From Eubacterium sp. (GTDB lineage: Bacteria > Bacillota > Clostridia > Oscillospirales > Acutalibacteraceae): a DNA stretch of 64,000 bases. The DNA lies in contig JAFUEH010000005.1 in NCBI GenBank assembly GCA_017463985.1, positions 2,005 through 66,004 of the forward strand, written 5' to 3'. Both the position numbers and the translations under genes were made by a program. The notes under the pieces are model-generated. The model was not told where the DNA came from and did not search any database. It saw nothing but the letters and a program-made list of their open reading frames with translations. Positions 1-64,000 of the stretch are shown in pieces (the stretch's first letter is position 1; every line of letters starts with the position of its first letter).

Positions 1-87
1 AGAACAAGGTGATCACGTTGAACGCCTTACTCAGGCAACGCTCTAATAAAAAAGCTGTATTATATAATCATAACACAGCCATCAGCT

Positions 88-315
88 TTATATCTTTTGT
101 GGATTGTCTGTTCTGTCTAACAAATAATCTATATTTGTATTAAAAAAATCTGCCAGTGTTATTAAGGTTTCTGTCGGAGGAATCCTTTCACCGTTCTCAT
201 ACTTTGAAATCAACGACTGTTCAATTCCTGTCTGCATCTGCATAGCAATCTGTGTTAGTCCCCGTTTCTTTCTCAACTTTTTCAAATTGCTTCCCATAAC
301 ATCACCTAATGACAT
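88..315 (-). CDS. XRE-family helix-turn-helix transcriptional regulator
   Basis: 75-aa ORF with classic HTH_3 pattern LRKKRGLTQIAMQMQTGIEQSLISKYENGERIP...LADFFNTNIDYLL. Divergent from the 393 gene, with palindromic operators between them. Confidence 0.85.
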   Translation of the reverse strand: MSLGDVMGSNLKKLRKKRGLTQIAMQMQTGIEQSLISKYENGERIPPTETLITLADFFNTNIDYLLDRTDNPQKI

Positions 316-357
316 TATGTCATATTTTATCGTTGACTTTTATGACATCTTGTCATA
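309..357. promoter_or_regulatory. Two palindromic operator candidates for the XRE regulator
   Basis: ATGACAT-T-ATGTCAT at 309-323 spans the XRE start codon. TATGACA-TCT-TGTCATA at 341-357 lies inside the spacer of the + strand promoter. Both share the same half-site. Confidence 0.55.
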
Positions 358-361
358 TAAT
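333..361 (+). promoter_or_regulatory. sigma-A type promoter for the LRR lipoprotein gene
   Basis: TTGACT (333-338), 17-nt spacer, TATAAT (356-361), about 30 nt upstream of the ATG at 393. Confidence 0.65.
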
Positions 362-392
362 TGAACTGTAGCAATCGAAAGGAGCTAAGAGA

Positions 393-1340
393 ATGCGTAA
401 TACTAGAAGAATTTTTCCCCTTATTGTAGTGCTAATAATACTTTTTTTCCTACCTTCACTTTCCGGATGCCACGGTAAAGCAGATAATGGTATCATATAC
501 GATGATAGTGCAGACGAAAGCATATATAATGAGCAGGGCGAAAACATATCTACCTCCAGTCAGGCAGTTGTGGAAACCGAAGCAGAAAATATTTCAGAAG
601 AAATTGATTATGAGGAATTAATAAACCGTTCTGTGTTGCAATATCCCTCGTCCGACGATCAGTTCAAATACAATGTATACAAAGACAGTGTAACAGACAA
701 TTCTTTTGTTGAAATTACTGGCTACAGTGTATCAAAAGAAGAAGCCCAGGTCATAACGGAATTAGAGATACCAGATCAAATTGACGAAAAATATGTCCTC
801 AGTGTATCTGGATTCAGCAATTGCACAAATCTATCTAGTGTTGTATTTCCTAACAAGCTGATGAATATCGGCAACGACGCTTTTAAAGACTGTGCCATTA
901 TTGATTTGGATCTACCTGACAGTGTACAATATATCAACGATTACGGCTTTTTTAGGAATAAATTAGCATCCTTGCGTTGTCCGAAGAATTTGAAGCGGAT
1001 TGGTGATAAAGCCTTTGGTGATAATAAATTAGTCGATATTGTTACAAATGATAAGTTGGAAGCAATAGGAGAGCGTGCGTTTGCATTTAATTGGACACAA
1101 ATAGATGAGCTTGTTTTGCCGGAATCTTTACAATCCATCAGTTCTCAAGCATTTTTTAACACTGGCATAAAAGATGTATATATTAAATCGATGGATGTTT
1201 CCATTGGCACAGAAGTATTTGAACAGGCTAATATAGAGGAAAAAGACAGAACCAACACGGTTTATCATGCCTATCCAGGCTCTTCTGTTGCAACATATTG
1301 TGCAGAGAATAATTATACATTTGTTGTTCTTGAAAACTAA
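393..1340 (+). CDS. Lipoprotein with BspA-type leucine-rich repeats
   Basis: Signal peptide plus lipobox LSGC. Repeated LRR units (LPDSVQYINDYGF, CPKNLKRIGDKAFGDNKL, LPESLQSISSQAF). RBS GAAAGGAG 8 nt upstream. Confidence 0.8.
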   Translation: MRNTRRIFPLIVVLIILFFLPSLSGCHGKADNGIIYDDSADESIYNEQGENISTSSQAVVETEAENISEEIDYEELINRSVLQYPSSDDQFKYNVYKDSVTDNSFVEITGYSVSKEEAQVITELEIPDQIDEKYVLSVSGFSNCTNLSSVVFPNKLMNIGNDAFKDCAIIDLDLPDSVQYINDYGFFRNKLASLRCPKNLKRIGDKAFGDNKLVDIVTNDKLEAIGERAFAFNWTQIDELVLPESLQSISSQAFFNTGIKDVYIKSMDVSIGTEVFEQANIEEKDRTNTVYHAYPGSSVATYCAENNYTFVVLEN

Positions 1341-1350
1341 TCATTAACAT

Positions 1351-1385
1351 AAAGACCCGTTTTACATGAAGCGGGTCTTTCTCTC
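1351..1385 (+). terminator. Rho-independent terminator
   Basis: Stem AAAGACCCG / CGGGTCTTT followed by a T/C-rich tail, directly after the stop at 1340. Confidence 0.7.
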
Positions 1386-1569
1386 TATCAGCCATCACAG
1401 TCCTATTTCAAGGCCTGAAATCGGCATATAGTACTCCGTCACCTATCAACGCCATTACAGAAACCAAGTGTAATAAATAGCTTGTTCCCATATACGATCA
1501 CATTGGTTGCACTTTTTGAAAAAAAGTCAACGTTGTCAAAGCGTGTCGAAATTTTTGGATGAAAACAAT

Positions 1570-1598
1570 TTGACTTTAGTGTATGCCAATGCTATACT
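1570..1598 (+). promoter_or_regulatory. sigma-A type promoter with long leader
   Basis: TTGACT (1570-1575), 17-nt spacer, TATACT (1593-1598). It lies about 220 nt upstream of the next start codon (1819). Confidence 0.55.
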
Positions 1599-1731
1599 GA
1601 AATTGCCAAACGAATTCAAATATGCATATCCAAAGAAGCTTAGTTTTTTGTTTCAGAAAAAACTCTGCTCTTAAAACTATGCTTTTTGGTATATGTTGGA
1701 TTTGTTTGGCGACAGTCGAGCAGCGTTTTTT

Positions 1732-1762
1732 AGTGCGCTGGCTTCGGCTGCGCACTTTTTTG
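1732..1762. terminator. Terminator-like hairpin inside the leader (attenuator or sRNA 3' end)
   Basis: AGTGCGC...GCGCACT stem flanked by T-runs on both sides, 57 nt before the ATG at 1819. Confidence 0.45.
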
Positions 1763-1818
1763 GTTTCTGCAGAGCCGCATCGCTTATTCACATAAAAGAT
1801 CAAAAGGAAAGGAACTTT

Positions 1819-2085
1819 ATGTCAATTACAGAGGATTTATTTTACGGCGACTACAAGGGCTGTGAGCTGCCGCCGGCAGAGCAGGAAGCGCTCCGCCAAG
1901 CGACGGCACGCCTGGAGGAATACACGGCTGACTTTTGCCGGACACTCAGCGAGGCACAGCAGCAGACGTTTCATCAGCTGCGCAACATGGCGGAGGAGAT
2001 CGCAACGCGCGAAAAGCTCGGCTGCTATCAGAACGGTCTGACCGCAGGGCTTCACCTCGCCGCGGAAACCGACCGTCCGCAATAA
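1819..2085 (+). CDS. Small helical protein of unknown function (paralog of the 61094-61354 product)
   Basis: ATG at 1819 preceded by AAGGAAAGG; the longer ORF from 1693 has no RBS. Shares the pattern LxYGxxxxCExxxxxxxE...L..L.E.Q...F..........E...E.F..G with the island-encoded 86-aa protein. Confidence 0.6.
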   Translation: MSITEDLFYGDYKGCELPPAEQEALRQATARLEEYTADFCRTLSEAQQQTFHQLRNMAEEIATREKLGCYQNGLTAGLHLAAETDRPQ

Positions 2086-2091
2086 TCACAA

Positions 2092-2150
2092 AGGGCATCT
2101 CGGAAGCTTGCACTGTTTGAAAGGGTGCAGCTCCAAGATGCCCTGTTTTA
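2092..2150. terminator. Bidirectional terminator hairpin
   Basis: AGGGCATCT...AGATGCCCT outer stem with inner TGCAC/GTGCA stem, between convergent genes. Confidence 0.55.
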
Positions 2151-2158
2151 TATTTTCC

Positions 2159-2932
2159 TTACGGCGCGTCAACAATCCATTCGTGCGCTTTGTCGTTAAT
2201 ACGCGTTTTGTCCCACGGATCGCCGTCAAGATGGCGGATCAGCCAAACGTAATACATCTCATAGCACGGCGCCGTCACCTGCTGATGAGCGTTACCGCCG
2301 CGAATGCACAGACAGTCGCCGTTTTCGGTCTTATACGGCGTATCGCCCTCAAAGCCGGCGCCAAAGCCCTGCGACGGATTAAACTGATAATAATACAGCT
2401 CAGGCTGGGGATGGTGATGCGGCGGATAAGAGGACCAGCGGCCCGGCTGGTTGAACACCTCGCCCATGACCATATTGGAATACGGCGCGTTGTCAAGATC
2501 AAACATGGTGGATACAATGCGGTAGCCGGTACCCTCCCACTGGCCTTTGCCAAAATGCTGGTACAGGCAATTGCCCGGATGATAGAACTGCGGTTCCCAT
2601 GTTTTTTCGTTATCGGTCATCTGCACGAGCACCTCGCTGTCCTCCAGCGCCGTTACCGTCGCCGGCGTACCGTGTGAAAAATGCACGGCGTAAGGTGTTT
2701 TTTGAAACGGATTTTCCCGTTCGCAAGTCTCGTCGATGCTGTCACCGACCTGAAAGATCACCTTACCGGACAGCAGCAGGATCGCGGTTTCATTTTCCTT
2801 TTCATCAAAAGTCAGGCAAGCGCCCTTCTTCATTTTCTGAACATAAATATCCATCAGCATTTCGCTGTTGACGCCGTTCATTTCACAAAGGATCTTCTTA
2901 CCGTTCTCGTCGTATTGCGGTTTATAAAGCAT
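2159..2932 (-). CDS. IolB-family cupin (5-deoxy-glucuronate isomerase-like)
   Basis: GRWSSYPPHHHPQPELYYY matches the IolB signature (..SSYPPHKH..). RBS GGAGGAG. 11-nt gap after nadC. Confidence 0.7.
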   Translation of the reverse strand: MLYKPQYDENGKKILCEMNGVNSEMLMDIYVQKMKKGACLTFDEKENETAILLLSGKVIFQVGDSIDETCERENPFQKTPYAVHFSHGTPATVTALEDSEVLVQMTDNEKTWEPQFYHPGNCLYQHFGKGQWEGTGYRIVSTMFDLDNAPYSNMVMGEVFNQPGRWSSYPPHHHPQPELYYYQFNPSQGFGAGFEGDTPYKTENGDCLCIRGGNAHQQVTAPCYEMYYVWLIRHLDGDPWDKTRINDKAHEWIVDAP

Positions 2933-2943
2933 GGTGCTCCTCC

Positions 2944-3783
2944 TTATTCAATCGGTTGCAGGTTTTTCAGGCTGACGTCCATGATCGGCGCAGAATGGGT
3001 CAGCGCGCCGCAGGACACAAAGTCAACACCGACAGCAGCGATCTCCTTCAGGCGCTCCTTGGTCACGTTGCCGCTGCATTCTGTCTGCGCTCTGCCGCCG
3101 ATCATAGCCACGGCCTTGCGCATGGTTTCGTTATCCATATTATCCAGCATGATAATATCTGCGCCGGCGTCCAATGCCTCCTGCACCTGTTCCAGCGTTT
3201 CTGTTTCGATCTCAATTTTCCGTACAAACGGCGCATAAGCCTTGGCCATAAGAATCGCCTTTGTCACGGAGCCGGCGGCGCCAATATGGTTATCCTTCAG
3301 CAACACGCCGTCGGACAGGTTATAGCGGTGGTTCGTGCCGCCGCCGACCTTCACAGCGTGCTTCTCGAACGGACGCATATTGGGCGTCGTTTTACGCGTG
3401 TCGAGCAGCACTGTGCCGGTGCCGGCCAGCTCGTCGGCATATTCGCGCGTCATCGTTGCGATGCCGCTCATGCGCTGGAGGTAGTTCAGCGCCGTCCGTT
3501 CGCCGGACAGCAGCGCCTTGATATCGCCGTAGATCACGCCGATCACACTGCCTTTTTCAACACGGTCGCCGTCACAGTAATCCGTTTCAAAGCGGCTGTT
3601 TTCATCGAGCAGCGCAAAGGTGCGCGCAAAGACATCCAGTCCGCAAAGAATACCGCTCTGCTTACAGATCAAGTCGGCTTTGCCCTGCTTGTCCTCCGGC
3701 ATGACCGCGTTGGTGGACACGTCCTCAGAGGTAATATCCTCCTTCAGTGTGTGGAGAATATAGCTGTCAACATTCAGCTTCAT
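2944..3783 (-). CDS. nadC: Nicotinate-nucleotide pyrophosphorylase (carboxylating)
   Basis: QPRTase motifs LSGERTALNYLQRMSGIAT, DTRKTTPNMRPFEKHAVKVGGGTNHR, LLKDNHI. The ORF opens at 3831 but would overlap nadB by 65 nt, so the ATG at 3783 (MKLNVDSY) is preferred. Start uncertain. Confidence 0.9.
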   Translation of the reverse strand: MKLNVDSYILHTLKEDITSEDVSTNAVMPEDKQGKADLICKQSGILCGLDVFARTFALLDENSRFETDYCDGDRVEKGSVIGVIYGDIKALLSGERTALNYLQRMSGIATMTREYADELAGTGTVLLDTRKTTPNMRPFEKHAVKVGGGTNHRYNLSDGVLLKDNHIGAAGSVTKAILMAKAYAPFVRKIEIETETLEQVQEALDAGADIIMLDNMDNETMRKAVAMIGGRAQTECSGNVTKERLKEIAAVGVDFVSCGALTHSAPIMDVSLKNLQPIE

Positions 3784-5098
3784 CGTTACACCATTTATCA
3801 TAAAACGCTTCGTCCTTTCTTTTAATCTCATTCATGATCAGCGCGCGGAATTCCTGCTCGCGCACCGCCTTCGACGGATAGCTTTTCAGGTCCACCGGCG
3901 GCAGATCGGTATTTTTCTCTTCCGTATCGGCCGCAATGGTGTCCGCCGCTCGCTTCGCAAACACAAGGCTTTCCAGCAGAGAGTTAGAGGCCAGACGGTT
4001 ACGGCCGTGCACCCCGCTACAGGCCGTTTCGCCCACGGCATACAGGTGCTTCATCGAGGTAGCGCCGTTGATATCCGCTTTCACACCGCCCATCATATAG
4101 TGCTGCGCCGGCGTAACAGGCACACGGTCCTTCGTGATATCATAGCCTTCCTCCAGACACGCCTCAAAGATATTCGGAAAGCGCTCATGTGCCTCCTCGC
4201 TGGTCATATTCGGCAGGGTCAGATAGACGTGATCTGTGCCGAACTTTTTCATTTCCTCCACGATGGCATTCGTTACCACGTCACGTGGCTGCAGCTCGTC
4301 CGTGAAGCGCTCACCGTTTTCGTTCAGCAGTACGGCGCCCTCGCCGCGCACGCTTTCACTGATCAAAAAGCGGCGTCCCTCCTTGCGCGAATAAAGCGTA
4401 GTGGGATGGATTTGGATATAATTCATGTCCTGCAGCGCAATACCGTGCTTCAACGACAGCGCAAAAGCGTCGCCGGTGATATGGGCAAAATTGGTGCTGT
4501 TTTTAAACAGGCCGCCGATACCGCCGGTAGCCAGGATAATATTCTTTGCCAGGATCGCGCCTCTCTCGCCGTATTCATCCTCACACACGATACCGAAGCA
4601 ATCGTTATTGCGCTCGATCAGGTCGATCATCGTGGTTTGGGTGACGAATGTGATGTTCGGACGCTGCAGCGCAATATAGAGCAGTGCGTCCGTGATCTGC
4701 TTACCGGTTTCGTCCTTATAATGCAGGATACGGTTACGGCGGTGCGCTCCCTCGCGCGTATAGTCATATTCTCCGTCGCCGCCAACATCAAACTGCACGC
4801 CAAGCTGAATCAGCGTGTTGATCACCTCCGGCGAGGACTCGATCATCACGCGCACGGCGTTAGCGTCGTTTTCGTAATGACCGGCCTTCATCGTGTCCAC
4901 AAAATAGCAGTCGAAGTCCTCAATGTCCTTGAGCACACACACGCCGCCCTGCGCCAGATAGGAGTCGCACTCCTTGAGTTCCTCCTTCGTGATGACCAGA
5001 ATATCCATGTCGCGCGGCAGACACAGCGCGGCAAACACGCCGGCGACACCGGAGCCGACGATCACTGTTTCGGTTTTAATAAAGTCTTGTTTTCTCAT
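3767..5098 (-). CDS. nadB: L-aspartate oxidase
   Basis: N-terminal FAD fold VIVGSGVAGVFAAL, RGEGAVLLN motif, fumarate-reductase/succinate-DH type flavoprotein core. Directly upstream of nadC. Confidence 0.9.
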   Translation of the reverse strand: MRKQDFIKTETVIVGSGVAGVFAALCLPRDMDILVITKEELKECDSYLAQGGVCVLKDIEDFDCYFVDTMKAGHYENDANAVRVMIESSPEVINTLIQLGVQFDVGGDGEYDYTREGAHRRNRILHYKDETGKQITDALLYIALQRPNITFVTQTTMIDLIERNNDCFGIVCEDEYGERGAILAKNIILATGGIGGLFKNSTNFAHITGDAFALSLKHGIALQDMNYIQIHPTTLYSRKEGRRFLISESVRGEGAVLLNENGERFTDELQPRDVVTNAIVEEMKKFGTDHVYLTLPNMTSEEAHERFPNIFEACLEEGYDITKDRVPVTPAQHYMMGGVKADINGATSMKHLYAVGETACSGVHGRNRLASNSLLESLVFAKRAADTIAADTEEKNTDLPPVDLKSYPSKAVREQEFRALIMNEIKRKDEAFYDKWCNDEAEC

Positions 5099-5149
5099 AG
5101 CCTAAGGTTTCTCGCTTTAACGTTCCGTTCGCCGCAAAGGGACGCCGGA

Positions 5150-5806
5150 TTATTTTTTCATCTCAGCACGCGCTTCCTGAATGCGCTGTACAAACAGCTT
5201 GCCGGTTTCGGTAATCTTTTCATACTCGCCCGTCTTAGCGCCTGCGGTCAGAGAAGAACCGGCGCCGACGGCGATCGCACCGGCTTTGATCCATTCCTTC
5301 ACGTTGTCCACATCTACGCCGCCGGACGGCATCATCACCGCGTGCGGAATCGGGCCGTGAATATCCTTAATAAAGCGCGGACCGGCCAAATCGCCCGGGA
5401 ATACCTTGAGCACATCGGCGCCGCACTCCATCGCAGCCACCGCCTCTGTCGGCGTATAAATACCCGGCATTGACGGAATACCGTAGCGGTTACAGCACTT
5501 CACGGTCTCCGGGTCAAAATACGGTGCCACAACATATTCCGCGCCGGCTAAAATGGCAATACGGGCTGTTGCGGCGTCCATCACCGTACCGGCGCCGATA
5601 ATAATTTCGCCGGAATTGTACTTGGCGCGCATCGCCTCGATCAGCTTGTCGGCATGCGGCACGGTAAATGTCAGTTCGATGGCCGCTACACCGCCGGCGA
5701 TGCAGGCGTCAGTGATCTTTTCCGCCTGTTCAATAGAGGTGGCGCGCACCACGGCGACAATACCAACCTCTTGAATTTTTGAAAGTGTTTCAATTTTATT
5801 AGACAT
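5150..5806 (-). CDS. eda: 2-dehydro-3-deoxyphosphogluconate / 4-hydroxy-2-oxoglutarate aldolase
   Basis: KDPG aldolase pattern (VAVVRA, IELTF, GAGTV, LKVFPG). RBS AAGGGAGAA. Follows kdgK. Confidence 0.9.
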   Translation of the reverse strand: MSNKIETLSKIQEVGIVAVVRATSIEQAEKITDACIAGGVAAIELTFTVPHADKLIEAMRAKYNSGEIIIGAGTVMDAATARIAILAGAEYVVAPYFDPETVKCCNRYGIPSMPGIYTPTEAVAAMECGADVLKVFPGDLAGPRFIKDIHGPIPHAVMMPSGGVDVDNVKEWIKAGAIAVGAGSSLTAGAKTGEYEKITETGKLFVQRIQEARAEMKK

Positions 5807-5818
5807 AGTTATTCTCCC

Positions 5819-6916
5819 TTATCGCTGTACTCTGGCAGAAGCACCGTTCACCTTGGCTTCTACTTCTTTCAGGCTGGCCATAGAGGTGTCGCCCGGGGTC
5901 GTCATGGCGAGCGCACCGTGCACCACGCCGTAGTTCACCGCCTTCTGCGCATCCTGATAGGTCATTAAACCGTAAATCAGGCCGCTGGCAAAGCTATCGC
6001 CGCCGCCGACACGGTCGAGGATCTCCAGCCCCGGATAGGCTAAGCTGTTATAGATCTTACCGTCTGCCCAGCAGATTGCTTTCCAGTCGTTTACCGTTGC
6101 CGTCTTAACCGTTCTGAGCGTCGTAGCAATTACCTTGAAGTTAGGATAGGCCTTGGTAACGGTTTCGATCATTTTATAGTAGCCGTCCATATTCAGCTCC
6201 TTGAGCTCGGCGTCGTTGCCCTCTACCTCAAAGCCGAGGGAGGCGGTAAAGTCCTCCTCGTTGCCGATCATCACGTCAACGTATTTAGCGATCTCACGGT
6301 TGACCTCCTGCGCCTTCGCCTGACCGCCGATTCCCTTCCAGAGCGACGGTCGGTAGTTCAGATCATAAGACACCACCGTACCGTATTCCTTTGCCTTTTT
6401 CACCGCTTCAATCACCACCTCGGCGGCCGTTTCGCTCAGGGCGGCATAAATACCGCCGGTGTGGAGCCAGCGCACGCCAAGCGTTCCGAAAATATAATCC
6501 CAGTCGATGTCGCCCGGTTTGAGCTGCGCCGCAGCGGTATTGCCTCTGTCAGAGGTACCGACCGCACCGCGGATACCAAAGCCGCGCTCGGTGAAATTAA
6601 TGCCGTTACGCACTGTTCTGCCGATACCGTCATACGGCACCCAGCGGATCAGCGAAGTGTCCACGCCGCCCTGCAGGATCAGATCCTCCATAAGATAGCC
6701 TACCTCGTTTTCGGCAAAGGCGGTCACGACGGCGGTTTTTAAGCCAAAGCAACGGCGCAGGCCGCGCGCCACGTTATATTCGCCGCCGCCCTCCCAGGCG
6801 CGGAAGGAGCGCGCGGTTTTGATTCTTCCCTCGCCCGGATCAAGCCGCAGCATGATCTCTCCGAGCGAAATTTCATCATAAGCACATTCCTCTTTCGGTC
6901 TCAAATTCAGGTTCAT
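5819..6916 (-). CDS. kdgK: 2-dehydro-3-deoxygluconokinase (PfkB family)
   Basis: C-terminal GGGDSFASGLIYGL ribokinase-family motif, between uxaC and eda. The ATG at 6916 has a GAGAGGA RBS; the ORF-track start at 6937 is a TTG. Confidence 0.85.
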   Translation of the reverse strand: MNLNLRPKEECAYDEISLGEIMLRLDPGEGRIKTARSFRAWEGGGEYNVARGLRRCFGLKTAVVTAFAENEVGYLMEDLILQGGVDTSLIRWVPYDGIGRTVRNGINFTERGFGIRGAVGTSDRGNTAAAQLKPGDIDWDYIFGTLGVRWLHTGGIYAALSETAAEVVIEAVKKAKEYGTVVSYDLNYRPSLWKGIGGQAKAQEVNREIAKYVDVMIGNEEDFTASLGFEVEGNDAELKELNMDGYYKMIETVTKAYPNFKVIATTLRTVKTATVNDWKAICWADGKIYNSLAYPGLEILDRVGGGDSFASGLIYGLMTYQDAQKAVNYGVVHGALAMTTPGDTSMASLKEVEAKVNGASARVQR

Positions 6917-6929
6917 GTTGATGTCCTCT

Positions 6930-8333
6930 CTATTCAAAATTAAAATATTTCATCGCATTATGATAACAGATGCCCTGCACGATCTCACGCAGCACCTCTT
7001 CGTCATCATCCACCATGCCTTCCTCCACCCATTCACCGAGCAGGCGGCACAGGATACGCCGGAAGTATTCGTGACGGGCGTAGGAGGTAAAGGAGCGCGA
7101 ATCGGTCTCCATACCGACAAACTTGCCGAGTACGCCAAGGTTGCCGAGCGATTTAAGCTGCGCGGTCATGCCGTCCATCGTGTCTAAAAACCACCAGGCC
7201 GGTCCGTACTGCAGCTTGCCGGCAGTCTCGCTGCTTTGGAAGTTGCCGAGCATGGTGGCCAGCACCGTGTTATCCTTGTCATTCAGATTAAACAGGATGG
7301 TTTTCGGCAGACAGCCCTCTGTATTCAGCGCATCCAAAAAGCGTGACAGCGGCGCGGCGATCGCACAGTCACCGACGCTGTCAAAGCCCGTATCCGCACC
7401 GAGCGCACGAAACATCGCTGTATTGTTATTGCGCATGGCACCGATATGAATTTCCATCGTCCAGCCGAGCGCAGCATATTTTTTACCGAGTGCCAGCATA
7501 ACGGCTGTACGGTAACGGTCGGCGTCCTTTTGATCCGGCTTTTCGCCCTTTATGGCCTTGCGGAAAATCTTATTCAGCTTCTCCGGCTCCGCCGGACGGT
7601 ACGGTACGTAGTCAAACGCTTGGTCAGCAATCCGGCAACCGACGGTATGGAAATAGTCCGCCCGTTTTTCCAGCGCAGCGATCACGTCCGCCACCGTTTC
7701 GATCCTGCAATCAGCTGCCTTTTCCAGCGCATGAATATAATCGACAAAGCCGTCGAGCTGAATGTTCAGCGCCTTGTCCGGCCGGAACGAGGGCAGCACC
7801 TGACAGTCGAAAGCTTTTTCCTCCTGCAGCAGGCGGTGATATTCCAGCGTATCCACCGGATCGTCCGTCGTGCAAACCACCTTAACGTGCGAACGGGCGA
7901 TCAACGTTTGCGGCCGAAAATCACCTTCCGCTATCGCGCGGTTTGCGCGCTCGTAAACCGCCTCCGCCGTTTTAGCGTTCAGCGGCGTATCGATACCGAA
8001 ATAGCGCTGCAGCTCTAAATGCGCCCAGTGATAAAGCGGATTACCGATACAGTACTGCAGCGTTTCGGCAAATTTGATAAATTTTTCCTTCGGCGCAGCG
8101 TCGCCGGTACAGTACCGCTCCTCTACGCCCGCGCTGCGCATAGCGCGCCACTTATAATGGTCGCCTGACAGCCATAGCTGCGCAATATTTTCCGGCTGGC
8201 GATTTTCATAGATCTCCTGCGGACTCAGGTGACAGTGATAATCGCAGATCGGCATCGCTTCTGCGTAGTCATGAAACAGCCGACGCGCGGCCTTCGTGTT
8301 GAGTAAAAACTCACTATCCATAAAAGGCTTCAT
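6930..8333 (-). CDS. uxaC: Glucuronate isomerase
   Basis: N-terminal FLLNTKAARRLFHDYAEAMPICDYHCHLSPQEI is the UxaC signature. RBS AAAGAGGTG. Confidence 0.95.
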   Translation of the reverse strand: MKPFMDSEFLLNTKAARRLFHDYAEAMPICDYHCHLSPQEIYENRQPENIAQLWLSGDHYKWRAMRSAGVEERYCTGDAAPKEKFIKFAETLQYCIGNPLYHWAHLELQRYFGIDTPLNAKTAEAVYERANRAIAEGDFRPQTLIARSHVKVVCTTDDPVDTLEYHRLLQEEKAFDCQVLPSFRPDKALNIQLDGFVDYIHALEKAADCRIETVADVIAALEKRADYFHTVGCRIADQAFDYVPYRPAEPEKLNKIFRKAIKGEKPDQKDADRYRTAVMLALGKKYAALGWTMEIHIGAMRNNNTAMFRALGADTGFDSVGDCAIAAPLSRFLDALNTEGCLPKTILFNLNDKDNTVLATMLGNFQSSETAGKLQYGPAWWFLDTMDGMTAQLKSLGNLGVLGKFVGMETDSRSFTSYARHEYFRRILCRLLGEWVEEGMVDDDEEVLREIVQGICYHNAMKYFNFE

Positions 8334-8496
8334 AGTGCACCTCTTTATTTTTAATTATAGATATTATATACTGAACGTTTTTTGATTTCAATAGCAATCC
8401 TCATAAAATTTACTTGCGAGTAATAGAATAGTTATGCTATGATAGAGTAAATTTGTACGCATTGTACGCAATAACGCAGGCGGTAACGGAGACGGT

Positions 8497-9522
8497 ATGG
8501 ACAAAAAACGGCTTTTCCCCCTTGACAATTTAAAATTTGTACTGATCGTTTTTGTCGTCATCGGTCACCTGATCGATTACGGCAGCAGCGAGTTTCAGGC
8601 GGACGCCTTTCACCGGATGGCAGTCTTTATCTATGCGTTTCACATGCCGCTGTTTATCTTCATTTCCGGTATGTTCTTCAAGAGCGAGCACATTCTACGG
8701 AAGGTACTGTATTACCTGCTGACAGGACTGGTGATGAAGGCAACCGTTTTTCTGTTCCAGCGGCTCATCTATCACACCGGTCTTTTCACGTTTTCTAACC
8801 TGAACGGGCCGGACTGGTTTATGCTGGCGCTGGCCGTATACACCGCGCTGATGTACTGGTTACGGCGCTGTAAGGGGAAATGGATATTAGCGGTAGCCCT
8901 GCCGTTGGCGCTGGCAGCCGGCTATATTGACGCCATCAACACCTTTATGAGCGTATCGCGCGTGGTGGTGTTCTTTCCGTTCTTCGTACTGGGCACGATG
9001 CTGCCGCCGGACGCGGTGATCCGGTTTGTTTCCAAACGAAAATGGCGCGTCACCGGCAGCGTACTGATCGCTGTCTGGGCTGTACTGAACATCTTTTGGG
9101 GCGACCGCATTGCCTATTTGAAGCTGTTGTTCACCGGCTCCACGCCGTATTCGTATCTGCCCTACGGCTTGGCACCGTACGGCGCACTGATGCGTCTGCT
9201 GAGCTATACGATCGCCACCCTGTTGGGATTTTCCTTTTTGGCGGTGGTACCGCGGCGCGAGGTGCGGCTGCAGTCACGCTTCGGCGCGCGGACGCTGCAG
9301 GTTTATTTTTGGCACCTGCCGTTGCTCTTTTTACTGCACACACTGGACTATCAGCTGTGCGGCACCTTCCTGGCCACCGTGCCATGGGGCTACTGCGTGA
9401 GCATCCTGCTGTCCGTCGGCATCGCACTGCTGCTGAGCACGAAGCCCTTTGCGTTTCCGACCAATCTTATCAAAAAGCTGACTTTTCAGACAAGACACAA
9501 GAAAAAGCAGCAAACTTTTTGA
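8497..9522 (+). CDS. Acyltransferase family 3 integral membrane protein
   Basis: Multi-TM protein with an N-terminal FVLIVFVVIGH motif typical of Acyl_transf_3. Confidence 0.8.
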   Translation: MDKKRLFPLDNLKFVLIVFVVIGHLIDYGSSEFQADAFHRMAVFIYAFHMPLFIFISGMFFKSEHILRKVLYYLLTGLVMKATVFLFQRLIYHTGLFTFSNLNGPDWFMLALAVYTALMYWLRRCKGKWILAVALPLALAAGYIDAINTFMSVSRVVVFFPFFVLGTMLPPDAVIRFVSKRKWRVTGSVLIAVWAVLNIFWGDRIAYLKLLFTGSTPYSYLPYGLAPYGALMRLLSYTIATLLGFSFLAVVPRREVRLQSRFGARTLQVYFWHLPLLFLLHTLDYQLCGTFLATVPWGYCVSILLSVGIALLLSTKPFAFPTNLIKKLTFQTRHKKKQQTF

Positions 9523-9608
9523 TAAATCCGCCGGAAAACTTGACAAATGTCGCGATTCATATTAAAATATTCATGAATTAATTTTTAATTTTGAAAGGAA
9601 GTATCATT

Positions 9609-10208
9609 ATGAATTGTCCAAGATGCGGAAGACCACTCGCCGAAGGCGAGATCTGCAACTGCAGCGCTAACGATTTCCCGACTGCTCCCGCTGCGCCAAC
9701 AGCACCGGAGGCACCGATTTTTCCGCCTGCTGAGCCGGCAGCTCCTGCTGCGCCGTTTACCCCGCCGGTAGCGCCGCAGTCTGATTATGTACCGCCGTAC
9801 ACGCCGCCGACCGCTCCGCAGCAGGATTATTACCAGCAGCCTGGCTATCCGCAGCCGGCGCCTGTTACTCCGGCAGCACCGGTACTTGCTAGAACCGACT
9901 ATCCGGAAGGCTATAAGATCAAGAAAAAGTACGTTGCTGTTCTGCTTGGCGCTACCCTTGGCGCACTGGGCATTCACAACTTCTATCTCGGCAATCAGAG
10001 CAAGGCGATCGCTCAGCTGCTGATCTGCTTAGTCGGCAGCCTGCTGTTCGGTCTCGGCGCTGTGGCCGCCAGCGTTTGGGCGCTGATCGAAACGGTTCAG
10101 CTGTTAACAGAGGATATTGACAAGGACGCCAACGGCTTCAAGATCATGACCTTTGAGGAATCACTGGTAAAGACCAGAATGGAAGCTGAAAAGAAGCTCG
10201 ACGAATAA
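9609..10208 (+). CDS. Zinc-ribbon / Pro-rich linker / TM2-domain membrane protein
   Basis: MNCPRCGRPLAEGEICNC zinc ribbon, P/A-rich low-complexity linker, TM2 domain (LGALGIHNFYLGN...two helices). ATG at 9609 behind GAAAGGAAG. Confidence 0.75.
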   Translation: MNCPRCGRPLAEGEICNCSANDFPTAPAAPTAPEAPIFPPAEPAAPAAPFTPPVAPQSDYVPPYTPPTAPQQDYYQQPGYPQPAPVTPAAPVLARTDYPEGYKIKKKYVAVLLGATLGALGIHNFYLGNQSKAIAQLLICLVGSLLFGLGAVAASVWALIETVQLLTEDIDKDANGFKIMTFEESLVKTRMEAEKKLDE

Positions 10209-10220
10209 TGAAGCAACACA

Positions 10221-10255
10221 AAACGGTTTACCGCCGGGCGGTAAACCGTTTTTCA
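10221..10255 (+). terminator. Rho-independent terminator
   Basis: AAACGGTTTACCGCC / GGCGGTAAACCGTTT stem followed by TTTT. Confidence 0.75.
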
Positions 10256-10272
10256 GCAGAAAGGCAAGTGAC

Positions 10273-11583
10273 ATGAAACGCTTTCAACAATGGGCGCCGA
10301 CGCCGCCCCTCGGCTGGAACAGCTGGGACTGCTTCGGTGCGGCTGTCAACGAGCAGCAGCTGCGGGAAAATGCGCAGTATATGGCGCAATATCTCAAGCC
10401 CTACGGCTGGGAATACATCGTCTGCGATATTCAGTGGTACGAGCCGCTGGCCAAGGATAACGACTATCATAATTTTACGGAATTGACGATGGACGAATAC
10501 GGCAGACTGCTGCCGGCTGTCAACCGCTTTCCAAGTGCAGCCGACGGCAAGGGTTTTCGTCCGTTGGCCGATTACGTACACTCTCTGGGGCTGAAATTCG
10601 GCATTCATATCCTGCGCGGCGTACCGCGTCAGGCGGCCGCTGCCAACTGTCCGGTAAAGCACAGCACCGCTACCTGCCGCGAGATCGCGCACCATTTTTC
10701 TGTATGCTCCTGGAATACCGATATGTATGGCCTGCGCCGCTGTCAGGGCGCGCAGGATTATTACGATTCTATCCTCGCGCTTTACGCCTCCTGGGGTGTG
10801 GATTTCATCAAGTGCGACGACATCTGCGTAACGGAATTTCGCCGTTGGGATAACCCGTATTCTGCCGATTACGAGGTGGAAATGCTGCGTAGTGCCATAG
10901 ACCGCTGCGGCCGCGAGATCGTGCTGTCGCTATCCCCCGGTCCTGCACCGCGTGAAAAGGCCGAGCATCTTGCCGCCAACGCCAATATGTGGCGCCTGAC
11001 GGGTGATTTTTGGGATCACTGGGAGCCGCTGCACGCCATGTTTGATAAATGCGAGGAGTGGCAGGGCGTCGCACAAAAGGGCTGCTATCCCGATTGCGAT
11101 ATGCTGCCGATCGGCAAGCTGTCCAAAAATGGAACCTGTCACGGTCCGCAGGATCGCTTCACGCAGTTCACACAGGCGGAGCAATATACCTTAATGACCC
11201 TTTGGGGAATCTTCAGAAGTCCGCTGATGATCGGCGGCAACCTGCCCGAAAACGACGACTTTACCCTTTCCCTGCTCACGAACCGTGACTATTTGGCAAT
11301 GCACCGCAGCTCCTACGGCGCAAAGCGGATTTACCGCCATGAAAAGAACGGTAAGGGTCTCATCGCCTGGGCAGCGTGCGGCAAGGGCTGCAAATACCTC
11401 GCGCTGTTTAACACCGACAAAAAGGCACAAACCGTTTCGTTTGATATCCGCGATATACTCCTCCCCGACACCGTCTATCAGGTGTACGATATATGGGAGC
11501 AGCAGGCCGCACCGGCGTGTAAAAACCGCCTCCGCGCTACCGTAGACGCACACGGCGCAAAGCTTTATAAAATCACGCTATAA
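10273..11583 (+). CDS. Glycoside hydrolase family 27-like alpha-galactosidase
   Basis: PPLGWNSWDCFG ... YIVCDIQWY ... DFIKCD pattern of the melibiase (GH27) catalytic barrel. Confidence 0.75.
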   Translation: MKRFQQWAPTPPLGWNSWDCFGAAVNEQQLRENAQYMAQYLKPYGWEYIVCDIQWYEPLAKDNDYHNFTELTMDEYGRLLPAVNRFPSAADGKGFRPLADYVHSLGLKFGIHILRGVPRQAAAANCPVKHSTATCREIAHHFSVCSWNTDMYGLRRCQGAQDYYDSILALYASWGVDFIKCDDICVTEFRRWDNPYSADYEVEMLRSAIDRCGREIVLSLSPGPAPREKAEHLAANANMWRLTGDFWDHWEPLHAMFDKCEEWQGVAQKGCYPDCDMLPIGKLSKNGTCHGPQDRFTQFTQAEQYTLMTLWGIFRSPLMIGGNLPENDDFTLSLLTNRDYLAMHRSSYGAKRIYRHEKNGKGLIAWAACGKGCKYLALFNTDKKAQTVSFDIRDILLPDTVYQVYDIWEQQAAPACKNRLRATVDAHGAKLYKITL

Positions 11584-11667
11584 AGCGATTGACATTCTTT
11601 GATTTTACTGTTATACTAATTATGATTAATTAGAAAATACAATGTGACGGAAAAGGGTGTGGACATC

Positions 11668-12018
11668 ATGGATAAGAACCGAGTGAACTTAAAGATTTGC
11701 GGCAGCAGCTATACCATCATCACAGAGGATGATCCGGCTTACGTAGAGGAGCTAGGCGAATATATCGACAAAGAGATGAAGCAGATCAATGCAGAATCGC
11801 CCTCTCTTTCCGTAACGCAGTGCGCTGTCTTAGTCGCACTGGACAGAGCGGACGCCTGCCGAAAGGCCACCGCCTCCTCTGACAATCTGCGCGCACAGAT
11901 TAAGGACTATTTGGAGGATAGCGCCAGAGCAAGAATGGAGGTCGACGTGGCGCGCCGTGAAATTGAGCGGCTCAACCGTGAGATCAGCAACCTGCGTAAC
12001 CGCCTTGCCGGAAAATAA
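11668..12018 (+). CDS. zapA: Cell division protein ZapA
   Basis: VNLKICGSSYTIITEDDPAYVEELGEYIDKEM plus a C-terminal coiled coil. ATG at 11668 preferred over the GTG at 11644. Confidence 0.85.
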   Translation: MDKNRVNLKICGSSYTIITEDDPAYVEELGEYIDKEMKQINAESPSLSVTQCAVLVALDRADACRKATASSDNLRAQIKDYLEDSARARMEVDVARREIERLNREISNLRNRLAGK

Positions 12019-12031
12019 TCATTGCAATGAC

Positions 12032-12056
12032 GGGGTGACATCAGTCACCCTTTTTG
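12032..12056 (+). terminator. Rho-independent terminator
   Basis: GGGTGAC-ATCA-GTCACCC followed by TTTTT. Confidence 0.7.
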
Positions 12057-12070
12057 TATCTTGAGGAAAC

Positions 12071-14071
12071 ATGAAGCTGGAAATTTTAGCCCCTTGCGGC
12101 AATCGGGAATCACTGATCGCCGCTGTACGCTGCGGCGCGGACGCTGTCTATCTCGGCACAAAGGATTTTAACGCACGCCGCCATGCAGATAATTTTGATA
12201 CCGAAGCCTTGCGGGAGGCGGTGCGCTACTGCCATGAGCGCAATGTAAAAGTATATATCACCTTGAACACACTGGTGTCCGACGGCGAGCTGCCCCGTGC
12301 ATACACCGCCGCCGAGGCGTGCATGAAAGCCGGCTGTGACGCCTTTATTGTACAGGATCTGGGACTGGCAAAGATGCTGCATGAATGCTTTCCGACGGCA
12401 CGTCTGCACGCTTCTACGCAATGCGCTGTCAACACACCCGACGGCTTTCGTGAGCTGGCAGCTCGCGGCTTTTGCCGTGCCGTGCTGCCGCGTGAAATGA
12501 GTTTAGAAGAAATCAAGGAGATCCGCCGCAGCACGGATATGGAGCTGGAAATGTTTGTGCACGGTGCGCTTTGTATGTGCGTGTCAGGCCAATGCTATCT
12601 GTCCGCTATGCTCGGCGGCCGCAGCGGTAACCGCGGCTTATGCGCCCAGCCGTGTCGGCTTGCCTTCAGCGCCGACGGCTCAGGTTCGCACGATCTTTCG
12701 CTGAAGGATCTCAGCCTGCTTTCCCATCTGGAGGAAATTGAATCGGCAGGCGTGCTCAGCCTGAAAATAGAAGGCCGCATGAAACGGCCGGAATATGTCG
12801 CTGCCGCCGTCACCGCCTGCCGGAAGGCGTTGCAAGGCAACTATCAACCGAACGATGAAGCCATACTGCAAAACGTTTTTTCACGTTCCGGCTTCACAGA
12901 CGGCTACTTTACCGGCCGCCGCCGTGAGATGTTCGGCATCCGCCGCAAGGAGGATGTCGTAGCGGCCGACAGCGTTCTGAAAGAACTGGCACGTCTTTAT
13001 GACAAGGAGACGCCGCGTGTTCCGCTGGCAATGCAGATGATCTGTCGCCAAAACAAACCGCTGACGCTAACCGCCACCGCCAACGGAAAAACCGTTACCG
13101 CGGTCGGCCCGCTGCCGGAGCAGGCGCTGCACAAGCCGCTGACAGCGGCTTCCCTGCAGGAGCGGCTAGCGAAGCTCGGCGGCACGCCTTACTATGCCGA
13201 CAAACTTCAAATCGACCTGGAGGAAGGGCTGATCGCCCCGGCAAGCGCGATCAATGCCCTGCGCCGCGAGGTCACGGAACAGCTAGGCGACTCCCTCCCT
13301 GCGCCGTTTGAGCAGCATCCTTATTCCTTGCCGACAGCAACGGTCAGACGCGGTGCGCCGTATTTTACCGCCCGTTTTGCCACAGCGGCTCAGATTCCGT
13401 CTGATCACCCGTTCCGCCGCATTTTTCTGCCGCCCTGGGAGGCGGACAGCGCCTTTACAGCCTTTGGCGCCGGCGTAGAAATACCGCGAGGCCTGTTCGG
13501 CATGGAGGACGCACTCCGTGAACGGCTGACTACGCTCCGGTCATTGGGCGTAACCGCTGCGCTCTGCGGCAACCTCGGTGCATACCGCACGGCGACAGCA
13601 CTGGGCTTTACTGCCTACGGCGATTTCGGGCTGAACCTTTTCAACAGCGAAAGCGCGTCACACTTCCGCTCCCCGATCCTGTCTCTTGAACTGACGGCCG
13701 AACAGGCAGGTCGCCTTCATGCAAAAGACGTCGGGCTGGTCGCTTACGGCAAGCTGCCGCTGATGCTGACCCGTAACTGTCCGGTAAAGAACCGCGTCGG
13801 CTGCACAGCGTGCGGCAAAAACGGTACGCTGACAGACAGGAAGGGCTACCGTTTCCCGGTAAAATGTTCTCCCTATCCCTGCGTGGAAATTCTGAATCCT
13901 GTGCCGCTGGTGCTTTCTGACAGGCTGGCGGAAATACACACCGACTTCCTCCACTTTTATTTTACGGACGAAACAGCGGAGCAGGTGGCGGAGGTCATCC
14001 GTCTCTACCAACAACAAGGAAAGCCCGAAAGGAAATACACCCGAGGGATGTATTTCAGAGGGGTAAAATAG
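12071..14071 (+). CDS. Peptidase U32 family protein
   Basis: U32 signatures LEILAPCGN..SLIAAVRCGADAVYLG and EMFVHGALCMCVSGQCYLS. 666 aa, long form. Confidence 0.9.
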   Translation: MKLEILAPCGNRESLIAAVRCGADAVYLGTKDFNARRHADNFDTEALREAVRYCHERNVKVYITLNTLVSDGELPRAYTAAEACMKAGCDAFIVQDLGLAKMLHECFPTARLHASTQCAVNTPDGFRELAARGFCRAVLPREMSLEEIKEIRRSTDMELEMFVHGALCMCVSGQCYLSAMLGGRSGNRGLCAQPCRLAFSADGSGSHDLSLKDLSLLSHLEEIESAGVLSLKIEGRMKRPEYVAAAVTACRKALQGNYQPNDEAILQNVFSRSGFTDGYFTGRRREMFGIRRKEDVVAADSVLKELARLYDKETPRVPLAMQMICRQNKPLTLTATANGKTVTAVGPLPEQALHKPLTAASLQERLAKLGGTPYYADKLQIDLEEGLIAPASAINALRREVTEQLGDSLPAPFEQHPYSLPTATVRRGAPYFTARFATAAQIPSDHPFRRIFLPPWEADSAFTAFGAGVEIPRGLFGMEDALRERLTTLRSLGVTAALCGNLGAYRTATALGFTAYGDFGLNLFNSESASHFRSPILSLELTAEQAGRLHAKDVGLVAYGKLPLMLTRNCPVKNRVGCTACGKNGTLTDRKGYRFPVKCSPYPCVEILNPVPLVLSDRLAEIHTDFLHFYFTDETAEQVAEVIRLYQQQGKPERKYTRGMYFRGVK

Positions 14072-14144
14072 CTGATTCAGAAGAACCGGCTGATGAACAA
14101 ATCAAAACACCACTACCAAGCTATATAGATAGGAAAGGCACAAT

Positions 14145-14693
14145 ATGTTAATTCTTGCATCACAGAGTCCGCGGCGGCGCGAGCTGCTGAAGCTGATCAC
14201 CGAGGACTTCGTTGCCACGGCAGCCGACGTAGATGAAACACTGCCGGAGGGCGTCCGCCCTGACGAGGCGGTACAATACCTGTCCAAAATAAAAGCCGCG
14301 CCATTTATTAAGGACGGCGACACGGTCATCGGTGCCGATACGGTGGTCAGCCTGGACGGAATCATTTTAGGCAAGCCGCAGGACGAACAGGACGCAGCGC
14401 GGATGCTGCGGCTGTTGAGCGGCCGATGCCACAGCGTGTTCACCGGCGTTACCGTTGCGACGCCCGAAAAAAGCACTACCTTCTGTGTGGAAACCAAGGT
14501 ACAGTTTTTTCCGCTCACCGACCGAGAGATCGAACGCTATGTTTTGACCGGCGAGCCGCTGGACAAGGCCGGTGCTTACGGTATTCAGGGCTACGGCTCG
14601 TTGCTCGTGGAGAAAATTGACGGCGATTATTTTAACGTTGTTGGCCTTCCTGTCAGCAAGCTTGTACGCATTTTGTCTAACTTTACGCTATAA
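14145..14693 (+). CDS. maf: Maf-like nucleoside triphosphate pyrophosphatase
   Basis: MLILASQSPRRRELL ... GAYGIQG motifs. Confidence 0.9.
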   Translation: MLILASQSPRRRELLKLITEDFVATAADVDETLPEGVRPDEAVQYLSKIKAAPFIKDGDTVIGADTVVSLDGIILGKPQDEQDAARMLRLLSGRCHSVFTGVTVATPEKSTTFCVETKVQFFPLTDREIERYVLTGEPLDKAGAYGIQGYGSLLVEKIDGDYFNVVGLPVSKLVRILSNFTL

Positions 14694-14831
14694 TTTATTC
14701 AACTTTAGTTGTTTTTTTGTCCAAAACGACGATTTGTCCAAATCATGTTGAAATAATATTAAATCTGTGGTATTATTTTATCAGGTATATTGGCAAATCC
14801 CCAATGATTATTACCTGAAAGGAGTCATGTT

Positions 14832-15719
14832 ATGGCAGCAGATTTACATTGTCATACCAAACTGAGCGACGGATCCGTCGGTATCGAAGATTTAATAGTG
14901 ATCGCCCACAAAAGCGGCATCGACACGATTGCCATAACAGACCACGACTGTATCGCGGGTACGGTAAGAGGTCAGGTAATCGGCAAACGGTACGGTGTTA
15001 CCGTGATCCCAAGCGTGGAGCTTTCCGCCTTTGACACAGAGGCCGGCAAAAGCGTTCACATCCTGTCTTATCTGGCTGACGCGCCGGACAGGCTGGAGGC
15101 GATCTGCCGCAAGACCTCCGTTGCGCGTAAGCGCGCCGGTCAAATCATGATGCTCAAGGTAGCGTCGCGCTTTCCGATTACGAGCGAGTTCATCATCTCG
15201 CACGCCAGCGGCTCTACGAACCTGTATAAGCAGCATATCATGCACGCGCTGATGGACGCCGGCTATACCGACGAGATCTTTGGCGAGCTGCACCATACCC
15301 TGTTCAGCACGGACAGCGAATCGAATATTTTAGCACCGACAAAATACCCGACTGTGGAAACCGTGATCAATGAGATCCACGGTGCCGGCGGTATCGCGGT
15401 ACTGGCGCATCCGGGAAAATTTGATAACTTTGATGAAATTGATAAATATATTGAACTGGGGCTGGACGGTATTGAGGTTTGGTCACCGTTCAACACACCG
15501 GAGCAGACGGAAATGCTGGCAGCGCTCTGCAAAAAGAAAAAGCTGCTGCTGACCGGCGGCTCGAATTTCCACGGTACCTACGGTGAAAAGACCGTCACCA
15601 TCGGTTCCTACACCACGCCGCAGGAGCACCTGGATAAGCTGATGGGCTACAAGGCAAAGAAAAAGAGAGCCCAGCGAAAGGCCGAAAAAGAGGCGGCTGC
15701 AAAGGCTGCGACAGAATAA
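14832..15719 (+). CDS. PHP-domain phosphoesterase
   Basis: DLHCHTKLSDGS, ITDHD and LAHP motifs of the PHP family. Lys/Ala-rich C-terminal tail. Confidence 0.85.
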   Translation: MAADLHCHTKLSDGSVGIEDLIVIAHKSGIDTIAITDHDCIAGTVRGQVIGKRYGVTVIPSVELSAFDTEAGKSVHILSYLADAPDRLEAICRKTSVARKRAGQIMMLKVASRFPITSEFIISHASGSTNLYKQHIMHALMDAGYTDEIFGELHHTLFSTDSESNILAPTKYPTVETVINEIHGAGGIAVLAHPGKFDNFDEIDKYIELGLDGIEVWSPFNTPEQTEMLAALCKKKKLLLTGGSNFHGTYGEKTVTIGSYTTPQEHLDKLMGYKAKKKRAQRKAEKEAAAKAATE

Positions 15720-15720
15720 A

Positions 15721-15745
15721 GAACGGCGTTGCCGTTCTTTTTTTG
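15721..15745 (+). terminator. Rho-independent terminator
   Basis: GAACGGC-GTT-GCCGTTC followed by TTTTTTT. Confidence 0.75.
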
Positions 15746-15755
15746 AGGGGATAGC

Positions 15756-16118
15756 ATGGAAAAGGATGTCATAGAATTTTGCGAAACAAAGCATATTCAC
15801 CATGAGCGGCTGCAAACCGTTTACGAAAAGCTGCCGGACGAAACGACGCTCTACGATCTTTCGGAGCTGTTTAAGGTGTTCGGTGACTCTACCCGTATCC
15901 GGATCTTATTCGTGCTGTTTGAGTGCGAGGTGTGCGTCTGTGATCTGGCGGAAGCGCTAAATATGACGCAGCCTGCCGTGTCGCATCAGCTGAAGATACT
16001 AAAACAAAATCGGCTGGTCAAAAGCTGCCGGAGGGGTAAAAGCGTATTTTATTCACTGGCGGACGAGCACGTTAAAACCGTGATTGCGCAGGGACTGGAG
16101 CACATTCAAGAGGATTAA
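15756..16118 (+). CDS. ArsR/SmtB-family metalloregulator
   Basis: LFKVFGDSTRIRILFVLFECEVCVCDLAEALNMTQPAVSHQLKILK is the canonical ArsR wHTH with a CVC metal site. Confidence 0.9.
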   Translation: MEKDVIEFCETKHIHHERLQTVYEKLPDETTLYDLSELFKVFGDSTRIRILFVLFECEVCVCDLAEALNMTQPAVSHQLKILKQNRLVKSCRRGKSVFYSLADEHVKTVIAQGLEHIQED

Positions 16119-16130
16119 TCATGACAAATT

Positions 16131-16158
16131 AGCGGCGCACACTGCGCTGCTTTTTTTG
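16131..16158 (+). terminator. Rho-independent terminator
   Basis: AGCGGCGCA-CAC-TGCGCTGCT followed by TTTTTTT. Confidence 0.7.
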
Positions 16159-16168
16159 TTGCCATTTT

Positions 16169-16249
16169 TTGTTAAATTGATAAAAATGTTAACAAAGTTA
16201 TTATATTTTTTGTTTTTCTATTGTCAAAATAAATAATACATGGTATACT
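16169..16249 (+). promoter_or_regulatory. Promoter with upstream inverted repeat for the glycerol-3-P dehydrogenase trio
   Basis: TTGTCA (16221-16226), 17-nt spacer, TGgTATACT (-10 at 16244-16249). Inverted repeat TTGTTAA-N13-TTAACAA at 16169-16195. Confidence 0.5.
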
Positions 16250-16325
16250 TTAATATACAAAAAATGTTAATTTTCACCTATTTTGCGTGAAAGCGAACAA
16301 TGGTTAATCCAAGGGAGGAATTCAA

Positions 16326-17759
16326 ATGTATGATGTAGTAATCATAGGCGCCGGCATTTCCGGCTCGGCCTGTGCTTATTATCTCAGCAAGTACCAACTG
16401 AAAATTGCGTTGCTGGAAAAGAAAAACGACGTGTGCTGTGAAAGCACGCGCGCCAACAGTGCAATTATCCACGCAGGCTATGATCCGCAGCCGGGTTCTG
16501 CCTGTGCAAAATATAACGTCAGAGGCTGTGAGCTGGCTGCTGAGATCTGCAAAAAGCTGGATGTTGCGTACCAGCGCATCGGCTCGCTGGTCGTTGCCTT
16601 TACGGAGGCGGAGCTGGCGCATATTCAGGTTCTCTATGACCGCGGTATTGCCAACGGCGTACCGGACATGCAGCTGATCGACCAAGAGGAGCTGCGCAAA
16701 ATGGAACCGCAGATCGCTGACGACGCGCTCGGCGCGCTGTGGGCGCCGACAGCCGCGATTGTGAACCCGTGGGAATACGGGCTTGCCATGGCTGAAACTG
16801 CCGTCAGGAACGGCGTGGAGCTGTTTTTAGAAACGGCGGTAACCGACATTCAAAAGACAGCTGACGGCTATACCGTTATCTGCGGCGAGCAGTCCTTCGA
16901 TACGCGCTTTGTCATCAATGCGGCCGGTGTATACAGCGATGATATTCACAACATGGTCGCGGCACCGAGCTTTACGATTCAGCCGGCAGCCGGTGAATAC
17001 TATCTGCTCGATAAAACAGAGGGCTCGCGCGCAAAGCACGTCATTTTCCAGTGCCCGAACGAGCTTGGCAAGGGCGTCTTAGTCACTCCCACCGTTCACG
17101 GCAACCTGCTGGTTGGTCCGAACGCAATCCCGAGCGAGCGCGACGACACGACTACCAAGACAAGCTCGCTGGATTTCATCAGAGAGGCTGCCGCCAAATC
17201 CGTTCCTTCCATTAATTACCGTGATAATATCCGTAACTTCACCGGCGTGCGTGCTAACGCCGACACGAACGACTTCATCATTGGCTTTGCGGCCGACGGC
17301 TTTATGGACGTGGCCGGCATCAAGTCACCTGGCTTAAGCGCTGCGCCGGCCATTGCAGAGGACGTGGTCAGAATGCTCGGTGAGCAGGGACTGCTGCTGA
17401 ACGAAAAGGATAACTTCATCGACACGCGCACGCACATCCGCTTTAAGAACCTGCCGAACGACGAAAAGAATCGGCTGATCGCCAAGGATCCGTCCTACGG
17501 CCGCGTGATCTGCCGCTGCGAAACCATTACGCAGGGCGAAATCGTGGCGGCGCTGGACTCCCCGATTCCGCCGGTTTCCCTCGACGGTATCAAGCGCCGT
17601 TCCGGTACGGGTATGGGCCGCTGCCAGGGCGGCTTCTGCGGACCGAAGGTGCTGGAGATCATTGCAAAATACAAGGGCATGCCTTTTACGGATGTGCTCC
17701 AGGACAACACCGGCAGCTATATCTTGACCGGCGAAACAAAATGTAAGAGGGAGGACTGA
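16326..17759 (+). CDS. FAD-dependent glycerol-3-phosphate dehydrogenase-like oxidoreductase with BFD-type [2Fe-2S] domain
   Basis: YDVVIIGAGISGSA FAD fold. C-terminal ICRCETIT...GMGRCQGGFCG BFD-like motif. RBS AAGGGAGGA. Confidence 0.85.
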   Translation: MYDVVIIGAGISGSACAYYLSKYQLKIALLEKKNDVCCESTRANSAIIHAGYDPQPGSACAKYNVRGCELAAEICKKLDVAYQRIGSLVVAFTEAELAHIQVLYDRGIANGVPDMQLIDQEELRKMEPQIADDALGALWAPTAAIVNPWEYGLAMAETAVRNGVELFLETAVTDIQKTADGYTVICGEQSFDTRFVINAAGVYSDDIHNMVAAPSFTIQPAAGEYYLLDKTEGSRAKHVIFQCPNELGKGVLVTPTVHGNLLVGPNAIPSERDDTTTKTSSLDFIREAAAKSVPSINYRDNIRNFTGVRANADTNDFIIGFAADGFMDVAGIKSPGLSAAPAIAEDVVRMLGEQGLLLNEKDNFIDTRTHIRFKNLPNDEKNRLIAKDPSYGRVICRCETITQGEIVAALDSPIPPVSLDGIKRRSGTGMGRCQGGFCGPKVLEIIAKYKGMPFTDVLQDNTGSYILTGETKCKRED

Positions 17760-17762
17760 GCA

Positions 17763-19025
17763 ATGTCTTATGATTTAATTGTAGTAGGCGGCGGTCCTGC
17801 CGGTCTGGCAGCAGCAATCGCTGCGCACGACAAAGGGCTGGAAAAGATTCTTGTGATTGAACGTGACAAGGAGCTTGGCGGTATCTTAAACCAGTGTATT
17901 CATAACGGCTTCGGACTCCACTATTTCAAAGAGGAGCTGACCGGTCCGGAATACGCCGGCAGATTTATCAAAATGTTAGACGGCACCGGTATTGAGGTAA
18001 TGTGCGATACCATGGTGCTGGAGATCACACAGGAGAAGGACGTACACTGCATTAATCCGCAGAACGGCTATCAGATCCTGCAGGCAAAATCCATCGTGCT
18101 GGCGATGGGCTGCCGTGAGAGAACGCGCGGCGCGATCTCCATCCCGGGCACCCGTCCGGCCGGCGTGCTGACAGCCGGCGCGGCACAGCGCTATGTCAAT
18201 ATTGAAGGACAGATGGTCGGCAAGCGCGTCATCATTCTCGGCTCCGGCGACATCGGGCTGATCATGGCGCGCCGTATGACGCTTGAGGGCGCCGAGGTGC
18301 TCGCCTGCGTGGAGGTCATGCCGTATTCAGGCGGTCTGCAGCGTAACATCGTACAGTGCCTGAACGACTTTAATATTCCGCTTTACCTGTCGCATACGAT
18401 CATTGACATCAAGGGCAAGGACCGCGTCAGCGGCGTGACGATCGCCAAGGTCGGTCCCGACAGACGTCCGATCCCGGGAACGGAAATTGAGTTCGACTGT
18501 GACACCGTGCTGCTGTCCGTCGGCCTGATTCCTGAAAACGAGCTGACGCGCACCGCCGGCATCGATATTGATCCGCGCAGCAACGGCGTCGTGGTTTGGG
18601 AAAATATGGAAACCTCTGCCGAAGGTATCTTTGCCAGCGGCAATGTGGTACACGTGCACGATTTAGTAGACTACGTAACCGCTGAAAGTAAAAAAGCCGG
18701 TATCGGCGCAGCGGAATACGTAAAGCTCGGCGCACGCAGAAGGGAAAACGCCATCACCGTACAGGAGGGCAAGGACGTCGGCTTTATTGTTCCCGCCAAG
18801 ATCCACCGTACGGCTTATGACGCCGAGATCTTCTTCCGTCCGCGCAGGGTATTTAACACCAGCCATATTTTGGTGAAGGACGGTAACAACGTACTGGCCA
18901 AGCTCAAGCGCGCCCATCTTGCCCCGGGCGAAATGGAACGCGTAAGGCTTTCGCGCGCCCTGCTGGACGCTATTATGTCAGACGAAATCACAGTTTCGAT
19001 CGAGGAGGCGGAAGAAAATGACTGA
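17763..19025 (+). CDS. FAD/NAD(P)-binding pyridine nucleotide-disulfide oxidoreductase (partner subunit)
   Basis: DLIVVGGGPAGLAAA and a second Rossmann fold VIILGSGDIGL. 3-nt gap after the previous gene. Confidence 0.85.
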   Translation: MSYDLIVVGGGPAGLAAAIAAHDKGLEKILVIERDKELGGILNQCIHNGFGLHYFKEELTGPEYAGRFIKMLDGTGIEVMCDTMVLEITQEKDVHCINPQNGYQILQAKSIVLAMGCRERTRGAISIPGTRPAGVLTAGAAQRYVNIEGQMVGKRVIILGSGDIGLIMARRMTLEGAEVLACVEVMPYSGGLQRNIVQCLNDFNIPLYLSHTIIDIKGKDRVSGVTIAKVGPDRRPIPGTEIEFDCDTVLLSVGLIPENELTRTAGIDIDPRSNGVVVWENMETSAEGIFASGNVVHVHDLVDYVTAESKKAGIGAAEYVKLGARRRENAITVQEGKDVGFIVPAKIHRTAYDAEIFFRPRRVFNTSHILVKDGNNVLAKLKRAHLAPGEMERVRLSRALLDAIMSDEITVSIEEAEEND

Positions 19026-19365
19026 GTTAATTTGCATTACCTGCCCAAGAGGCTGTCACCTGACCGTAGACGAGGAAAACGGCTATACCGTTACCGGCAA
19101 TTCCTGCAAGCGCGGCGAGATCTACGGCGTGAACGAAATCAAAAATCCTGTCAGGGTCATCACCTCTACGGTGAGGACGGACAGCGTGACCCATCCGCGG
19201 TGTCCCGTTAAGACGAACGGCGCCATCCCGAAGGGCAAGATGTTTGAGGCGATGGCGCTGCTGGACGACGTTGAGCTAAAAACACCGGTCGATGCCGGCG
19301 AGGTTGTCATTGCGAACCTGTTCGACACCGGTATCGACTTTGTCACCTGTAAAGCCGTTGAATAA
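19018..19365 (+). CDS. DUF1667-domain protein (third member of the G3P dehydrogenase cluster)
   Basis: CITCPRGCHLTVDE...GNSCKRG motif. Overlaps the upstream gene by 8 nt. Confidence 0.85.
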   Translation: MTELICITCPRGCHLTVDEENGYTVTGNSCKRGEIYGVNEIKNPVRVITSTVRTDSVTHPRCPVKTNGAIPKGKMFEAMALLDDVELKTPVDAGEVVIANLFDTGIDFVTCKAVE

Positions 19366-19388
19366 CCCCTGTGGCCAAATACTAACAA

Positions 19389-19426
19389 CAAACCGCTGTG
19401 AGCTTTTGCTCACAGCGGTTTTTCTT
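19389..19426. terminator. Bidirectional terminator
   Basis: AAACCGCTGTGAGC-TTTT-GCTCACAGCGGTTT perfect stem with T-run, between convergent genes. Confidence 0.8.
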
Positions 19427-19452
19427 TAATACTGACCTATTCTGTTTTAAGG

Positions 19453-21036
19453 TTAGCCCACCGACAGCGGCGCGGTGTGGCTCGTGAGCTTGCCGGAGGA
19501 GGCAAAGGTATAGCTCGTACCCTCGATCTTCTGCGTACCGGTCACCATTTTGCCGCTGCTGTTCAGGTAATACCACGCGTTACCGAGCTTTTGCCAGCCG
19601 GTCAGCATCATGCCGTTGCTGCCGAAGTAGTACCACACGTTCGATACCTTTTTCCAGCCGACGGTCGCATAGCCGTTCGTCTGGTCCATATAATACCAGT
19701 TGCCGCCGAGCTGCAGCCAACCGGTTTTCATCGCGCCGGAGGTCATGAAATAATACTTCTTTTTGCCAAGGGTCAGCCAGCCGGTTTTCATTGAGCCGTC
19801 GCCGGTCAGGTAATACCACTTACCGCCGATCTTTTGCCAGCTCTTGGTCATCGCGCCGGACTGCGCAAAATAGTACCACTTATTATTCAGCTTTTGCCAG
19901 CCGGTAGCCATCACGCCCGCCGTTGAAAAATAATACGTTTTTCCCTCGATCGCCTGCTTGCCGGTCTGCATCACGCCGCTGGCGTCAAAATAGTACCAGC
20001 TGCCGTTGATCTTTTGCCAGAGCGTCGCCATCGCGCCCTTTGTGCCGAGGTAATAGGTCTTGTCCTCCAGCTCCGTAAAGCCGGTCTGTACAATGCCGTC
20101 AGCGTCAATGTAATAGCGCTGTTCGTTGACCTCTGTCCAGCCGCCGATGCGCATCACGCCGTCCGTGCCGAAATAGTACAGCTTTCCGTCAACAGTCCCA
20201 AATCCGGTCAGCATTGCGCCGTTCTTGTCGAACATATACCAGCCGCCGTTATATTTCAGCCAAACCGTGCGCATCGTGCCGTTTTGGTTAAAGTAGTACC
20301 ATTTGCCGCCGATCTTGCGCCAGGTGTTTGACACCATCGTGCCATCCTCCGCAAGATAGTACCAGCTGTCCTTATACTTCAGCCAGCCGAGCTGCATGGC
20401 GCCGTTTTGCGCAAAGTAATACCAGTGGCCGTCGATCTCCGCCCAATACTGCGCCGTCGTGCCGTCGTCGTTATAGTAATAGTTGGTGCCGTCATATTCA
20501 TCGGTATACCAGCCCTTTGGGATACCCTCTGTCACGGTGTCCTCAATATCGACCTCGATCACCGGCTCCGTGGAGGTAACGCCGAAAATACGGATCACGC
20601 GGTAATGCTTATTGCTGTGGTAGCTCAGCGGATAGTTATACACCACGCCCCACTTGCTGCCGACAGCCTCGACCGTATGATTATTACCGATATAGATCGC
20701 CACGTGGCCGTTCCACGAGATCACGTCGCCCGGCTGGGCGTTCGCCACAGAATCCTCGCCAACCACCGTACCGTATTTTTTAGGATTGTTCCAGTATTCA
20801 CTGGAGGAATACGGCAGCTCAATACCAAAGTGCGCATACACATAATGCACAAAGCCGGAGCAGTCAAAGGAATTCGGGCCGTGCGTACCCCACACGTACG
20901 GATAACCGTCGTATTTAGCGGCGTACGCCACAATATCGGCACCGTTGACCGAAGCGGCCTGCGCCTTTGCCGGAACACCGGCGAAGCAGGAAAATAGCAT
21001 CACCAGCGCTAAAAAAATACTTGCTGTTTTCTTCAA
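19453..21036 (-). CDS. Secreted NlpC/P60 (C40) cell-wall hydrolase with tandem cell-wall-binding repeats
   Basis: Signal peptide. NlpC/P60 core (FDCSGFVHYVY...GHVAIYIG). More than a dozen 20-aa repeats of type GW.K..G.WYYF...G.M.TG. TTG at 21036 has an AGAGGTGA RBS; the ORF-track start at 21045 is a GTG. Confidence 0.9.
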   Translation of the reverse strand: MKKTASIFLALVMLFSCFAGVPAKAQAASVNGADIVAYAAKYDGYPYVWGTHGPNSFDCSGFVHYVYAHFGIELPYSSSEYWNNPKKYGTVVGEDSVANAQPGDVISWNGHVAIYIGNNHTVEAVGSKWGVVYNYPLSYHSNKHYRVIRIFGVTSTEPVIEVDIEDTVTEGIPKGWYTDEYDGTNYYYNDDGTTAQYWAEIDGHWYYFAQNGAMQLGWLKYKDSWYYLAEDGTMVSNTWRKIGGKWYYFNQNGTMRTVWLKYNGGWYMFDKNGAMLTGFGTVDGKLYYFGTDGVMRIGGWTEVNEQRYYIDADGIVQTGFTELEDKTYYLGTKGAMATLWQKINGSWYYFDASGVMQTGKQAIEGKTYYFSTAGVMATGWQKLNNKWYYFAQSGAMTKSWQKIGGKWYYLTGDGSMKTGWLTLGKKKYYFMTSGAMKTGWLQLGGNWYYMDQTNGYATVGWKKVSNVWYYFGSNGMMLTGWQKLGNAWYYLNSSGKMVTGTQKIEGTSYTFASSGKLTSHTAPLSVG

Positions 21037-21160
21037 GGGAATCACCTCTGCGGATCACATAATACAAATTGTTTTCTATTCTTTGATAGATACAAACGCT
21101 AATATATATTGTACGAAATTTCGGTTACAAAGTCAAGTCGCCACATATTGTGTAAAAAAG

Positions 21161-21240
21161 AACACCTATCGGTCGAAAACCAATAGGTGTTGATTTTATG
21201 CCGGTAAAAAAATGACAACAAGTTACAGGGTTGTCATTTA
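21161..21240 (-). terminator. Two tandem terminator hairpins
   Basis: AATGACAAC...GTTGTCATT (21207-21240) and AACACCTAT...ATAGGTGTT (21161-21191). Each is followed by a T-run on the minus strand. Confidence 0.55.
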
Positions 21241-21972
21241 TTACTCTTTGTTATTATCCGCATCAAAGCGTTCTAAAAAGCTATGCTGTTGGCCGTCCTG
21301 TATATAGCCCGGCAGCGTATCGCGGCACACGGCGTGCAGACTTTGAAACACATTGCGTTCCAGATCAGGATTGACCTTTTGTATATCGCGCAGCACAGCC
21401 TGCGCCGCTGCATTTTCCGGCGGCCGTTCCGTCTCGCTGACCGGCAGGGCGTTATAGCGTACCCACGCGGCGATCGCCTCCTGTCCGATACAGAAGAGCG
21501 GCAAAATCACGCTGCCGCCCGTCACGGCTGTCTGCGGCAGTACCCCTTCGAGCCTGCCGCGGTAGAGCATCGCCGTCATCGCTTCGTTCACCACGTCGGT
21601 GCGGCAGGTTCCCTGTGCCAGCTTATTGCACGATAACGCCGCCAGCAGTGCCGACGGCTCGTTAGCCGTTTCCGGTGCGACCGTCTCACAGGATAAGCGC
21701 AGCCGTTCCGCCAGCGCAGCCGCCTGCGTATTGCCCTGCAGCAGTACCGGCACGACCGTAAAATCCGTTTGGCTGACGCGCTGCAGCTGCTGTAACAAAA
21801 GCACCGTCATGGCCGCTGCCGCTGTGCCGTCTGCCACGACGGCAATGCGGTCGCCGTCCTGTACTAAGGCATAACGCTGGACGCCCTCAATGAACGGGTT
21901 CCATAGCTCCTTGCGATATTTTTTGATCAGCGAGCGCTCAATCAGCTGATGCGGTTGTAATTCTCTTGCCAT
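21241..21972 (-). CDS. PP-loop (TtcA/TilS-like) family protein with degenerate ATP-binding motif
   Basis: N-terminus LIKKYRKELWNPFIEGVQRYALVQDGDRIAVVADGTAAAAMTVLLL resembles PP-loop ATPases, but the SGGKDS position reads ADGTAA. Overlaps the tcdA 3' end. Confidence 0.45.
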   Translation of the reverse strand: MARELQPHQLIERSLIKKYRKELWNPFIEGVQRYALVQDGDRIAVVADGTAAAAMTVLLLQQLQRVSQTDFTVVPVLLQGNTQAAALAERLRLSCETVAPETANEPSALLAALSCNKLAQGTCRTDVVNEAMTAMLYRGRLEGVLPQTAVTGGSVILPLFCIGQEAIAAWVRYNALPVSETERPPENAAAQAVLRDIQKVNPDLERNVFQSLHAVCRDTLPGYIQDGQQHSFLERFDADNNKE

Positions 21973-22699
21973 CGTTCGTTCCTGTTAAATCATTGATTAC
22001 CCGTGACGCAATGATCAGCCCTGCCGCCGGCGGTACAAAAGCGTTAGAGGCAGGCACCGTGCGTCCCTTGCTGTTTTCCTGCGCCTGTACGGCCTGCACC
22101 TGCTCCGCCGCCGGTTTTTTCGGCTGTTCTGTGGAGCAGAGCACCGTCAGATGGCGAATACCGCGCTTGCGCAGCTCATAACGCATCACACGCGCTAAGG
22201 GATCGTAGGCCGTTTTGCTGATATCGGTAATACAAAATTGCGTCGGGTCTGTTTTATTACCGGTGCCCATCGAGGCGATCAGCGGCACGCCCTGCGCCGT
22301 ACACAGCTCCGCCAGCAGCAGCTTGGACTTCACGGAGTCAATGGCGTCCACCACGTAATCATATTGTGAAAAATCGAATTGTTCCTTGGTTTCTTCACTG
22401 AAAAACAGCGTATGCGCAACCACCCTGCATTCCGGAGAAATATCAGCGATCCGTGCCTGCATGACAGCGGTCTTGCTTTGGCCGATCGTCGAATGCAGGG
22501 CGATGATCTGTCGGTTCAGGTTCGTCAGCGACACGGTGTCGTTATCCACGATATCCAGCGCACCTACGCCGGAACGCACCAACGCCTCTACCACATAACC
22601 GCCGACGCCTCCCACGCCAAAGACGGCCACACGGCTGTTTTTCAAACGCTCCATCGCTTCGCTGCCGTACAGCAGCGCCGTTCTTGCAAACTGATCCAT
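21938..22699 (-). CDS. tcdA: tRNA threonylcarbamoyladenosine dehydratase (ThiF/MoeB-family)
   Basis: RTALLYGSEAMERLKNSRVAVFGVGGVGGYVVEALVRSGVGALDIVDNDTVSLTNLNRQ. The ATG at 22699 abuts the upstream stop. Confidence 0.85.
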   Translation of the reverse strand: MDQFARTALLYGSEAMERLKNSRVAVFGVGGVGGYVVEALVRSGVGALDIVDNDTVSLTNLNRQIIALHSTIGQSKTAVMQARIADISPECRVVAHTLFFSEETKEQFDFSQYDYVVDAIDSVKSKLLLAELCTAQGVPLIASMGTGNKTDPTQFCITDISKTAYDPLARVMRYELRKRGIRHLTVLCSTEQPKKPAAEQVQAVQAQENSKGRTVPASNAFVPPAAGLIIASRVINDLTGTNDGKRITTASAD

Positions 22700-22700
22700 A

Positions 22701-23234
22701 TCAGCGATTAAAGTGCGCAAACGGATAATCCAGACTGAGCCTGTCCTGCTGCTCCAGCGCAATGCCGTTATAACGCAGTGCTTCACCGTCCACCGTCAGC
22801 TCAAAGCTGTTCCTGCCGACGGCCGACGGAATATTGCTGACCGTCAGCGTGTCGCCATCCAGCTGATAATCGGCGCTGCCTTCAAAATACTTTGCGTCGT
22901 CGCCCTCTACATTTTCACGGCTGAAATAGGCAATATCCGCCTGACCGTCATCACCGAATACAAAGGCATACGCCGCCTTATCCTCATCGTCATAGAAATA
23001 CCAGCAGCCGTCCTTCAGGAACGCCGGCGTACTGTCAGCCTCTGTTGTGCTTTCCGTCGGCTGGGTCGTTTCGGTTGCCGTCGGTTGGGTCGTGCCTTCC
23101 GTCGTTTCTGTCACGACAGTCGTGCTCTCCGCCGCCGTAGTGCTTTCCGTTTCGTCCGGCGCGGCCTGACAGCCTGCCAGCAGCGTCACCATCAGCGCAG
23201 CGCTGACGAAAATCATCATCCATTTTTTTATCAT
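22701..23234 (-). CDS. Lipoprotein of unknown function
   Basis: MIKKWMMIFVSAALMVTLLAGC lipobox, a T/E-rich linker, then a small globular domain. Confidence 0.7.
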   Translation of the reverse strand: MIKKWMMIFVSAALMVTLLAGCQAAPDETESTTAAESTTVVTETTEGTTQPTATETTQPTESTTEADSTPAFLKDGCWYFYDDEDKAAYAFVFGDDGQADIAYFSRENVEGDDAKYFEGSADYQLDGDTLTVSNIPSAVGRNSFELTVDGEALRYNGIALEQQDRLSLDYPFAHFNR

Positions 23235-23402
23235 AGCTTTCACCTCATTTTTAATTATTCCAATTTTACCATAAGAAAATCCGATTGACAATACAAGAAA
23301 TGTAAAATATAATCTAACTGTGAAAATTCTGTTGATTATTTTTGATTTGCACCTGCCGGAGACGACTTACCGGCCGGCAAGCATCGGAAAGGAAATATTG
23401 CC

Positions 23403-23966
23403 ATGAAATGGTTGATTGCTTCTGACATACACGGCTCGGCCTACTATTGCCGCGCCTTACTGGACGCCTTTGAAAAAGAACACGCCGACCGGCTGCTATT
23501 ACTCGGTGACCTTCTCTATCACGGTCCGCGCAACGACCTGCCGCGCGACTATCAGCCCAAGGAGGTCCTGCGCCTGTTAAACGAACGGAAGGACAGGATC
23601 ATGGCGGTGCGCGGTAACTGCGACACCGAGGTGGATCAGATGGTACTGGATTTCCCAATCCTGGCGGACTATGCGCTCATCAGCCTGGAGGATCGCGTGA
23701 TATTTGCCACGCACGGCCATCACTTCCATCGGGAGGCACTGCCGCCGCTCCAGCCGGGCGATGTGCTGCTGTACGGTCACACGCACGTTCCGCTGTGTGA
23801 ATGGCAGGACGGTATTCTTTGCTGCAACCCCGGTTCCGTATCCATTCCAAAGGAACACTCGCACCACGGCTATATGACGTTAGAAAACGCTACGCTGTAC
23901 TGGAAAACCCTTGACGGGGACACCGTTCGCGCCTGCTCGCTGCAGGAGGAGGCTGACCGATCATGA
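23403..23966 (+). CDS. YfcE-type metallophosphoesterase
   Basis: Calcineurin-like motifs SDIHGS, LLGDLLYHGPRN, RGNCD, THGHH, YGHTH. Confidence 0.85.
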   Translation: MKWLIASDIHGSAYYCRALLDAFEKEHADRLLLLGDLLYHGPRNDLPRDYQPKEVLRLLNERKDRIMAVRGNCDTEVDQMVLDFPILADYALISLEDRVIFATHGHHFHREALPPLQPGDVLLYGHTHVPLCEWQDGILCCNPGSVSIPKEHSHHGYMTLENATLYWKTLDGDTVRACSLQEEADRS

Positions 23967-24634
23967 CCGTACACCAGTATCCCAACGAGCGCGCCGAATA
24001 CCTGCTGCTGCAATGCGTAGACGAGCATGACGCGGCGCTGCTCGACAGTGAATACCGTATTTTGTCCTCCTTGACGGACATTCCGTTTTCGCTGGTGGCC
24101 GTACAGGTAGAAAGCTGGAACAGCGACCTGTCCCCGTGGGAAGCACCGCCGGTATTCGGCAAGGAGCCCTTTGGCGGTAACGCCCGTGCAACGCTTGACG
24201 GCCTGACGGAAACACTGCTGCCGTCGCTGGAAGCAGCGGGTGGTTGGCGGCAAGAGCTGCCCATTATTCTCGGCGGCTACTCCCTCGCCGGTCTGTTCGC
24301 CCTTTGGTGCGGCTATCATTCCACACGCTTCAGCGGTATCGCAGCCGCCTCTCCTTCGGTTTGGTTCAACGGATGGATCGAGCACGCCGCTTCTCATCCG
24401 TTCCTGGCGCAAGCCGCCGCGCTCAGCCTGGGCGATCAGGAAGCCAAAACACGCAACGCCCAGATGGCCACCGTAGCGGACTGCCTTGCGCAGCAACAGA
24501 CGCTGCTGACGCAGCAGGGCGTTCCCTGTTCGTTTGAATGGCATCCGGGCAATCACTTTCGGGATAGCGACCGGCGCACAGCCAAGGCCTTTGCCTCGGT
24601 GATAGCACTGTTAGAATCGATTACGCACAAATAA
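23963..24634 (+). CDS. Alpha/beta hydrolase (esterase family)
   Basis: Nucleophile elbow GGYSLAG. ATGA overlap with the upstream gene. Confidence 0.7.
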   Translation: MTVHQYPNERAEYLLLQCVDEHDAALLDSEYRILSSLTDIPFSLVAVQVESWNSDLSPWEAPPVFGKEPFGGNARATLDGLTETLLPSLEAAGGWRQELPIILGGYSLAGLFALWCGYHSTRFSGIAAASPSVWFNGWIEHAASHPFLAQAAALSLGDQEAKTRNAQMATVADCLAQQQTLLTQQGVPCSFEWHPGNHFRDSDRRTAKAFASVIALLESITHK

Positions 24635-24640
24635 CAGACG

Positions 24641-24675
24641 ACGGCTTGGAAAATCATACTTCCCAAGCCGTTTTA
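24641..24675. terminator. Bidirectional terminator
   Basis: ACGGCTTGGAA...TTCCCAAGCCGT stem followed by TTTT. Confidence 0.75.
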
Positions 24676-24690
24676 TCATCGTTATATATT

Positions 24691-25530
24691 TTATCCTTTC
24701 GGTTTTAGATTTTCGTAAAACGCATACGGCACCGCCAGGTTTCCCCTGCCGGTACCCATGAAAAGCCCCGGCTTGGCAGCGCCGTGGAAATCGGAACCGC
24801 CGCTCTGCCTTAAGCCAAACTGCGCTGCCAGCGCTTGCGCCTGCGCCGTTTGCTCCGCAGTATATTCCGAATACAGCGTTTCGATCGCGTCCAGACCGGC
24901 CGCCTTTGCTTCCGGCAGAAAACGCAGCATAAAATCGACATCCACGCTGTACAGCGGATGCGCGTGCACCGCCACGCCGCCAAACTCCTTGATAAAGCGG
25001 ATTGTCGCCAGCGCACCCAGCCGCCGCGGCGGCTCATAAAAGCCGTTTCCCTCCTTCAGGATGCCGGCAAACGCTGTCTTTTTATCAGGGACATAGCCCT
25101 TTTTCACCATCACGTCGGCGACGTGTGAGCGATTGAATTCATCGGCCTCGGTCGAGGCAGCCACCTCCTCGTAGGTGATCGGATAACCGGCTTCGTTCAG
25201 CCGCCGGATCAGCTTTTGATTACTGTGGCGTTTGGCAATATGCATTAACGCAACATAATCCTCAATTTCTGCAAAAGAGGAAGGCGGCATAAACAGGCCG
25301 ACGATATGCAGCTCCTTGCCCTCATGATCTGTTGAAAACTCACAGCCGGCAACGGCCTCCACCGTGCTGCTCTCCGCCGCCTTTAAAAATGCCGGCAGTC
25401 CCTTGGCGGTATTATGATCCGTCAGCGCCAAGGCGGCCACGCCGCACTGCTCAGCATGACAAATCAGCTCTGCCGGCGTCATCGTACCGTCAGAGCAATT
25501 AGAGTGGCAATGTAAATCACAAATTTTCAT
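24691..25530 (-). CDS. PHP-domain phosphoesterase (second copy)
   Basis: DLHCHSNCSDGT, LTDHN, HAHP motifs. Confidence 0.85.
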   Translation of the reverse strand: MKICDLHCHSNCSDGTMTPAELICHAEQCGVAALALTDHNTAKGLPAFLKAAESSTVEAVAGCEFSTDHEGKELHIVGLFMPPSSFAEIEDYVALMHIAKRHSNQKLIRRLNEAGYPITYEEVAASTEADEFNRSHVADVMVKKGYVPDKKTAFAGILKEGNGFYEPPRRLGALATIRFIKEFGGVAVHAHPLYSVDVDFMLRFLPEAKAAGLDAIETLYSEYTAEQTAQAQALAAQFGLRQSGGSDFHGAAKPGLFMGTGRGNLAVPYAFYENLKPKG

Positions 25531-25692
25531 ACCGATCTCCTTTATGCGTTCATCGTCGCTACTTATTAGCTATATTTTAATCGATTCGTCGTCCAATGTC
25601 AATCACGCCTCACTCACTTGCAAAACAAACAAAAATAGTGTACACTATCATCATAGTCAATAGGAACCCTGAGGCAAAACGGAGGAATCGCC

Positions 25693-26427
25693 ATGTTTGA
25701 TGCAAAGAAAGTTAAAGACGAATGCGTACAGTGGATACGCGATTTTTTTGAAGAAAACGGAAAGGGCTGTAACGCCATCGTCGGTATTTCGGGCGGCAAA
25801 GACAGCTCCATCGTCGCAGCCCTCTGCGCAGAGGCGCTGGGTAAGGATCGCGTCATCGGTGTGCTGATGCCCTGCGGCGTACAGCAGGATATCGACAAGG
25901 CGGAGCTGTTGGTCAAGCATCTCGGCATCCGTCACTACGTCATCAATATCAAGGAGGCGGTGGACGGGCTCCATCACAGTATGCCGTTTGCACTGTCCGT
26001 GCAAAGCGTTACAAACATTCCGCCGCGGGTGCGTATGACCACGCTGTATGCGGTGGCGCAAAGTCACAACGGCCGCGTTGCCAACACCTGTAACCTGTCG
26101 GAGGACTGGGTTGGCTATTCCACGCGCTACGGCGATGCTGCAGGCGATTTCAGCCCCTGCTCCCATCTCACGGTAGCTGAAATGAAGCAGATCGGCACCC
26201 TGCTCGGCCTGCCGGACGAGCTCGTCAACAAGGTACCGGCTGACGGCCTGTGCGGTAAAACAGACGAGGATAATCTCGGTTTCACTTACGCCGTACTGGA
26301 CCGCTATATCCGTACCGGCGAAATTGACGATCCTGCTATCAAGGAGCGCATTGATTATCTGCACCGGCTGAATGCCTTCAAGCTCAAGCTGATGCCGGCC
26401 TTTGTGCCGTCGTCAGAGGAGGCTTAA
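25693..26427 (+). CDS. nadE: Ammonia-dependent NAD+ synthetase
   Basis: PP-loop GISGGKDSS, YGDAAGDFSP and the NadE-type C-terminus. RBS ACGGAGGAA. Confidence 0.9.
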   Translation: MFDAKKVKDECVQWIRDFFEENGKGCNAIVGISGGKDSSIVAALCAEALGKDRVIGVLMPCGVQQDIDKAELLVKHLGIRHYVINIKEAVDGLHHSMPFALSVQSVTNIPPRVRMTTLYAVAQSHNGRVANTCNLSEDWVGYSTRYGDAAGDFSPCSHLTVAEMKQIGTLLGLPDELVNKVPADGLCGKTDEDNLGFTYAVLDRYIRTGEIDDPAIKERIDYLHRLNAFKLKLMPAFVPSSEEA

Positions 26428-26478
26428 AGCCAAAGCCTCTCACCCATCTGCTCCAAGCAGCAGCTATATACAAAATGA

Positions 26479-26509
26479 ACGGTAAGTCAGGATTGGCTTA
26501 CCGTTTTGT
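26479..26509 (+). terminator. Rho-independent terminator
   Basis: ACGGTAAG...CTTACCGT followed by TTTGTTT. Overlaps the 3' end of the convergent gene. Confidence 0.6.
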
Positions 26510-27152
26510 TTGATTTCTTTAATTTCGTAAAAAGTCGGTTATATAGCCTAACAAGACTGCCGACGGCCACTGCTGCGATAATACTGCCCTCGCGCACGCC
26601 CTCCAGCTTGCCTAAAAATACCAGGCAGATCACAGCTGACAGCGCGATATAGATCACGTCAAACAGGATTTTTATGTTCTCATACCGCTTGCCCGTCACC
26701 ACGCTGATCGCGCGGTTCATGGCCTCGCCCGGCAGCATCGCCACACCGCCACGCAGCTGTACCCATAAGCCGAAAGCTAACACCACACAGCCAAGCGCCA
26801 TATACAGCAGCTGATGCGCGTAGGTCGGCACGGGCAGGTTCCGGATCAGGTAGCAGGACAGGTTCGTTAAATATCCGTAGACGAAGGCCAACGCCGTTTG
26901 GATCACGATCTCGAGCGGTTTGCATTTTTGGCGCAGCAATGCCACCTGCACAGCGATCTGCACCACGCTCAGCAGGTTCAGCCAGCCGCCGAACGAAAAC
27001 AGACTGCTGACCAGCGATACCGAATAGGGCAATGACGCCACGGGAGAGGTACCCAGTCCCGCCTTTGTTGAAAACGCCACGCCCATTGAAGCGATAAACA
27101 GCCCGATCAAAAACAAGGCGTACCGCCGGATAATATCCAACTTTTGATTCAT
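26487..27152 (-). CDS. YczE/YitT-like integral membrane protein
   Basis: MNQKLDIIRRYALFLIGLFIASMGVAFSTKAGLGTSPVASLPY pattern, 5-6 TM helices. Internal ATG at 27152 chosen. Confidence 0.7.
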   Translation of the reverse strand: MNQKLDIIRRYALFLIGLFIASMGVAFSTKAGLGTSPVASLPYSVSLVSSLFSFGGWLNLLSVVQIAVQVALLRQKCKPLEIVIQTALAFVYGYLTNLSCYLIRNLPVPTYAHQLLYMALGCVVLAFGLWVQLRGGVAMLPGEAMNRAISVVTGKRYENIKILFDVIYIALSAVICLVFLGKLEGVREGSIIAAVAVGSLVRLYNRLFTKLKKSNKTVSQS

Positions 27153-27305
27153 CTTCTTATACTTCCTTTGCCGCAAACTACCTATTATCTTAATACAGTG
27201 GCGCCGCCTTTGCAATAGCAAATTTCTCTATAGCCCTGTCGTTGACGGTGTGCTATACGGTATGCTATAATAATACTTACAAAAATAAAGGTGAGGTAAG
27301 GGACA

Positions 27306-27821
27306 ATGAAGGGCAGAGGCAACACCGTACGTACGCTCCTGTTGGCAGGCGTTGCGGCAGCGGCAGTAATCGTGCTGGCCGTGCTGCTGATCAAGGGCGG
27401 CCGCAGTGAAAAAACGGTCGGTCATGACATAGCGCCGACAGACATCACTGATTTTTACTATACGCTTGACAGTAGCGTGGATCCGCCGGTATATCAGCGC
27501 TACCGCTTTTATACGGAAAACGGCAGCTACTACTTTTATCATGAAACAAGAGAGGGCGACCACTGGCCGCTGACAGAGGAGGATATCACGGTTGCCGGAA
27601 CCGTTACGCTGTCAGACGCAGAGTGGACAGCCCTTTGGCACTGCCTCGAGGATGGCACCGTCCGGCCGCCTGAGGCGAACACAGAAACCGGCAACGCCGG
27701 ACCGTGGCTGTTCCTGTATTGGAACGGCGACCGTGACCGTTTCCGTCAATACACCTTTGCGACAGCGGCGCAGCAGGCTGACTTTGAGGCGCTTTGCGAA
27801 GCGCTGGCGGCCGCGCGCTGA
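27306..27821 (+). CDS. Membrane-anchored hypothetical protein
   Basis: RBS GTGAGGTAAGGG. N-terminal TM anchor LLLAGVAAAAVIVLAVLLI. No recognisable domain. Confidence 0.6.
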   Translation: MKGRGNTVRTLLLAGVAAAAVIVLAVLLIKGGRSEKTVGHDIAPTDITDFYYTLDSSVDPPVYQRYRFYTENGSYYFYHETREGDHWPLTEEDITVAGTVTLSDAEWTALWHCLEDGTVRPPEANTETGNAGPWLFLYWNGDRDRFRQYTFATAAQQADFEALCEALAAAR

Positions 27822-27843
27822 CCGCCGAAAACAGGAGGACACT

Positions 27844-29163
27844 ATGCAGGAACGTATTATTCAGTTCGGTGAGGGGAATTTTTTGCGTGGCTTTGCCGAA
27901 GATTTTATTGACACGCTGCACCGTCAGGAACTTTACGACGGCAGCGTGGTCATCGTTAAGCCGACGCCTCGCGGTTCACTCGACGCCTTCGCCGCGCAAA
28001 ACAACCGCTATCATTTGGTGCTGCGCGGTCTGGAACAGGGGCAGCCCATAGAGCGCGTGAAAACGATTCGCTGCATCAGCCGCTGTATCAATCCCTACAA
28101 CAGCTTTTCCGACTACATAGCGCTGGCGCAGGAGCCGGCGCTGCGCTTCATCATTTCCAACACGACGGAAGCCGGCATTGTTTACGACGCCGGCTGTCAG
28201 TTCAGCGACCGCCCTGCGCGCTCCTTTCCGGCAAAGCTGACACAGCTGCTGTATGCGCGCTACCGTGCCGGTCTGAACGGCTTTATCCTGCTGCCCTGCG
28301 AGCTAATCGAGCAAAACGGCGACGCCTTGAAGCAGTGCGTTTTGCAGCACGCTGCGGCGTGGCGGCTGGGCGAGGCGTTTGCCGACTGGGTAAACACGGC
28401 CAATCACTTCTGCAATACGCTGGTGGATCGGATCGTCACCGGCTATCCGACGGAGGAAGCCGCGGCGCTTTGCCGTCAGATCGGCTATGAGGATCGGCTG
28501 CTGGACGCAGCGGAGCCGTACCATCTGTGGGCGATCGAGGGCAACTATGAAGCCGAGCTGCCGCTGCAGCAGGCCGGCCTGAACGTCTTATGGACGGATA
28601 ACCTTCAGCCGCTGAAGGCGCGCAAGGTACGCCTGCTCAACGGGGCGCACACGGCGATCGTATTTCCGGCGCTGCTCCTCGGCATCACCACTGTCGGCGG
28701 CTGTCTGCAGGACGACGATATGCACCGCTTTTTGACGCATTATCTCTATCAGTGCGCCGTGCCGGCGCTCGGTGACACGGCGGAGAACAACGCCTTTGCC
28801 GATGCGGTAATGGAGCGCTTTGCCAACCCGTATATCCGGCATCAGCTCCGTGCGATTGCGCTGAATTCCGTCAGCAAATTTTCTGTACGCGTACTGCCGA
28901 CCGCACAGGATTATCAGGCTGCCTTCGGTCATTATCCCCGTGCGGCAGCGCTTTCTCTGGCAGCCCTGCTTTATTACTACAAAACGGAGCAACCGCAGGA
29001 CGACGCACAGCTGATTGATAAGCTCCGGCACAATTCAGTAGACGAAATCATCAACAGCGGGCTGTTTGGCACAGTGAGCGGAATGGGAAAAGCCGTGCAT
29101 ACCGCGTTTGACGCCGTCAGCCAAGGCCGCTGCAGGGAGGCGACACAATGGGCCGTTTCGTAA
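27844..29163 (+). CDS. uxaB: Tagaturonate reductase (altronate oxidoreductase, mannitol dehydrogenase family)
   Basis: MQERIIQFGEGNFLRGF N-terminus typical of UxaB. RBS CAGGAGGA. The ORF-track extension to 27592 overlaps the previous gene and is discounted. Confidence 0.85.
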   Translation: MQERIIQFGEGNFLRGFAEDFIDTLHRQELYDGSVVIVKPTPRGSLDAFAAQNNRYHLVLRGLEQGQPIERVKTIRCISRCINPYNSFSDYIALAQEPALRFIISNTTEAGIVYDAGCQFSDRPARSFPAKLTQLLYARYRAGLNGFILLPCELIEQNGDALKQCVLQHAAAWRLGEAFADWVNTANHFCNTLVDRIVTGYPTEEAAALCRQIGYEDRLLDAAEPYHLWAIEGNYEAELPLQQAGLNVLWTDNLQPLKARKVRLLNGAHTAIVFPALLLGITTVGGCLQDDDMHRFLTHYLYQCAVPALGDTAENNAFADAVMERFANPYIRHQLRAIALNSVSKFSVRVLPTAQDYQAAFGHYPRAAALSLAALLYYYKTEQPQDDAQLIDKLRHNSVDEIINSGLFGTVSGMGKAVHTAFDAVSQGRCREATQWAVS

Positions 29164-30509
29164 TTCATCCAAAGGACAATGTAGCGGTCGCGCTCGATAA
29201 CGGGCACAAATATGCCCGTCAGCTCATCCGCGACGGTGAAGCCGTGATAAAATACGGCTTTCCGATTGGCAAGGCTGTCGGGAACATCCGCCCGGGCGAG
29301 CACGTTCATGTTCACAACTTAACGACCTGCCTGACGGAACGGCAGGAATACACCTATCAGCCTTCACGGCCTGCATTACCGGAGACCGCGCCAATCATGA
29401 TCGATGCATATAGCAGGGATAACGGACAGATTGGCATCCGTAACGATATTTGGATCGTCCCGACGGTGGGCTGCGTCAACAGCCTTGCCGAGCGCCTCAG
29501 CCGCGCTACCGGCGCGCTGTGCTTCACGCATCCGTACGGCTGCTCCCAACTTGGAGAGGATCTTGCCGCCACACAGAAAACGCTTTGCGGCTTGATCCGT
29601 CATCCGAATGCTGGCGGCGTGCTGGTACTGGGGCTCGGTTGTGAGAATAATCATATTGCGGCACTGCAGCGTGTACTCGGCAAGGTGAACAGCGCGCGTA
29701 TCCGTTTTCTCAATGCACAGGACTGTGAGGACGAAATGGCGGAGGGCTTACGGCTGCTTCGAGAGCTGCAGGAAATAGCCGCTGAGGATCGACGCACACC
29801 CGTACCGATCTCCCGTTTAGTCGTCGGCCTCAAATGCGGCGGCAGCGACGGCCTGTCCGGCATCACCGCTAACCCGCTTGTCGGTCAGGTAACCGATCAG
29901 CTGGTCGCTATGGGTGCCGCCTGCGTGCTCACCGAGGTACCCGAAATGTTCGGCGCTGAACAGCTGTTGATGAACCGTTGTGAAAACGAAGCGGTATTTC
30001 ACCAAACCGTACAGCTGATCAATGACTGGAAAACTTATTTCACAGCGGCCGGCCAACCGGTCAGTGAAAATCCGTCGCCAGGGAACCGTGAAGGCGGTAT
30101 CACGACGCTGGAGGAAAAATCACTTGGCTGTGTACAAAAGGGCGGCACAGCGCCGATCACCGCAGTGCTTCGCGGCGGCGAGGCGGTATCCAAAAGCGGC
30201 CTGCAGCTATTAGACGGCCCGGGCAACGATATGGTAGCGGTAACGAACCTGACTGCCGCCGGCTGTCACCTGATTCTCTTCACCACCGGACGCGGTACGC
30301 CGCTCGGCGCGCCGGTCCCTACGCTGAAGATTGCTTCCAATTCTGCCTTGGCGGACAAAAAGCCCGCTTGGATCGACTTTGACGCGCAGCGCGAGACAGC
30401 ACCGTCACTGTTGCGCCTCCTGACGGAAACCGCCGGCGGTAAGCCGACAAAAAACGAACAGAACGGCTACCGCGCGATCGCCATCTTCAAAAACGGCGTA
30501 ACGCTGTGA
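29148..30509 (+). CDS. uxaA: Altronate dehydratase
   Basis: SAF-type N-terminus (FVIHPKDNVAVAL) plus a UxaA/GarD dehydratase core (WIVPTVGCVN, GLGCENN, LKCGGSD). RBS AGGGAGG. Confidence 0.9.
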   Translation: MGRFVIHPKDNVAVALDNGHKYARQLIRDGEAVIKYGFPIGKAVGNIRPGEHVHVHNLTTCLTERQEYTYQPSRPALPETAPIMIDAYSRDNGQIGIRNDIWIVPTVGCVNSLAERLSRATGALCFTHPYGCSQLGEDLAATQKTLCGLIRHPNAGGVLVLGLGCENNHIAALQRVLGKVNSARIRFLNAQDCEDEMAEGLRLLRELQEIAAEDRRTPVPISRLVVGLKCGGSDGLSGITANPLVGQVTDQLVAMGAACVLTEVPEMFGAEQLLMNRCENEAVFHQTVQLINDWKTYFTAAGQPVSENPSPGNREGGITTLEEKSLGCVQKGGTAPITAVLRGGEAVSKSGLQLLDGPGNDMVAVTNLTAAGCHLILFTTGRGTPLGAPVPTLKIASNSALADKKPAWIDFDAQRETAPSLLRLLTETAGGKPTKNEQNGYRAIAIFKNGVTL

Positions 30510-30524
30510 TCGCCGCCACAAGAA

Positions 30525-30572
30525 AAGAGGCTGCCTCACGGAAAACTAACGTGAGACAACCTCTTATTTATT
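30525..30572. terminator. Bidirectional terminator
   Basis: AAGAGG..CTCACG-loop-CGTGAG..CCTCTT composite stem between convergent genes. Confidence 0.6.
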
Positions 30573-31533
30573 ATAATATATTCTGCAGTACCTGATGAAT
30601 ATCCTCATCAATACAAATACTGCGGCTTTCGATTTCGGCAGGGCAAAAGGCCTCGCCGTAGTTGAGGCAGGCATACACCGCGTTGGGGTTATCCATCGTC
30701 CGCTGCCAAAACGGATATTTGATAATCACCGGCGTGTTTGCACCAACGCCAAGCTCCAAATAGAGCACGCGGTCGTTTTCGTGGCGGTGCAGGAAATCGC
30801 CATACGCTGCTGCTGCGACGTGCCATCCCTCGTCCTCCACGAAGGTATCGTCCGCACGCAGGTTCATCGTCACCGGCGAGCCGTCCTCAGGACACGTTGG
30901 CAGGAGCGCCGTCGGCAGCCGCATCAAAAGCTTTCTGTCATCCGGCACCTGAAAGACACCGTCAGCGTCCTTGACAAAGCCCTGGGCTTCCATCGCCGCC
31001 ATTACCCATTCTTCGTTGTCGTAGGTTTTTGGCAGGGTCGGCGCAACGCACTGGAATAATCCGTAATCTCCCTGCGTGTAAAACAGCCGTTGTTTGTCAA
31101 AGCCTGCACGCTGGAACTGATGATCGACATTCGTGGTGATCACAAAATACTCCTTATCCTTGACGAGCGACAGCAGGGCAGGATACACCGGCTTCGGCGG
31201 CGCTATATACCGGTTAAAATAGATATGCCGCGCCCACCACGCCCAGCGCGTCTCCGCATCCGGAAACGGATAAAATCCGCCGGAATACATATCCTGAATG
31301 CCGTATTGTGCTGCAAAATCATAAAAATACCGTTCAAACCGCTCGCCGCTGTAGGTGAGCCCTGCCGCGGTCGACAGTCCTGCACCGGCGCCGATGATCA
31401 CAGCGTCTGCCTCATTGATCGCCTGCTGCAGGCGGGCGATCCGCTCCGCCTCCGTGCCGCTGCCGACGGACAGCCTGCTCAGCCTTCTTACAGCCGAAAC
31501 ACCCTTTTGTATACTTTCCTGATATCCGTTCAT
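30571..31533 (-). CDS. SIR2-family NAD-dependent deacylase / ADP-ribosyltransferase-like protein
   Basis: Sirtuin motifs AVIIGAGAGLSTAAGL and VITTNVDHQF. 3-nt gap to the upstream PNPOx-ferredoxin gene. Confidence 0.7.
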   Translation of the reverse strand: MNGYQESIQKGVSAVRRLSRLSVGSGTEAERIARLQQAINEADAVIIGAGAGLSTAAGLTYSGERFERYFYDFAAQYGIQDMYSGGFYPFPDAETRWAWWARHIYFNRYIAPPKPVYPALLSLVKDKEYFVITTNVDHQFQRAGFDKQRLFYTQGDYGLFQCVAPTLPKTYDNEEWVMAAMEAQGFVKDADGVFQVPDDRKLLMRLPTALLPTCPEDGSPVTMNLRADDTFVEDEGWHVAAAAYGDFLHRHENDRVLYLELGVGANTPVIIKYPFWQRTMDNPNAVYACLNYGEAFCPAEIESRSICIDEDIHQVLQNIL

Positions 31534-31536
31534 CTG

Positions 31537-32157
31537 TTACCTCCTGATGACAGCCCCGTTCGGACACGCCGCCCTGCAATTACCGCAGTGCAGGCAGTGC
31601 GCCTGTTCGATCTCATAAGGCAGTCGGCTCGTCCCGATACAGTCCTGCGGACACACTGCCACACAGCTGCCGCAACCGATACACGCCTGCGTAATGACAT
31701 AGCCTTCCTTCGGTACGGCTTTGCCGCCGAAGGAAAAGGACGCGCGCTCGATCGGCTTTTTGGACAGGTCAAACCACTCGCCGCTGCCCTCATACAGCTG
31801 AAAAGCCGTCAGTGCCTGCATCGCCGGCTCCGTGGGATAGATCTCGCCCATATACGGATTTTTTGCTACCAGCTCCGGAATTCTTTCAAAGCCCAGCTCG
31901 CGCACCTTGCCGCGCACTGATACGGCCGCGCTGCGCATCGTGCTATCGCCCTGAACGCCCGTGAGTGAGAGAAAACCGCGCTTTACCAGACGGTCATAAA
32001 AGCCCTTGCCCTTCGCCGTCAGAAAATAGAGGCCGCCCTCATCGCAGTCCATCATATCGATCGCTGCCGTTACCGGCAGTCCTTCGTCATCCACTGTCGC
32101 CACGATCACCGTATGAAGCACGTTGACGATATAGTCCAAATAATCCTTCGCTTCCAT
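31537..32157 (-). CDS. Pyridoxamine 5'-phosphate oxidase-family protein fused to a 2x[4Fe-4S] ferredoxin domain
   Basis: N-terminal PNPOx-like split barrel. C-terminal CIGCGSCVAVCP ... CLHCGNCRAACP. Confidence 0.75.
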   Translation of the reverse strand: MEAKDYLDYIVNVLHTVIVATVDDEGLPVTAAIDMMDCDEGGLYFLTAKGKGFYDRLVKRGFLSLTGVQGDSTMRSAAVSVRGKVRELGFERIPELVAKNPYMGEIYPTEPAMQALTAFQLYEGSGEWFDLSKKPIERASFSFGGKAVPKEGYVITQACIGCGSCVAVCPQDCIGTSRLPYEIEQAHCLHCGNCRAACPNGAVIRR

Positions 32158-32207
32158 CCTGTTCCTCTTTTAAAACGGGCTGCCGCACCAGCAACAGCCC
32201 GTTTCCG

Positions 32208-32648
32208 TTATTGTACTGCCTGTATTTCCTTTTGGACGTCCCCTGCTACATCCGCTACGGTGATGGTCTTCATCTGGGCTTCCATGGCGCTTTGCACAGC
32301 GCGCAGCCGGTCATCCATCGCGGCATGAATATTCCTGCCGACCGGGCAGTCAATATTCGGCTTTTCGTGGAAGTGAAACAGACCGGTGCTGTCCACACAG
32401 TCCACTGCCCGATAGATGTCATAAAAGGTGATCTCCGCCAGTGGTCGAGCCAGCGTAATACCGCTTTTTCCCTGGCTGACCGTGAGCATGCCGGCCTCCT
32501 TCAGCTTCGCCATGACCGTTCTGATGATCACAGGATTGACGCCGACGCTACCGGCCAAAAAGCCGCTGGTCACGGTTTCTGAGGACTGAAAATAGTCCAC
32601 AGCCGTCAGAATATGCACCGCGATCGTAAACTGGCTTGTCATCTGCAT
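32208..32648 (-). CDS. Rrf2-family transcriptional regulator
   Basis: MQMTSQFTIAVHILTAV... wHTH of the Rrf2 family. Confidence 0.9.
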   Translation of the reverse strand: MQMTSQFTIAVHILTAVDYFQSSETVTSGFLAGSVGVNPVIIRTVMAKLKEAGMLTVSQGKSGITLARPLAEITFYDIYRAVDCVDSTGLFHFHEKPNIDCPVGRNIHAAMDDRLRAVQSAMEAQMKTITVADVAGDVQKEIQAVQ

Positions 32649-32705
32649 GGTATCGCCTCCCGACTTATAATATATCTTATGACAGGCAGGATGTCAAGCG
32701 GCTGC

Positions 32706-33341
32706 TCAGCCTTCTCTTACAACGCTGATTCTCTGTTGAATATGGGCGCCCTTTTCGATCTCGTCCACCATAGCGATCGCATAGTCCGCATAGCTGATAA
32801 TACTTTCGCCCTTGGCGTTTAAGGTCAGCTCCTCGCCGGCCAAAATATATTTACCGCTGCGCTCACCGTCAGCCTGAAAATCACCGGCCGGACTGATGAA
32901 GGTCCATTTCACGTCGTTACGCTGACGGAGTGCTGCCAGCTCCTGTGCCTGGGCATTGGCAAGCGGCTTGAATTCCTCCGGAAAATCAGGGCCGTCAGCA
33001 ACAACGGCAGTATGCTCCGGATTGACATACAGACTGCCGGCGCCGCCAACGATCAGCAGACGCGTGTCCGTACCGGACAGCAGGTCACAAAGGCGCTGCG
33101 AGGTCGTTACGTGCATCGGAAGCGCCTCCTCTACCCATGCGCCAAAGCCGTCAACGACAGCGTCAAAGCCGGTCAGATCCTCTTTGGTTAAGTCCATAAT
33201 ATCCTTTTGTACATAATCGGCAGCTGCCGTTTTGTTCTCGGCACCGCGGCCAAAAGCCGTAACGGCGATCCCTCTGTTAAGCGCTTCCGCCACGATCTTT
33301 TGTGCTGCTCTTCCGTTCGCTGCTACTACTGCAATTTTCAT
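32706..33341 (-). CDS. NAD(P)H-binding (atypical SDR / NmrA-like) protein
   Basis: MKIAVVAANGRAAQKIVAEALNRG Rossmann N-terminus. ATG at 33341 chosen. Confidence 0.8.
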   Translation of the reverse strand: MKIAVVAANGRAAQKIVAEALNRGIAVTAFGRGAENKTAAADYVQKDIMDLTKEDLTGFDAVVDGFGAWVEEALPMHVTTSQRLCDLLSGTDTRLLIVGGAGSLYVNPEHTAVVADGPDFPEEFKPLANAQAQELAALRQRNDVKWTFISPAGDFQADGERSGKYILAGEELTLNAKGESIISYADYAIAMVDEIEKGAHIQQRISVVREG

Positions 33342-33484
33342 ATTGAAAACCTCCTGAAAAAATAATAGATTTACTTGTAACATTTTCTGTTACAAGTGCA
33401 GTATAGCATAACTCGCCCTACTTGTCAAGTATTTTATTACAACTTTTTTATTTCATTGCTCACGCAGTCCTCTCGGTGGCCACC

Positions 33485-34321
33485 TCACGCTAATAGCCGT
33501 GCGCACAGCTGCGCATTTTCCTTTTTATAAATCAAATAGTAGGTCGCCTTCGCCGCCGGATCACTGAACGGCACATTGATTCTGCCGTTCCGTCTTGACG
33601 GGAGAATTTTTTGCGTTATATCCGTTGAAAATGAGGGTAAATTGGAATTTGCGGCAATTTCACCTACGGCTTCTAAATTCTCCTGCTTATAAAAATTTGA
33701 TGAAGGCATTTGTTCTTTTACGATGCTTTCCCAAAAGCCGACCTGTGAATACATAATAAAATTCTGTCCGTCCGCCTCCGCAAAGGTGACGGACTTTTGT
33801 GTGGCAATCGGGTGAAAATGATTCACAGATATGTAAAGCTGCTCCGTCATATATTCCTTACAGATATACTTTTCATCATCAAGCGGACGGTTAAGAATGA
33901 TAAAACGATAATCATTATGATTGAGCTTTTGAAGCAGCGCTTCCTCTGTTTCAATATCAGAGGACACTACCTGATCGGCAAATAATGCTGTCAGTCTTGG
34001 CAGTAACACCATCAGCGGACCGGGTGCAATGCTGCCGACATTGACGGTGTGCAAGCGGCGGTCAAAGGCTTTTATTTGCGCTTCCATATTCTTTTCTTCA
34101 TCCAAAATGCGCCTTGCGTATTCCGCTGCAAGCAAGCCGGTTTGATTCAGCACAATTTTGTTTTTTTGCCGTTCAAAAAGTGAAACACCAAGCTGCTCCT
34201 CCAATTTTTTCATTGCTCTTGAAACAGACGGCTGGGCAATATTGAGGTGCTCCGCCGCTTCGGACAGCGTTCCGTATTCCTTAAATGCACATAATTGTTC
34301 CAGTAAATATATCTCTATCAT
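33485..34321 (-). CDS. LysR-family transcriptional regulator
   Basis: LEQLCAFKEYGTLSEAAEHLNIAQPSVSRAMKKLEEQLGVSLFER HTH. Divergent from the AKR operon. Confidence 0.9.
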   Translation of the reverse strand: MIEIYLLEQLCAFKEYGTLSEAAEHLNIAQPSVSRAMKKLEEQLGVSLFERQKNKIVLNQTGLLAAEYARRILDEEKNMEAQIKAFDRRLHTVNVGSIAPGPLMVLLPRLTALFADQVVSSDIETEEALLQKLNHNDYRFIILNRPLDDEKYICKEYMTEQLYISVNHFHPIATQKSVTFAEADGQNFIMYSQVGFWESIVKEQMPSSNFYKQENLEAVGEIAANSNLPSFSTDITQKILPSRRNGRINVPFSDPAAKATYYLIYKKENAQLCARLLA

Positions 34322-34431
34322 AAGTCCTCCCACTATACGCAAAACGCATACTGCTATTCGTTATTGATATTGTACATTATTTTCACTTTGGTGTAAACTA
34401 TCCATGTAAAAAATATTTTGGAGGGTCTATT

Positions 34432-35274
34432 ATGAATTATATTACACTCAATAACGGCACAAAAATTCCGGCAGCAGGTATCGGCACCTTTATGATGGAG
34501 CCTGCGGACGCTGAGGCGGCTTCCCTTTCCGCTATACAGCAGGGGTATGAAATGATTGACACGGCTAACGCCTATATGAACGAAAAGGCGGTCGGCAGAG
34601 CGGTAAAGGCAAGCGGCAAGGCAAGAGAGGACTTATACATTTCCACCAAGCTTTGGCCCAGCGTTTACAAAACCGCTGACGAGGCGATTGACGAAACGCT
34701 TGCAAGAATCGATATGGATTACATTGACCTTCTCTTTCTGCACCAGCCTGTTGGTGATTACGTTGGCGCATACAAGGCAATGGAGCAAGCAGTCAAGGAC
34801 GGTAAGGTAAAGAGTCTCGGACTTTCCAACTTCAGCAAGGAGCAGGTAGAAGAAATTATTGAAAAATGCGAAATTCGTCCTGCTGTTTTACAGGTTGAGG
34901 CACATCCTTATTATCCTCAGAATGAATTGAAGGAAGCGTTCCCCGATATTCACCTGATGGCGTGGTATCCGCTCGGTCACGGTGACAAGGCATTGCAGCA
35001 GGAACCGATTTTTGCCACGCTTGCAGAAAAATACAACAAGAGCACGGCGCAGATTATCCTTCGTTGGCACACGCAGGTAGGTAACATCGTTATCCCCGGC
35101 TCTAAGAACTCTGCGCACATCAAGGATAACATTGACATCTTTGATATTACCTTGACTGATGAAGAATTAAACGAAATCGCTAAGCTTAACAACGGCAAGG
35201 CATACTACAAGGCAACGAAAGCCGCACTCCTTGGCTATCTTGCGTACAGACCAAATTTTGATAAGCAAGACTGA
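34432..35274 (+). CDS. Aldo/keto reductase
   Basis: GIGTF...IDTANAY.NE...G ... LHQP ... SNF ... IPGS motifs of the AKR superfamily. Confidence 0.9.
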   Translation: MNYITLNNGTKIPAAGIGTFMMEPADAEAASLSAIQQGYEMIDTANAYMNEKAVGRAVKASGKAREDLYISTKLWPSVYKTADEAIDETLARIDMDYIDLLFLHQPVGDYVGAYKAMEQAVKDGKVKSLGLSNFSKEQVEEIIEKCEIRPAVLQVEAHPYYPQNELKEAFPDIHLMAWYPLGHGDKALQQEPIFATLAEKYNKSTAQIILRWHTQVGNIVIPGSKNSAHIKDNIDIFDITLTDEELNEIAKLNNGKAYYKATKAALLGYLAYRPNFDKQD

Positions 35275-35275
35275 T

Positions 35276-35971
35276 ATGTTGAAAAAAGTTATTTCAATTT
35301 TACTTGTGTTAGCGATAGCGCTGGCGTTTGCTGCCTGCGGTAATGCGAACAACAACACCGTTGAACAAGCTGCAAGCGCTGCACCAACCTCGGCAGCGCC
35401 TGAAAACACGAGCACAACAGAGGAAACAACAACCAATGGAAAAACGCTAATTGTCTATTTTACGGTTGCGGAAAACACAGAGGCAGACGCGGTAAGTTCG
35501 GCAACGCCAATGCTTGACGGCAAAGGCGCAGTTCGTGTTCTCGCTGACGCTGTTCAGGCAAAAACGAACGGCGATATGTTCCCTCTTATTACGGAAACAA
35601 AGTATGCTTCCGATTTTGACACGACGGCTGACACGGCAAAGAACGAGGTTGACAATAATATTCATCCCAAACTGACGGAGCATATTGCCAATATAGAGGA
35701 ATATGACACCGTTTTTATCGGCTACTCTGCCTGGTGGTACGATATGCCGATGGCAGTTTACAGCTTTCTTGATGAATACGATTTATTAGGCAAAACCGTT
35801 TATGTTTTTGCTGCGCACAGAGGCAGCGGCTTTGCAGGCGGTATTGACGCCATAAAAAAAGAAGAACCGCAGGCTACGGTAATAGATAACGGCTTTAGCA
35901 TCAATTCCGATGATATTGACAGCAACACGAGCAGCGATATTGATGCGTGGCTTAGCGAATTAGGATATTAA
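35276..35971 (+). CDS. Flavodoxin-like lipoprotein
   Basis: Lipobox LAFAACG, low-complexity linker, Flavodoxin_4-type core (TLIVYFT ... YDTVFIGYSAWWYDMPMAV...GKTVYVFAAHRGSG). Confidence 0.75.
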   Translation: MLKKVISILLVLAIALAFAACGNANNNTVEQAASAAPTSAAPENTSTTEETTTNGKTLIVYFTVAENTEADAVSSATPMLDGKGAVRVLADAVQAKTNGDMFPLITETKYASDFDTTADTAKNEVDNNIHPKLTEHIANIEEYDTVFIGYSAWWYDMPMAVYSFLDEYDLLGKTVYVFAAHRGSGFAGGIDAIKKEEPQATVIDNGFSINSDDIDSNTSSDIDAWLSELGY

Positions 35972-35982
35972 GAGGTGATACA

Positions 35983-37146
35983 ATGGAAAAATTTATTTAT
36001 GAATATCCGATCAAAACGTATTTCGGTGCTAACGCCGTCCAGGAATACTTAGCCGAAGCAGTAAAGCCCTACGGCAAAAGAGTAATGCTCGCCTATGGTG
36101 GCGGCTCAGTGAAAAAGACAAGCGTGTATGATGAGATATGCGCTATTTTAAAAGCAGCAGGAAAAGAAATAACGGACTTTTCCGGCATTATGCCGAACCC
36201 GACTTACGCAAAAGTGCAGGAGGGCGCCAAGCTTGCCAAAGAAAACGATATTGATTTTATCCTTTCCGTCGGCGGCGGTTCGGTTATTGACTGCTGTAAA
36301 ATTGTTTCTGCTCAAGCAAAACTTGACGAGGATATTTGGGAGCTTGAATACAGCAAGGGCGGAAAGCCGTCTGAATTCATCCCGATGGCGGCGATCGTGA
36401 CCGTAACCGGCACCGGTGCTGAAATGAATAACGGCGCGGTCATTACGAATGAGGCATTGCAGCAAAAGTCTCCGCTTTGGGGTACGTATGCCGATTTTGT
36501 GATCCTTGACAGTGAGTACACAAAATCCGTTCCGCAGAAGCAGTATATCAGCGGTTGCTTTGATACGCTATCGCACTGTATGGAAACCTACCTCGGCACG
36601 CCGCAGGAAAAGAATAATTTGTCCGATGACATCAACGAAGCAGTCATGCGCAGCGTGATCGAAAACACCAGAAAAATTATTGCCAATCCCGATGACAGCG
36701 AGGCTAGAAGCGAGCTGGCATGGGCGTCCTCGATGGCGGAAAACGGCATTCTCAAAATCGGAAAGGTAACGGACTTTCAAGCGCATACGATAGAGCACCA
36801 GGTCGGTGCTTACACTAATTGCAATCACGGTATGGGGCTTGCAGTCATTCACCCTGTACTATACAGACACATTTATAAGGATGCGCCGTGGAAATTCGCA
36901 AGGCTTGCAACTGAGGTATTTGGCGTAAATCCGGACGGCAAGACAGAAGAAGAAACCGCACTCGAAGGCATTAACGCACTGGAAGCCTATATCAAGGAAA
37001 TCGGTCTGCCGACTAGATTTTCCGAGATGGGAATCACTGACCGCGAGGTAATAAAAAAGACGGCAGACACCTGTATTTTAACCGCAGGCTGCTGCAAAAA
37101 ATTAGCCCGCGAGGAAATATTGGATATCTTAACAGAATGCCTGTAA
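35983..37146 (+). CDS. Iron-containing alcohol dehydrogenase (butanol dehydrogenase-like)
   Basis: Fe-ADH motifs GGGSVID, TGTGAEMN, H..EH...Y...HG. Confidence 0.9.
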   Translation: MEKFIYEYPIKTYFGANAVQEYLAEAVKPYGKRVMLAYGGGSVKKTSVYDEICAILKAAGKEITDFSGIMPNPTYAKVQEGAKLAKENDIDFILSVGGGSVIDCCKIVSAQAKLDEDIWELEYSKGGKPSEFIPMAAIVTVTGTGAEMNNGAVITNEALQQKSPLWGTYADFVILDSEYTKSVPQKQYISGCFDTLSHCMETYLGTPQEKNNLSDDINEAVMRSVIENTRKIIANPDDSEARSELAWASSMAENGILKIGKVTDFQAHTIEHQVGAYTNCNHGMGLAVIHPVLYRHIYKDAPWKFARLATEVFGVNPDGKTEEETALEGINALEAYIKEIGLPTRFSEMGITDREVIKKTADTCILTAGCCKKLAREEILDILTECL

Positions 37147-37172
37147 CGTTCTTTAGAGCCGGACAGGCAAAA

Positions 37173-37206
37173 CAAAAGCAGTCAGGATTGGGAGCCTGAC
37201 TGCTTT
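37173..37206. terminator. Bidirectional terminator
   Basis: AAAGCAGTCAGG...CCTGACTGCTTT stem between convergent genes. Overlaps the last codons of the small Cys-rich ORF. Confidence 0.6.
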
Positions 37207-37349
37207 TCGTTATTGCATAAGCATTCGCTGCAGCAGCTGCAATCACCGCAGCAGCCACTGCCGTTTTTCTTTCTTTTGACCATGCTGCGAACGGCAAAAA
37301 AGACAGCTGCCGCTATCAGCACGATAATGATAATATCTGCTATATTCAT
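37182..37349 (-). CDS. FeoB-associated Cys-rich membrane peptide (55 aa, not in ORF track)
   Basis: My translation: MNIADIIIIVLIAAAVFFAVRSMVKRKKNGSGCCGDCSCCSECLCNNEKQSGSQS. The start lies 1 nt after the feoB stop. One TM plus a Cys cluster, typical of this family. Confidence 0.8.
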   Translation of the reverse strand: MNIADIIIIVLIAAAVFFAVRSMVKRKKNGSGCCGDCSCCSECLCNNEKQSGSQS

Positions 37350-37350
37350 A

Positions 37351-39696
37351 TCAAAGCCCTGCCACCAAACCGATCAGATGGACCGCCAGCGTTACCAACC
37401 ACGCCACGGCACATTGCCACACCACGACTCCGAATGCCGCTTTGCGCCCCAGCTCGCGCCTGATGGAGGTGATCGCCGCCACACAGGGCGTATACAACAG
37501 GCTGAACACCAGCAGGCACGCGGCTGACAGTGTGCTCATTGCTTCTGTAACGCCGGTGGAGGCAAACAAGATCTGCAGCACCGATACCACGCTTTCCTTT
37601 GCCATAAAGCCGCTGATCAGCGCCGTGCATATCTTCCAGTCGCCCAGCCCGATCGGCTTCATGACCGGCACCAGCACCGCGGCGATACGGGCAAGGATGC
37701 TGTCCTCAGTATCTGTTACCAAATTCAGCTTTAAGTCAAAGCTCTGCAACAGCCACACAACGATGGTAGCCACTAAAATCACCGTAAACGCCCGCTGCAG
37801 GAAATCCTTGGCTTTTTCCCACAGCAGCTGCAGCACGTTCTTCGCGCGCGGCAGACGGTAATTGGGGAGCTCCATCACAAACGGCACGGCTTCGCCCTTA
37901 AAGAGTGTATGCCGGAACAAAAAGGCCACCAGCACACCGACTGCAATTCCCAGCAGATACAGGCCGGTCATAATCAAGCCGCCCTGCTTTGGGAAGAAAG
38001 CATTCACAAAAAACGCATAAATCGGCAGCTTTGCCGTACAGCTCATGAACGGCGTCAGGAGGATCGTCATTTTTCTGTCGCGCTCACTGGGCAGCGTTCG
38101 GGTGGCCATCACCGCCGGCACCGTACAGCCGAAGCCAATCAGCATCGGCACAATGCTCCTGCCCGACAAGCCGATCTTGCGCAGCAGCTTGTCCATAAAG
38201 AACGCCACTCTGGCCGTATAACCGCTGTCCTCCAGAATGGACAGGAAGAAAAACAGGGTTACAATAATCGGCAAAAAGCTCAGCACACTGCCGACGCCTT
38301 CACACACCCCGTCGATCAGCAGCCCGTGTATCACAGCGTTGACGTGCCAGCTGCTCAAGGCCATATCCAGCATTTTCGTCAGCCCCTCGATCCCGTAGGC
38401 CAACACATCCTGCAGCCATGCGCCGATCACGTTAAAGGTCAGGAAAAAGATCGCCGCCATGATCGCAATAAACATCGGGATCGCCGTAAAGCGACCGGTC
38501 AGCAGCGCGTCAATTTTACGGCTGCGCAGGTATTCCTTGCTTTTTTTCGCCTTTTTTACACAGGCACCTGTAACGCCTTCAATAAAGGAAAAGCGCATTT
38601 CTGCGATGGCGGCGCTGCGATCCAGTCCGCGCTCGTTTTCCATCTGCAGGATCAGATGTTCCAACGTTTCCTTTTCATTCTGATCCAGCCGCAGCTTTTC
38701 TAAGATTAGCCGGTCGCCCTCCACCAGCTTCGTAGCGGCAAAGCGCAACGGCAGCTTCTCACGTTCAGCATGATCCTCGATCAAGTGCGCTACCGCGTGC
38801 AGACAACGGTGTACCGCGCCGCCGTGCTCGCTGCTGCTGCAAAAGTCCTGCTTGAGAGGCGCCTCCTGATAATGTGCAATATGTACTGCGTGCTCGACCA
38901 GCTCGTCGATGCCCTCGTTTTTTGCCGCCGCAATCGGTACGGTCGGCACGCCGAGCATCTTTTCCATTCGGTTAACGTCGATATAGCCGCCATTGCCGCG
39001 CAGCTCATCCATCATGTTTAAAGCCACCACGACGGGAATATCCAGCTCCAGCAGCTGCATCGTCAGGTACAGATTACGCTCGATATTGGTAGCGTCCACA
39101 ATATTGATGATCGCGTTAGGACGTTCATCGAGCACAAAATTCCTCGAAACCAGCTCCTCGCCGGAATACGGCGACATCGAGTAAATACCCGGCAGGTCCG
39201 TGATCAGCGTGTCCGGATGGTCTTTGATGACGCCGTCCTTGCGATCCACGGTAACGCCGGGGAAGTTGCCGATCCTTTGGTTGGCGCCGGTCAGCTGGTT
39301 AAACAGCGTCGTTTTGCCGCTATTTTGATTACCAACCAGCGCAAAGCGCAGTACCGTACCCTCCGGCAGAGGATCGCCGTCGCCCTTTTTGTGAAAGCGC
39401 CCCGCCTCACCGATACCGGGATGCTCATATTCCCGCTCCTCCTGCAGCACGGCACTGCCGGCGCTCAGGTGCTTGATCGGTTCTACCTCTATTTTCTCCG
39501 CGTCCGCCAGACGCAGGGTCAGCTCATAATCGTGCAGACGTATTTCCATCGGATCGCCCATTGGCGCCAGCTTAATTAACGTCAGCTCATTACCGGGGAT
39601 CACGCCCATATCCAGCGTATGCTGCCGCAACGCACCGTTACCGCCGACCGACAGGATGCGCGCGTGCTCACCGATTTTCAGTTCATTCAGCTTCAT
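37351..39696 (-). CDS. feoB: Ferrous iron transporter FeoA-FeoB fusion
   Basis: N-terminal FeoA (LKIGEHARILSV...), G-domain GNQNSGKTTLFNQLTG, polytopic permease. Confidence 0.95.
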   Translation of the reverse strand: MKLNELKIGEHARILSVGGNGALRQHTLDMGVIPGNELTLIKLAPMGDPMEIRLHDYELTLRLADAEKIEVEPIKHLSAGSAVLQEEREYEHPGIGEAGRFHKKGDGDPLPEGTVLRFALVGNQNSGKTTLFNQLTGANQRIGNFPGVTVDRKDGVIKDHPDTLITDLPGIYSMSPYSGEELVSRNFVLDERPNAIINIVDATNIERNLYLTMQLLELDIPVVVALNMMDELRGNGGYIDVNRMEKMLGVPTVPIAAAKNEGIDELVEHAVHIAHYQEAPLKQDFCSSSEHGGAVHRCLHAVAHLIEDHAEREKLPLRFAATKLVEGDRLILEKLRLDQNEKETLEHLILQMENERGLDRSAAIAEMRFSFIEGVTGACVKKAKKSKEYLRSRKIDALLTGRFTAIPMFIAIMAAIFFLTFNVIGAWLQDVLAYGIEGLTKMLDMALSSWHVNAVIHGLLIDGVCEGVGSVLSFLPIIVTLFFFLSILEDSGYTARVAFFMDKLLRKIGLSGRSIVPMLIGFGCTVPAVMATRTLPSERDRKMTILLTPFMSCTAKLPIYAFFVNAFFPKQGGLIMTGLYLLGIAVGVLVAFLFRHTLFKGEAVPFVMELPNYRLPRAKNVLQLLWEKAKDFLQRAFTVILVATIVVWLLQSFDLKLNLVTDTEDSILARIAAVLVPVMKPIGLGDWKICTALISGFMAKESVVSVLQILFASTGVTEAMSTLSAACLLVFSLLYTPCVAAITSIRRELGRKAAFGVVVWQCAVAWLVTLAVHLIGLVAGL

Positions 39697-39774
39697 AAGA
39701 CACCTTCTTTACTCAGCCCGTATATCATAGTTTTGCTATTATACTATATATATGACAGAATGTCCATAGCGCTT

Positions 39775-40443
39775 TTACAGATTGTCGGCTGCATCGCCGC
39801 AAAGAATGAAATGACGGCGGCGGAAATCGATGATACCGTCGCGTTTCATTTTTCCAAGCTCTTTAGAAAGTGCGGTGCGCTCCACGTTCAGATAATCCGC
39901 CAGCTGCTGGCGGTCAAAAGGAATATCAAATTCCTTGCTCTGTTTTTTTAAAGAAACACTGTTCAAATATGCCTCCACTCTTTCCCTGATCGTTTTAGGA
40001 GAAATATGAAATGCTCTGCCTGACAGCATCAAATTTTTCCTTGCCGAGATGAGCAAAAGATTTTGGAGGAATTTAATATGCCAGTCGGACGGCTCACCTT
40101 TCGGCTTATCGCCAACGTTCAAAAACAGAATGCGGCAGTCCTCGTTTGCGCGGACATCCACCAGCATTGGTTCGTTACCTAAAATTGCATATACCTCTGC
40201 AAAAAAGTCGCCTATTTCGGCAATACTTAAAATAGTGCGGTTACCCCAAAAATCATTGTTTTCTATCGTTACGCTGCCCTCAAGGACAATACCGAACGCC
40301 TTGGTAATGTTGCCGGCAAGGAGTACGGTTTCCCCTTTTTGATAATGCTTTTCTTCTGATCGGAAAACAGAAAGCGCCTGCGCTATTTCCTCCTCCTGCA
40401 TCGTCCGAAAGACAGGCGATTCTTTTAGTTCAAAAATATTCAA
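39775..40443 (-). CDS. Crp/Fnr-family transcriptional regulator
   Basis: cNMP-binding-like barrel plus C-terminal HTH RQQLADYLNVERTALSKELGKMKRDGII. TTG start at 40443 (LNIFELKESPVFR) behind AAGGATGA; alternative ATG at 40401. The 348-aa ORF-track version runs through the promoter region and is discounted. Confidence 0.85.
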   Translation of the reverse strand: MNIFELKESPVFRTMQEEEIAQALSVFRSEEKHYQKGETVLLAGNITKAFGIVLEGSVTIENNDFWGNRTILSIAEIGDFFAEVYAILGNEPMLVDVRANEDCRILFLNVGDKPKGEPSDWHIKFLQNLLLISARKNLMLSGRAFHISPKTIRERVEAYLNSVSLKKQSKEFDIPFDRQQLADYLNVERTALSKELGKMKRDGIIDFRRRHFILCGDAADNL

Positions 40444-40467
40444 AAAATCATCATCCTTTTTGTTTTT

Positions 40468-40483
40468 TGTGGTAATAACCACA
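40468..40483. promoter_or_regulatory. Crp/Fnr-type palindromic box TGTGG-N6-CCACA
   Basis: TGTGGTAATAACCACA. Its centre lies at -41.5 relative to the TSS predicted from the TATACT -10 at 40505-40510, and at about +9..+24 of the divergent regulator transcript. Confidence 0.55.
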
Positions 40484-40497
40484 TACAATTCGGTTTG

Positions 40498-40526
40498 ATT
40501 ATAGTATACTACGCTTGTAAAGTCAA
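40498..40526 (-). promoter_or_regulatory. Consensus sigma-A promoter of the Crp/Fnr regulator gene
   Basis: Minus strand reads TTGACT (40526-40521), 17-nt spacer, TATAAT (40503-40498). It physically overlaps the + strand -10 element. Confidence 0.6.
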
Positions 40527-40545
40527 GGAAAGGAAGGCACTGAAT

Positions 40546-41577
40546 ATGGTTAAGGTTGCATTTTTTGACACAAAGAATTATGACCGCGAAGCCTTTGAGC
40601 GACTGAATAGCAAAGAGGTTGCGTTTAAGTTTTTTGAAACGAAGCTCAGCGAGGACACGGTTGAGCTGGCCAAAGGCTACGATGGCGTTTGCGTATTCGT
40701 TAATGACAACGTCAATCAAAACGTCATCGACAAGCTGTATGAATACGGCATCTGCTTTATCGTTTTGCGCTGCGCAGGCTATAACAATGTGGACGTAACG
40801 GCCGCCTTCGGCAAAATTCATGTCTTCCGCGTGCCGGCCTATTCACCTTATGCAGTGGCCGAACACGCCATGGCGCTGCTGTTGACCTCCATACGCCGTA
40901 TTCATAAGGCGTATATTCGCTCCAGAGATTTCAATTTCTCGTTAAACGGTTTAACCGGCTTTGACCTTCACGGCAAAACCGTCGGCGTCATCGGCGCCGG
41001 CAAGATCGGTACGGTTTTCATGAATATCTGCAAGGGCTTCGGCATGAACGTGCTGGCGTACGACCGCTTCCCGAGGGAAATGGACGGCGTACGTTTTACC
41101 GACCTTGATGAATTATTCAAAGAGAGCGACATCATTTCCCTTCACTGTCCGTTGACGGAGGAAACGAAGCATATCATCGGCTTTGATACCCTGCCCAAGC
41201 TGAAGAAGGGCGTGATGATTATCAACACCTCCCGCGGCGGACTGATTGATGCAGAAGCCTTGCTTCAGGGAATTAAGGACAGAAAAATCGGCGGCGCTTG
41301 CTTAGACGTATACGAGGAGGAAGCGGACATTTTCTTCAACGATAATTCAGGACACATTCTCGGTGACGATGTGCTGGCAAGGCTGATTTCCATGCCGAAT
41401 GTGATCGTGACCTCCCATCAGGCGTTCTTAACGCAGGAGGCACTGGATAATATTGCCGGCACCACGCTGCAAAACATTTTGGATTTTACCGAAAACAAGG
41501 ACAACGACAACGAAATTTGCTACCGCTGCGCCAATATCGGCAAATGCAAAAGCAGCAGAAAAAGCAAGTGCTTTTAG
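40546..41577 (+). CDS. ldhA: D-lactate dehydrogenase / D-isomer-specific 2-hydroxyacid dehydrogenase
   Basis: MVKVAFFDTKNYDREAF..., GVIGAGKIGT NAD fold, TSHQAF. Unusual Cys-rich C-terminal tail. RBS AAGGAAAGGAAGG. Confidence 0.85.
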   Translation: MVKVAFFDTKNYDREAFERLNSKEVAFKFFETKLSEDTVELAKGYDGVCVFVNDNVNQNVIDKLYEYGICFIVLRCAGYNNVDVTAAFGKIHVFRVPAYSPYAVAEHAMALLLTSIRRIHKAYIRSRDFNFSLNGLTGFDLHGKTVGVIGAGKIGTVFMNICKGFGMNVLAYDRFPREMDGVRFTDLDELFKESDIISLHCPLTEETKHIIGFDTLPKLKKGVMIINTSRGGLIDAEALLQGIKDRKIGGACLDVYEEEADIFFNDNSGHILGDDVLARLISMPNVIVTSHQAFLTQEALDNIAGTTLQNILDFTENKDNDNEICYRCANIGKCKSSRKSKCF

Positions 41578-41593
41578 CAGAAAGAGGTTATGT

Positions 41594-42301
41594 ATGATCA
41601 GAAAAATTATTAAAATTGATGAAGATAAATGCAACGGCTGCGGTTTATGCGCCGACGCCTGCCACGAGGGAGCGATTGACATCGTTGACGGCAAGGCAAA
41701 ATTAGTCAGAGAGCATTTTTGCGACGGCTTCGGAGATTGTTTGCCGAACTGTCCGACGGGAGCGATCACCTTTGAAGAAAGAGAAGCGCCTGCTTATGAT
41801 GAAAAAGCGGTCAAAACCGCACAGGAGGAGAAGAAAATGACAATACATAATCATCAGGGCGGCTGCCCAGGTTCAAGAATGATGCAGTTTCACAAAAACG
41901 AAGCAGAAGAAACACCGGTCGTTACCGGCAAGCCGGTATCCAGGCTACAGCAATGGCCTGTTCAAATTAAGCTGTTACCAACGCAGGCTCCGTTTTATGA
42001 CGGCGCCAAGCTACTGATTGCCGCAGATTGCACCGCTTATGCGTATGCGAATATGCATGAGGAATTTATGAAGGGAAAAGTTACGCTGATCGGCTGCCCA
42101 AAGCTCGATATGGTGGACTACACCGAAAAGCTGACAGAAATTATTTCTAACAATGACATTAAGAGCGTAACGATCGTGCGCATGGAGGTGCCGTGCTGCG
42201 GCGGCTTACAAAGAGCGGCGGAGCAGGCGCTGAAAAACAGCGGAAAGTTTATTCCGTGGCAGGTAGTTACTATTTCAAGAGACGGACAGATTTTAGACTA
42301 A
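41594..42301 (+). CDS. 4Fe-4S dicluster domain protein
   Basis: CNGCGLCADACHEGAI ... CDGFGDCLPNCPTGAI ferredoxin N-terminus. C-terminal domain with CPKLD ... MEVPCCGGL. Confidence 0.75.
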   Translation: MIRKIIKIDEDKCNGCGLCADACHEGAIDIVDGKAKLVREHFCDGFGDCLPNCPTGAITFEEREAPAYDEKAVKTAQEEKKMTIHNHQGGCPGSRMMQFHKNEAEETPVVTGKPVSRLQQWPVQIKLLPTQAPFYDGAKLLIAADCTAYAYANMHEEFMKGKVTLIGCPKLDMVDYTEKLTEIISNNDIKSVTIVRMEVPCCGGLQRAAEQALKNSGKFIPWQVVTISRDGQILD

Positions 42302-42311
42302 GGAGGATATT

Positions 42312-42998
42312 ATGAGCTATTCGGATTGGAAAGACAAAGTAAGTGATTTTAAAACGATTGACGTCAGAGGAATTCAGGGTAATTTCTTTCAGGGAATAAA
42401 AAAGCAGGCGATGAACACACCCGTTGGCGAAGGGCTTGAAATTGTACAGAGCTTTGACCCGATTCCGCTGTATGAGGTGATGGAGAGCCTCGGCTTTGAA
42501 GCGCACACCGAGCAGGTTGCGAACAACGAATTTCACGCCTACTTTTACAGAGCAGAGCAAAAGCAGGACAGTGGCGATATTCCGATGCGACCGGCTGCAC
42601 TGACGAATATGCCGCTGATCGACGAGGAGTTGGGCAAGGTCGCCGTGCAGTTTTGGGATGTAACATGGAACAATGAGAAAAGACATCTGCCTTATGAAAT
42701 CCGTTTGCTGCTCTCCCTGACGAACGCCGTCGGTGCAGGCAGAATGAGGCAGGCAACAAGGGAGCTTGTAAAGGCGTACATTCACGGTCTTGACAGCGCC
42801 GCGCTGGACGATGTGTTTGAGCTGCTGGCATGGAATCAGGGCATCGGCTATTTCAGCTCCGAGATTGCGCCGTCCACTCTGTTCAAGGCCTACAAAACAA
42901 TTAAAAATATGGAAAGCAAGGGAAAGAGCCGCAACGAAATCAAAACAAAGCTGATGGCGGACTTCGGTGAGAAAAATCCCGATGTGAAGGTAATATAA
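42312..42998 (+). CDS. DUF2249 domain fused to AhpD/carboxymuconolactone-decarboxylase-like domain
   Basis: N-terminal IDVRGIQGNFFQGIKKQAMNTPVGEGLEIVQSFDPIPLYEVMESLGF (DUF2249 pattern). C-terminal LPYEIRLLLSLTNAVGAGRMRQATRELVKAY (AhpD-like helices, no CxxC). Confidence 0.65.
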   Translation: MSYSDWKDKVSDFKTIDVRGIQGNFFQGIKKQAMNTPVGEGLEIVQSFDPIPLYEVMESLGFEAHTEQVANNEFHAYFYRAEQKQDSGDIPMRPAALTNMPLIDEELGKVAVQFWDVTWNNEKRHLPYEIRLLLSLTNAVGAGRMRQATRELVKAYIHGLDSAALDDVFELLAWNQGIGYFSSEIAPSTLFKAYKTIKNMESKGKSRNEIKTKLMADFGEKNPDVKVI

Positions 42999-43217
42999 AT
43001 GAACATTAACAGAGATACAAAGTTAGCAGACCTGTTCGGAAATTATCCGTGGCTGATTGACGAGCTGGCCACGATCAACGACAAATTCAAAATGGTGAAA
43101 ACACCGATGGGAAAAATTATGCTCAAAAAGGCAACGATTGCCGAAATGTGTAAAAAATCCGGAATGGATGAAGCCACTCTCATCAGCGAGATAGAGAAAC
43201 GGATAGAAAGAAGGTAA
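42999..43217 (+). CDS. DUF1858 domain protein
   Basis: 72 aa. TKLADLFGNYPWLIDELATINDKFKMVKTPMGKIMLKKATIAEMCKKSGMD matches the DUF1858 pattern. Confidence 0.7.
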   Translation: MNINRDTKLADLFGNYPWLIDELATINDKFKMVKTPMGKIMLKKATIAEMCKKSGMDEATLISEIEKRIERR

Positions 43218-43630
43218 TGATGCAGCACGAATGTAAGATAACCGTTTTGGAAACGAAGGTGTTTCCGGAACTGCAAGAGAAATATCTTGCCAATCCAAAG
43301 TCCGGCCCGTGTCCGTTCTTTAAGAAAGGCGATACCTTTGTTCTCAAAAGAACACCGGAACAGGACGATTTCTACCATTTGATGAATGGCAGGTTCTGCG
43401 GTGAGGCTTGGGATGCTATCAGCCGTTATGTTTATGCTGCTCTGCAAGGCGGTGCAATTATGAAAAACTGGACGAATGACGACCGTATGATGATCGCCTG
43501 CTGCAATGACGGAACCAGACCGGTTATATTCAAAATTGAAAGGATTGACACTCCCGAAACACAGGAAGAAAAGGAATGGCTTGAAAAGCAGAATTTTAAG
43601 AACACCGTGGATGATGCTTATACCGGATAG
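43217..43630 (+). CDS. TIGR04076-family protein
   Basis: CKITVLETKVFPELQEKY...GPCPFFKKGDTF...FCGEAWDAISRYVYAALQGG...CCNDGTRPVIFKIERI. Confidence 0.7.
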   Translation: MMQHECKITVLETKVFPELQEKYLANPKSGPCPFFKKGDTFVLKRTPEQDDFYHLMNGRFCGEAWDAISRYVYAALQGGAIMKNWTNDDRMMIACCNDGTRPVIFKIERIDTPETQEEKEWLEKQNFKNTVDDAYTG

Positions 43631-43726
43631 AGAATAAGCCGTGAATACGGATGGAAAAAGACCAGCGCCTCTCGTTATACGTCGCACCATTTTTCCATAA
43701 CGCAATATAAAAATTATAGGTATACC

Positions 43727-43762
43727 AAAAACGCCCTGCAAGCTGATGCTTGCAGGGCGTTA
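43727..43762. terminator. Bidirectional terminator
   Basis: AACGCCCTGCAAGC-TGAT-GCTTGCAGGGCGTT perfect 14-bp stem. Confidence 0.8.
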
Positions 43763-43767
43763 CACGG

Positions 43768-44577
43768 TTATTGTATTTTCTCGGTAAAAAAGTCATAGAG
43801 TCTTTGACGAAAATCCGGCGCCGTGTCATAGACAGCGTGACCGTAGCCGTCGTACAGCAGCAGGGTGCACGGCCGATCCCGCAGCAGTGAAGCGATCGCG
43901 TGCGTTGCCTCCACGCCAAGCACGGCGTCAGTCTGATCCCCTGCTATCAGCACGGGACACGCGATAGCCGACAGCTCACGGGTAGCGTCAAAGCCGACAG
44001 TACCCGTTGCAAGAATCACGAAACGCTTTAGCTCCTCTTCCGTTACACCGGCAGCGGCAGCAACCAGCGCAGCGCGGTATGAGGCAAAAACAGCTGGCGG
44101 ATATACCGCTTTCCCGAAAGATAAGTACAAACCTTCCCTGTCCCCTTTCTCCGCCAGCGCGATCCACTGTCCGATCACGGGCTGCGCCTCCTCGCGTACG
44201 GAAGCCGCGGTAGAGCACAGCGCTAATTTTGATACCAGTGACGGATAGCGTGCCGCCACGGTCATGGCGATCATGCCGCCCTGCGAAGCGCCGAACAGGC
44301 AAATATTTTTTAATCCGAGCCGCCTGATTGCCGTTGCCGTATCCTCGGCCATATCGCTGACAGAATACAAGTCCGGCAGCTCGTTACGGCGGTCAAACAC
44401 ATAGACTGTGAAAGCCTCCGCCATCACTGCATATTCCTCAGCAATCGCCGCGGCAGCGCCCATCACGCTCTGAACGCTCAGTCCAGGCAGGATGACCATC
44501 GTTTGGCTGCCGCTGCCGAAGCAAAAATAATCCATCGTAAAATCGGCGGCTACTACTGTACCTCTTTGCATCGTCAT
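43768..44577 (-). CDS. Alpha/beta hydrolase
   Basis: Nucleophile elbow FGASQGG, C-terminal GYGH. Confidence 0.8.
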   Translation of the reverse strand: MTMQRGTVVAADFTMDYFCFGSGSQTMVILPGLSVQSVMGAAAAIAEEYAVMAEAFTVYVFDRRNELPDLYSVSDMAEDTATAIRRLGLKNICLFGASQGGMIAMTVAARYPSLVSKLALCSTAASVREEAQPVIGQWIALAEKGDREGLYLSFGKAVYPPAVFASYRAALVAAAAGVTEEELKRFVILATGTVGFDATRELSAIACPVLIAGDQTDAVLGVEATHAIASLLRDRPCTLLLYDGYGHAVYDTAPDFRQRLYDFFTEKIQ

Positions 44578-44881
44578 ATCCGTCCCCTCCTTGGCAGTTC
44601 ATTTTTTATGGAGCTATCGTCTGTTTTTGTTTTCGTTCGTATTCTATACTATTGGCCTCAAAATATCAATAGCGTATCATAAAAAACTCAAAACTGCTGC
44701 CGGCTTCAGCCCAAACACACATCAGCTGAAACGCGACAGCCAAGGCTGACAGAACCGATACGGTGTAAAAATTGTCTAAAAATTTTTGCAGAAACAATTG
44801 ACTTATACAATAGAAAGTATTAGTATAGGTAGCCGAAGATTGACAAATCTTTAACAATATTTTTTCCTGGAGGGATTTTTT

Positions 44882-46105
44882 ATGGCAAGATTTACATTAC
44901 CGCGCGACGTATATCACGGCGAAAACGCGCTGGAAGCGCTGAAAAGCTTTAAGGGCAAGAAGGCGATTATCTGCGTAGGCGGCGGTTCGATGAAGCGTTT
45001 CGGCTTCCTTGACAAAGCACAGGCCTATCTGGAAGAAGCCGGTATGGAGGTTAAGATTTTTGACGGTATCGAGCCAGATCCGTCTGTTGAAACCGTTATG
45101 AAGGGTGCCGAGGTAATGCTCGACTTTGAACCTGACTGGATCGTTGCCATCGGCGGCGGCTCACCGATCGACGCTGCAAAAGCGATGTGGATCAAGTACG
45201 AATATCCTGAATGCACCTTCGAGGATATGTGCAAGGTGTTCGGCATTCCCGAGCTGCGCAGAAAGGCTAAGTTCTGTGCGGTTTCCTCCACCTCCGGTAC
45301 GGCTACCGAGGTGACAGCCTTCTCTATTATCACCGACTATGCAAAGGGCATTAAGTACCCGATCGCTGACTTTGAGATCACGCCTGATGTCGCCATCGTT
45401 GATCCGGCGCTGGCTCAGACTATGCCGAAGAAGCTGGTAGCACATACCGGTATGGACGCTATGACGCACGCAGTGGAGGCGTATGTTTCTACCGCTAACT
45501 GCGATTACACGGATCCGCTCGCGATTCATGCAATTGAAATGATCATGAACGACCTTGTTCCGTCCTATAACGGCGACACCGAGGCCAGAAACCGTATGCA
45601 CAACGCACAGTGCCTTGCCGGCATGGCATTTTCCAACGCACTGCTCGGTATCGTTCACTCTATGGCGCATAAGACCGGCGCTGCTTTCGCAGACTACGGC
45701 GCGCACATTATCCACGGTGCTGCTAACGCCATGTATCTGCCGAAGGTCATCGCCTTCAACGCGAAGGACGAAACGGCCAAGAAGAGATACGGCGTCATCG
45801 TTGATTACATGGGCATCGCTGATAAAAATGCGTCTGACGACGATAAGGTCGCAGCGCTGATCGCTTATCTCAGAAAGATGAACGACGATCTCAACATTCC
45901 TCACGGCATTCAGCACTACGGCGCTGACAGCTATCCGACCGAGCAGGGCTTTGTACCGGAGGAGGTCTTCCTGGAAAGACTGCACGACATCGCCGTTAAC
46001 GCCATCGGTGACGCTTGCACGGGCTCTAACCCGCGTCAGCCTTCTGTGGAGGAAATGGAAAAGCTGCTGAAGTGCTGCTACTATGATACCGAGGTTGACT
46101 TTTAA
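44882..46105 (+). CDS. Iron-containing alcohol dehydrogenase
   Basis: Fe-ADH motifs GGGSPIDAAK, SGTATEVT, HxxxH metal site. RBS TGGAGGGA. Confidence 0.9.
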   Translation: MARFTLPRDVYHGENALEALKSFKGKKAIICVGGGSMKRFGFLDKAQAYLEEAGMEVKIFDGIEPDPSVETVMKGAEVMLDFEPDWIVAIGGGSPIDAAKAMWIKYEYPECTFEDMCKVFGIPELRRKAKFCAVSSTSGTATEVTAFSIITDYAKGIKYPIADFEITPDVAIVDPALAQTMPKKLVAHTGMDAMTHAVEAYVSTANCDYTDPLAIHAIEMIMNDLVPSYNGDTEARNRMHNAQCLAGMAFSNALLGIVHSMAHKTGAAFADYGAHIIHGAANAMYLPKVIAFNAKDETAKKRYGVIVDYMGIADKNASDDDKVAALIAYLRKMNDDLNIPHGIQHYGADSYPTEQGFVPEEVFLERLHDIAVNAIGDACTGSNPRQPSVEEMEKLLKCCYYDTEVDF

Positions 46106-46124
46106 CATCAAAAACTAACTGTCA

Positions 46125-46216
46125 GAAGGAGTCTTTGGAGATGCTCAAAGGCTCCTTTTCCATCGGTAACGCGCCGCATAAAACAACCGCTGCTTATGAA
46201 CATAAGCAGCGGTTGT
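46125..46216. terminator. Two terminator hairpins between convergent genes
   Basis: AAGGAGTCTTTGG...CAAAGGCTCCTT followed by TTTT (46125-46162, + strand). ACAACCGCTGCTTATG/CATAAGCAGCGGTTGT (46183-46216, T-run on the minus strand). Confidence 0.7.
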
Positions 46217-46232
46217 TGACGAATATTTTATA

Positions 46233-46880
46233 TTAACCCAGGCGCGAATAACCGTAGCCGTTCGAGATCGCATCGACTGGAATACCCTTGGCGCAGTAGG
46301 GACAGGAATGCATACTGTAAGCCGTATAGCCCGGCACGTCCGCTTTCGTAAAGATGGCATTAACCGGTGCTCCTTCCACCTGATCAACGGCGGAAAAAAC
46401 GGCTGAGATACCGGCAACGCTGCCGCCGTAATAGGCAATGCTTTCCATCGCGCGCGCCACTGTTCTGCCGGAAGTGATACAGGAAATCAGAATCACCACG
46501 CGCTTATCCTTGATCATGCGCAGCAGGTTATCCCGAAAGATCAGGTTGCCGGAGGCGTCGTATTCCGCGCTGACAACATACAGCTCCTGCTGCGGATTCG
46601 GGCTGAGCATACTCGGGCGCGCTAGCTCGTGCGCCAGGTAAGCGCCAAGGGTCTGCGTTTCGTACAAACACAGCACCGTATCAACATGAATGTCGTTTTC
46701 GTTATAGTACTGCGACAGCATCATTGCCGCGTCTACCGAAACGGCATGGTTGTGCTTAATGTCGGAGGTCCCGATGTAAAAGTTGATATGATTGTTGGCC
46801 GAAACAAAATGCCCCGGCATCACGTGAATAAAAATGCGCTCGTTGCGCGCACTGGTCAGGGTATAAATCGTTGTGCTCAT
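46233..46880 (-). CDS. Phosphoribosyltransferase-family protein
   Basis: PRPP-binding loop RVVILISCITSGRTV. Confidence 0.7.
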   Translation of the reverse strand: MSTTIYTLTSARNERIFIHVMPGHFVSANNHINFYIGTSDIKHNHAVSVDAAMMLSQYYNENDIHVDTVLCLYETQTLGAYLAHELARPSMLSPNPQQELYVVSAEYDASGNLIFRDNLLRMIKDKRVVILISCITSGRTVARAMESIAYYGGSVAGISAVFSAVDQVEGAPVNAIFTKADVPGYTAYSMHSCPYCAKGIPVDAISNGYGYSRLG

Positions 46881-46999
46881 GCTATCAGCTCCTTTCTTTC
46901 ATATTACATGATTCCTACCGCTTTTGCAATAGAAAAAAAGAAGCAGCACCGCCGCAACCGCCGATTTTCATTAAATCAAAAATAAATTGCAAAAAAATA

Positions 47000-47028
47000 T
47001 TGACATTCGCCGCCAAATTTGGTATGAT
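47000..47028 (+). promoter_or_regulatory. sigma-A promoter of tRNA-Asn
   Basis: TTGACA (47000-47005), 17-nt spacer, TGgTATGAT (-10 at 47023-47028), about 20 nt before the tRNA. Confidence 0.7.
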
Positions 47029-47050
47029 AGCTAAGCACTAAAAAGAACAT

Positions 47051-47126
47051 TCCTCTTTAGCTCAGTTGGTAGAGCACTCGGCTGTTAACCGAGTTGTCGC
47101 TGGTTCGAGCCCGGCAAGGGGAGCCA
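47051..47126 (+). tRNA. tRNA-Asn (anticodon GUU)
   Basis: Cloverleaf folded by hand. Acceptor TCCTCTT/AAGGGGA (one G-U), D-arm AGCTCAGTTGGTAGAGC, anticodon arm CTCGG-CTGTTAA-CCGAG, T-arm GCTGG-TTCGAGC-CCGGC, encoded CCA. Confidence 0.95.
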
Positions 47127-47134
47127 AATTGGAT

Positions 47135-47182
47135 AAGCCCGAACTTTACGCTAATAAGCAAAGGTTTCGGGTTTATTTTTTA
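47135..47182 (+). terminator. Terminator after tRNA-Asn
   Basis: AAGCCCGAA ... TTCGGGTTT stem followed by ATTTTTT. Confidence 0.6.
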
Positions 47183-47245
47183 TCTTCCTGTCGAAACGTA
47201 TTAACAGATTACGGCAGAGGCTGTTGCACCTCTGCCGTGTACTTG

Positions 47246-47398
47246 TTAATCGGGGTTTTCTTGATTTTTCCGTTTCTCCTGTTTTTTCTTCCATTCTTCA
47301 AATTCTTTTTGACCTTTTTCAGAGTCAAAGAATGCTTGTATCTGCGGGAGAAGCAATCTCGAAAACGCTTCGATTTCGTGTTGTGGAAAATTTGCCAT
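47246..47398 (-). CDS. Possible 50-aa hypothetical protein
   Basis: My translation: MANFPQHEIEAFSRLLLPQIQAFFDSEKGQKEFEEWKKKQEKRKNQENPD. No good RBS. Followed by a 10-bp perfect hairpin (47211-47238). Confidence 0.3.
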   Translation of the reverse strand: MANFPQHEIEAFSRLLLPQIQAFFDSEKGQKEFEEWKKKQEKRKNQENPD

Positions 47399-47542
47399 AC
47401 GGCAACACTAACTTTACTTGATTTTATATCACCCTCCCATCCTTAAGTTATTGTCGCAGTCATAACTGCCTTTATTATTGTTTTCATATTGTTTACCTTT
47501 CTGCCTGCCCTGTAGATCAACAGAGCAGGACTTTTTAGTATT

Positions 47543-48892
47543 TTACATTGATTGCTCAAAGCCGTAATCGTCTTCGACTTTTTGACCGTGAGCGAGCTTC
47601 TTTTCTTTCTCCTTTTGGGAGAGCCGTGCGTGCTTTCTGCGTGGCTTATGCGTTTGGTTATCAATCATTTCAAATAGATTTCCAACAAAATATAGGCTGT
47701 CAGAAATAACACTTGGACGGCTGTAGGAATTCCAATCAGCAGTGGCAGGAGTTTCTTCCTGATATCCGAAGTTGTTTCCGACAGATTGTTTATCTGAAAG
47801 CCAAACTGTTCGTTCTGCCTCCCAACCTGTTGTGATAACGCTTCCGTCTTGTCGGATATACTTTCCGTCATCTTTTTGGATGCCGTTTCCGCCGCTGATT
47901 CGATTGCTGTCTTCTGTTTTTCCAGAACGCCTTTTACGGCTTGCAGCGATGTTTCGTCCGCTTTGTCCAGAGCCACGTAATAAATCGCTGTCAGTTGGTC
48001 GCACTGTGTCTGCTGTAGTTCTATCATCTTTTCCCACATTTTCGTATCGACTATCGTAAGATTGGTTGCCTTTTCCATCTGCTGAATGGCGGCTGCGTTC
48101 TTCTGCTTCAAGCTTTCGAATTTCGAATTCATAAGTCATTTCCTCCTTTCTGTATTTTTCTTCGTGGAGTTTTATGTCGCGGCATTTCATACCGTTTGGA
48201 CAAGTATAAGTGATATATTTTCTTTCGCTTGTCCACCTGACCTGGTAGCCGTGTTGTTTCATAAATTCAAAGAAGTCGTGTTTGTTTTTACATTGCTTCA
48301 TCGCCGCATCAATTACAAACATCAATTCAAACTTCCAGCTCGCACCTTTTTCAGCCGCACGAAGTTCGCCTTGTTCCAAACCCGAAGGTGTATTGTAATC
48401 ATACGGTTTCAGAACTTTTGCGCCGTGGCGCTGACAAATATCATCGCTCAACTTACGCAGGTGTTTGAGTGTCTGTGGACTCTGTCGGAGCCGCTTCCCC
48501 GTTTCAAGATTTATCGGGCTGATGATGAAGTGATTATGCAGATGTCCTCTGTCAATATGCGTTGCGACTAACACCTGATGATTAGTCCAAGCCTTTTCAG
48601 CAAACTCCAGACCGATAGCGTGGACTTCATCAGCAGTTATTTCTTCCTTTGAATCGAACGACTGAATATATTGATAGAAGAAACGCTCGCTATAATTAGT
48701 CCCCTTGAACGGATAAGCACTGCGTGTCAGCATCATTTCGTTGTAGGCATTAAGCCCGTTACAGTTGATACCCGACACGTAACGCATACTGTTATAGGCG
48801 AGCGTTTTCTTTTCCTGTGTAACATATTCAATCGACTTCTGCAGTGCCGTTTTACTTTGGTGAGAGTTTTTTACAAATTTCACTATTGGCAT
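47543..48892 (-). CDS. Relaxase / mobilization nuclease (MobA/VirD2 family)
   Basis: ATG at 48892 (MPIVKF) behind AGGAGA. Catalytic-Tyr region N-terminus and histidine triad HIDRGHLHNHFII. Long low-complexity C-terminal half. Confidence 0.9.
   Translation of the reverse strand: MPIVKFVKNSHQSKTALQKSIEYVTQEKKTLAYNSMRYVSGINCNGLNAYNEMMLTRSAYPFKGTNYSERFFYQYIQSFDSKEEITADEVHAIGLEFAEKAWTNHQVLVATHIDRGHLHNHFIISPINLETGKRLRQSPQTLKHLRKLSDDICQRHGAKVLKPYDYNTPSGLEQGELRAAEKGASWKFELMFVIDAAMKQCKNKHDFFEFMKQHGYQVRWTSERKYITYTCPNGMKCRDIKLHEEKYRKEEMTYEFEIRKLEAEERSRHSADGKGNQSYDSRYENVGKDDRTTADTVRPTDSDLLRGSGQSGRNIAASRKRRSGKTEDSNRISGGNGIQKDDGKYIRQDGSVITTGWEAERTVWLSDKQSVGNNFGYQEETPATADWNSYSRPSVISDSLYFVGNLFEMIDNQTHKPRRKHARLSQKEKEKKLAHGQKVEDDYGFEQSM
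47665..48132 (-). CDS. Candidate overprinted gene inside the relaxase gene (coiled-coil plus C-terminal TM, 155 aa)
   Basis: Alternative frame open for 155 codons. ATG preceded by AAAGGAGG at 9-nt spacing. Protein-like product ending in TM LLPLLIGIPTAVQVLFLTAYILL. Confidence 0.4.
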   Translation of the reverse strand: MNSKFESLKQKNAAAIQQMEKATNLTIVDTKMWEKMIELQQTQCDQLTAIYYVALDKADETSLQAVKGVLEKQKTAIESAAETASKKMTESISDKTEALSQQVGRQNEQFGFQINNLSETTSDIRKKLLPLLIGIPTAVQVLFLTAYILLEIYLK

Positions 48893-49199
48893 CTGCAATC
48901 TCCTGAAGCAAAACAATAATTTCGTTTTGCTTTTCAAGCACTTTGTCAAAGTTATATGACCTGACAGCGCCGCTATTAATCTTTCTTGCTATCTGATTAA
49001 TGTTGTTACCCATACGATTCATTTCAGCAACGGCGGGCTTCAAATCTTCGGGAACAAATATCAGCGGATGGCAAGTAGCGGCGACAATAAAATCAGTTAA
49101 ATTCATCTTTGCCTTTTGCGCCTGTTCTGTGATTCTACGCTTTTCTTTATCGGTCAGACGAACCGTAAGCGTATTATTTCGTTTTCTGTTTTCGTTCAT
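48852..49199 (-). CDS. mobC: Relaxosome accessory protein MobC
   Basis: RHH-like TVRLTDKEKRRITEQA and the MobC motif MNRMGNNINQIARKINSG. RBS TAGGAGA. Confidence 0.9.
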   Translation of the reverse strand: MNENRKRNNTLTVRLTDKEKRRITEQAQKAKMNLTDFIVAATCHPLIFVPEDLKPAVAEMNRMGNNINQIARKINSGAVRSYNFDKVLEKQNEIIVLLQEIADANSEICKKLSPK

Positions 49200-49226
49200 T
49201 TAATCATCTCCTAAAAAAAGTGGGTT

Positions 49227-49297
49227 CGGGCTTCTGCCCGTAATATCGTGCCCGGTGGATAGCCGGGCGCTCTGCTTTGCCTCAGCCAAAGGCTGAG
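49227..49297. other. Candidate oriT region (three hairpins upstream of mobC)
   Basis: CGGGC-TTCT-GCCCG (49227-49240), GCCCGG-N7-CCGGGC (49250-49268), CTCAGCC-AAA-GGCTGAG (49281-49297). Some may instead terminate the HTH gene. Confidence 0.35.
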
Positions 49298-49330
49298 AAA
49301 TTGAATTCCAAAGGGGAAAAGAAATGCGGT

Positions 49331-49633
49331 TTACAGAAGGTTTGTAACCGTGTAAAGATTAGAGCGTTTGTTGCCTGTGTTCGGGTCGTAGCGATGAGTA
49401 ATTTCAAGAAGTCCTTTATCTACAAGTCCTTTGATTGCGGAATCAACTACCGGCAGAGAAATATTACAGTTCTTTTGAATGTTTTTTCTTGACGGAAACG
49501 ACTGCTGCTTTTTGTCCGAGCACTTAATCAGATAACAGTAAACTGAGAGCTCTTTCGGTAGCAAACCGTATTCAAAGATTTTGTTGTCGATGAGAAAAAA
49601 TCTTCCCGACGGTCTCTTTTCATTTCGTACCAT
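49331..49633 (-). CDS. Winged-helix DNA-binding protein of mobile elements
   Basis: 100 aa. LSVYCYLIKCSDKKQQSFPSRKNIQKNCNISLPVVDSAIKGLVDKGLL wHTH pattern. Strong RBS AAAGGAGG. Confidence 0.75.
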   Translation of the reverse strand: MVRNEKRPSGRFFLIDNKIFEYGLLPKELSVYCYLIKCSDKKQQSFPSRKNIQKNCNISLPVVDSAIKGLVDKGLLEITHRYDPNTGNKRSNLYTVTNLL

Positions 49634-49823
49634 TTGCGTTACCTCCTTTCTTCAGATTTTGATTTTTCTTTTTAAGATTTGATGAGAACGCAGAAGGAAA
49701 AGTGGACGCAATATTCATATTGCGTTTGGTACTTCACCCTTCCAATAGTTAAATATAAAGAAAAATCGCAATCACAGAAAATCGTGTGAACGTCCAAAAA
49801 TCCGTACAGAAAAAGTGTGATTA

Positions 49824-49853
49824 TTGCTTTTGAAAATATCGGAGTGGTATAAT
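49824..49853 (+). promoter_or_regulatory. Promoter of the 49871 gene
   Basis: TTGCTT, 18-nt spacer, extended -10 TGgTATAAT (49848-49853). Confidence 0.5.
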
Positions 49854-49870
49854 TATGGTGAGGTGATGGT

Positions 49871-51013
49871 ATGGTTTATCTTGAGAGAGATGAGGTAGGA
49901 ATCTACAACCCAACCTATTTTTCAATTGACATTGTTGACGACCATTTTATGATGGGCGGAAAGAAATATATTCTCGGACAGTTCATGGCTGACGTAGCCA
50001 ATCTGTCCACGGAATATATCAAGGGATTATTAAGATTAAGCATCCGCTTGTTTCAGAATTATTCAGAGATACAAGTTGCCGGAGGATATATAAAAGATAA
50101 CTTTGTTAAGGCAAAAGAACAGGTTAACGAAATCTTAAACTATATTCAGGACACAGCACCGTTTTGCTATTACAACATTGACCAGGCAAGAGTGCTCTTG
50201 GATAAATATTTCTGTGACAGCAGTTATGAAAAATATGATTCACTAAATTCAACAGAGGATATTTCCCTGCTTGACGACGCAAATCGACTTTTGAAAAGCT
50301 TTTGTTATATAGCAAATGACATTGCGAATTTTAATCTTGTAATTATCAACTTTACCGCGTTCATTATGAGCGGCGGGTCAAGAAAAAAGGATAGTTTAGC
50401 TGCCGATGCATTTGTGTTTTTTTCGAGTGAAAAGTACATGAAATATTTTGAGACGGCGAATGCAATTCCGTATATGGCAGGAGTGAATTTAAGACCTTGG
50501 GTTACGCAAGTTCCCGTTGCGATTCCCGATTATGAAACAGAAAGCGTAACCATTGCCCGCCGTTTGTATTTCACCAGGTTTATGGACTTTCTGATTACGG
50601 AGTTATTTGAAGCGTTAAGCCACGGGCATTACCTTTGGAGGTGCGGCGTGTGCGGTAAATATTTTTTGATGACTACTGCCCGCAGACAGTTGTACTGTTC
50701 CGACGTAAACGAAGAATACGGCGTTCCCTGTTCCTACGCTGCAAGTCATCCTGACGTGATAAAAAAGAAACTTGAAAAGGAAAACAAGAAAAACTCGCCG
50801 ATATATATTCTCTGGCAGAGGCGGTATAACTCTATCAGAAAAAATAAAAGCAACGGCAAATACAGCGACGCCGTATCTGCTGAAGCCAAGAAGATTATTG
50901 ATGCGAAACGTGACAGAGCACGTATTGATTTTGATTACGCAAAAAATGAATATGAAAAAGAAATGGAATTGAATTTAATCTATGAAGAGGCAATCAGAAA
51001 TGTGGATGGATGA
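49871..51013 (+). CDS. Hypothetical protein with Cys4 motif
   Basis: 380 aa. CGVCGKYF-x11-YCSDVNEEYGVPCSY (CxxC...C...C). RBS GGTGAGGTGA. Confidence 0.7.
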   Translation: MVYLERDEVGIYNPTYFSIDIVDDHFMMGGKKYILGQFMADVANLSTEYIKGLLRLSIRLFQNYSEIQVAGGYIKDNFVKAKEQVNEILNYIQDTAPFCYYNIDQARVLLDKYFCDSSYEKYDSLNSTEDISLLDDANRLLKSFCYIANDIANFNLVIINFTAFIMSGGSRKKDSLAADAFVFFSSEKYMKYFETANAIPYMAGVNLRPWVTQVPVAIPDYETESVTIARRLYFTRFMDFLITELFEALSHGHYLWRCGVCGKYFLMTTARRQLYCSDVNEEYGVPCSYAASHPDVIKKKLEKENKKNSPIYILWQRRYNSIRKNKSNGKYSDAVSAEAKKIIDAKRDRARIDFDYAKNEYEKEMELNLIYEEAIRNVDG

Positions 51014-51902
51014 ATTCAATGAAGAGTTCGACGTAATGGAATCGGAACGTGCTGATGCTAAAGATTATGACGCAGACAGCGAGTACGATATCGTTATTAC
51101 GGACAGACCGTTCATCTATCAAATGAAAAAACCGCCGCCTCGGCTTGACGATTTAAACGATTACTTCGTTAAATACAAAACCGAGAACGACGGCGGATAT
51201 ATAGAGCAGTTTCTTCATTATTATGAGGGAATACTTAACAGCAGAGTCTGGCGGTTCATTATGAATTTTCATCTTGAACCGAACAGGCGTGATGACCTGA
51301 AACAGATTTTCTGCGACGTTATGCTTGAAAAGCTGTCGGACTTATCCCCTGATGATGAAGTGGTTTTTCTTCAGCAAATCAAATATATCGTTCAGGGCGA
51401 GTGGCGTAATTATGTTCGCACCTGCTGCAACTCTGTATACGTTGACAAGGTCGGCACTTACGATAATATTCGCAAGGTGGCACGGCTGTATTATGAAAAG
51501 GAAGGACTCGTTCCTTATGATGAGTTGGTAAGCGAAATAGCAGAGAAAGTTAAACTCACCGCAAGAACGGTTGATAGATTTATTAAAGATGCACTGTCTG
51601 CGAGATACGCAGACGATATTGATAATGATGAAACGCCGGAGCCCGCTGCGTCTGAACCTGAGGATAATTATACAAGGGAAGAAATAGTTGAATCGTTTAG
51701 AGTATTAGACCCGATTGAGCTGCGCATATTGGAGCTCTATGCAGGCGTTGACACGAAAACCTTTGAGATGATTCCGCCGCTGAGCTATGACCGTATTGCA
51801 ATGATGACGGGCTATGATTCCGAAAGCACGATTGAAAAGAAACTCAAGGAAATCAAGGCGAAGGTTAAGGAAGAATTAATTTATATCCATTACGGAGAAT
51901 AA
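51000..51902 (+). CDS. Sigma-70-like protein (region 2-like and region 4-like HTH)
   Basis: C-terminal LELYAGVDTKTFEMIPPLSYDRIAMMTGYDSESTIEKKLKEIKAKV resembles sigma region 4. Mid-region DDLKQIFCDVMLEKL is region 2-like. ATG at 51000 behind GAAGAGG; the ORF opens at 50982. Confidence 0.55.
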   Translation: MWMDEFNEEFDVMESERADAKDYDADSEYDIVITDRPFIYQMKKPPPRLDDLNDYFVKYKTENDGGYIEQFLHYYEGILNSRVWRFIMNFHLEPNRRDDLKQIFCDVMLEKLSDLSPDDEVVFLQQIKYIVQGEWRNYVRTCCNSVYVDKVGTYDNIRKVARLYYEKEGLVPYDELVSEIAEKVKLTARTVDRFIKDALSARYADDIDNDETPEPAASEPEDNYTREEIVESFRVLDPIELRILELYAGVDTKTFEMIPPLSYDRIAMMTGYDSESTIEKKLKEIKAKVKEELIYIHYGE

Positions 51903-51937
51903 GCGTACCCGTTGCTGACGGATACGCTTATTTCGTT
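51901..51937. terminator. Terminator between convergent genes
   Basis: AAGCGTA..CCGT-loop-ACGG..TACGCTT followed by ATTTCGTT. Confidence 0.55.
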
Positions 51938-51948
51938 ATGTTCACATA

Positions 51949-52662
51949 TTAATTCTTTGTTTGTGACGAGATATTGTTAATTATTTCTTGTGTTATAATG
52001 TCTCTTTTAATCTCCCATGTTTTTGAGTCGATGCAAAAAAGATTATCAAGAAACAGTAAAAAAATATTATCAAATTTATAAATCCAATTTGGCTTGTTAT
52101 ACAATTCTTTTATTGACGAAACAAATAGGCTAATCAGATCATCTATTATTTCTTCTTGGCAAATACAGTAATTTAGTTGTTCTTGTACTATTATGCATAA
52201 ATCATTTCTGCTAAACAATCTATAATGATTATTAAGTTTGCAGAGTTTTTCAGATATGGCATGCATTATATCGTCCGCAGTGGATTCATTTGTTATCAGT
52301 TTTCCAAAATAAAAACATAATACAAGATTACCAGACTCTTTTTCTTTGTAATAATATAAACAACTATTTTGGAGACTTCTCTGTGCATATAGTATTTCAT
52401 TTGAATCAACAGATACAGGAGCTCCATTGAACCCCATTTTCTTCAACTGTTTTTTTGAAATAACTTGAAGCGGTTTATTCAGGTTCTTTCTACAGAAAGC
52501 ATCAACTTCACCATTTTTTGTGGTTATGGCGCGGGTTATCTCAAGTCCAGTTGTATTGTTGTAGTAATCTGGAGCTTCCCCTTTAATCATATTGGTAACA
52601 TTAGGGTAAAAAAAGCCAAGAATGCTTATTGCGTATTCTTCGTAATCGTTTTTATTCCACAT
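51949..52662 (-). CDS. Orphan protein, last gene of the 8-gene operon (gene H)
   Basis: 237 aa, RBS AAGGTGA, 12-nt gap after gene G. No recognisable domain. N-terminal E..-PD-..LEITR arrangement weakly reminiscent of PD-(D/E)xK nucleases. Confidence 0.7.
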   Translation of the reverse strand: MWNKNDYEEYAISILGFFYPNVTNMIKGEAPDYYNNTTGLEITRAITTKNGEVDAFCRKNLNKPLQVISKKQLKKMGFNGAPVSVDSNEILYAQRSLQNSCLYYYKEKESGNLVLCFYFGKLITNESTADDIMHAISEKLCKLNNHYRLFSRNDLCIIVQEQLNYCICQEEIIDDLISLFVSSIKELYNKPNWIYKFDNIFLLFLDNLFCIDSKTWEIKRDIITQEIINNISSQTKN

Positions 52663-52674
52663 TTAATCACCTTG

Positions 52675-54567
52675 TTAAAATAGCATTTGATCAACTGCCT
52701 CTTTGGCTTCTTTTAGGTTCACATTGAAAGTTTCACAATATTTTTTTATGGCTTCAATTTTGTTCTCGGAAGCAAGTTTTTTTATTTCTCCAAGTATTTC
52801 ATCATTTTCGTTGTCATAACTTGTTGAAGAATTCGAATCAGATGCGTTATCGTATTCATCATTTTCTGCAATCTTATCAACAGCTTCTTTTGCTTCTGCT
52901 AAACCTACACCATATAATTCAATATACTTCTTGATTGCCTCCATTTTGTTTTCAGAAGCAAGTTTCTTGATTTGATTCTTATTGTTTTCGTCTTCTTTAT
53001 TCACATATTTCTTGCTTTTCTTGTTTTTAACAGTGATGCTTTCACTGCACATTATTTCAAGAACTTCATCATCGCTCTTTGGCAGAAACCCTTGAACATT
53101 TGATAAGTTATCATAGTTACTATATCCATTAATGAATTTAGCAGCTGTTTTTTCTAAATAAGTTTTTCTTGGCGCCATAAGGTTTGCGTTTTTTTCTGTT
53201 GCCATAACTTGTTTGTTCTTTAGCGATATGCTTCTTACAATCAAATCAATAATACCGCCAATTAGTCCAAGAATCATAAAAACAATTCCACCGATGACTA
53301 ATCCGTCTGGTGCTTTATAACCCATTTTGTTATCTATCTGTATCATGATAACCCCGATTATGAATCCGCAAGCCATAATCCCTAATCCCGGTATAACATT
53401 TAGTTTCTTTTTTGTCAGTTCTTCGGTTTCTTTATTACTTTCAAACAGTTCTTTTTCTATAGGATAAACCATTTCCATGAAAGAATAGTTCTTAGACATA
53501 TCTATTACTGCACTGAATTTTTGATTTTTATAAGTATAATTGATGATGCAAATAGGAATGAAAATACTTACCCACGTATTTTTGCTAACATAAAAACGAG
53601 AATTCATATTTTCTACATAATTACCACCCGCACTACGTGCCGCTATACTTTCAGCAGTATTTCTTGCGCTGCTAAGCATATTCTGCATCTTGCTTTTTAC
53701 AAGTTCAGAATCCATATCGATGCAAATTGGAATCTCTTTATAAAAAGCTGTTTCGCCAGTGTCCTCAAGTAGCTTCGCTTCAAGTTTTATAAGATTATCT
53801 GAAGAATAGCCATCGTCAAATGTTCCCTCAACCTTTTTAATTATACTTTTTGCTGCACTATTGCATTTTATTGCTTTTTCTATTGTCTTAGTTGCTAAAA
53901 CGAGTCTTGAATCGCTCCAATCCTCTCGCCCATTAACAGGGGTTCGGTTCACTTTAACAACGCGTTCGGTTTTGGGAACCTGTTCCCATTGTTTTTTGTC
54001 AGAATTATATTCTCTTTTATATACGGTTTGGTTTTCAAAATATTCATCGCAACGAATTGCGCTCCAATCAAGAGTTCCGGATGCTTTCATGAACGTAAAG
54101 GGATAATACATTTCCGTAACGTCGTCGATGGATATTTCTTTATAAATAGTGTGCGCGATGTTTTTTTGTGATTGTAATGCCATAAAGAAATTGTTAACGC
54201 ATTCTTCCTTTGTTGTATTTGCGTCAAATGCGTATACATCTTTAAAGGCTGACTCCAATTCTTGCTCTTTTGCAATCTCATCTAATCTATCTTGAGCCTT
54301 TTCATTATCGGGATCTGCATCGAGCACCCTTTCATAGTATTCTATAGCTCTGTCTGTATCCCCGTCCTCATAAAACCTTTCTGCTCGTTTTGTAAGGTTT
54401 TCAACATCTTCAGTATGGTCAATTTTAACTTCACCTTTTATTTCAACCAACAGTTTTGACACGTCATTTTTTGAGTATTGCACGCCGCAACTTTGACACT
54501 CAAAGAGGTCGTCACCTACTTTTTTTATTTCTGTGCTACCGCATACTTCACACTGTATTTTTTTCAT
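52675..54567 (-). CDS. Zn-ribbon / TPR / 2-TM protein with two C-terminal L7/L12-CTD-like modules (gene G)
   Basis: N-terminal CEVCGS...CQSCG. TPR-like RAERFYEDGDTDRAIEYYERVLDADPDN. Two adjacent TM helices. Duplicated KKLASENK(M/I)EAIKKY....G..L.EAKEAVD. RBS TAGGAGA. Confidence 0.8.
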   Translation of the reverse strand: MKKIQCEVCGSTEIKKVGDDLFECQSCGVQYSKNDVSKLLVEIKGEVKIDHTEDVENLTKRAERFYEDGDTDRAIEYYERVLDADPDNEKAQDRLDEIAKEQELESAFKDVYAFDANTTKEECVNNFFMALQSQKNIAHTIYKEISIDDVTEMYYPFTFMKASGTLDWSAIRCDEYFENQTVYKREYNSDKKQWEQVPKTERVVKVNRTPVNGREDWSDSRLVLATKTIEKAIKCNSAAKSIIKKVEGTFDDGYSSDNLIKLEAKLLEDTGETAFYKEIPICIDMDSELVKSKMQNMLSSARNTAESIAARSAGGNYVENMNSRFYVSKNTWVSIFIPICIINYTYKNQKFSAVIDMSKNYSFMEMVYPIEKELFESNKETEELTKKKLNVIPGLGIMACGFIIGVIMIQIDNKMGYKAPDGLVIGGIVFMILGLIGGIIDLIVRSISLKNKQVMATEKNANLMAPRKTYLEKTAAKFINGYSNYDNLSNVQGFLPKSDDEVLEIMCSESITVKNKKSKKYVNKEDENNKNQIKKLASENKMEAIKKYIELYGVGLAEAKEAVDKIAENDEYDNASDSNSSTSYDNENDEILGEIKKLASENKIEAIKKYCETFNVNLKEAKEAVDQMLF

Positions 54568-54699
54568 GAATTATTCTCCTATTGTATAATCCTTTGTGAT
54601 TTTCATCGCAAACAAGATTGAACAAATTCTATTACGTGATTGCCATATTAGTATAATAATTGTGTGGATATCCTGATTGTGGTATTTATAATGAACCCT

Positions 54700-56142
54700 T
54701 TATATTAAAGAGTTGTCCGTTCTTATTCCTGACCACTCATTAACATTAGCTTCTCCCCAGTCGTTTCGTTTTGTAATAACAACAGTCCCGTTCTTTTTTA
54801 AGCCAACGGTACTACATATACTCGCTGAAACATCAATAATATCTGACCACGAAGAAACATCGCATTGACCGTAGTCATTATCTCCGGTGGCAACAACCGT
54901 TCCGTCTCTTTTTAATCCTAAAGTATAGTATTCTCCTGCCTCGACAGCAACAATATCTGCCCAGGTCTGCACATTACATTCGTTGTGATCGTTATAACCT
55001 ACTGATACTACTGTCCCGTTCTTTTTTAGACCAACTATATGTCCCCAACCCGCTGAAATATCGATTATTTCTGTCCAGCTTGAAACATCATCTTTCCCTT
55101 TGAATTCAGGACCAGCTATGACTACGCTTCCATCTTTTTTTAGCCCGACACTACTCCAACTTCCTGCTGCAATTGCTACAATATCCGTCCAACCCTGCAC
55201 ATTGCATTGTCCGTTAGTATTGTTACCGATAGCAACAACCGTTCCATCGCACTTTAATCCTAGTGAATGCTCACCGCCTGTAGAAATAGCAACAATATTA
55301 TCCCAATCTTGCACATTGCACTGCCCCTGTTCATTATTACCTGTTGCGACAACAGTGCCATCCTTTTTCAGTCCTAATGTATGATCGCTTGCGGAAACAG
55401 ATATAATATCACTCCACGTACCTATATTGCATTGCCCGTCATCATTGTCACCGGTTGCAACAACCGTTCCTTCATATTTTACGGCTACTGTGTGTCTGTT
55501 TCCGGATGAAACAAACGATAAATCAGTGCGGTTACTTAAATAAGTATTTGCATACAACTCACTATACTTTTCTGCTGAGTCTTTATAATTTCCTAGTTTA
55601 CCATATATTTCAAGCGCTTTTGCGGATTTTCCTTCATTATAGTGAGTTTCCGCACTATTATATTGACTAGCAGGAATAATAACAGTAGTTATAACTATTA
55701 CAAAAACAATTATGCCTGCAACAATAGGAGCAGTTATTATCGCAATACGGTTTCTTTTCTTTTTTGTTGCTATTTGTTTTTGCTTTTCTTCCAACTGCTT
55801 TTTCTCATTGTTTATCTTTATTTTTTCAATTGCTTTGTTGCACTCAGAAATTCTGTTAGAAGAATCTTTCCAGTCGGGAATTTGCATAAAAAACAATATA
55901 GCATCTTCATAACTTGAAATATCATCATCTTGCATTTTTTCGATGCCATTTTTATAGATTTCGTCCTTTTTTATCTTTTCCGCTCTTTCTCGACATTCAA
56001 GTGCAAGTTGCTGTGAGTTTTTATAATCACCCAACATTTCAAAAGCTTCTGCTGTTTTAATTAATGTTATTTCTGAATTATCATTGCTTTCCAGCATGTC
56101 CAATGAAAGCTGATACAATTCTTCATTGTCAAAACTATCCAT
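54700..56142 (-). CDS. Helical N-domain / single TM / seven-blade RCC1-like beta-propeller protein (gene F)
   Basis: Three LGDYK(N/D)S-type helical motifs, TM IAIITAPIVAGIIVFVIVITTVII, then 7 repeats of about 38 aa (H..GLK.DGTVVATG.N..GQCNV..W.DIVAI.AG). RBS GAGGGAG. Confidence 0.85.
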   Translation of the reverse strand: MDSFDNEELYQLSLDMLESNDNSEITLIKTAEAFEMLGDYKNSQQLALECRERAEKIKKDEIYKNGIEKMQDDDISSYEDAILFFMQIPDWKDSSNRISECNKAIEKIKINNEKKQLEEKQKQIATKKKRNRIAIITAPIVAGIIVFVIVITTVIIPASQYNSAETHYNEGKSAKALEIYGKLGNYKDSAEKYSELYANTYLSNRTDLSFVSSGNRHTVAVKYEGTVVATGDNDDGQCNIGTWSDIISVSASDHTLGLKKDGTVVATGNNEQGQCNVQDWDNIVAISTGGEHSLGLKCDGTVVAIGNNTNGQCNVQGWTDIVAIAAGSWSSVGLKKDGSVVIAGPEFKGKDDVSSWTEIIDISAGWGHIVGLKKNGTVVSVGYNDHNECNVQTWADIVAVEAGEYYTLGLKRDGTVVATGDNDYGQCDVSSWSDIIDVSASICSTVGLKKNGTVVITKRNDWGEANVNEWSGIRTDNSLI

Positions 56143-56199
56143 TATTCTCCCTCAATTTTTAAGTTATCTGTTGATAGGTGCCAACCATCGTTTTATCTG

Positions 56200-56904
56200 T
56201 TACTTTTTTAACGCCTTACATTTACTGTTTCTGTCGTTTACAAGGTTGATTAATTCTTCTGATGATGTTGCTGCAAGGTCAACATCATCATTTTTTATTG
56301 CGTCGGAGAAGGCTATAAACTCGTTTTTGATTTGTGTTTCGATATCATTTAATTGCGGCGAGCTCATCGGATCGCTGTAGCGAACTGCCTCGTAAACTTT
56401 CTTCGCCAGTGCTTTTGTTTCGTCTGATTTTGCCCTTGAGATGAGAGATTCTGCATCTACCGTAAGCATTCTTATGTATGCTGTCTTTTCCTTAACCTTA
56501 TGCTCAACGGTGTTGATAATATCTGCCGCTGCAACTGCTTTTACAATTGCGATTGCATAAAACGCAAGAATGAGTACGTCAACGCTTATTCCAACCCAGT
56601 ACGGAATAGCGGGAACTGCCATTGCAATTGCGCCAACAATCAGCGAAGCAACTAACGCACCGAAGGCATAGTGCATAACGGACAGCTTTAAGAATGTTTT
56701 GTTTCTGTTTTCTTCTTTAAAGAAGGTAAAACTGCAACCAAGATTGCCGATAAATACAAGAGTAATAAATGCATAAGCAATCCAGAAGGAAGTTCCGACA
56801 TTTTTAAGACCGACGGTATTACCTGCTACGATGAATACTATAACGTTAAATACCGCAAGGGCAATTGCCCAGCATATCGCATAATACTTAAAAAACTTTT
56901 TCAT
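56200..56904 (-). CDS. Four-TM membrane protein with cytoplasmic helical tail (gene E)
   Basis: 4 predicted TM helices in the first ~135 aa, then an amphipathic helical C-terminus (..VYEAVRYSDPMSSPQLNDIE..). RBS AAGGAGG, 13-nt gap after gene D. Confidence 0.8.
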   Translation of the reverse strand: MKKFFKYYAICWAIALAVFNVIVFIVAGNTVGLKNVGTSFWIAYAFITLVFIGNLGCSFTFFKEENRNKTFLKLSVMHYAFGALVASLIVGAIAMAVPAIPYWVGISVDVLILAFYAIAIVKAVAAADIINTVEHKVKEKTAYIRMLTVDAESLISRAKSDETKALAKKVYEAVRYSDPMSSPQLNDIETQIKNEFIAFSDAIKNDDVDLAATSSEELINLVNDRNSKCKALKK

Positions 56905-56917
56905 TGTTGCTACCTCC

Positions 56918-58051
56918 TTACATTATGCTTGAGAGAAGCTGCGCTTTAAGGTTATTGAATTCTTCCTCGGTGAGCATTCCGGCTTCTTTCATCATTGTTA
57001 GCTTTTCAATTTTTGCTTTGAACGCCGCCATATCATCCTGCGGCTGTGCCTGAGGAGCAGGCTGATTAGCAGAATCGAGCGCACCGCTTACGGCACTTCC
57101 TACTACTCCTCCGACTGCGCCGCCAACACCTGCCATAGTGCCAAATCCAACACCCATATTGGTAAACTGTCCTACGGCTTCATTCTTTGCAACATCCTGT
57201 GCAACATCAAATCCGCGTTCCTGTTGATAGGTGTAGCCTTCCTGTGCACGTTTAGTTGCCATCGCCTGCGACTCGATAACCGTTCTCTGCGCCTGGGTTT
57301 CTGCGTCGATAACTGCGGTCTGCTGACGGAGCTTTGCCTCCGCAATATCAGCATACTGACGGAAATGGAGTGACTTAAATTTTTCGTATGAAGCGTCGCC
57401 GTCCGGCTTAACGATTACGGTTAAGAAGAAGCGCTCAAGTGCAACGCCATATTCAAGAAAATCGGGTTGAAGCATTTTATGTAAATCTTTTGAAATCTCG
57501 TCAAGGCGCTCGTCAATTTCAAAAATGCTGATTTTCTTCTCACGGATAACCTGTGCGAGATAGGACTTAACCTTCGTCATAAGGATTGCACGGAAGTACT
57601 TCATCAAGCCAGCTTGGCCGAGATAATTCTCAGTACCTACTAACTTAATAAGCAGTTTTCTTGAATCGTCAACACGAAGAGCCATTTCACCGCTAGCGCC
57701 TATTGAAATCGGGAAGTTATATGTAGGCTCCATAAACTGAACCTTACTGTCCGTTCCCCATTTGATAGCCATCTGCTCGGTTTTATTGATAAAGTAAACT
57801 TCGCAGTGGAACGGCGTTTTACCGTCAGTAGGAAGCGTAATTGCTTTACCAATAAGCGGAATATTCTGCGTTTCAAGCGTATGCCTGCCAGCACCGAACA
57901 AATCGAGCGCTTGACCGTTCATAAAAAATATCGCTTCCTGCGACTCATGAACGATGAGCTGCGTCATCGTGTTAAAATCTTCGCACGGGTGCTTCCAGAT
58001 AAAGGTACTGTTATCGCCCTCATATTTAATTACATCAACAATTTTTGCCAT
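56918..58051 (-). CDS. SPFH (Band 7, YdjI/COG4260-like) protein with Gly-zipper segment and C-terminal SHOCT domain (gene D)
   Basis: N-terminal IVDVIKYEGDNSTFIWKHPCEDFNTMTQLIVHESQEAIFFMNGQ typical of the Band_7_1 family. GVGFGTMAGVGGAVGGVVGSAVSGAL. C-terminal KIEKLTMMKEAGMLTEEEFNNLKAQLL (SHOCT). RBS AAGGAGAG. Confidence 0.85.
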   Translation of the reverse strand: MAKIVDVIKYEGDNSTFIWKHPCEDFNTMTQLIVHESQEAIFFMNGQALDLFGAGRHTLETQNIPLIGKAITLPTDGKTPFHCEVYFINKTEQMAIKWGTDSKVQFMEPTYNFPISIGASGEMALRVDDSRKLLIKLVGTENYLGQAGLMKYFRAILMTKVKSYLAQVIREKKISIFEIDERLDEISKDLHKMLQPDFLEYGVALERFFLTVIVKPDGDASYEKFKSLHFRQYADIAEAKLRQQTAVIDAETQAQRTVIESQAMATKRAQEGYTYQQERGFDVAQDVAKNEAVGQFTNMGVGFGTMAGVGGAVGGVVGSAVSGALDSANQPAPQAQPQDDMAAFKAKIEKLTMMKEAGMLTEEEFNNLKAQLLSSIM

Positions 58052-58137
58052 TTATTATCTCTCCTTCATTCGAGTTGTCAATCTTCTCTTTGCTAAATTC
58101 TGTTTTATAATATCACAGATCTGTCAATATACTTGAT

Positions 58138-59970
58138 TTAATTGCCCTTATCAATTAATAACTGTTTACTTCTCTCTGCCATTTCAAGATTTCTTTTAGC
58201 AGTGTTAATCTTTTCTTTTTTTAACGGTTTCCTCTTTTTGCCAATAATTCCAAAAACAATTGAAGCTATTGAGATTAAACCTACAAATCCAATAAATGCG
58301 TTTACATTTTCACTGGCTGTATGGACTTTGTCAACAAGAATGCACGTAATAATAAACTCTATTATTCCGAAAAACAGAGTAATTGTCGGTCTGTGCTCGT
58401 ATTTCAATATCTGCATTCTGTATTTATTTATTTCACTGTTAATCTTGTTGAGTTCAGCCTGATAGTCGCTATTATTGTTTTGATTTGCAGAAGAATTCTC
58501 AATCGGCTGGGGTTGACTAATAGCGCTTGCCTTAGTGCCTTGTGATGCCTCGTAAACAATATCGTCAATAGTTTTAGGCTGTTTACGCTCTTCCATAAAT
58601 CTTCTTGTGGTAGCATTTATTTCTCTTACTATTTGACTATATTCATCATCACCTAAAGAATAATCCAGAACGTCGCCAAACGAATCACTATTAACTTTCA
58701 TCTGAATCCATTGCTGCATATTTATTCTAATATCACGAGGTTTCGCACCATCTTGAGGACCAATAATGCCTTTTTCTTCAAGTTGATCCATAAGTTTTAC
58801 GCCTCTCGAATAACCTACGCTAAGTTTGCGTTGTAAAAAGGAGGTAGAGGCTCTTCCTTCTTGTAAAACAATTTCAACCGCTTGTTCAAATAATGGGTCA
58901 AGCATATCAGATTCTTTTTCATCTAACGCAAAGTTTGGATCGTTTTGGGCTGCTTTTTGTTCTATCTCGTTTTGAATCGCATCACCATAAACTTGTTTGG
59001 TAATATATTCCCTTAATTCACCAACAACTTCGTCGCTTATGTAACACGATTTTATTTGCTTTAACTCAGACGTACCTAATGGAAGATAGAGCATATCGCC
59101 AACTGTTGTAAGTCTTTCTGCACAACTACGGTCAAGTATATACCTGGATTCGGCTTTGGTGCGGAGGACAAAAGATAACTTTGATGGAATAGAATTCTTT
59201 ATTCTGTCGGGTAGAAACTTTCTGTCAGCCTGCAACGATGAAATAATTAAGTGCATTCCACAAATTCGTCCGTTTTGAATAATCTTTAGAACACTATCTT
59301 CTATTTCTTTTGGTACTTGTGAATACACTTGATAAAAATCATCAATGATGATTACCATAGGAGTCATAATCTCCATATCATCATGACTTTCAACAAATCT
59401 GTTGTATCCGTTAATATCGCGAACACCTGTATCTGAAAATGCCTGCATCCTTCTTAATGACTCAGAAACTGCCCAGCCAAGCGCACCACTTGCTTTCCTC
59501 GGATCGGTAATAATGGGCACAATTAAATTAGGCGAGTTATCGAAATCAACAAACTCTATTTTCTTTGGGTCAATCAATAACAGCTTGGGACTATAATAAT
59601 TGTGTTTACATAAGAAAGAGAATATTATTGAACGCAGGCAATTCGTTTTACCGTAACCCGAAGCGCCGGTAATAAGCAAATGCTGTAATTTTTCTAAATC
59701 GCCATAGATAAGATTTCCTTTATAATCCTTGCCTAAAGCGAAGGTCAGCTCACTGCTGTTATTTAAGAATTCTTTATTTTCGGTTAACTCTTTTATGTCA
59801 ACGTGGTAATCCGGCTTTTGAACTATAGTAAATCTATTGTTATCGCTTTTATTGCTATCGTCAAAGTAGAACACAGTTTGTTTTGTTCCGCATGATTCAC
59901 AAACAGCGATTTTATCACCCTTATTCAATGACAGATTGCCACCGCATATTTCACATTTTAATACTGCCAT
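58138..59970 (-). CDS. FtsK/SpoIIIE-family motor (alpha-beta-gamma) with N-terminal Zn ribbon and C-terminal TM anchors (gene C)
   Basis: CEICGG...CESCG. HLLITGASGYGKTN (Walker A), LLLIDPKKIEF, VIIIDDF (Walker B-like), gamma-domain DPLFEQAVEIVLQEGRASTSFLQRKLSVGYSRGVKLMDQLEEKGIIGPQDGAKPRDI. Two C-terminal TM helices. RBS AAGGAG. Confidence 0.9.
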   Translation of the reverse strand: MAVLKCEICGGNLSLNKGDKIAVCESCGTKQTVFYFDDSNKSDNNRFTIVQKPDYHVDIKELTENKEFLNNSSELTFALGKDYKGNLIYGDLEKLQHLLITGASGYGKTNCLRSIIFSFLCKHNYYSPKLLLIDPKKIEFVDFDNSPNLIVPIITDPRKASGALGWAVSESLRRMQAFSDTGVRDINGYNRFVESHDDMEIMTPMVIIIDDFYQVYSQVPKEIEDSVLKIIQNGRICGMHLIISSLQADRKFLPDRIKNSIPSKLSFVLRTKAESRYILDRSCAERLTTVGDMLYLPLGTSELKQIKSCYISDEVVGELREYITKQVYGDAIQNEIEQKAAQNDPNFALDEKESDMLDPLFEQAVEIVLQEGRASTSFLQRKLSVGYSRGVKLMDQLEEKGIIGPQDGAKPRDIRINMQQWIQMKVNSDSFGDVLDYSLGDDEYSQIVREINATTRRFMEERKQPKTIDDIVYEASQGTKASAISQPQPIENSSANQNNNSDYQAELNKINSEINKYRMQILKYEHRPTITLFFGIIEFIITCILVDKVHTASENVNAFIGFVGLISIASIVFGIIGKKRKPLKKEKINTAKRNLEMAERSKQLLIDKGN

Positions 59971-59987
59971 AACAGTACTCCTTAAAT

Positions 59988-60494
59988 CTATGATTTGATT
60001 TTTCCGATTAAAGCAAGCACAGCTGACATAACAACAACTGAAATAATAATTGCCGTAGCGGTTGGTGACAAATCGCCTGCTTTAAGATGATATATGATGT
60101 ATACTGCACCTGCTATAGCGGCGCCAATCAGCAACAAAAACAGAACCAGAATAATTATTCCAATTTTTCCGTCGTTTTTATCCGATTGTCCTTTTGCTTC
60201 TTCTCGCTTCTTTTCGGCTTCCTTCAGCTCAAGCAAACGGCTTTCGCAATATGATATTTTTTCACGTGCCTCTTTTAAAAACGAAATCGTGTTTAACTGA
60301 TTAATTGCATCGGTATATTCTTCAACAGAATTCATGTGCATTTTTAAGTCTGCGTTCTTATATATTCTGTGAATTCTGTCAAGTTCCTTACAGTCTGCTA
60401 CAACCGAGTTTCCACAATTTTCGCAAACGGCATATTCTGAATTCAGGGAATAAGCCATTGTTCCGCCGCACATTTCACATTTTTGTGTAGCCAT
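59988..60494 (-). CDS. Zn-ribbon / coiled-coil / 2-TM protein (gene B)
   Basis: CEMCGG...CENCG, coiled coil, C-terminal hydrophobic helices IGIIILVLFLLLIGAAIAGAVYII and AIIISVVVMSAVLALIG. The start overlaps the stop of gene A (TAATG). Confidence 0.8.
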   Translation of the reverse strand: MATQKCEMCGGTMAYSLNSEYAVCENCGNSVVADCKELDRIHRIYKNADLKMHMNSVEEYTDAINQLNTISFLKEAREKISYCESRLLELKEAEKKREEAKGQSDKNDGKIGIIILVLFLLLIGAAIAGAVYIIYHLKAGDLSPTATAIIISVVVMSAVLALIGKIKS

Positions 60495-60688
60495 TACTTA
60501 TCCTCGCTGATTTCTAAATTATCAATAGAAAATTCCAGACATCTCTGCATTATATCGTTTCTTGTTCTGCCAGTAGTTTTTGCAATTTCGTCAAGCGTTG
60601 CAACAAGCTCAACAGGTAACCGTAAAGAAATAACTGATGTTTCTCCCTGGTACTTTTTCATAGTAATTTTCAACTTCCTATCCGACAT
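60494..60688 (-). CDS. Ribbon-helix-helix (CopG/Arc-like) regulator (gene A)
   Basis: ISLRLPVELVATLDEIAKTTGRTRNDIMQRCLEFSI is an RHH pattern. ATG at 60688 behind GGGTGA. The ORF-track start at 60736 lies upstream of the predicted TSS. Confidence 0.75.
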   Translation of the reverse strand: MSDRKLKITMKKYQGETSVISLRLPVELVATLDEIAKTTGRTRNDIMQRCLEFSIDNLEISEDK

Positions 60689-60724
60689 ATTTTCACCCGC
60701 TTTTAAGTATAATATATCGACTAT

Positions 60725-60753
60725 ATTGTAATACATTTGTAGTTTGTTGTCAA
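60725..60753 (-). promoter_or_regulatory. Consensus sigma-A promoter of the 8-gene operon
   Basis: Minus strand reads TTGACA (60753-60748), 17-nt spacer, TACAAT (60730-60725). Confidence 0.65.
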
Positions 60754-61056
60754 CTGTGAAATATACGGTTATTGCTTTTCATACTCATAGCAAATTATAT
60801 TTCTGAATATGATTAAGTGGCTTTTACAAAAAATATTGGTCTGAATTTGTGAAATTTGCATTTCAGGCGTTCAGTTTTTCTTGGACGGGGTAACGGTTGT
60901 TTTGAGAATTTCTATCGTCTACAAACGGGAATAGCCATAACCGAAGTCCTGAAACCCTTGCAAACACTCAATTTTTAAACTGGACACTTTTGCCAAAGCG
61001 TCATAAAAACCCCTTCATAGACTTTTTGATGAAAAATCCTATGAATTGAACCGATA

Positions 61057-61093
61057 AAAAACTGCCCTGCTTTTTTGATTTGCAGGGCAGTTT
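61057..61093 (-). terminator. Rho-independent terminator
   Basis: AAAACTGCCCTGC...GCAGGGCAGTTTT with a T-run on the minus strand, right after the stop of the 61094 gene. Confidence 0.75.
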
Positions 61094-61354
61094 TCATATA
61101 CATTCTATCAGAATTTGTGTTGCCATGCGATAGCCTTCTTTGAAGATTTCTTCGTTAATTATTACGGATAATTCTTCCGAGTTCATTACGTAATTATCAA
61201 ATAGTTTTCTCTGTTCTTCGGTTAGCATTGCTACTAACTTTTCCTGCGCCTGACTTGTAAGTGTAATCAGCTTTTGGTATTCGGGATTGTTAAGCAGGCT
61301 TTCAGACTCGCACGGATTAATATTTCCGTTATACAGTTTTTCAAGTGTCGTCAT
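61094..61354 (-). CDS. Small helical protein (paralog of the 1819-2085 product)
   Basis: 86 aa. LYNGNINPCESESLLNNPEYQKL...LTEEQRKLFDNYV...EEIFKEGYRMATQIL parallels the chromosomal 88-aa protein. Confidence 0.65.
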   Translation of the reverse strand: MTTLEKLYNGNINPCESESLLNNPEYQKLITLTSQAQEKLVAMLTEEQRKLFDNYVMNSEELSVIINEEIFKEGYRMATQILIECI

Positions 61355-61412
61355 GGTATCACCTCAACACAACAACTATCACAACCAACCGCCAAAGTCC
61401 AGAAGAATTTTC

Positions 61413-61462
61413 CGCCTTTTTTATTGTTATATGACAGGAATATTACCCAGGGCTCGTTAAGA
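61413..61462. repeat. Direct repeat copy A (about 50 bp) flanking the AbiE cassette
   Basis: CGCCTTTTTTATTGTTATATGACAGGAATATTACCCAGGGCTCGTTAAGA. Near-identical to 63063-63111 (a few mismatches and 1 indel). Confidence 0.75.
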
Positions 61463-61469
61463 ATATTTA

Positions 61470-62306
61470 TCAAGCGGTTATTTTCAAAATCAGTTCCTTA
61501 CAAATGCTTGAAACGCTTTCCCACGAAATATCGCCAACATAGAAATTTCTGCTTTTGTAATTATCCCACTGTTTTTTCATTGTTTCGCTTTCTGCAACGG
61601 CAGTATATATTTCAACAATATCTTTTATCTGATTTTCGCTGTTTCTCGCCTTACAGGTCGCATTAAACGCCGCGGATAAGTCGGCGTAATTTATCTGCTC
61701 GTTTTCAACAATAATATAAACGTCATAATAATCTCGCATACGGGTATTTGTTTCCGCCCTGACCATAATTGTCTGCAGTTTCTCAGCGAGTAGTGTTTCA
61801 ATATTATAACTCATAACAGAAATGGTTCTGTTTTCAAACATCAGTGGGTATTCATAATGCACAGCCGACGGTGTAATGACATCGCCCGTAGAAATATCGA
61901 GCTTAATCGGCTGCCTTGAGTTTTCAAAATATGCGTTCAGTTTAATTCTGACACCGGGGTAATCAAACTCATCCATAATCGTTTCCGCATCGGTTATTTC
62001 AAAAGAAACGTTATCATCAAGCTTAATGCTGATAATAAATTCTACAACGCTCTTCGCTTCTTCAACTGACAAGCTAAGTGACGTAATCGTGCTGTCAATA
62101 TCCATTGTTGCTCTCATATCCAGTCCGACTAATGAAGCAACGAGCATACCGCCTTTAAGTATGAAATTGTTTTTGTAATCCGAAAGCGAGACCCTTTCAA
62201 GGAAGCGTTCCATCATATAATTCCTGAAGAGAGTCTGTGCTTTTTCGGCGTTACCGTCCGAAAGGTTATTTATCTTATCCTTTAACTGTCTTGTCGTTTT
62301 AATCAT
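61470..62306 (-). CDS. abiEii: AbiEii/AbiGii-family nucleotidyltransferase toxin
   Basis: N-terminal LKDKINNLSDGNAEKAQTLFRNYMMERFLERVSLSDYKNNFILKGGMLV...DMRATMDIDST pattern of DUF1814/AbiEii. Confidence 0.9.
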   Translation of the reverse strand: MIKTTRQLKDKINNLSDGNAEKAQTLFRNYMMERFLERVSLSDYKNNFILKGGMLVASLVGLDMRATMDIDSTITSLSLSVEEAKSVVEFIISIKLDDNVSFEITDAETIMDEFDYPGVRIKLNAYFENSRQPIKLDISTGDVITPSAVHYEYPLMFENRTISVMSYNIETLLAEKLQTIMVRAETNTRMRDYYDVYIIVENEQINYADLSAAFNATCKARNSENQIKDIVEIYTAVAESETMKKQWDNYKSRNFYVGDISWESVSSICKELILKITA

Positions 62307-62893
62307 AGCATTACCTCGGTATATATTCTTACTTTGTCTTCAATCTTCATCATTTTTGCATATTGCATAAGATTGTGCAGATTCTTATCTTTGCGTTTCA
62401 TATATTCTTTGATGGCGAACTGAAACACCTGAATATCCATTTTATCTTTGATTTTAATAATATCGCAGATAGTTCTGTCAATATCATACACGGGAACGGA
62501 GTTTCCCTGATTTGTATTGACGGTTGTCTTGCCCACGTTCAGCATATCTTTCAAATCGGTATATACGCGGCAATTACGCTTTCTTAATCGGCTGGCGTTA
62601 TAGCCTTTGCCAACGGTTAAAGAGACCTGATTCGGCTCCTGTTCTGTCAAGCCGTGCAGATACAGCGCCGTTTCGTGAGAGAATACGATATTGTTTCTTA
62701 AACTGATAATATAAAGCTCATCTACCCAAGTGTCGCCATCAACGTAAACTCCTGGCGCTGCCTTTTCCATATTTTTCTTTTTAATAAATTCGCTGATATA
62801 TTGCTTTGAAATTCCGGCATTAACTGCGTCAGCAACAATTAAATAACCGTTGCCGTTTTTCGTCTGCCTTTCAAGCATTTCATTCTTCGTCAT
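62303..62893 (-). CDS. abiEi: AbiEi-family antitoxin / transcriptional regulator
   Basis: NGYLIVADAVNAGISKQYISEFIKKKNMEKAAPGVYV...FSHETALYLHGL. 4-nt overlap with the toxin gene. RBS AGGTGA. Confidence 0.9.
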   Translation of the reverse strand: MTKNEMLERQTKNGNGYLIVADAVNAGISKQYISEFIKKKNMEKAAPGVYVDGDTWVDELYIISLRNNIVFSHETALYLHGLTEQEPNQVSLTVGKGYNASRLRKRNCRVYTDLKDMLNVGKTTVNTNQGNSVPVYDIDRTICDIIKIKDKMDIQVFQFAIKEYMKRKDKNLHNLMQYAKMMKIEDKVRIYTEVML

Positions 62894-62919
62894 TTTATCA
62901 CCTGACCTTTGTGCTTATA

Positions 62920-62948
62920 ATTATATTAAACATAGGCTCAAAAGTCAA
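62920..62948 (-). promoter_or_regulatory. Consensus promoter of abiEi-abiEii
   Basis: Minus strand reads TTGACT (62948-62943), 17-nt spacer, TATAAT (62925-62920). Confidence 0.65.
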
Positions 62949-63062
62949 GTTTATTATTGTTAGCATTCTCACATCTTCCTATTCGTTATATCATAGAATT
63001 TTGACTTTTACAATTAACTACGGGTATTGCATAGTCCCGAAAGTTATTATTCTTTCAAAAAA

Positions 63063-63111
63063 CGCCTTTTTATTATTATATAGCAGGAATATTGCCCAGG
63101 GCTCGTTAAGA
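63063..63111. repeat. Direct repeat copy B flanking the AbiE cassette
   Basis: CGCCTTTTTATTATTATATAGCAGGAATATTGCCCAGGGCTCGTTAAGA. Same orientation as copy A. Confidence 0.75.
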
Positions 63112-63372
63112 TTTTTGTCTTTGTGCTGAGCCAAAATATGCTTAAAGTGAAAAAGAAGAAGCAACCTTAGTGGGTGGCAAAAACATCACAAAAGACAAAA
63201 GAGAGGAAATTAAGACTGTACAAGGAAGAAAAAATAGTGTAAAATGGCATAGGAAACAGAAAAAAGGTAAAAATTCGCCACGACGAAAAGGCAGGATAGC
63301 GGTGTTTTTGAAAAAGTAAATGCAACCCTGCCGGAAGGTGATATTCGCACAGCTGTCTGACGGTGAATTGTG

Positions 63373-64000
63373 CTACTTTTTAATCAGATTAGGCGTTAGA
63401 TTTACAGAGTCTGGTGGGACTAACTGTAAATCCAACCTTTCAAGAAGTTTCCTGAAACACCGTTTGTCCAATCGGTCAAACGGTGTTTCATTTTCATATA
63501 TTTCCCGTGCAACAGAGTTAATGTGATTAGCGATGAGGTTCACATCCTTCTGAGTAAGGTTTTCAAAACTCGTACCTTTGGGAAGAATACGCCGAATGAG
63601 TTTGTGGTTGTTTTCTACATGCGGCTTCTGCCAGGAGGCAAGCGGGTCACAGTAGAAAATATTAGTGCGTCTTGTACCACGTTCCGTAAATTCAAGCGCT
63701 TCGGGATTTTTGAATTCAGGACCGTTATCTGTGAGAATTACGGGGAACAACTTTTTGAATAACGGTAATCCCAGGACGTCTGTTAAGTAATCAAAAACCT
63801 CGGTAACGCTATCCTGTGTGCCATCAGGTATCAGGAAGATAAGCATAAAGCTTGTTTCACGGAATATCATTGTCAACAGAGTTTTCGAAGAACCCCTTTT
63901 GCTTTTAACGGTATCCATCTCAACGATAAAGCGAGGCTGTTCCTGACTGACATATTTGTTGAATTCTTCATAGTTTCGACCTTTACGACAGGCACATTCA
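63373..64000 (-). CDS. IS30-family transposase (3' part; 5' end beyond window)
   Basis: DDE core: VEMDTV, LTDNGPEF, WQKPHVENNHKLIRRILPKGTSF. The reading frame stays open to position 64000. Confidence 0.85.
   Translation of the reverse strand, partial: ECACRKGRNYEEFNKYVSQEQPRFIVEMDTVKSKRGSSKTLLTMIFRETSFMLIFLIPDGTQDSVTEVFDYLTDVLGLPLFKKLFPVILTDNGPEFKNPEALEFTERGTRRTNIFYCDPLASWQKPHVENNHKLIRRILPKGTSFENLTQKDVNLIANHINSVAREIYENETPFDRLDKRCFRKLLERLDLQLVPPDSVNLTPNLIKK

Follow-up and report, generated by a model that had tools for sequence, protein, structure and literature searches.

An SPFH-centred operon on a mobilisable island belongs to a widespread, apparently undescribed gene-cluster family of gut Clostridia

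Introduction

A mobilisable island of Eubacterium sp. carries, within the 64,000-nucleotide stretch analysed here (the window), a run of minus-strand genes that brings together an SPFH protein, an FtsK-like ATPase, a propeller and several membrane proteins. Which cellular process such a combination serves is the question of this study. The initial annotation had described an eight-gene operon matching no named system and had suggested an anti-phage/anti-plasmid or envelope-stress machine, with the propeller as sensor, the SPFH protein as scaffold and the FtsK-like protein as a DNA motor.

Results

All eight open reading frames were recovered in the same orientation, with the junctions exactly as first described, namely a TAATG overlap followed by gaps of 17, 86, 13, 57, 132 and 12 nt (Table 1). 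A purine-rich Shine-Dalgarno site lies 6–10 nt upstream of every start, and the promoter proposed ahead of g1 proved to be the best promoter-like site of the region, across the whole of which 47 such sites were counted, where shuffled sequence leads one to expect 32.9. g1 properly starts at the ATG at 60688; an ATG at 60736 was rejected, as it falls within the promoter spacer. The convergent terminator is present as a hairpin common to the operon and the gene at 50982–51902, with a weak U tract and no entry in the list of the consensus scan, and a second terminator (~61090–61050) ends the gene upstream of the operon. As for the claim that this is the most AT-rich part of the window, the GC minimum of the window (0.327, at 52–54 kb) does lie inside the operon. 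The operon is real: at least 11 metagenomic contigs carry it with 100% identity and show a recombinase-side flank of two kinds, g2–g8 have dN/dS values of 0.02–0.18 against orthologues, and Pfam searches confirmed the domain calls (RHH, FtsK with gamma, Band_7_1 with SHOCT, RCC1, TPR and L7/L12-CTD).

Table 1. Features of the operon and its borders in window coordinates.
Feature	Coordinates	Strand	Basis
g1, ribbon-helix-helix regulator, 64 aa	60494–60688	-	Pfam RHH_1 E 6.6e-7
g2, zinc-ribbon head, helical module, TM hairpin, 168 aa	59988–60494	-	CxxC...CxxC head
g3, zinc-ribbon head, FtsK beta, gamma wHTH, C-terminal TM hairpin	58138–59970	-	FtsK_SpoIIIE 6e-34, FtsK_gamma 7e-26
g4, soluble SPFH (Band_7_1) protein	56918–58051	-	PF13421 7.5e-36
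g5, 4-TM protein, N-terminus inside	56200–56904	-	TM prediction
g6, cytosolic helical module, one TM, 7-blade RCC1-like propeller	54700–56142	-	RCC1_2 8e-46
g7, head, TPR, beta-rich domain, TM hairpin, two L7/L12-CTD-like modules	52675–54567	-	TPR; Ribosomal_L12 5.8e-8
g8, 237-aa protein, co-transcribed	51949–52662	-	ORF
Sigma-70-type promoter TTGACA-17-TACAAT	60725–60753	-	11/12 positions match
Putative promoter-like site TTGACA-16-GATAAT in the 86-nt g3–g4 gap	58054–58081	-	11/12; consensus match only
Bidirectional terminator hairpin	51901–51937	.	15-bp stem; -21.1 (minus), -19.2 (plus) kcal/mol

That the operon is unique to this genome was ruled out by relatives of g4, which occur in the genomes of 232 or more species, most of them gut Clostridia, and are patchily distributed across species. 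In a census of 82 loci, the invariant core was an SPFH/SHOCT protein with a 4-TM protein encoded directly after it (77 of the 82), which supports the placing of the SPFH scaffold at the centre; zinc-ribbon head proteins were found in 63 loci, TIR in 39, DUF6273 in 22, RHH in 13, FtsK gamma in 10 and FtsK beta in six. The search for co-occurrence and synteny yielded orthologous operons with the same core in loci L007, L013, L016, L017 and L098, and related operons are headed by g1 orthologues of 62–95% identity. PADLOC-DB v2 matched the FtsK domain only (to SspH or mad8) and offered nothing for the whole system, and neither a name for it nor a description of the family was found in the searchable literature, in agreement with the first reading. 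The operon thus belongs to a widespread, apparently undescribed gene-cluster family of gut Clostridia.

The core proteins were as follows. In g4, the SPFH domain is followed by a coiled region, an invariant Gly-zipper segment (residues ~296–325), a PQ linker and a SHOCT domain scoring 25.2 bits, slightly below the Pfam cut-off of 27; no TM was predicted, and identity between loci is 75–87% with a dN/dS of 0.03. Its obligate partner is g5, which ends in a 119-aa cytosolic helical tail with a conserved RYSDPMS motif, matches no Pfam, NCBIfam or PADLOC family, and has 2201 homologous representatives at E ≤ 1e-3.

The zinc-ribbon N-terminus of g2, g3 and g7 is a head common to the FtsK, TIR, g2 and g7 proteins, and the sets of head proteins vary between loci in a modular, cassette-like way. 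g2 has TMs at residues 113–131 and 146–164, no effector domain, and orthologues of 55–57% identity in L007, L016 and L017. The usual order in relatives is head, TPR, TIR, TPR, helices, one TM and an outside binding domain, either an RCC1 propeller or the lectin-like DUF6273, known from gut-phage receptor-binding proteins as their C-type-lectin-like variable domain (PMC10743442, PMC11792537). A three-gene version with TIR occurs in Lientehia hominis NSJ-141. The TIR_2 domains of these relatives score above the Pfam cut-off and have an invariant WVKNEW motif, and the PADLOC ThsB models barely detect the proteins (best E 6e-4). Of the 27 TIR proteins that end in DUF6273 or RCC1, 25 were predicted to have exactly one TM, with 5–9 K/R before it and 0–3 after, an arrangement with TIR in the cytoplasm and the binding domain beyond the membrane. 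In some proteins head, TIR and FtsK gamma are fused in a single chain with three predicted TMs, so that gamma would sit outside the cell. In the window copy TIR is absent, and no toxic or enzymatic activity can be assigned to any domain. From the sequence alone, the initial annotation could not recognise this copy as a TIR-less member of a family rich in TIR.

The FtsK-like protein had been called an alpha-beta-gamma motor. Our alignment with PaFtsK, however, begins at construct residue 176, and g3 consists of beta (~57–345), gamma wHTH (356–416) and a TM hairpin (528–576), with no alpha. Its Walker A motif is intact, Walker B reads IIDDF (D-D), and SLQADRK stands in place of ATQRPS, leaving no arginine-finger motif. 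Following what is known of the FtsK family, catalytic roles are assigned to the Walker B glutamate and the arginine finger. With beta in only six loci, no N-terminal TMs and altered catalytic motifs, g3 is no central motor but an accessory part of the family. Identity to housekeeping FtsK is 83% for gamma versus 48% for beta.

The exposed propeller was upheld by topology prediction. g6 has a single TM (residues 133–151) with KKKRNR on its inner side, and therefore its seven GTVV/GSVV repeats are predicted to lie outside; of the 15-residue stretches on either side of the TM, the preceding one contains seven K/R and the following one none. Head and TIR are missing from the protein, which matches the last two thirds of ZnR-TIR-RCC1 proteins, with 45% identity to residues 429–853 of one of 874 aa. 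In g7, the beta-rich domain (~111–371) precedes a TM hairpin (391–440) and three-helix L7/L12-CTD-like modules (524–629), the L7/L12 match spanning profile positions 8–37 of 67 only. The AF2 model (pLDDT 84 for the whole protein, 92.6 for the mid-domain) gave no PDB neighbour (best E 0.03), and the mid-domain is predicted to be a new fold where relatives carry TIR. Homologues of g7 form ~100 clusters, and two giant-virus matches were found (E~1e-8).

The mobilisable island with AbiE nearby was confirmed by AbiEii, MobC/NikA and relaxase, together with a DUF6809 gene, and the operon sits between MobC/relaxase and AbiE/recombinase. For the putative IS30 element also reported nearby, the one supporting match is HTH_38 in an identical contig; the 181-aa ORF of the window has no Pfam match. 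AbiE adjoins the system here and in L017, L083 and L092, and HsdR with Mrr adjoin L007. Carriers include mobilisable islands, one plasmid and integrase-flanked elements; recombinases are the commonest families flanking the relatives, and housekeeping genes flank most of the 82 loci. Known defence genes were sporadic among 140 sampled neighbours, as a raw count uncorrected for background.

The eight-gene unit itself had to be reduced. g8 matches no Pfam, NCBIfam or PADLOC family, has homologues in 13 clusters only and is present in two of the 82 loci. Within integrase/Mob_Pre/TnpV elements, these homologues stand behind RM-like cargo, ubiquitin-like cargo or the SPFH system, and elsewhere the cargo slot flanked by g8 holds restriction-modification or ubiquitin-like cassettes. 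Travelling with the mobile element and flanking other defence cargos, g8 is part of the cargo-slot flank and lies outside the system.

Discussion

We conclude, with a probability of roughly 0.55, that g1–g7 are a TIR-less, FtsK-bearing variant of a widespread membrane-associated anti-phage/anti-mobile-element conflict family of gut Clostridia. Since a flotillin-like SPFH scaffold is combined with membrane proteins of a shared head, and about half of the loci have TIR, the family probably represents a new kind of defence against phages or plasmids. The anti-phage/anti-plasmid part of the initial proposal thus gains from the TIR_2 domains and the shared cargo slot, and the defence role itself is inferred.

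In such a system, g4 would oligomerise under the membrane with g5, by analogy with SamG/H recruiting SamI, and the zinc-ribbon heads may dock the variable proteins onto this platform. Candidate infection sensors are the exposed g6 propeller and the DNA-binding beta-gamma module of g3, which is probably an ATP-binding DNA sensor or clamp and less a processive pump. Clustering on the platform would switch on an effector, which in TIR variants would bring about abortive infection by cleaving NAD+ or by signalling; in the window variant, g7 is the best candidate. g1 may be an RHH autoregulator, and g8 would be a passenger of the mobile element.

It is unlikely, but worth weighing, that the genes serve envelope stress or membrane maintenance, as a module like SamGHI/YdjGHI, and not immunity. 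The zinc-ribbon proteins would then draw the SPFH protein to membrane regions that are damaged or specialised, the propeller or lectin domains would monitor the cell wall, and TIR in relatives would be a stress signal or NAD+ regulator. Such a role would suit the membership of TM-less g4 in the SPFH subfamily of YdjI, its zinc-ribbon membrane partners (compare YdjG), the many loci among housekeeping genes, the window copy without a recognised toxin, and the extreme conservation of the SPFH–4TM pair (dN/dS 0.03), which would be more usual for a cellular function than for a gene in an arms race. However, no PspA, PspC, TPM-domain or LiaF-type partner was found in the window or the relatives examined, and TIR_2 in half of the loci, the cassette-like head proteins, carriage by mobilisable islands, a plasmid and integrase-flanked elements, the cargo slot shared with RM and ubiquitin-like cassettes, and the patchy species distribution all argue against it.

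More doubtful is the idea that the operon serves the island itself in DNA transfer, entry exclusion or maintenance, with g3 as a coupling or segregation ATPase for the relaxase element and the membrane proteins as surface exclusion or mating apparatus. FtsK/SpoIIIE-type ATPases are coupling proteins in Firmicute conjugative elements, which together with the position next to MobC/relaxase and a weak PDB match of g3 to a 'DNA translocase coupling protein' (E 1.6e-10) speaks for this idea. However, g3 scores 186 bits against FtsK, far above TraB or TrwB (15 bits, and E 0.044), has a gamma domain that is absent from coupling proteins, shares its head with TIR proteins, and shows altered Walker B and arginine-finger motifs. 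Moreover, FtsK beta is confined to six loci, the orthologous operons of L007 and L013 are without any relaxase, and Pfam and NCBIfam searches found no T4SS or T7SS genes.

Least probable is a decayed, non-functional remnant that lost its TIR and is carried by the island: g6 aligns only to the C-terminal part of ZnR-TIR-RCC1 proteins, the head and TPR of g7 run straight into a non-TIR domain and no effector is assignable, but no ORF is broken, Shine-Dalgarno sites and a consensus promoter are in place, the operon does not differ between the contigs mentioned above, dN/dS against diverged orthologues is 0.14 (g7), 0.02 (g6) and 0.08 (g3), the g7 family spans ~100 clusters, and TIR-less layouts recur, with the g7 mid-domain (L098, L046, L092) or with head-TM-DUF6273 or RCC1 (L044, L050, L059).

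Comparison with known systems

The conflict family resembles several known systems in part. In B. subtilis, the soluble SPFH protein YdjI/SamI is recruited by the membrane proteins YdjG, with zinc ribbons, and YdjH (PMC8581546; bioRxiv 10.64898/2026.02.06.704340; PMC11237479). The analogy drawn in the initial annotation is sound for a soluble PF13421 SPFH protein in one operon with membrane proteins bearing N-terminal zinc ribbons, and a homologue on a Butyrivibrio plasmid has a C-terminal zinc ribbon like that of YdjI. In contrast to YdjGHI, the present system has no PspA and no TPM-domain YdjH but an unrelated 4-TM partner, several head proteins with TIR, FtsK, propeller or lectin-like domains, SHOCT in place of the SPFH C-terminal zinc ribbon, and mobile-element carriage.

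That carriage is shared with TIR anti-phage systems (Thoeris ThsB/ThsA; single-protein TIR NADases, e.g. SpbK on ICEBs1), as are the TIR_2 domain of relatives with its conserved glutamate-containing motif and the likely outcome, NAD+ cleavage or signalling and abortive infection. However, the window copy is TIR-less, a ThsA-type signal-activated effector is lacking, and the TIR proteins of relatives are single-pass, have outside binding domains and always stand beside the SPFH–4TM pair. The likeness to defence proteins with captured FtsK/HerA ATPase domains (DndH/SspH, mad8) lies in the FtsK-like domain, through which g3 matches SspH (E 1e-21) and mad8 (E 3e-19). That defence proteins have taken over FtsK domains of cellular origin has been described for DndH (PMC10853773), and the gamma domain of g3, close as it is to the housekeeping form, agrees with such an origin. 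Unlike those proteins, g3 has no Dnd, Ssp or MADS partner genes, carries a zinc-ribbon head, a gamma domain and a C-terminal TM hairpin, and has its catalytic glutamate and arginine-finger motif replaced.

The layout of relatives, with an outside ligand-binding domain, one TM and a cytoplasmic TIR, recalls animal Toll-like receptors as an analogy only, and such proteins may cluster in an SPFH microdomain. The polarity is reversed, as TIR stands at the N-terminus and the outside domain at the C-terminus; in place of LRR, the latter is an unrelated domain (lectin-like DUF6273 or RCC1), and homology is implied for TIR alone, which the window copy lacks. Compared with SPFH cages and microdomains (HflK/C-FtsH, flotillins, stomatin-NfeD operons), g4 has no TM anchor, its partner is not NfeD, and the place of a protease client is taken by zinc-ribbon-tagged proteins with TIR, FtsK or unknown domains. 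What is shared is the pairing of an SPFH protein with a small membrane protein in one operon, together with the expected role as an oligomeric platform organising client membrane proteins.

Operon architecture and genomic context

The ORF listing places eight minus-strand genes (g1 to g8 in transcription order) at the positions and with the junctions given in the initial annotation, and its account of the control elements was also borne out. The promoter (TTGACA-17-TACAAT) is the top promoter-like site of the region, matching 11 of 12 positions, each of the starts has a Shine-Dalgarno-like site, the terminator hairpin has a 15-bp stem (-21.1 kcal/mol), and the lowest GC of the window (0.327, at 52-54 kb) lies inside the operon. 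Since an ATG at 60736 falls within the promoter spacer, the g1 start was set at the later ATG listed in the table. The upstream DUF6809 gene is closed by its own, separate terminator. A second promoter-like site (TTGACA-16-GATAAT, 11 of 12 positions), within the 86 nt that separate g3 from the SPFH gene g4, could drive the core genes separately.

In agreement with the AbiE cassette and mobilizable island of the initial annotation, the flanks hold AbiEii with its partner, NikA/MobC and a relaxase, together with DUF6809 and DUF6076 genes. The tRNA-Asn (GTT) gene, the sole Rfam match between 46 and 64 kb, coincides exactly with the GC break that opens the low-GC mobilisable island; the island extends past the right end of the window, and identical contigs carry a serine recombinase beyond the IS30-like gene. 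The FtsK-like protein g3 recurs with 100% identity on at least 11 metagenomic contigs, and the two different recombinase-side flanks among them indicate that the island moves. No near-identical DNA was found in plasmid records. Other stretches of the window also have a lower GC (0.39-0.48 versus about 0.55 for the host) and may be other acquired segments.

Pfam searches upheld most of the earlier domain assignments, the FtsK alpha domain being an exception. The matches were RHH_1 in g1 (E 6.6e-7), FtsK_SpoIIIE (PF01580, E 6e-34) and FtsK_gamma (PF09397, E 7e-26) in g3, Band_7_1 (PF13421, E 7.5e-36) and SHOCT (E 1.3e-5; 25.2 bits, slightly below the cut-off of 27) in g4, RCC1_2 in g6 (E 8e-46), and TPR with a partial L7/L12-CTD (E 5.8e-8) in g7. 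PHROGs returned nothing informative, and g5 and g8 had no match in Pfam, NCBIfam, PADLOC or PHROGs. As predicted from hydropathy and charge distribution, g2, g3 and g7 each have one transmembrane (TM) hairpin with both ends cytoplasmic, g5 spans the membrane four times and ends in a cytosolic tail, and g6 has a single TM, flanked by KKKRNR on its cytoplasmic side, and a seven-blade propeller outside. Hydropathy gives no TM in g4, which has just an invariant segment rich in glycine.

Coordinates of features in the window and in related loci (L numbers)
Feature	Locus	Position	Strand	Remark
Operon g1-g8	window	51949-60753	minus
Promoter	window	60753-60725
g1 start	window	60688	minus	64 aa
Second promoter-like site	window	58054-58081
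g3 gamma domain	window	58723-58905
g7 mid-domain	window	53455-54237
g8	window	51949-52662
g8 homologue	L098	10001-10714
g8 homologue	L100	10001-10714
g8 homologue	L104	10001-10723
Terminator hairpin	window	51937-51901
tRNA-Asn (GTT)	window	47051-47126
Relaxase	window	47543-48949		in the island that begins at the tRNA-Asn
Lower-GC stretches	window	1-2000; ~33000-37000; ~40000-44000
AbiEi/AbiEii pair	window	61470-62893
AbiEi/AbiEii pair	L017	963-2398
AbiEi/AbiEii pair	L083	11722-13240
AbiEi/AbiEii pair	L092	15435-16971
Head-TIR-gamma fusion	L026	6826-9027
Head-TIR-gamma fusion	L028	8202-9974
Head-TIR-gamma fusion	L064	7752-9974
300-306-aa protein	L007	17746-18666		Pfam FRG
300-306-aa protein	L028	16842-17744
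300-306-aa protein	L030	14653-15555
Minimal version of the system	L105 (plasmid pNP21)	6658-10053

A conserved core and its relatives

The gene set is not private to this genome, as related operons occur in L007, L013, L017 and other loci. The g3 orthologues are 54-64% identical, and their operons repeat four parts of the window copy, namely the RHH gene (62-95% identity), the SPFH/SHOCT gene (75-86%), the 4-TM gene (45-84%) and a g2-like protein (55-57%) with the head, an N-terminal zinc ribbon (CxxC...CxxC) common to g2, g3, g7 and the TIR proteins of relatives. These operons additionally encode one to three large TIR_2 proteins. A scan with the SPFH alignment, using one genome per species, returned at least 232 relatives, mainly in gut and rumen Clostridia (Oscillospiraceae, Acutalibacteraceae, Christensenellaceae and Lachnospiraceae) and also in a few Planctomycete and Anaerolinea metagenome-assembled genomes, whose binning is uncertain.

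In a census of 82 loci, the SPFH protein, which served as search bait, was present in all, the 4-TM protein in 77, zinc-ribbon-head proteins in 63, TIR in 39, DUF6273 in 22, RHH in 13, FtsK-gamma in 10, RCC1 in seven, FtsK-beta and the g7 mid-domain in six each, the L12-like modules in three and g8 in two. Five loci lack a 4-TM gene; of these, L048 and L064 end at a contig edge, and the gene list of L020 also stops at the SPFH gene. Taken alone, the 4-TM family comprises 2201 representatives at 50% clustering. For the window genes tested, dN/dS values of 0.02-0.18, which are approximate owing to saturated dS in several pairs, indicate purifying selection. The membrane-centred system family is real and conserved, and the copy in the window stands out as an unusual variant that lacks TIR and has an FtsK-like module.

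Several loci show further variation. In nine loci (L037, L057, L061, L062, L073, L083, L093, L095 and L096; ten ORFs, as the L096 gene is split in two, and the L095 copy has 188 aa), a tyrosine recombinase of ~280 aa, encoded in the same direction, directly precedes the SPFH gene. In three loci the last TIR gene is followed by one for a 300-306-aa protein, perhaps another accessory component. The Butyrivibrio fibrisolvens D1 plasmid pNP21 carries a minimal version in a cultured strain: its SPFH protein has a C-terminal double zinc ribbon in place of SHOCT, a frameshift or a duplication has broken the 4-TM gene in two, and a head-TPR-coiled-coil protein follows, with no TIR. An apparent module swap between L013 and L014 (645 aa versus 462 + 212 aa) was discarded, because the two loci are 99% identical and a small indel or gene-calling difference accounts for it.

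Variable head proteins

In relatives, the usual architecture runs from the head through TPR, TIR_2, TPR and helical repeats to one TM and a C-terminal domain (RCC1, DUF6273 or other). The motif WVKNEW, which is expected from TIR NADases to contain the catalytic glutamate, is invariant in an alignment of 61 TIR domains. Exactly one TM follows the TIR in 25 of the 27 TIR proteins that end in DUF6273 or RCC1, with 5-9 K/R residues before it and 0-3 after it, and this charge bias predicts that the TIR lies inside and the binding domain outside the cell. DUF6273 is reported to be a C-type-lectin-like domain and, in the receptor-binding proteins of gut phages, to be the target that diversity-generating retroelements vary (PMC10743442, PMC11792537). 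Variation of the DUF6273 ends by such retroelements was considered and rejected; no template/variable repeat pair was found near the loci, the single repeat seen (L028) being a 98.7% remnant of a gene.

The window's g6 aligns with 45% identity to residues 429-853 of a head-TIR-RCC1 protein of 874 aa; it thus begins after the TIR and lacks both head and TIR. Behind its head and TPR, g7 has a family-less domain of about 260 residues, for which the AlphaFold model (pLDDT 92.6) combines helices with very long strands of 44, 32 and 30 residues. Foldseek found no significant neighbour in the PDB (best E 0.03, TM below 0.15), but it did match the giant-virus proteins A0A5K0UBJ7 of Yasminevirus and A0A3G4ZSZ8 of Edafosvirus (annotated DnaJC3-like) at E of about 1e-8. 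As confidently modelled, the mid-domain is a new fold. A gasdermin-like pore, an idea taken from a PDB list dominated by pore-state beta-barrel toxins and secretins, was rejected as unsupported because the long strands are 27-34% charged and lack a hydrophobic face. The resemblance of the g7 TM-hairpin helices to the alpha-pore toxins AhlB/SmhB (TM about 0.13-0.25) was too weak for use.

The FtsK-like module

The initial annotation described g3 as an FtsK alpha-beta-gamma motor. The models for the N-terminal 4-TM anchor (PF13491) and the alpha domain (PF17854) match housekeeping proteins but neither g3 nor its orthologues; in the alignment to the PaFtsK construct, g3 residue 57 pairs with construct residue 176. 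A single RecA-like beta domain is present, with Walker A (GASGYGKT) conserved across the family. In all system orthologues, Walker B is IIDDF (D-D) versus the housekeeping IDEL (D-E), and the housekeeping ATQRPS is replaced by SLQADRK or TSQVTKK. In the FtsK family, the altered positions are presumably the catalytic glutamate and the sensor/arginine finger. These changes suggest that g3 binds ATP with weak or no processive hydrolysis.

The g3 gamma domain is a median of 83%, and up to 88%, identical to the housekeeping FtsK gamma of related Clostridia and 42-82% identical to the system's own orthologues, whereas the beta domain is 48% identical to the housekeeping protein. This disparity points to recent capture of gamma from host ftsK, or its homogenisation with the host gene by gene conversion. 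With the beta domain in just 6 of 82 loci, FtsK is an accessory module. In three loci a single protein joins head, TIR and TM segments to gamma, which links the DNA-binding module directly to TIR. The three TMs predicted between TIR and gamma in these fusions would place the DNA-binding domain outside the cell, and one of them is probably not a true TM.

Proposed function and alternatives

What the analysis shows by computation is the pairing of SPFH with 4-TM, the common head, the topologies, the presence of TIR in relatives and the changed FtsK motifs. B. subtilis YdjI/SamI is a soluble SPFH protein that two membrane proteins, YdjG (zinc ribbons) and YdjH, recruit (PMC8581546; PMC11237479; bioRxiv 10.64898/2026.02.06.704340). 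By analogy, the SPFH protein and g5 would form an oligomeric platform on which the heads dock client proteins; infection would be reported by the outside domains or by membrane-proximal DNA binding, and clustering would then activate TIR. In the window copy, the effector would be other than TIR, with g7 as the best candidate. We give this mechanism of a conflict system a probability of roughly 0.55.

The case for defence is circumstantial and draws on several independent lines. An AbiEi/AbiEii pair directly adjoins the family in four independent loci, and AbiE is the known defence gene most often seen next to it. Among 140 sampled flanking proteins, defence matches were single cases (type IIG RM, Old, AriA and SoFic); as a sign of enrichment, this sampling, with no background rate, is suggestive only. 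A non-immune envelope-stress module, the other function initially proposed, would share the YdjGHI-like parts, and the TIR proteins of relatives speak against it; we regard it as unlikely.

Recombinases were the commonest families among the sampled flanking proteins (five Phage_integrase and four serine recombinase). The gene g8 had been counted as a member of the system and occurs in only 2 of 82 loci. Its family (13 clusters) tracks the mobile element: homologues mark the cargo end of small elements composed of integrase, NikA, Mob_Pre and TnpV genes, beside three alternative cargos, namely the SPFH, 4-TM and g7 system, two MmeI/Eco57I-like methylase-nucleases with an AAA_21 protein, and a YukD/ThiF/UQ_con/JAB ubiquitin-like cassette. 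Therefore, g8 is part of the element and not of the system, and the slot that it flanks looks like a defence-cargo hotspot. We hold it improbable that the operon functions for the mobile island itself. That the window copy, lacking TIR, is a decayed remnant is more improbable still, as the g7 mid-domain stands in place of TIR in L029, L046, L047, L092 and L098, so that TIR-less configurations are a recurrent variant and not a one-off decay.

Beyond the conflict-system mechanism, we tentatively suggest, at less than even odds, a new class of immune machinery. A sub-membrane SPFH platform might organise single-pass receptors with a lectin-like or propeller sensor outside and a cytoplasmic TIR, in a layout like that of Toll-like receptors, and swappable modules might dock via the common zinc-ribbon head, including host-captured FtsK beta-gamma or gamma-alone sensors of DNA at the membrane; the window would be a variant with the new-fold effector g7 for TIR.

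Should the defence interpretation hold, current catalogues, which draw mainly on Proteobacteria and Bacilli, would be missing a family found in hundreds of species of gut Clostridia. It would contribute the ideas of an immune system organised around an SPFH (flotillin-like) scaffold, bacterial TIRs as transmembrane receptors with outside domains of the kind that phages use for host binding, and a chromosome-segregation FtsK gamma, nearly host-identical, re-used as a possible DNA sensor. A first functional context would also be given to the large PF13421/SHOCT family, to the unannotated 4-TM family with its about 2,200 representatives, and to the new fold common to g7 and giant viruses. Cultured carriers are Lientehia hominis NSJ-141, with a three-gene TIR version, and the B. 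fibrisolvens D1 strain with pNP21.

Comparison with known systems

Feature tests rejected the view that the operon is a fragment of a known conjugation, T7SS or Psp locus. Against T7SS, the EssC/EccC models scored 47-71 bits versus cut-offs of 346-778, g3 has one ATPase domain where EssC has several, and the window operon has no WXG100 or YukD. Against conjugative coupling proteins, TrwB_AAD_bind reached E 0.044 and TraB 15 bits versus a cut-off of 800, and the island has no T4SS genes. Unlike the partner in SPFH-NfeD operons, g5 matches neither NfeD nor any other Pfam family. With canonical FtsK/SpoIIIE, g3 shares the RecA-like beta domain with Walker A and the gamma winged helix, but not the 4-TM anchor, the alpha domain, the Walker B D-E or the T-Q-R motif. 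In contrast to Thoeris and other TIR defence, the window proteins have no TIR match, TIR_2 being found in relatives, and no ThsA-type effector (SIR2/SLOG, Macro etc.) was detected in the window or the scanned relatives.

PADLOC-DB v2.0.0 gave no system with two or more components; only g3 was matched, through its FtsK domain, as SspH or mad8, and the SPFH, 4-TM and TIR proteins of relatives were unrecognised. The operon was not described in openly searchable full text on SPFH, FtsK, TIR, zinc-ribbon or DUF6273 defence, and an Aravind-lab paper on conflict systems mentions inactive FtsK and Band-7 domains solely as parts that turn up sporadically, as effectors or scaffolds, in other systems. 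The family is apparently undescribed.

From Psp-YdjGHI, the family differs in that no TPM_phosphatase match was obtained in the eight proteins (YdjH is a TPM protein), its constant partner being the family-less 4-TM protein, and that neither PspA nor PspC was matched in the window or in the precomputed Pfam matches of related loci. With YdjGHI/SamGHI it shares a PF13421-type SPFH protein without a membrane anchor of its own (g4) and, in g2, g3 and g7, YdjG-like membrane proteins that combine an N-terminal CxxC...CxxC zinc-ribbon head with TM hairpins, YdjG itself having an NTF2-like domain (PMC11237479).
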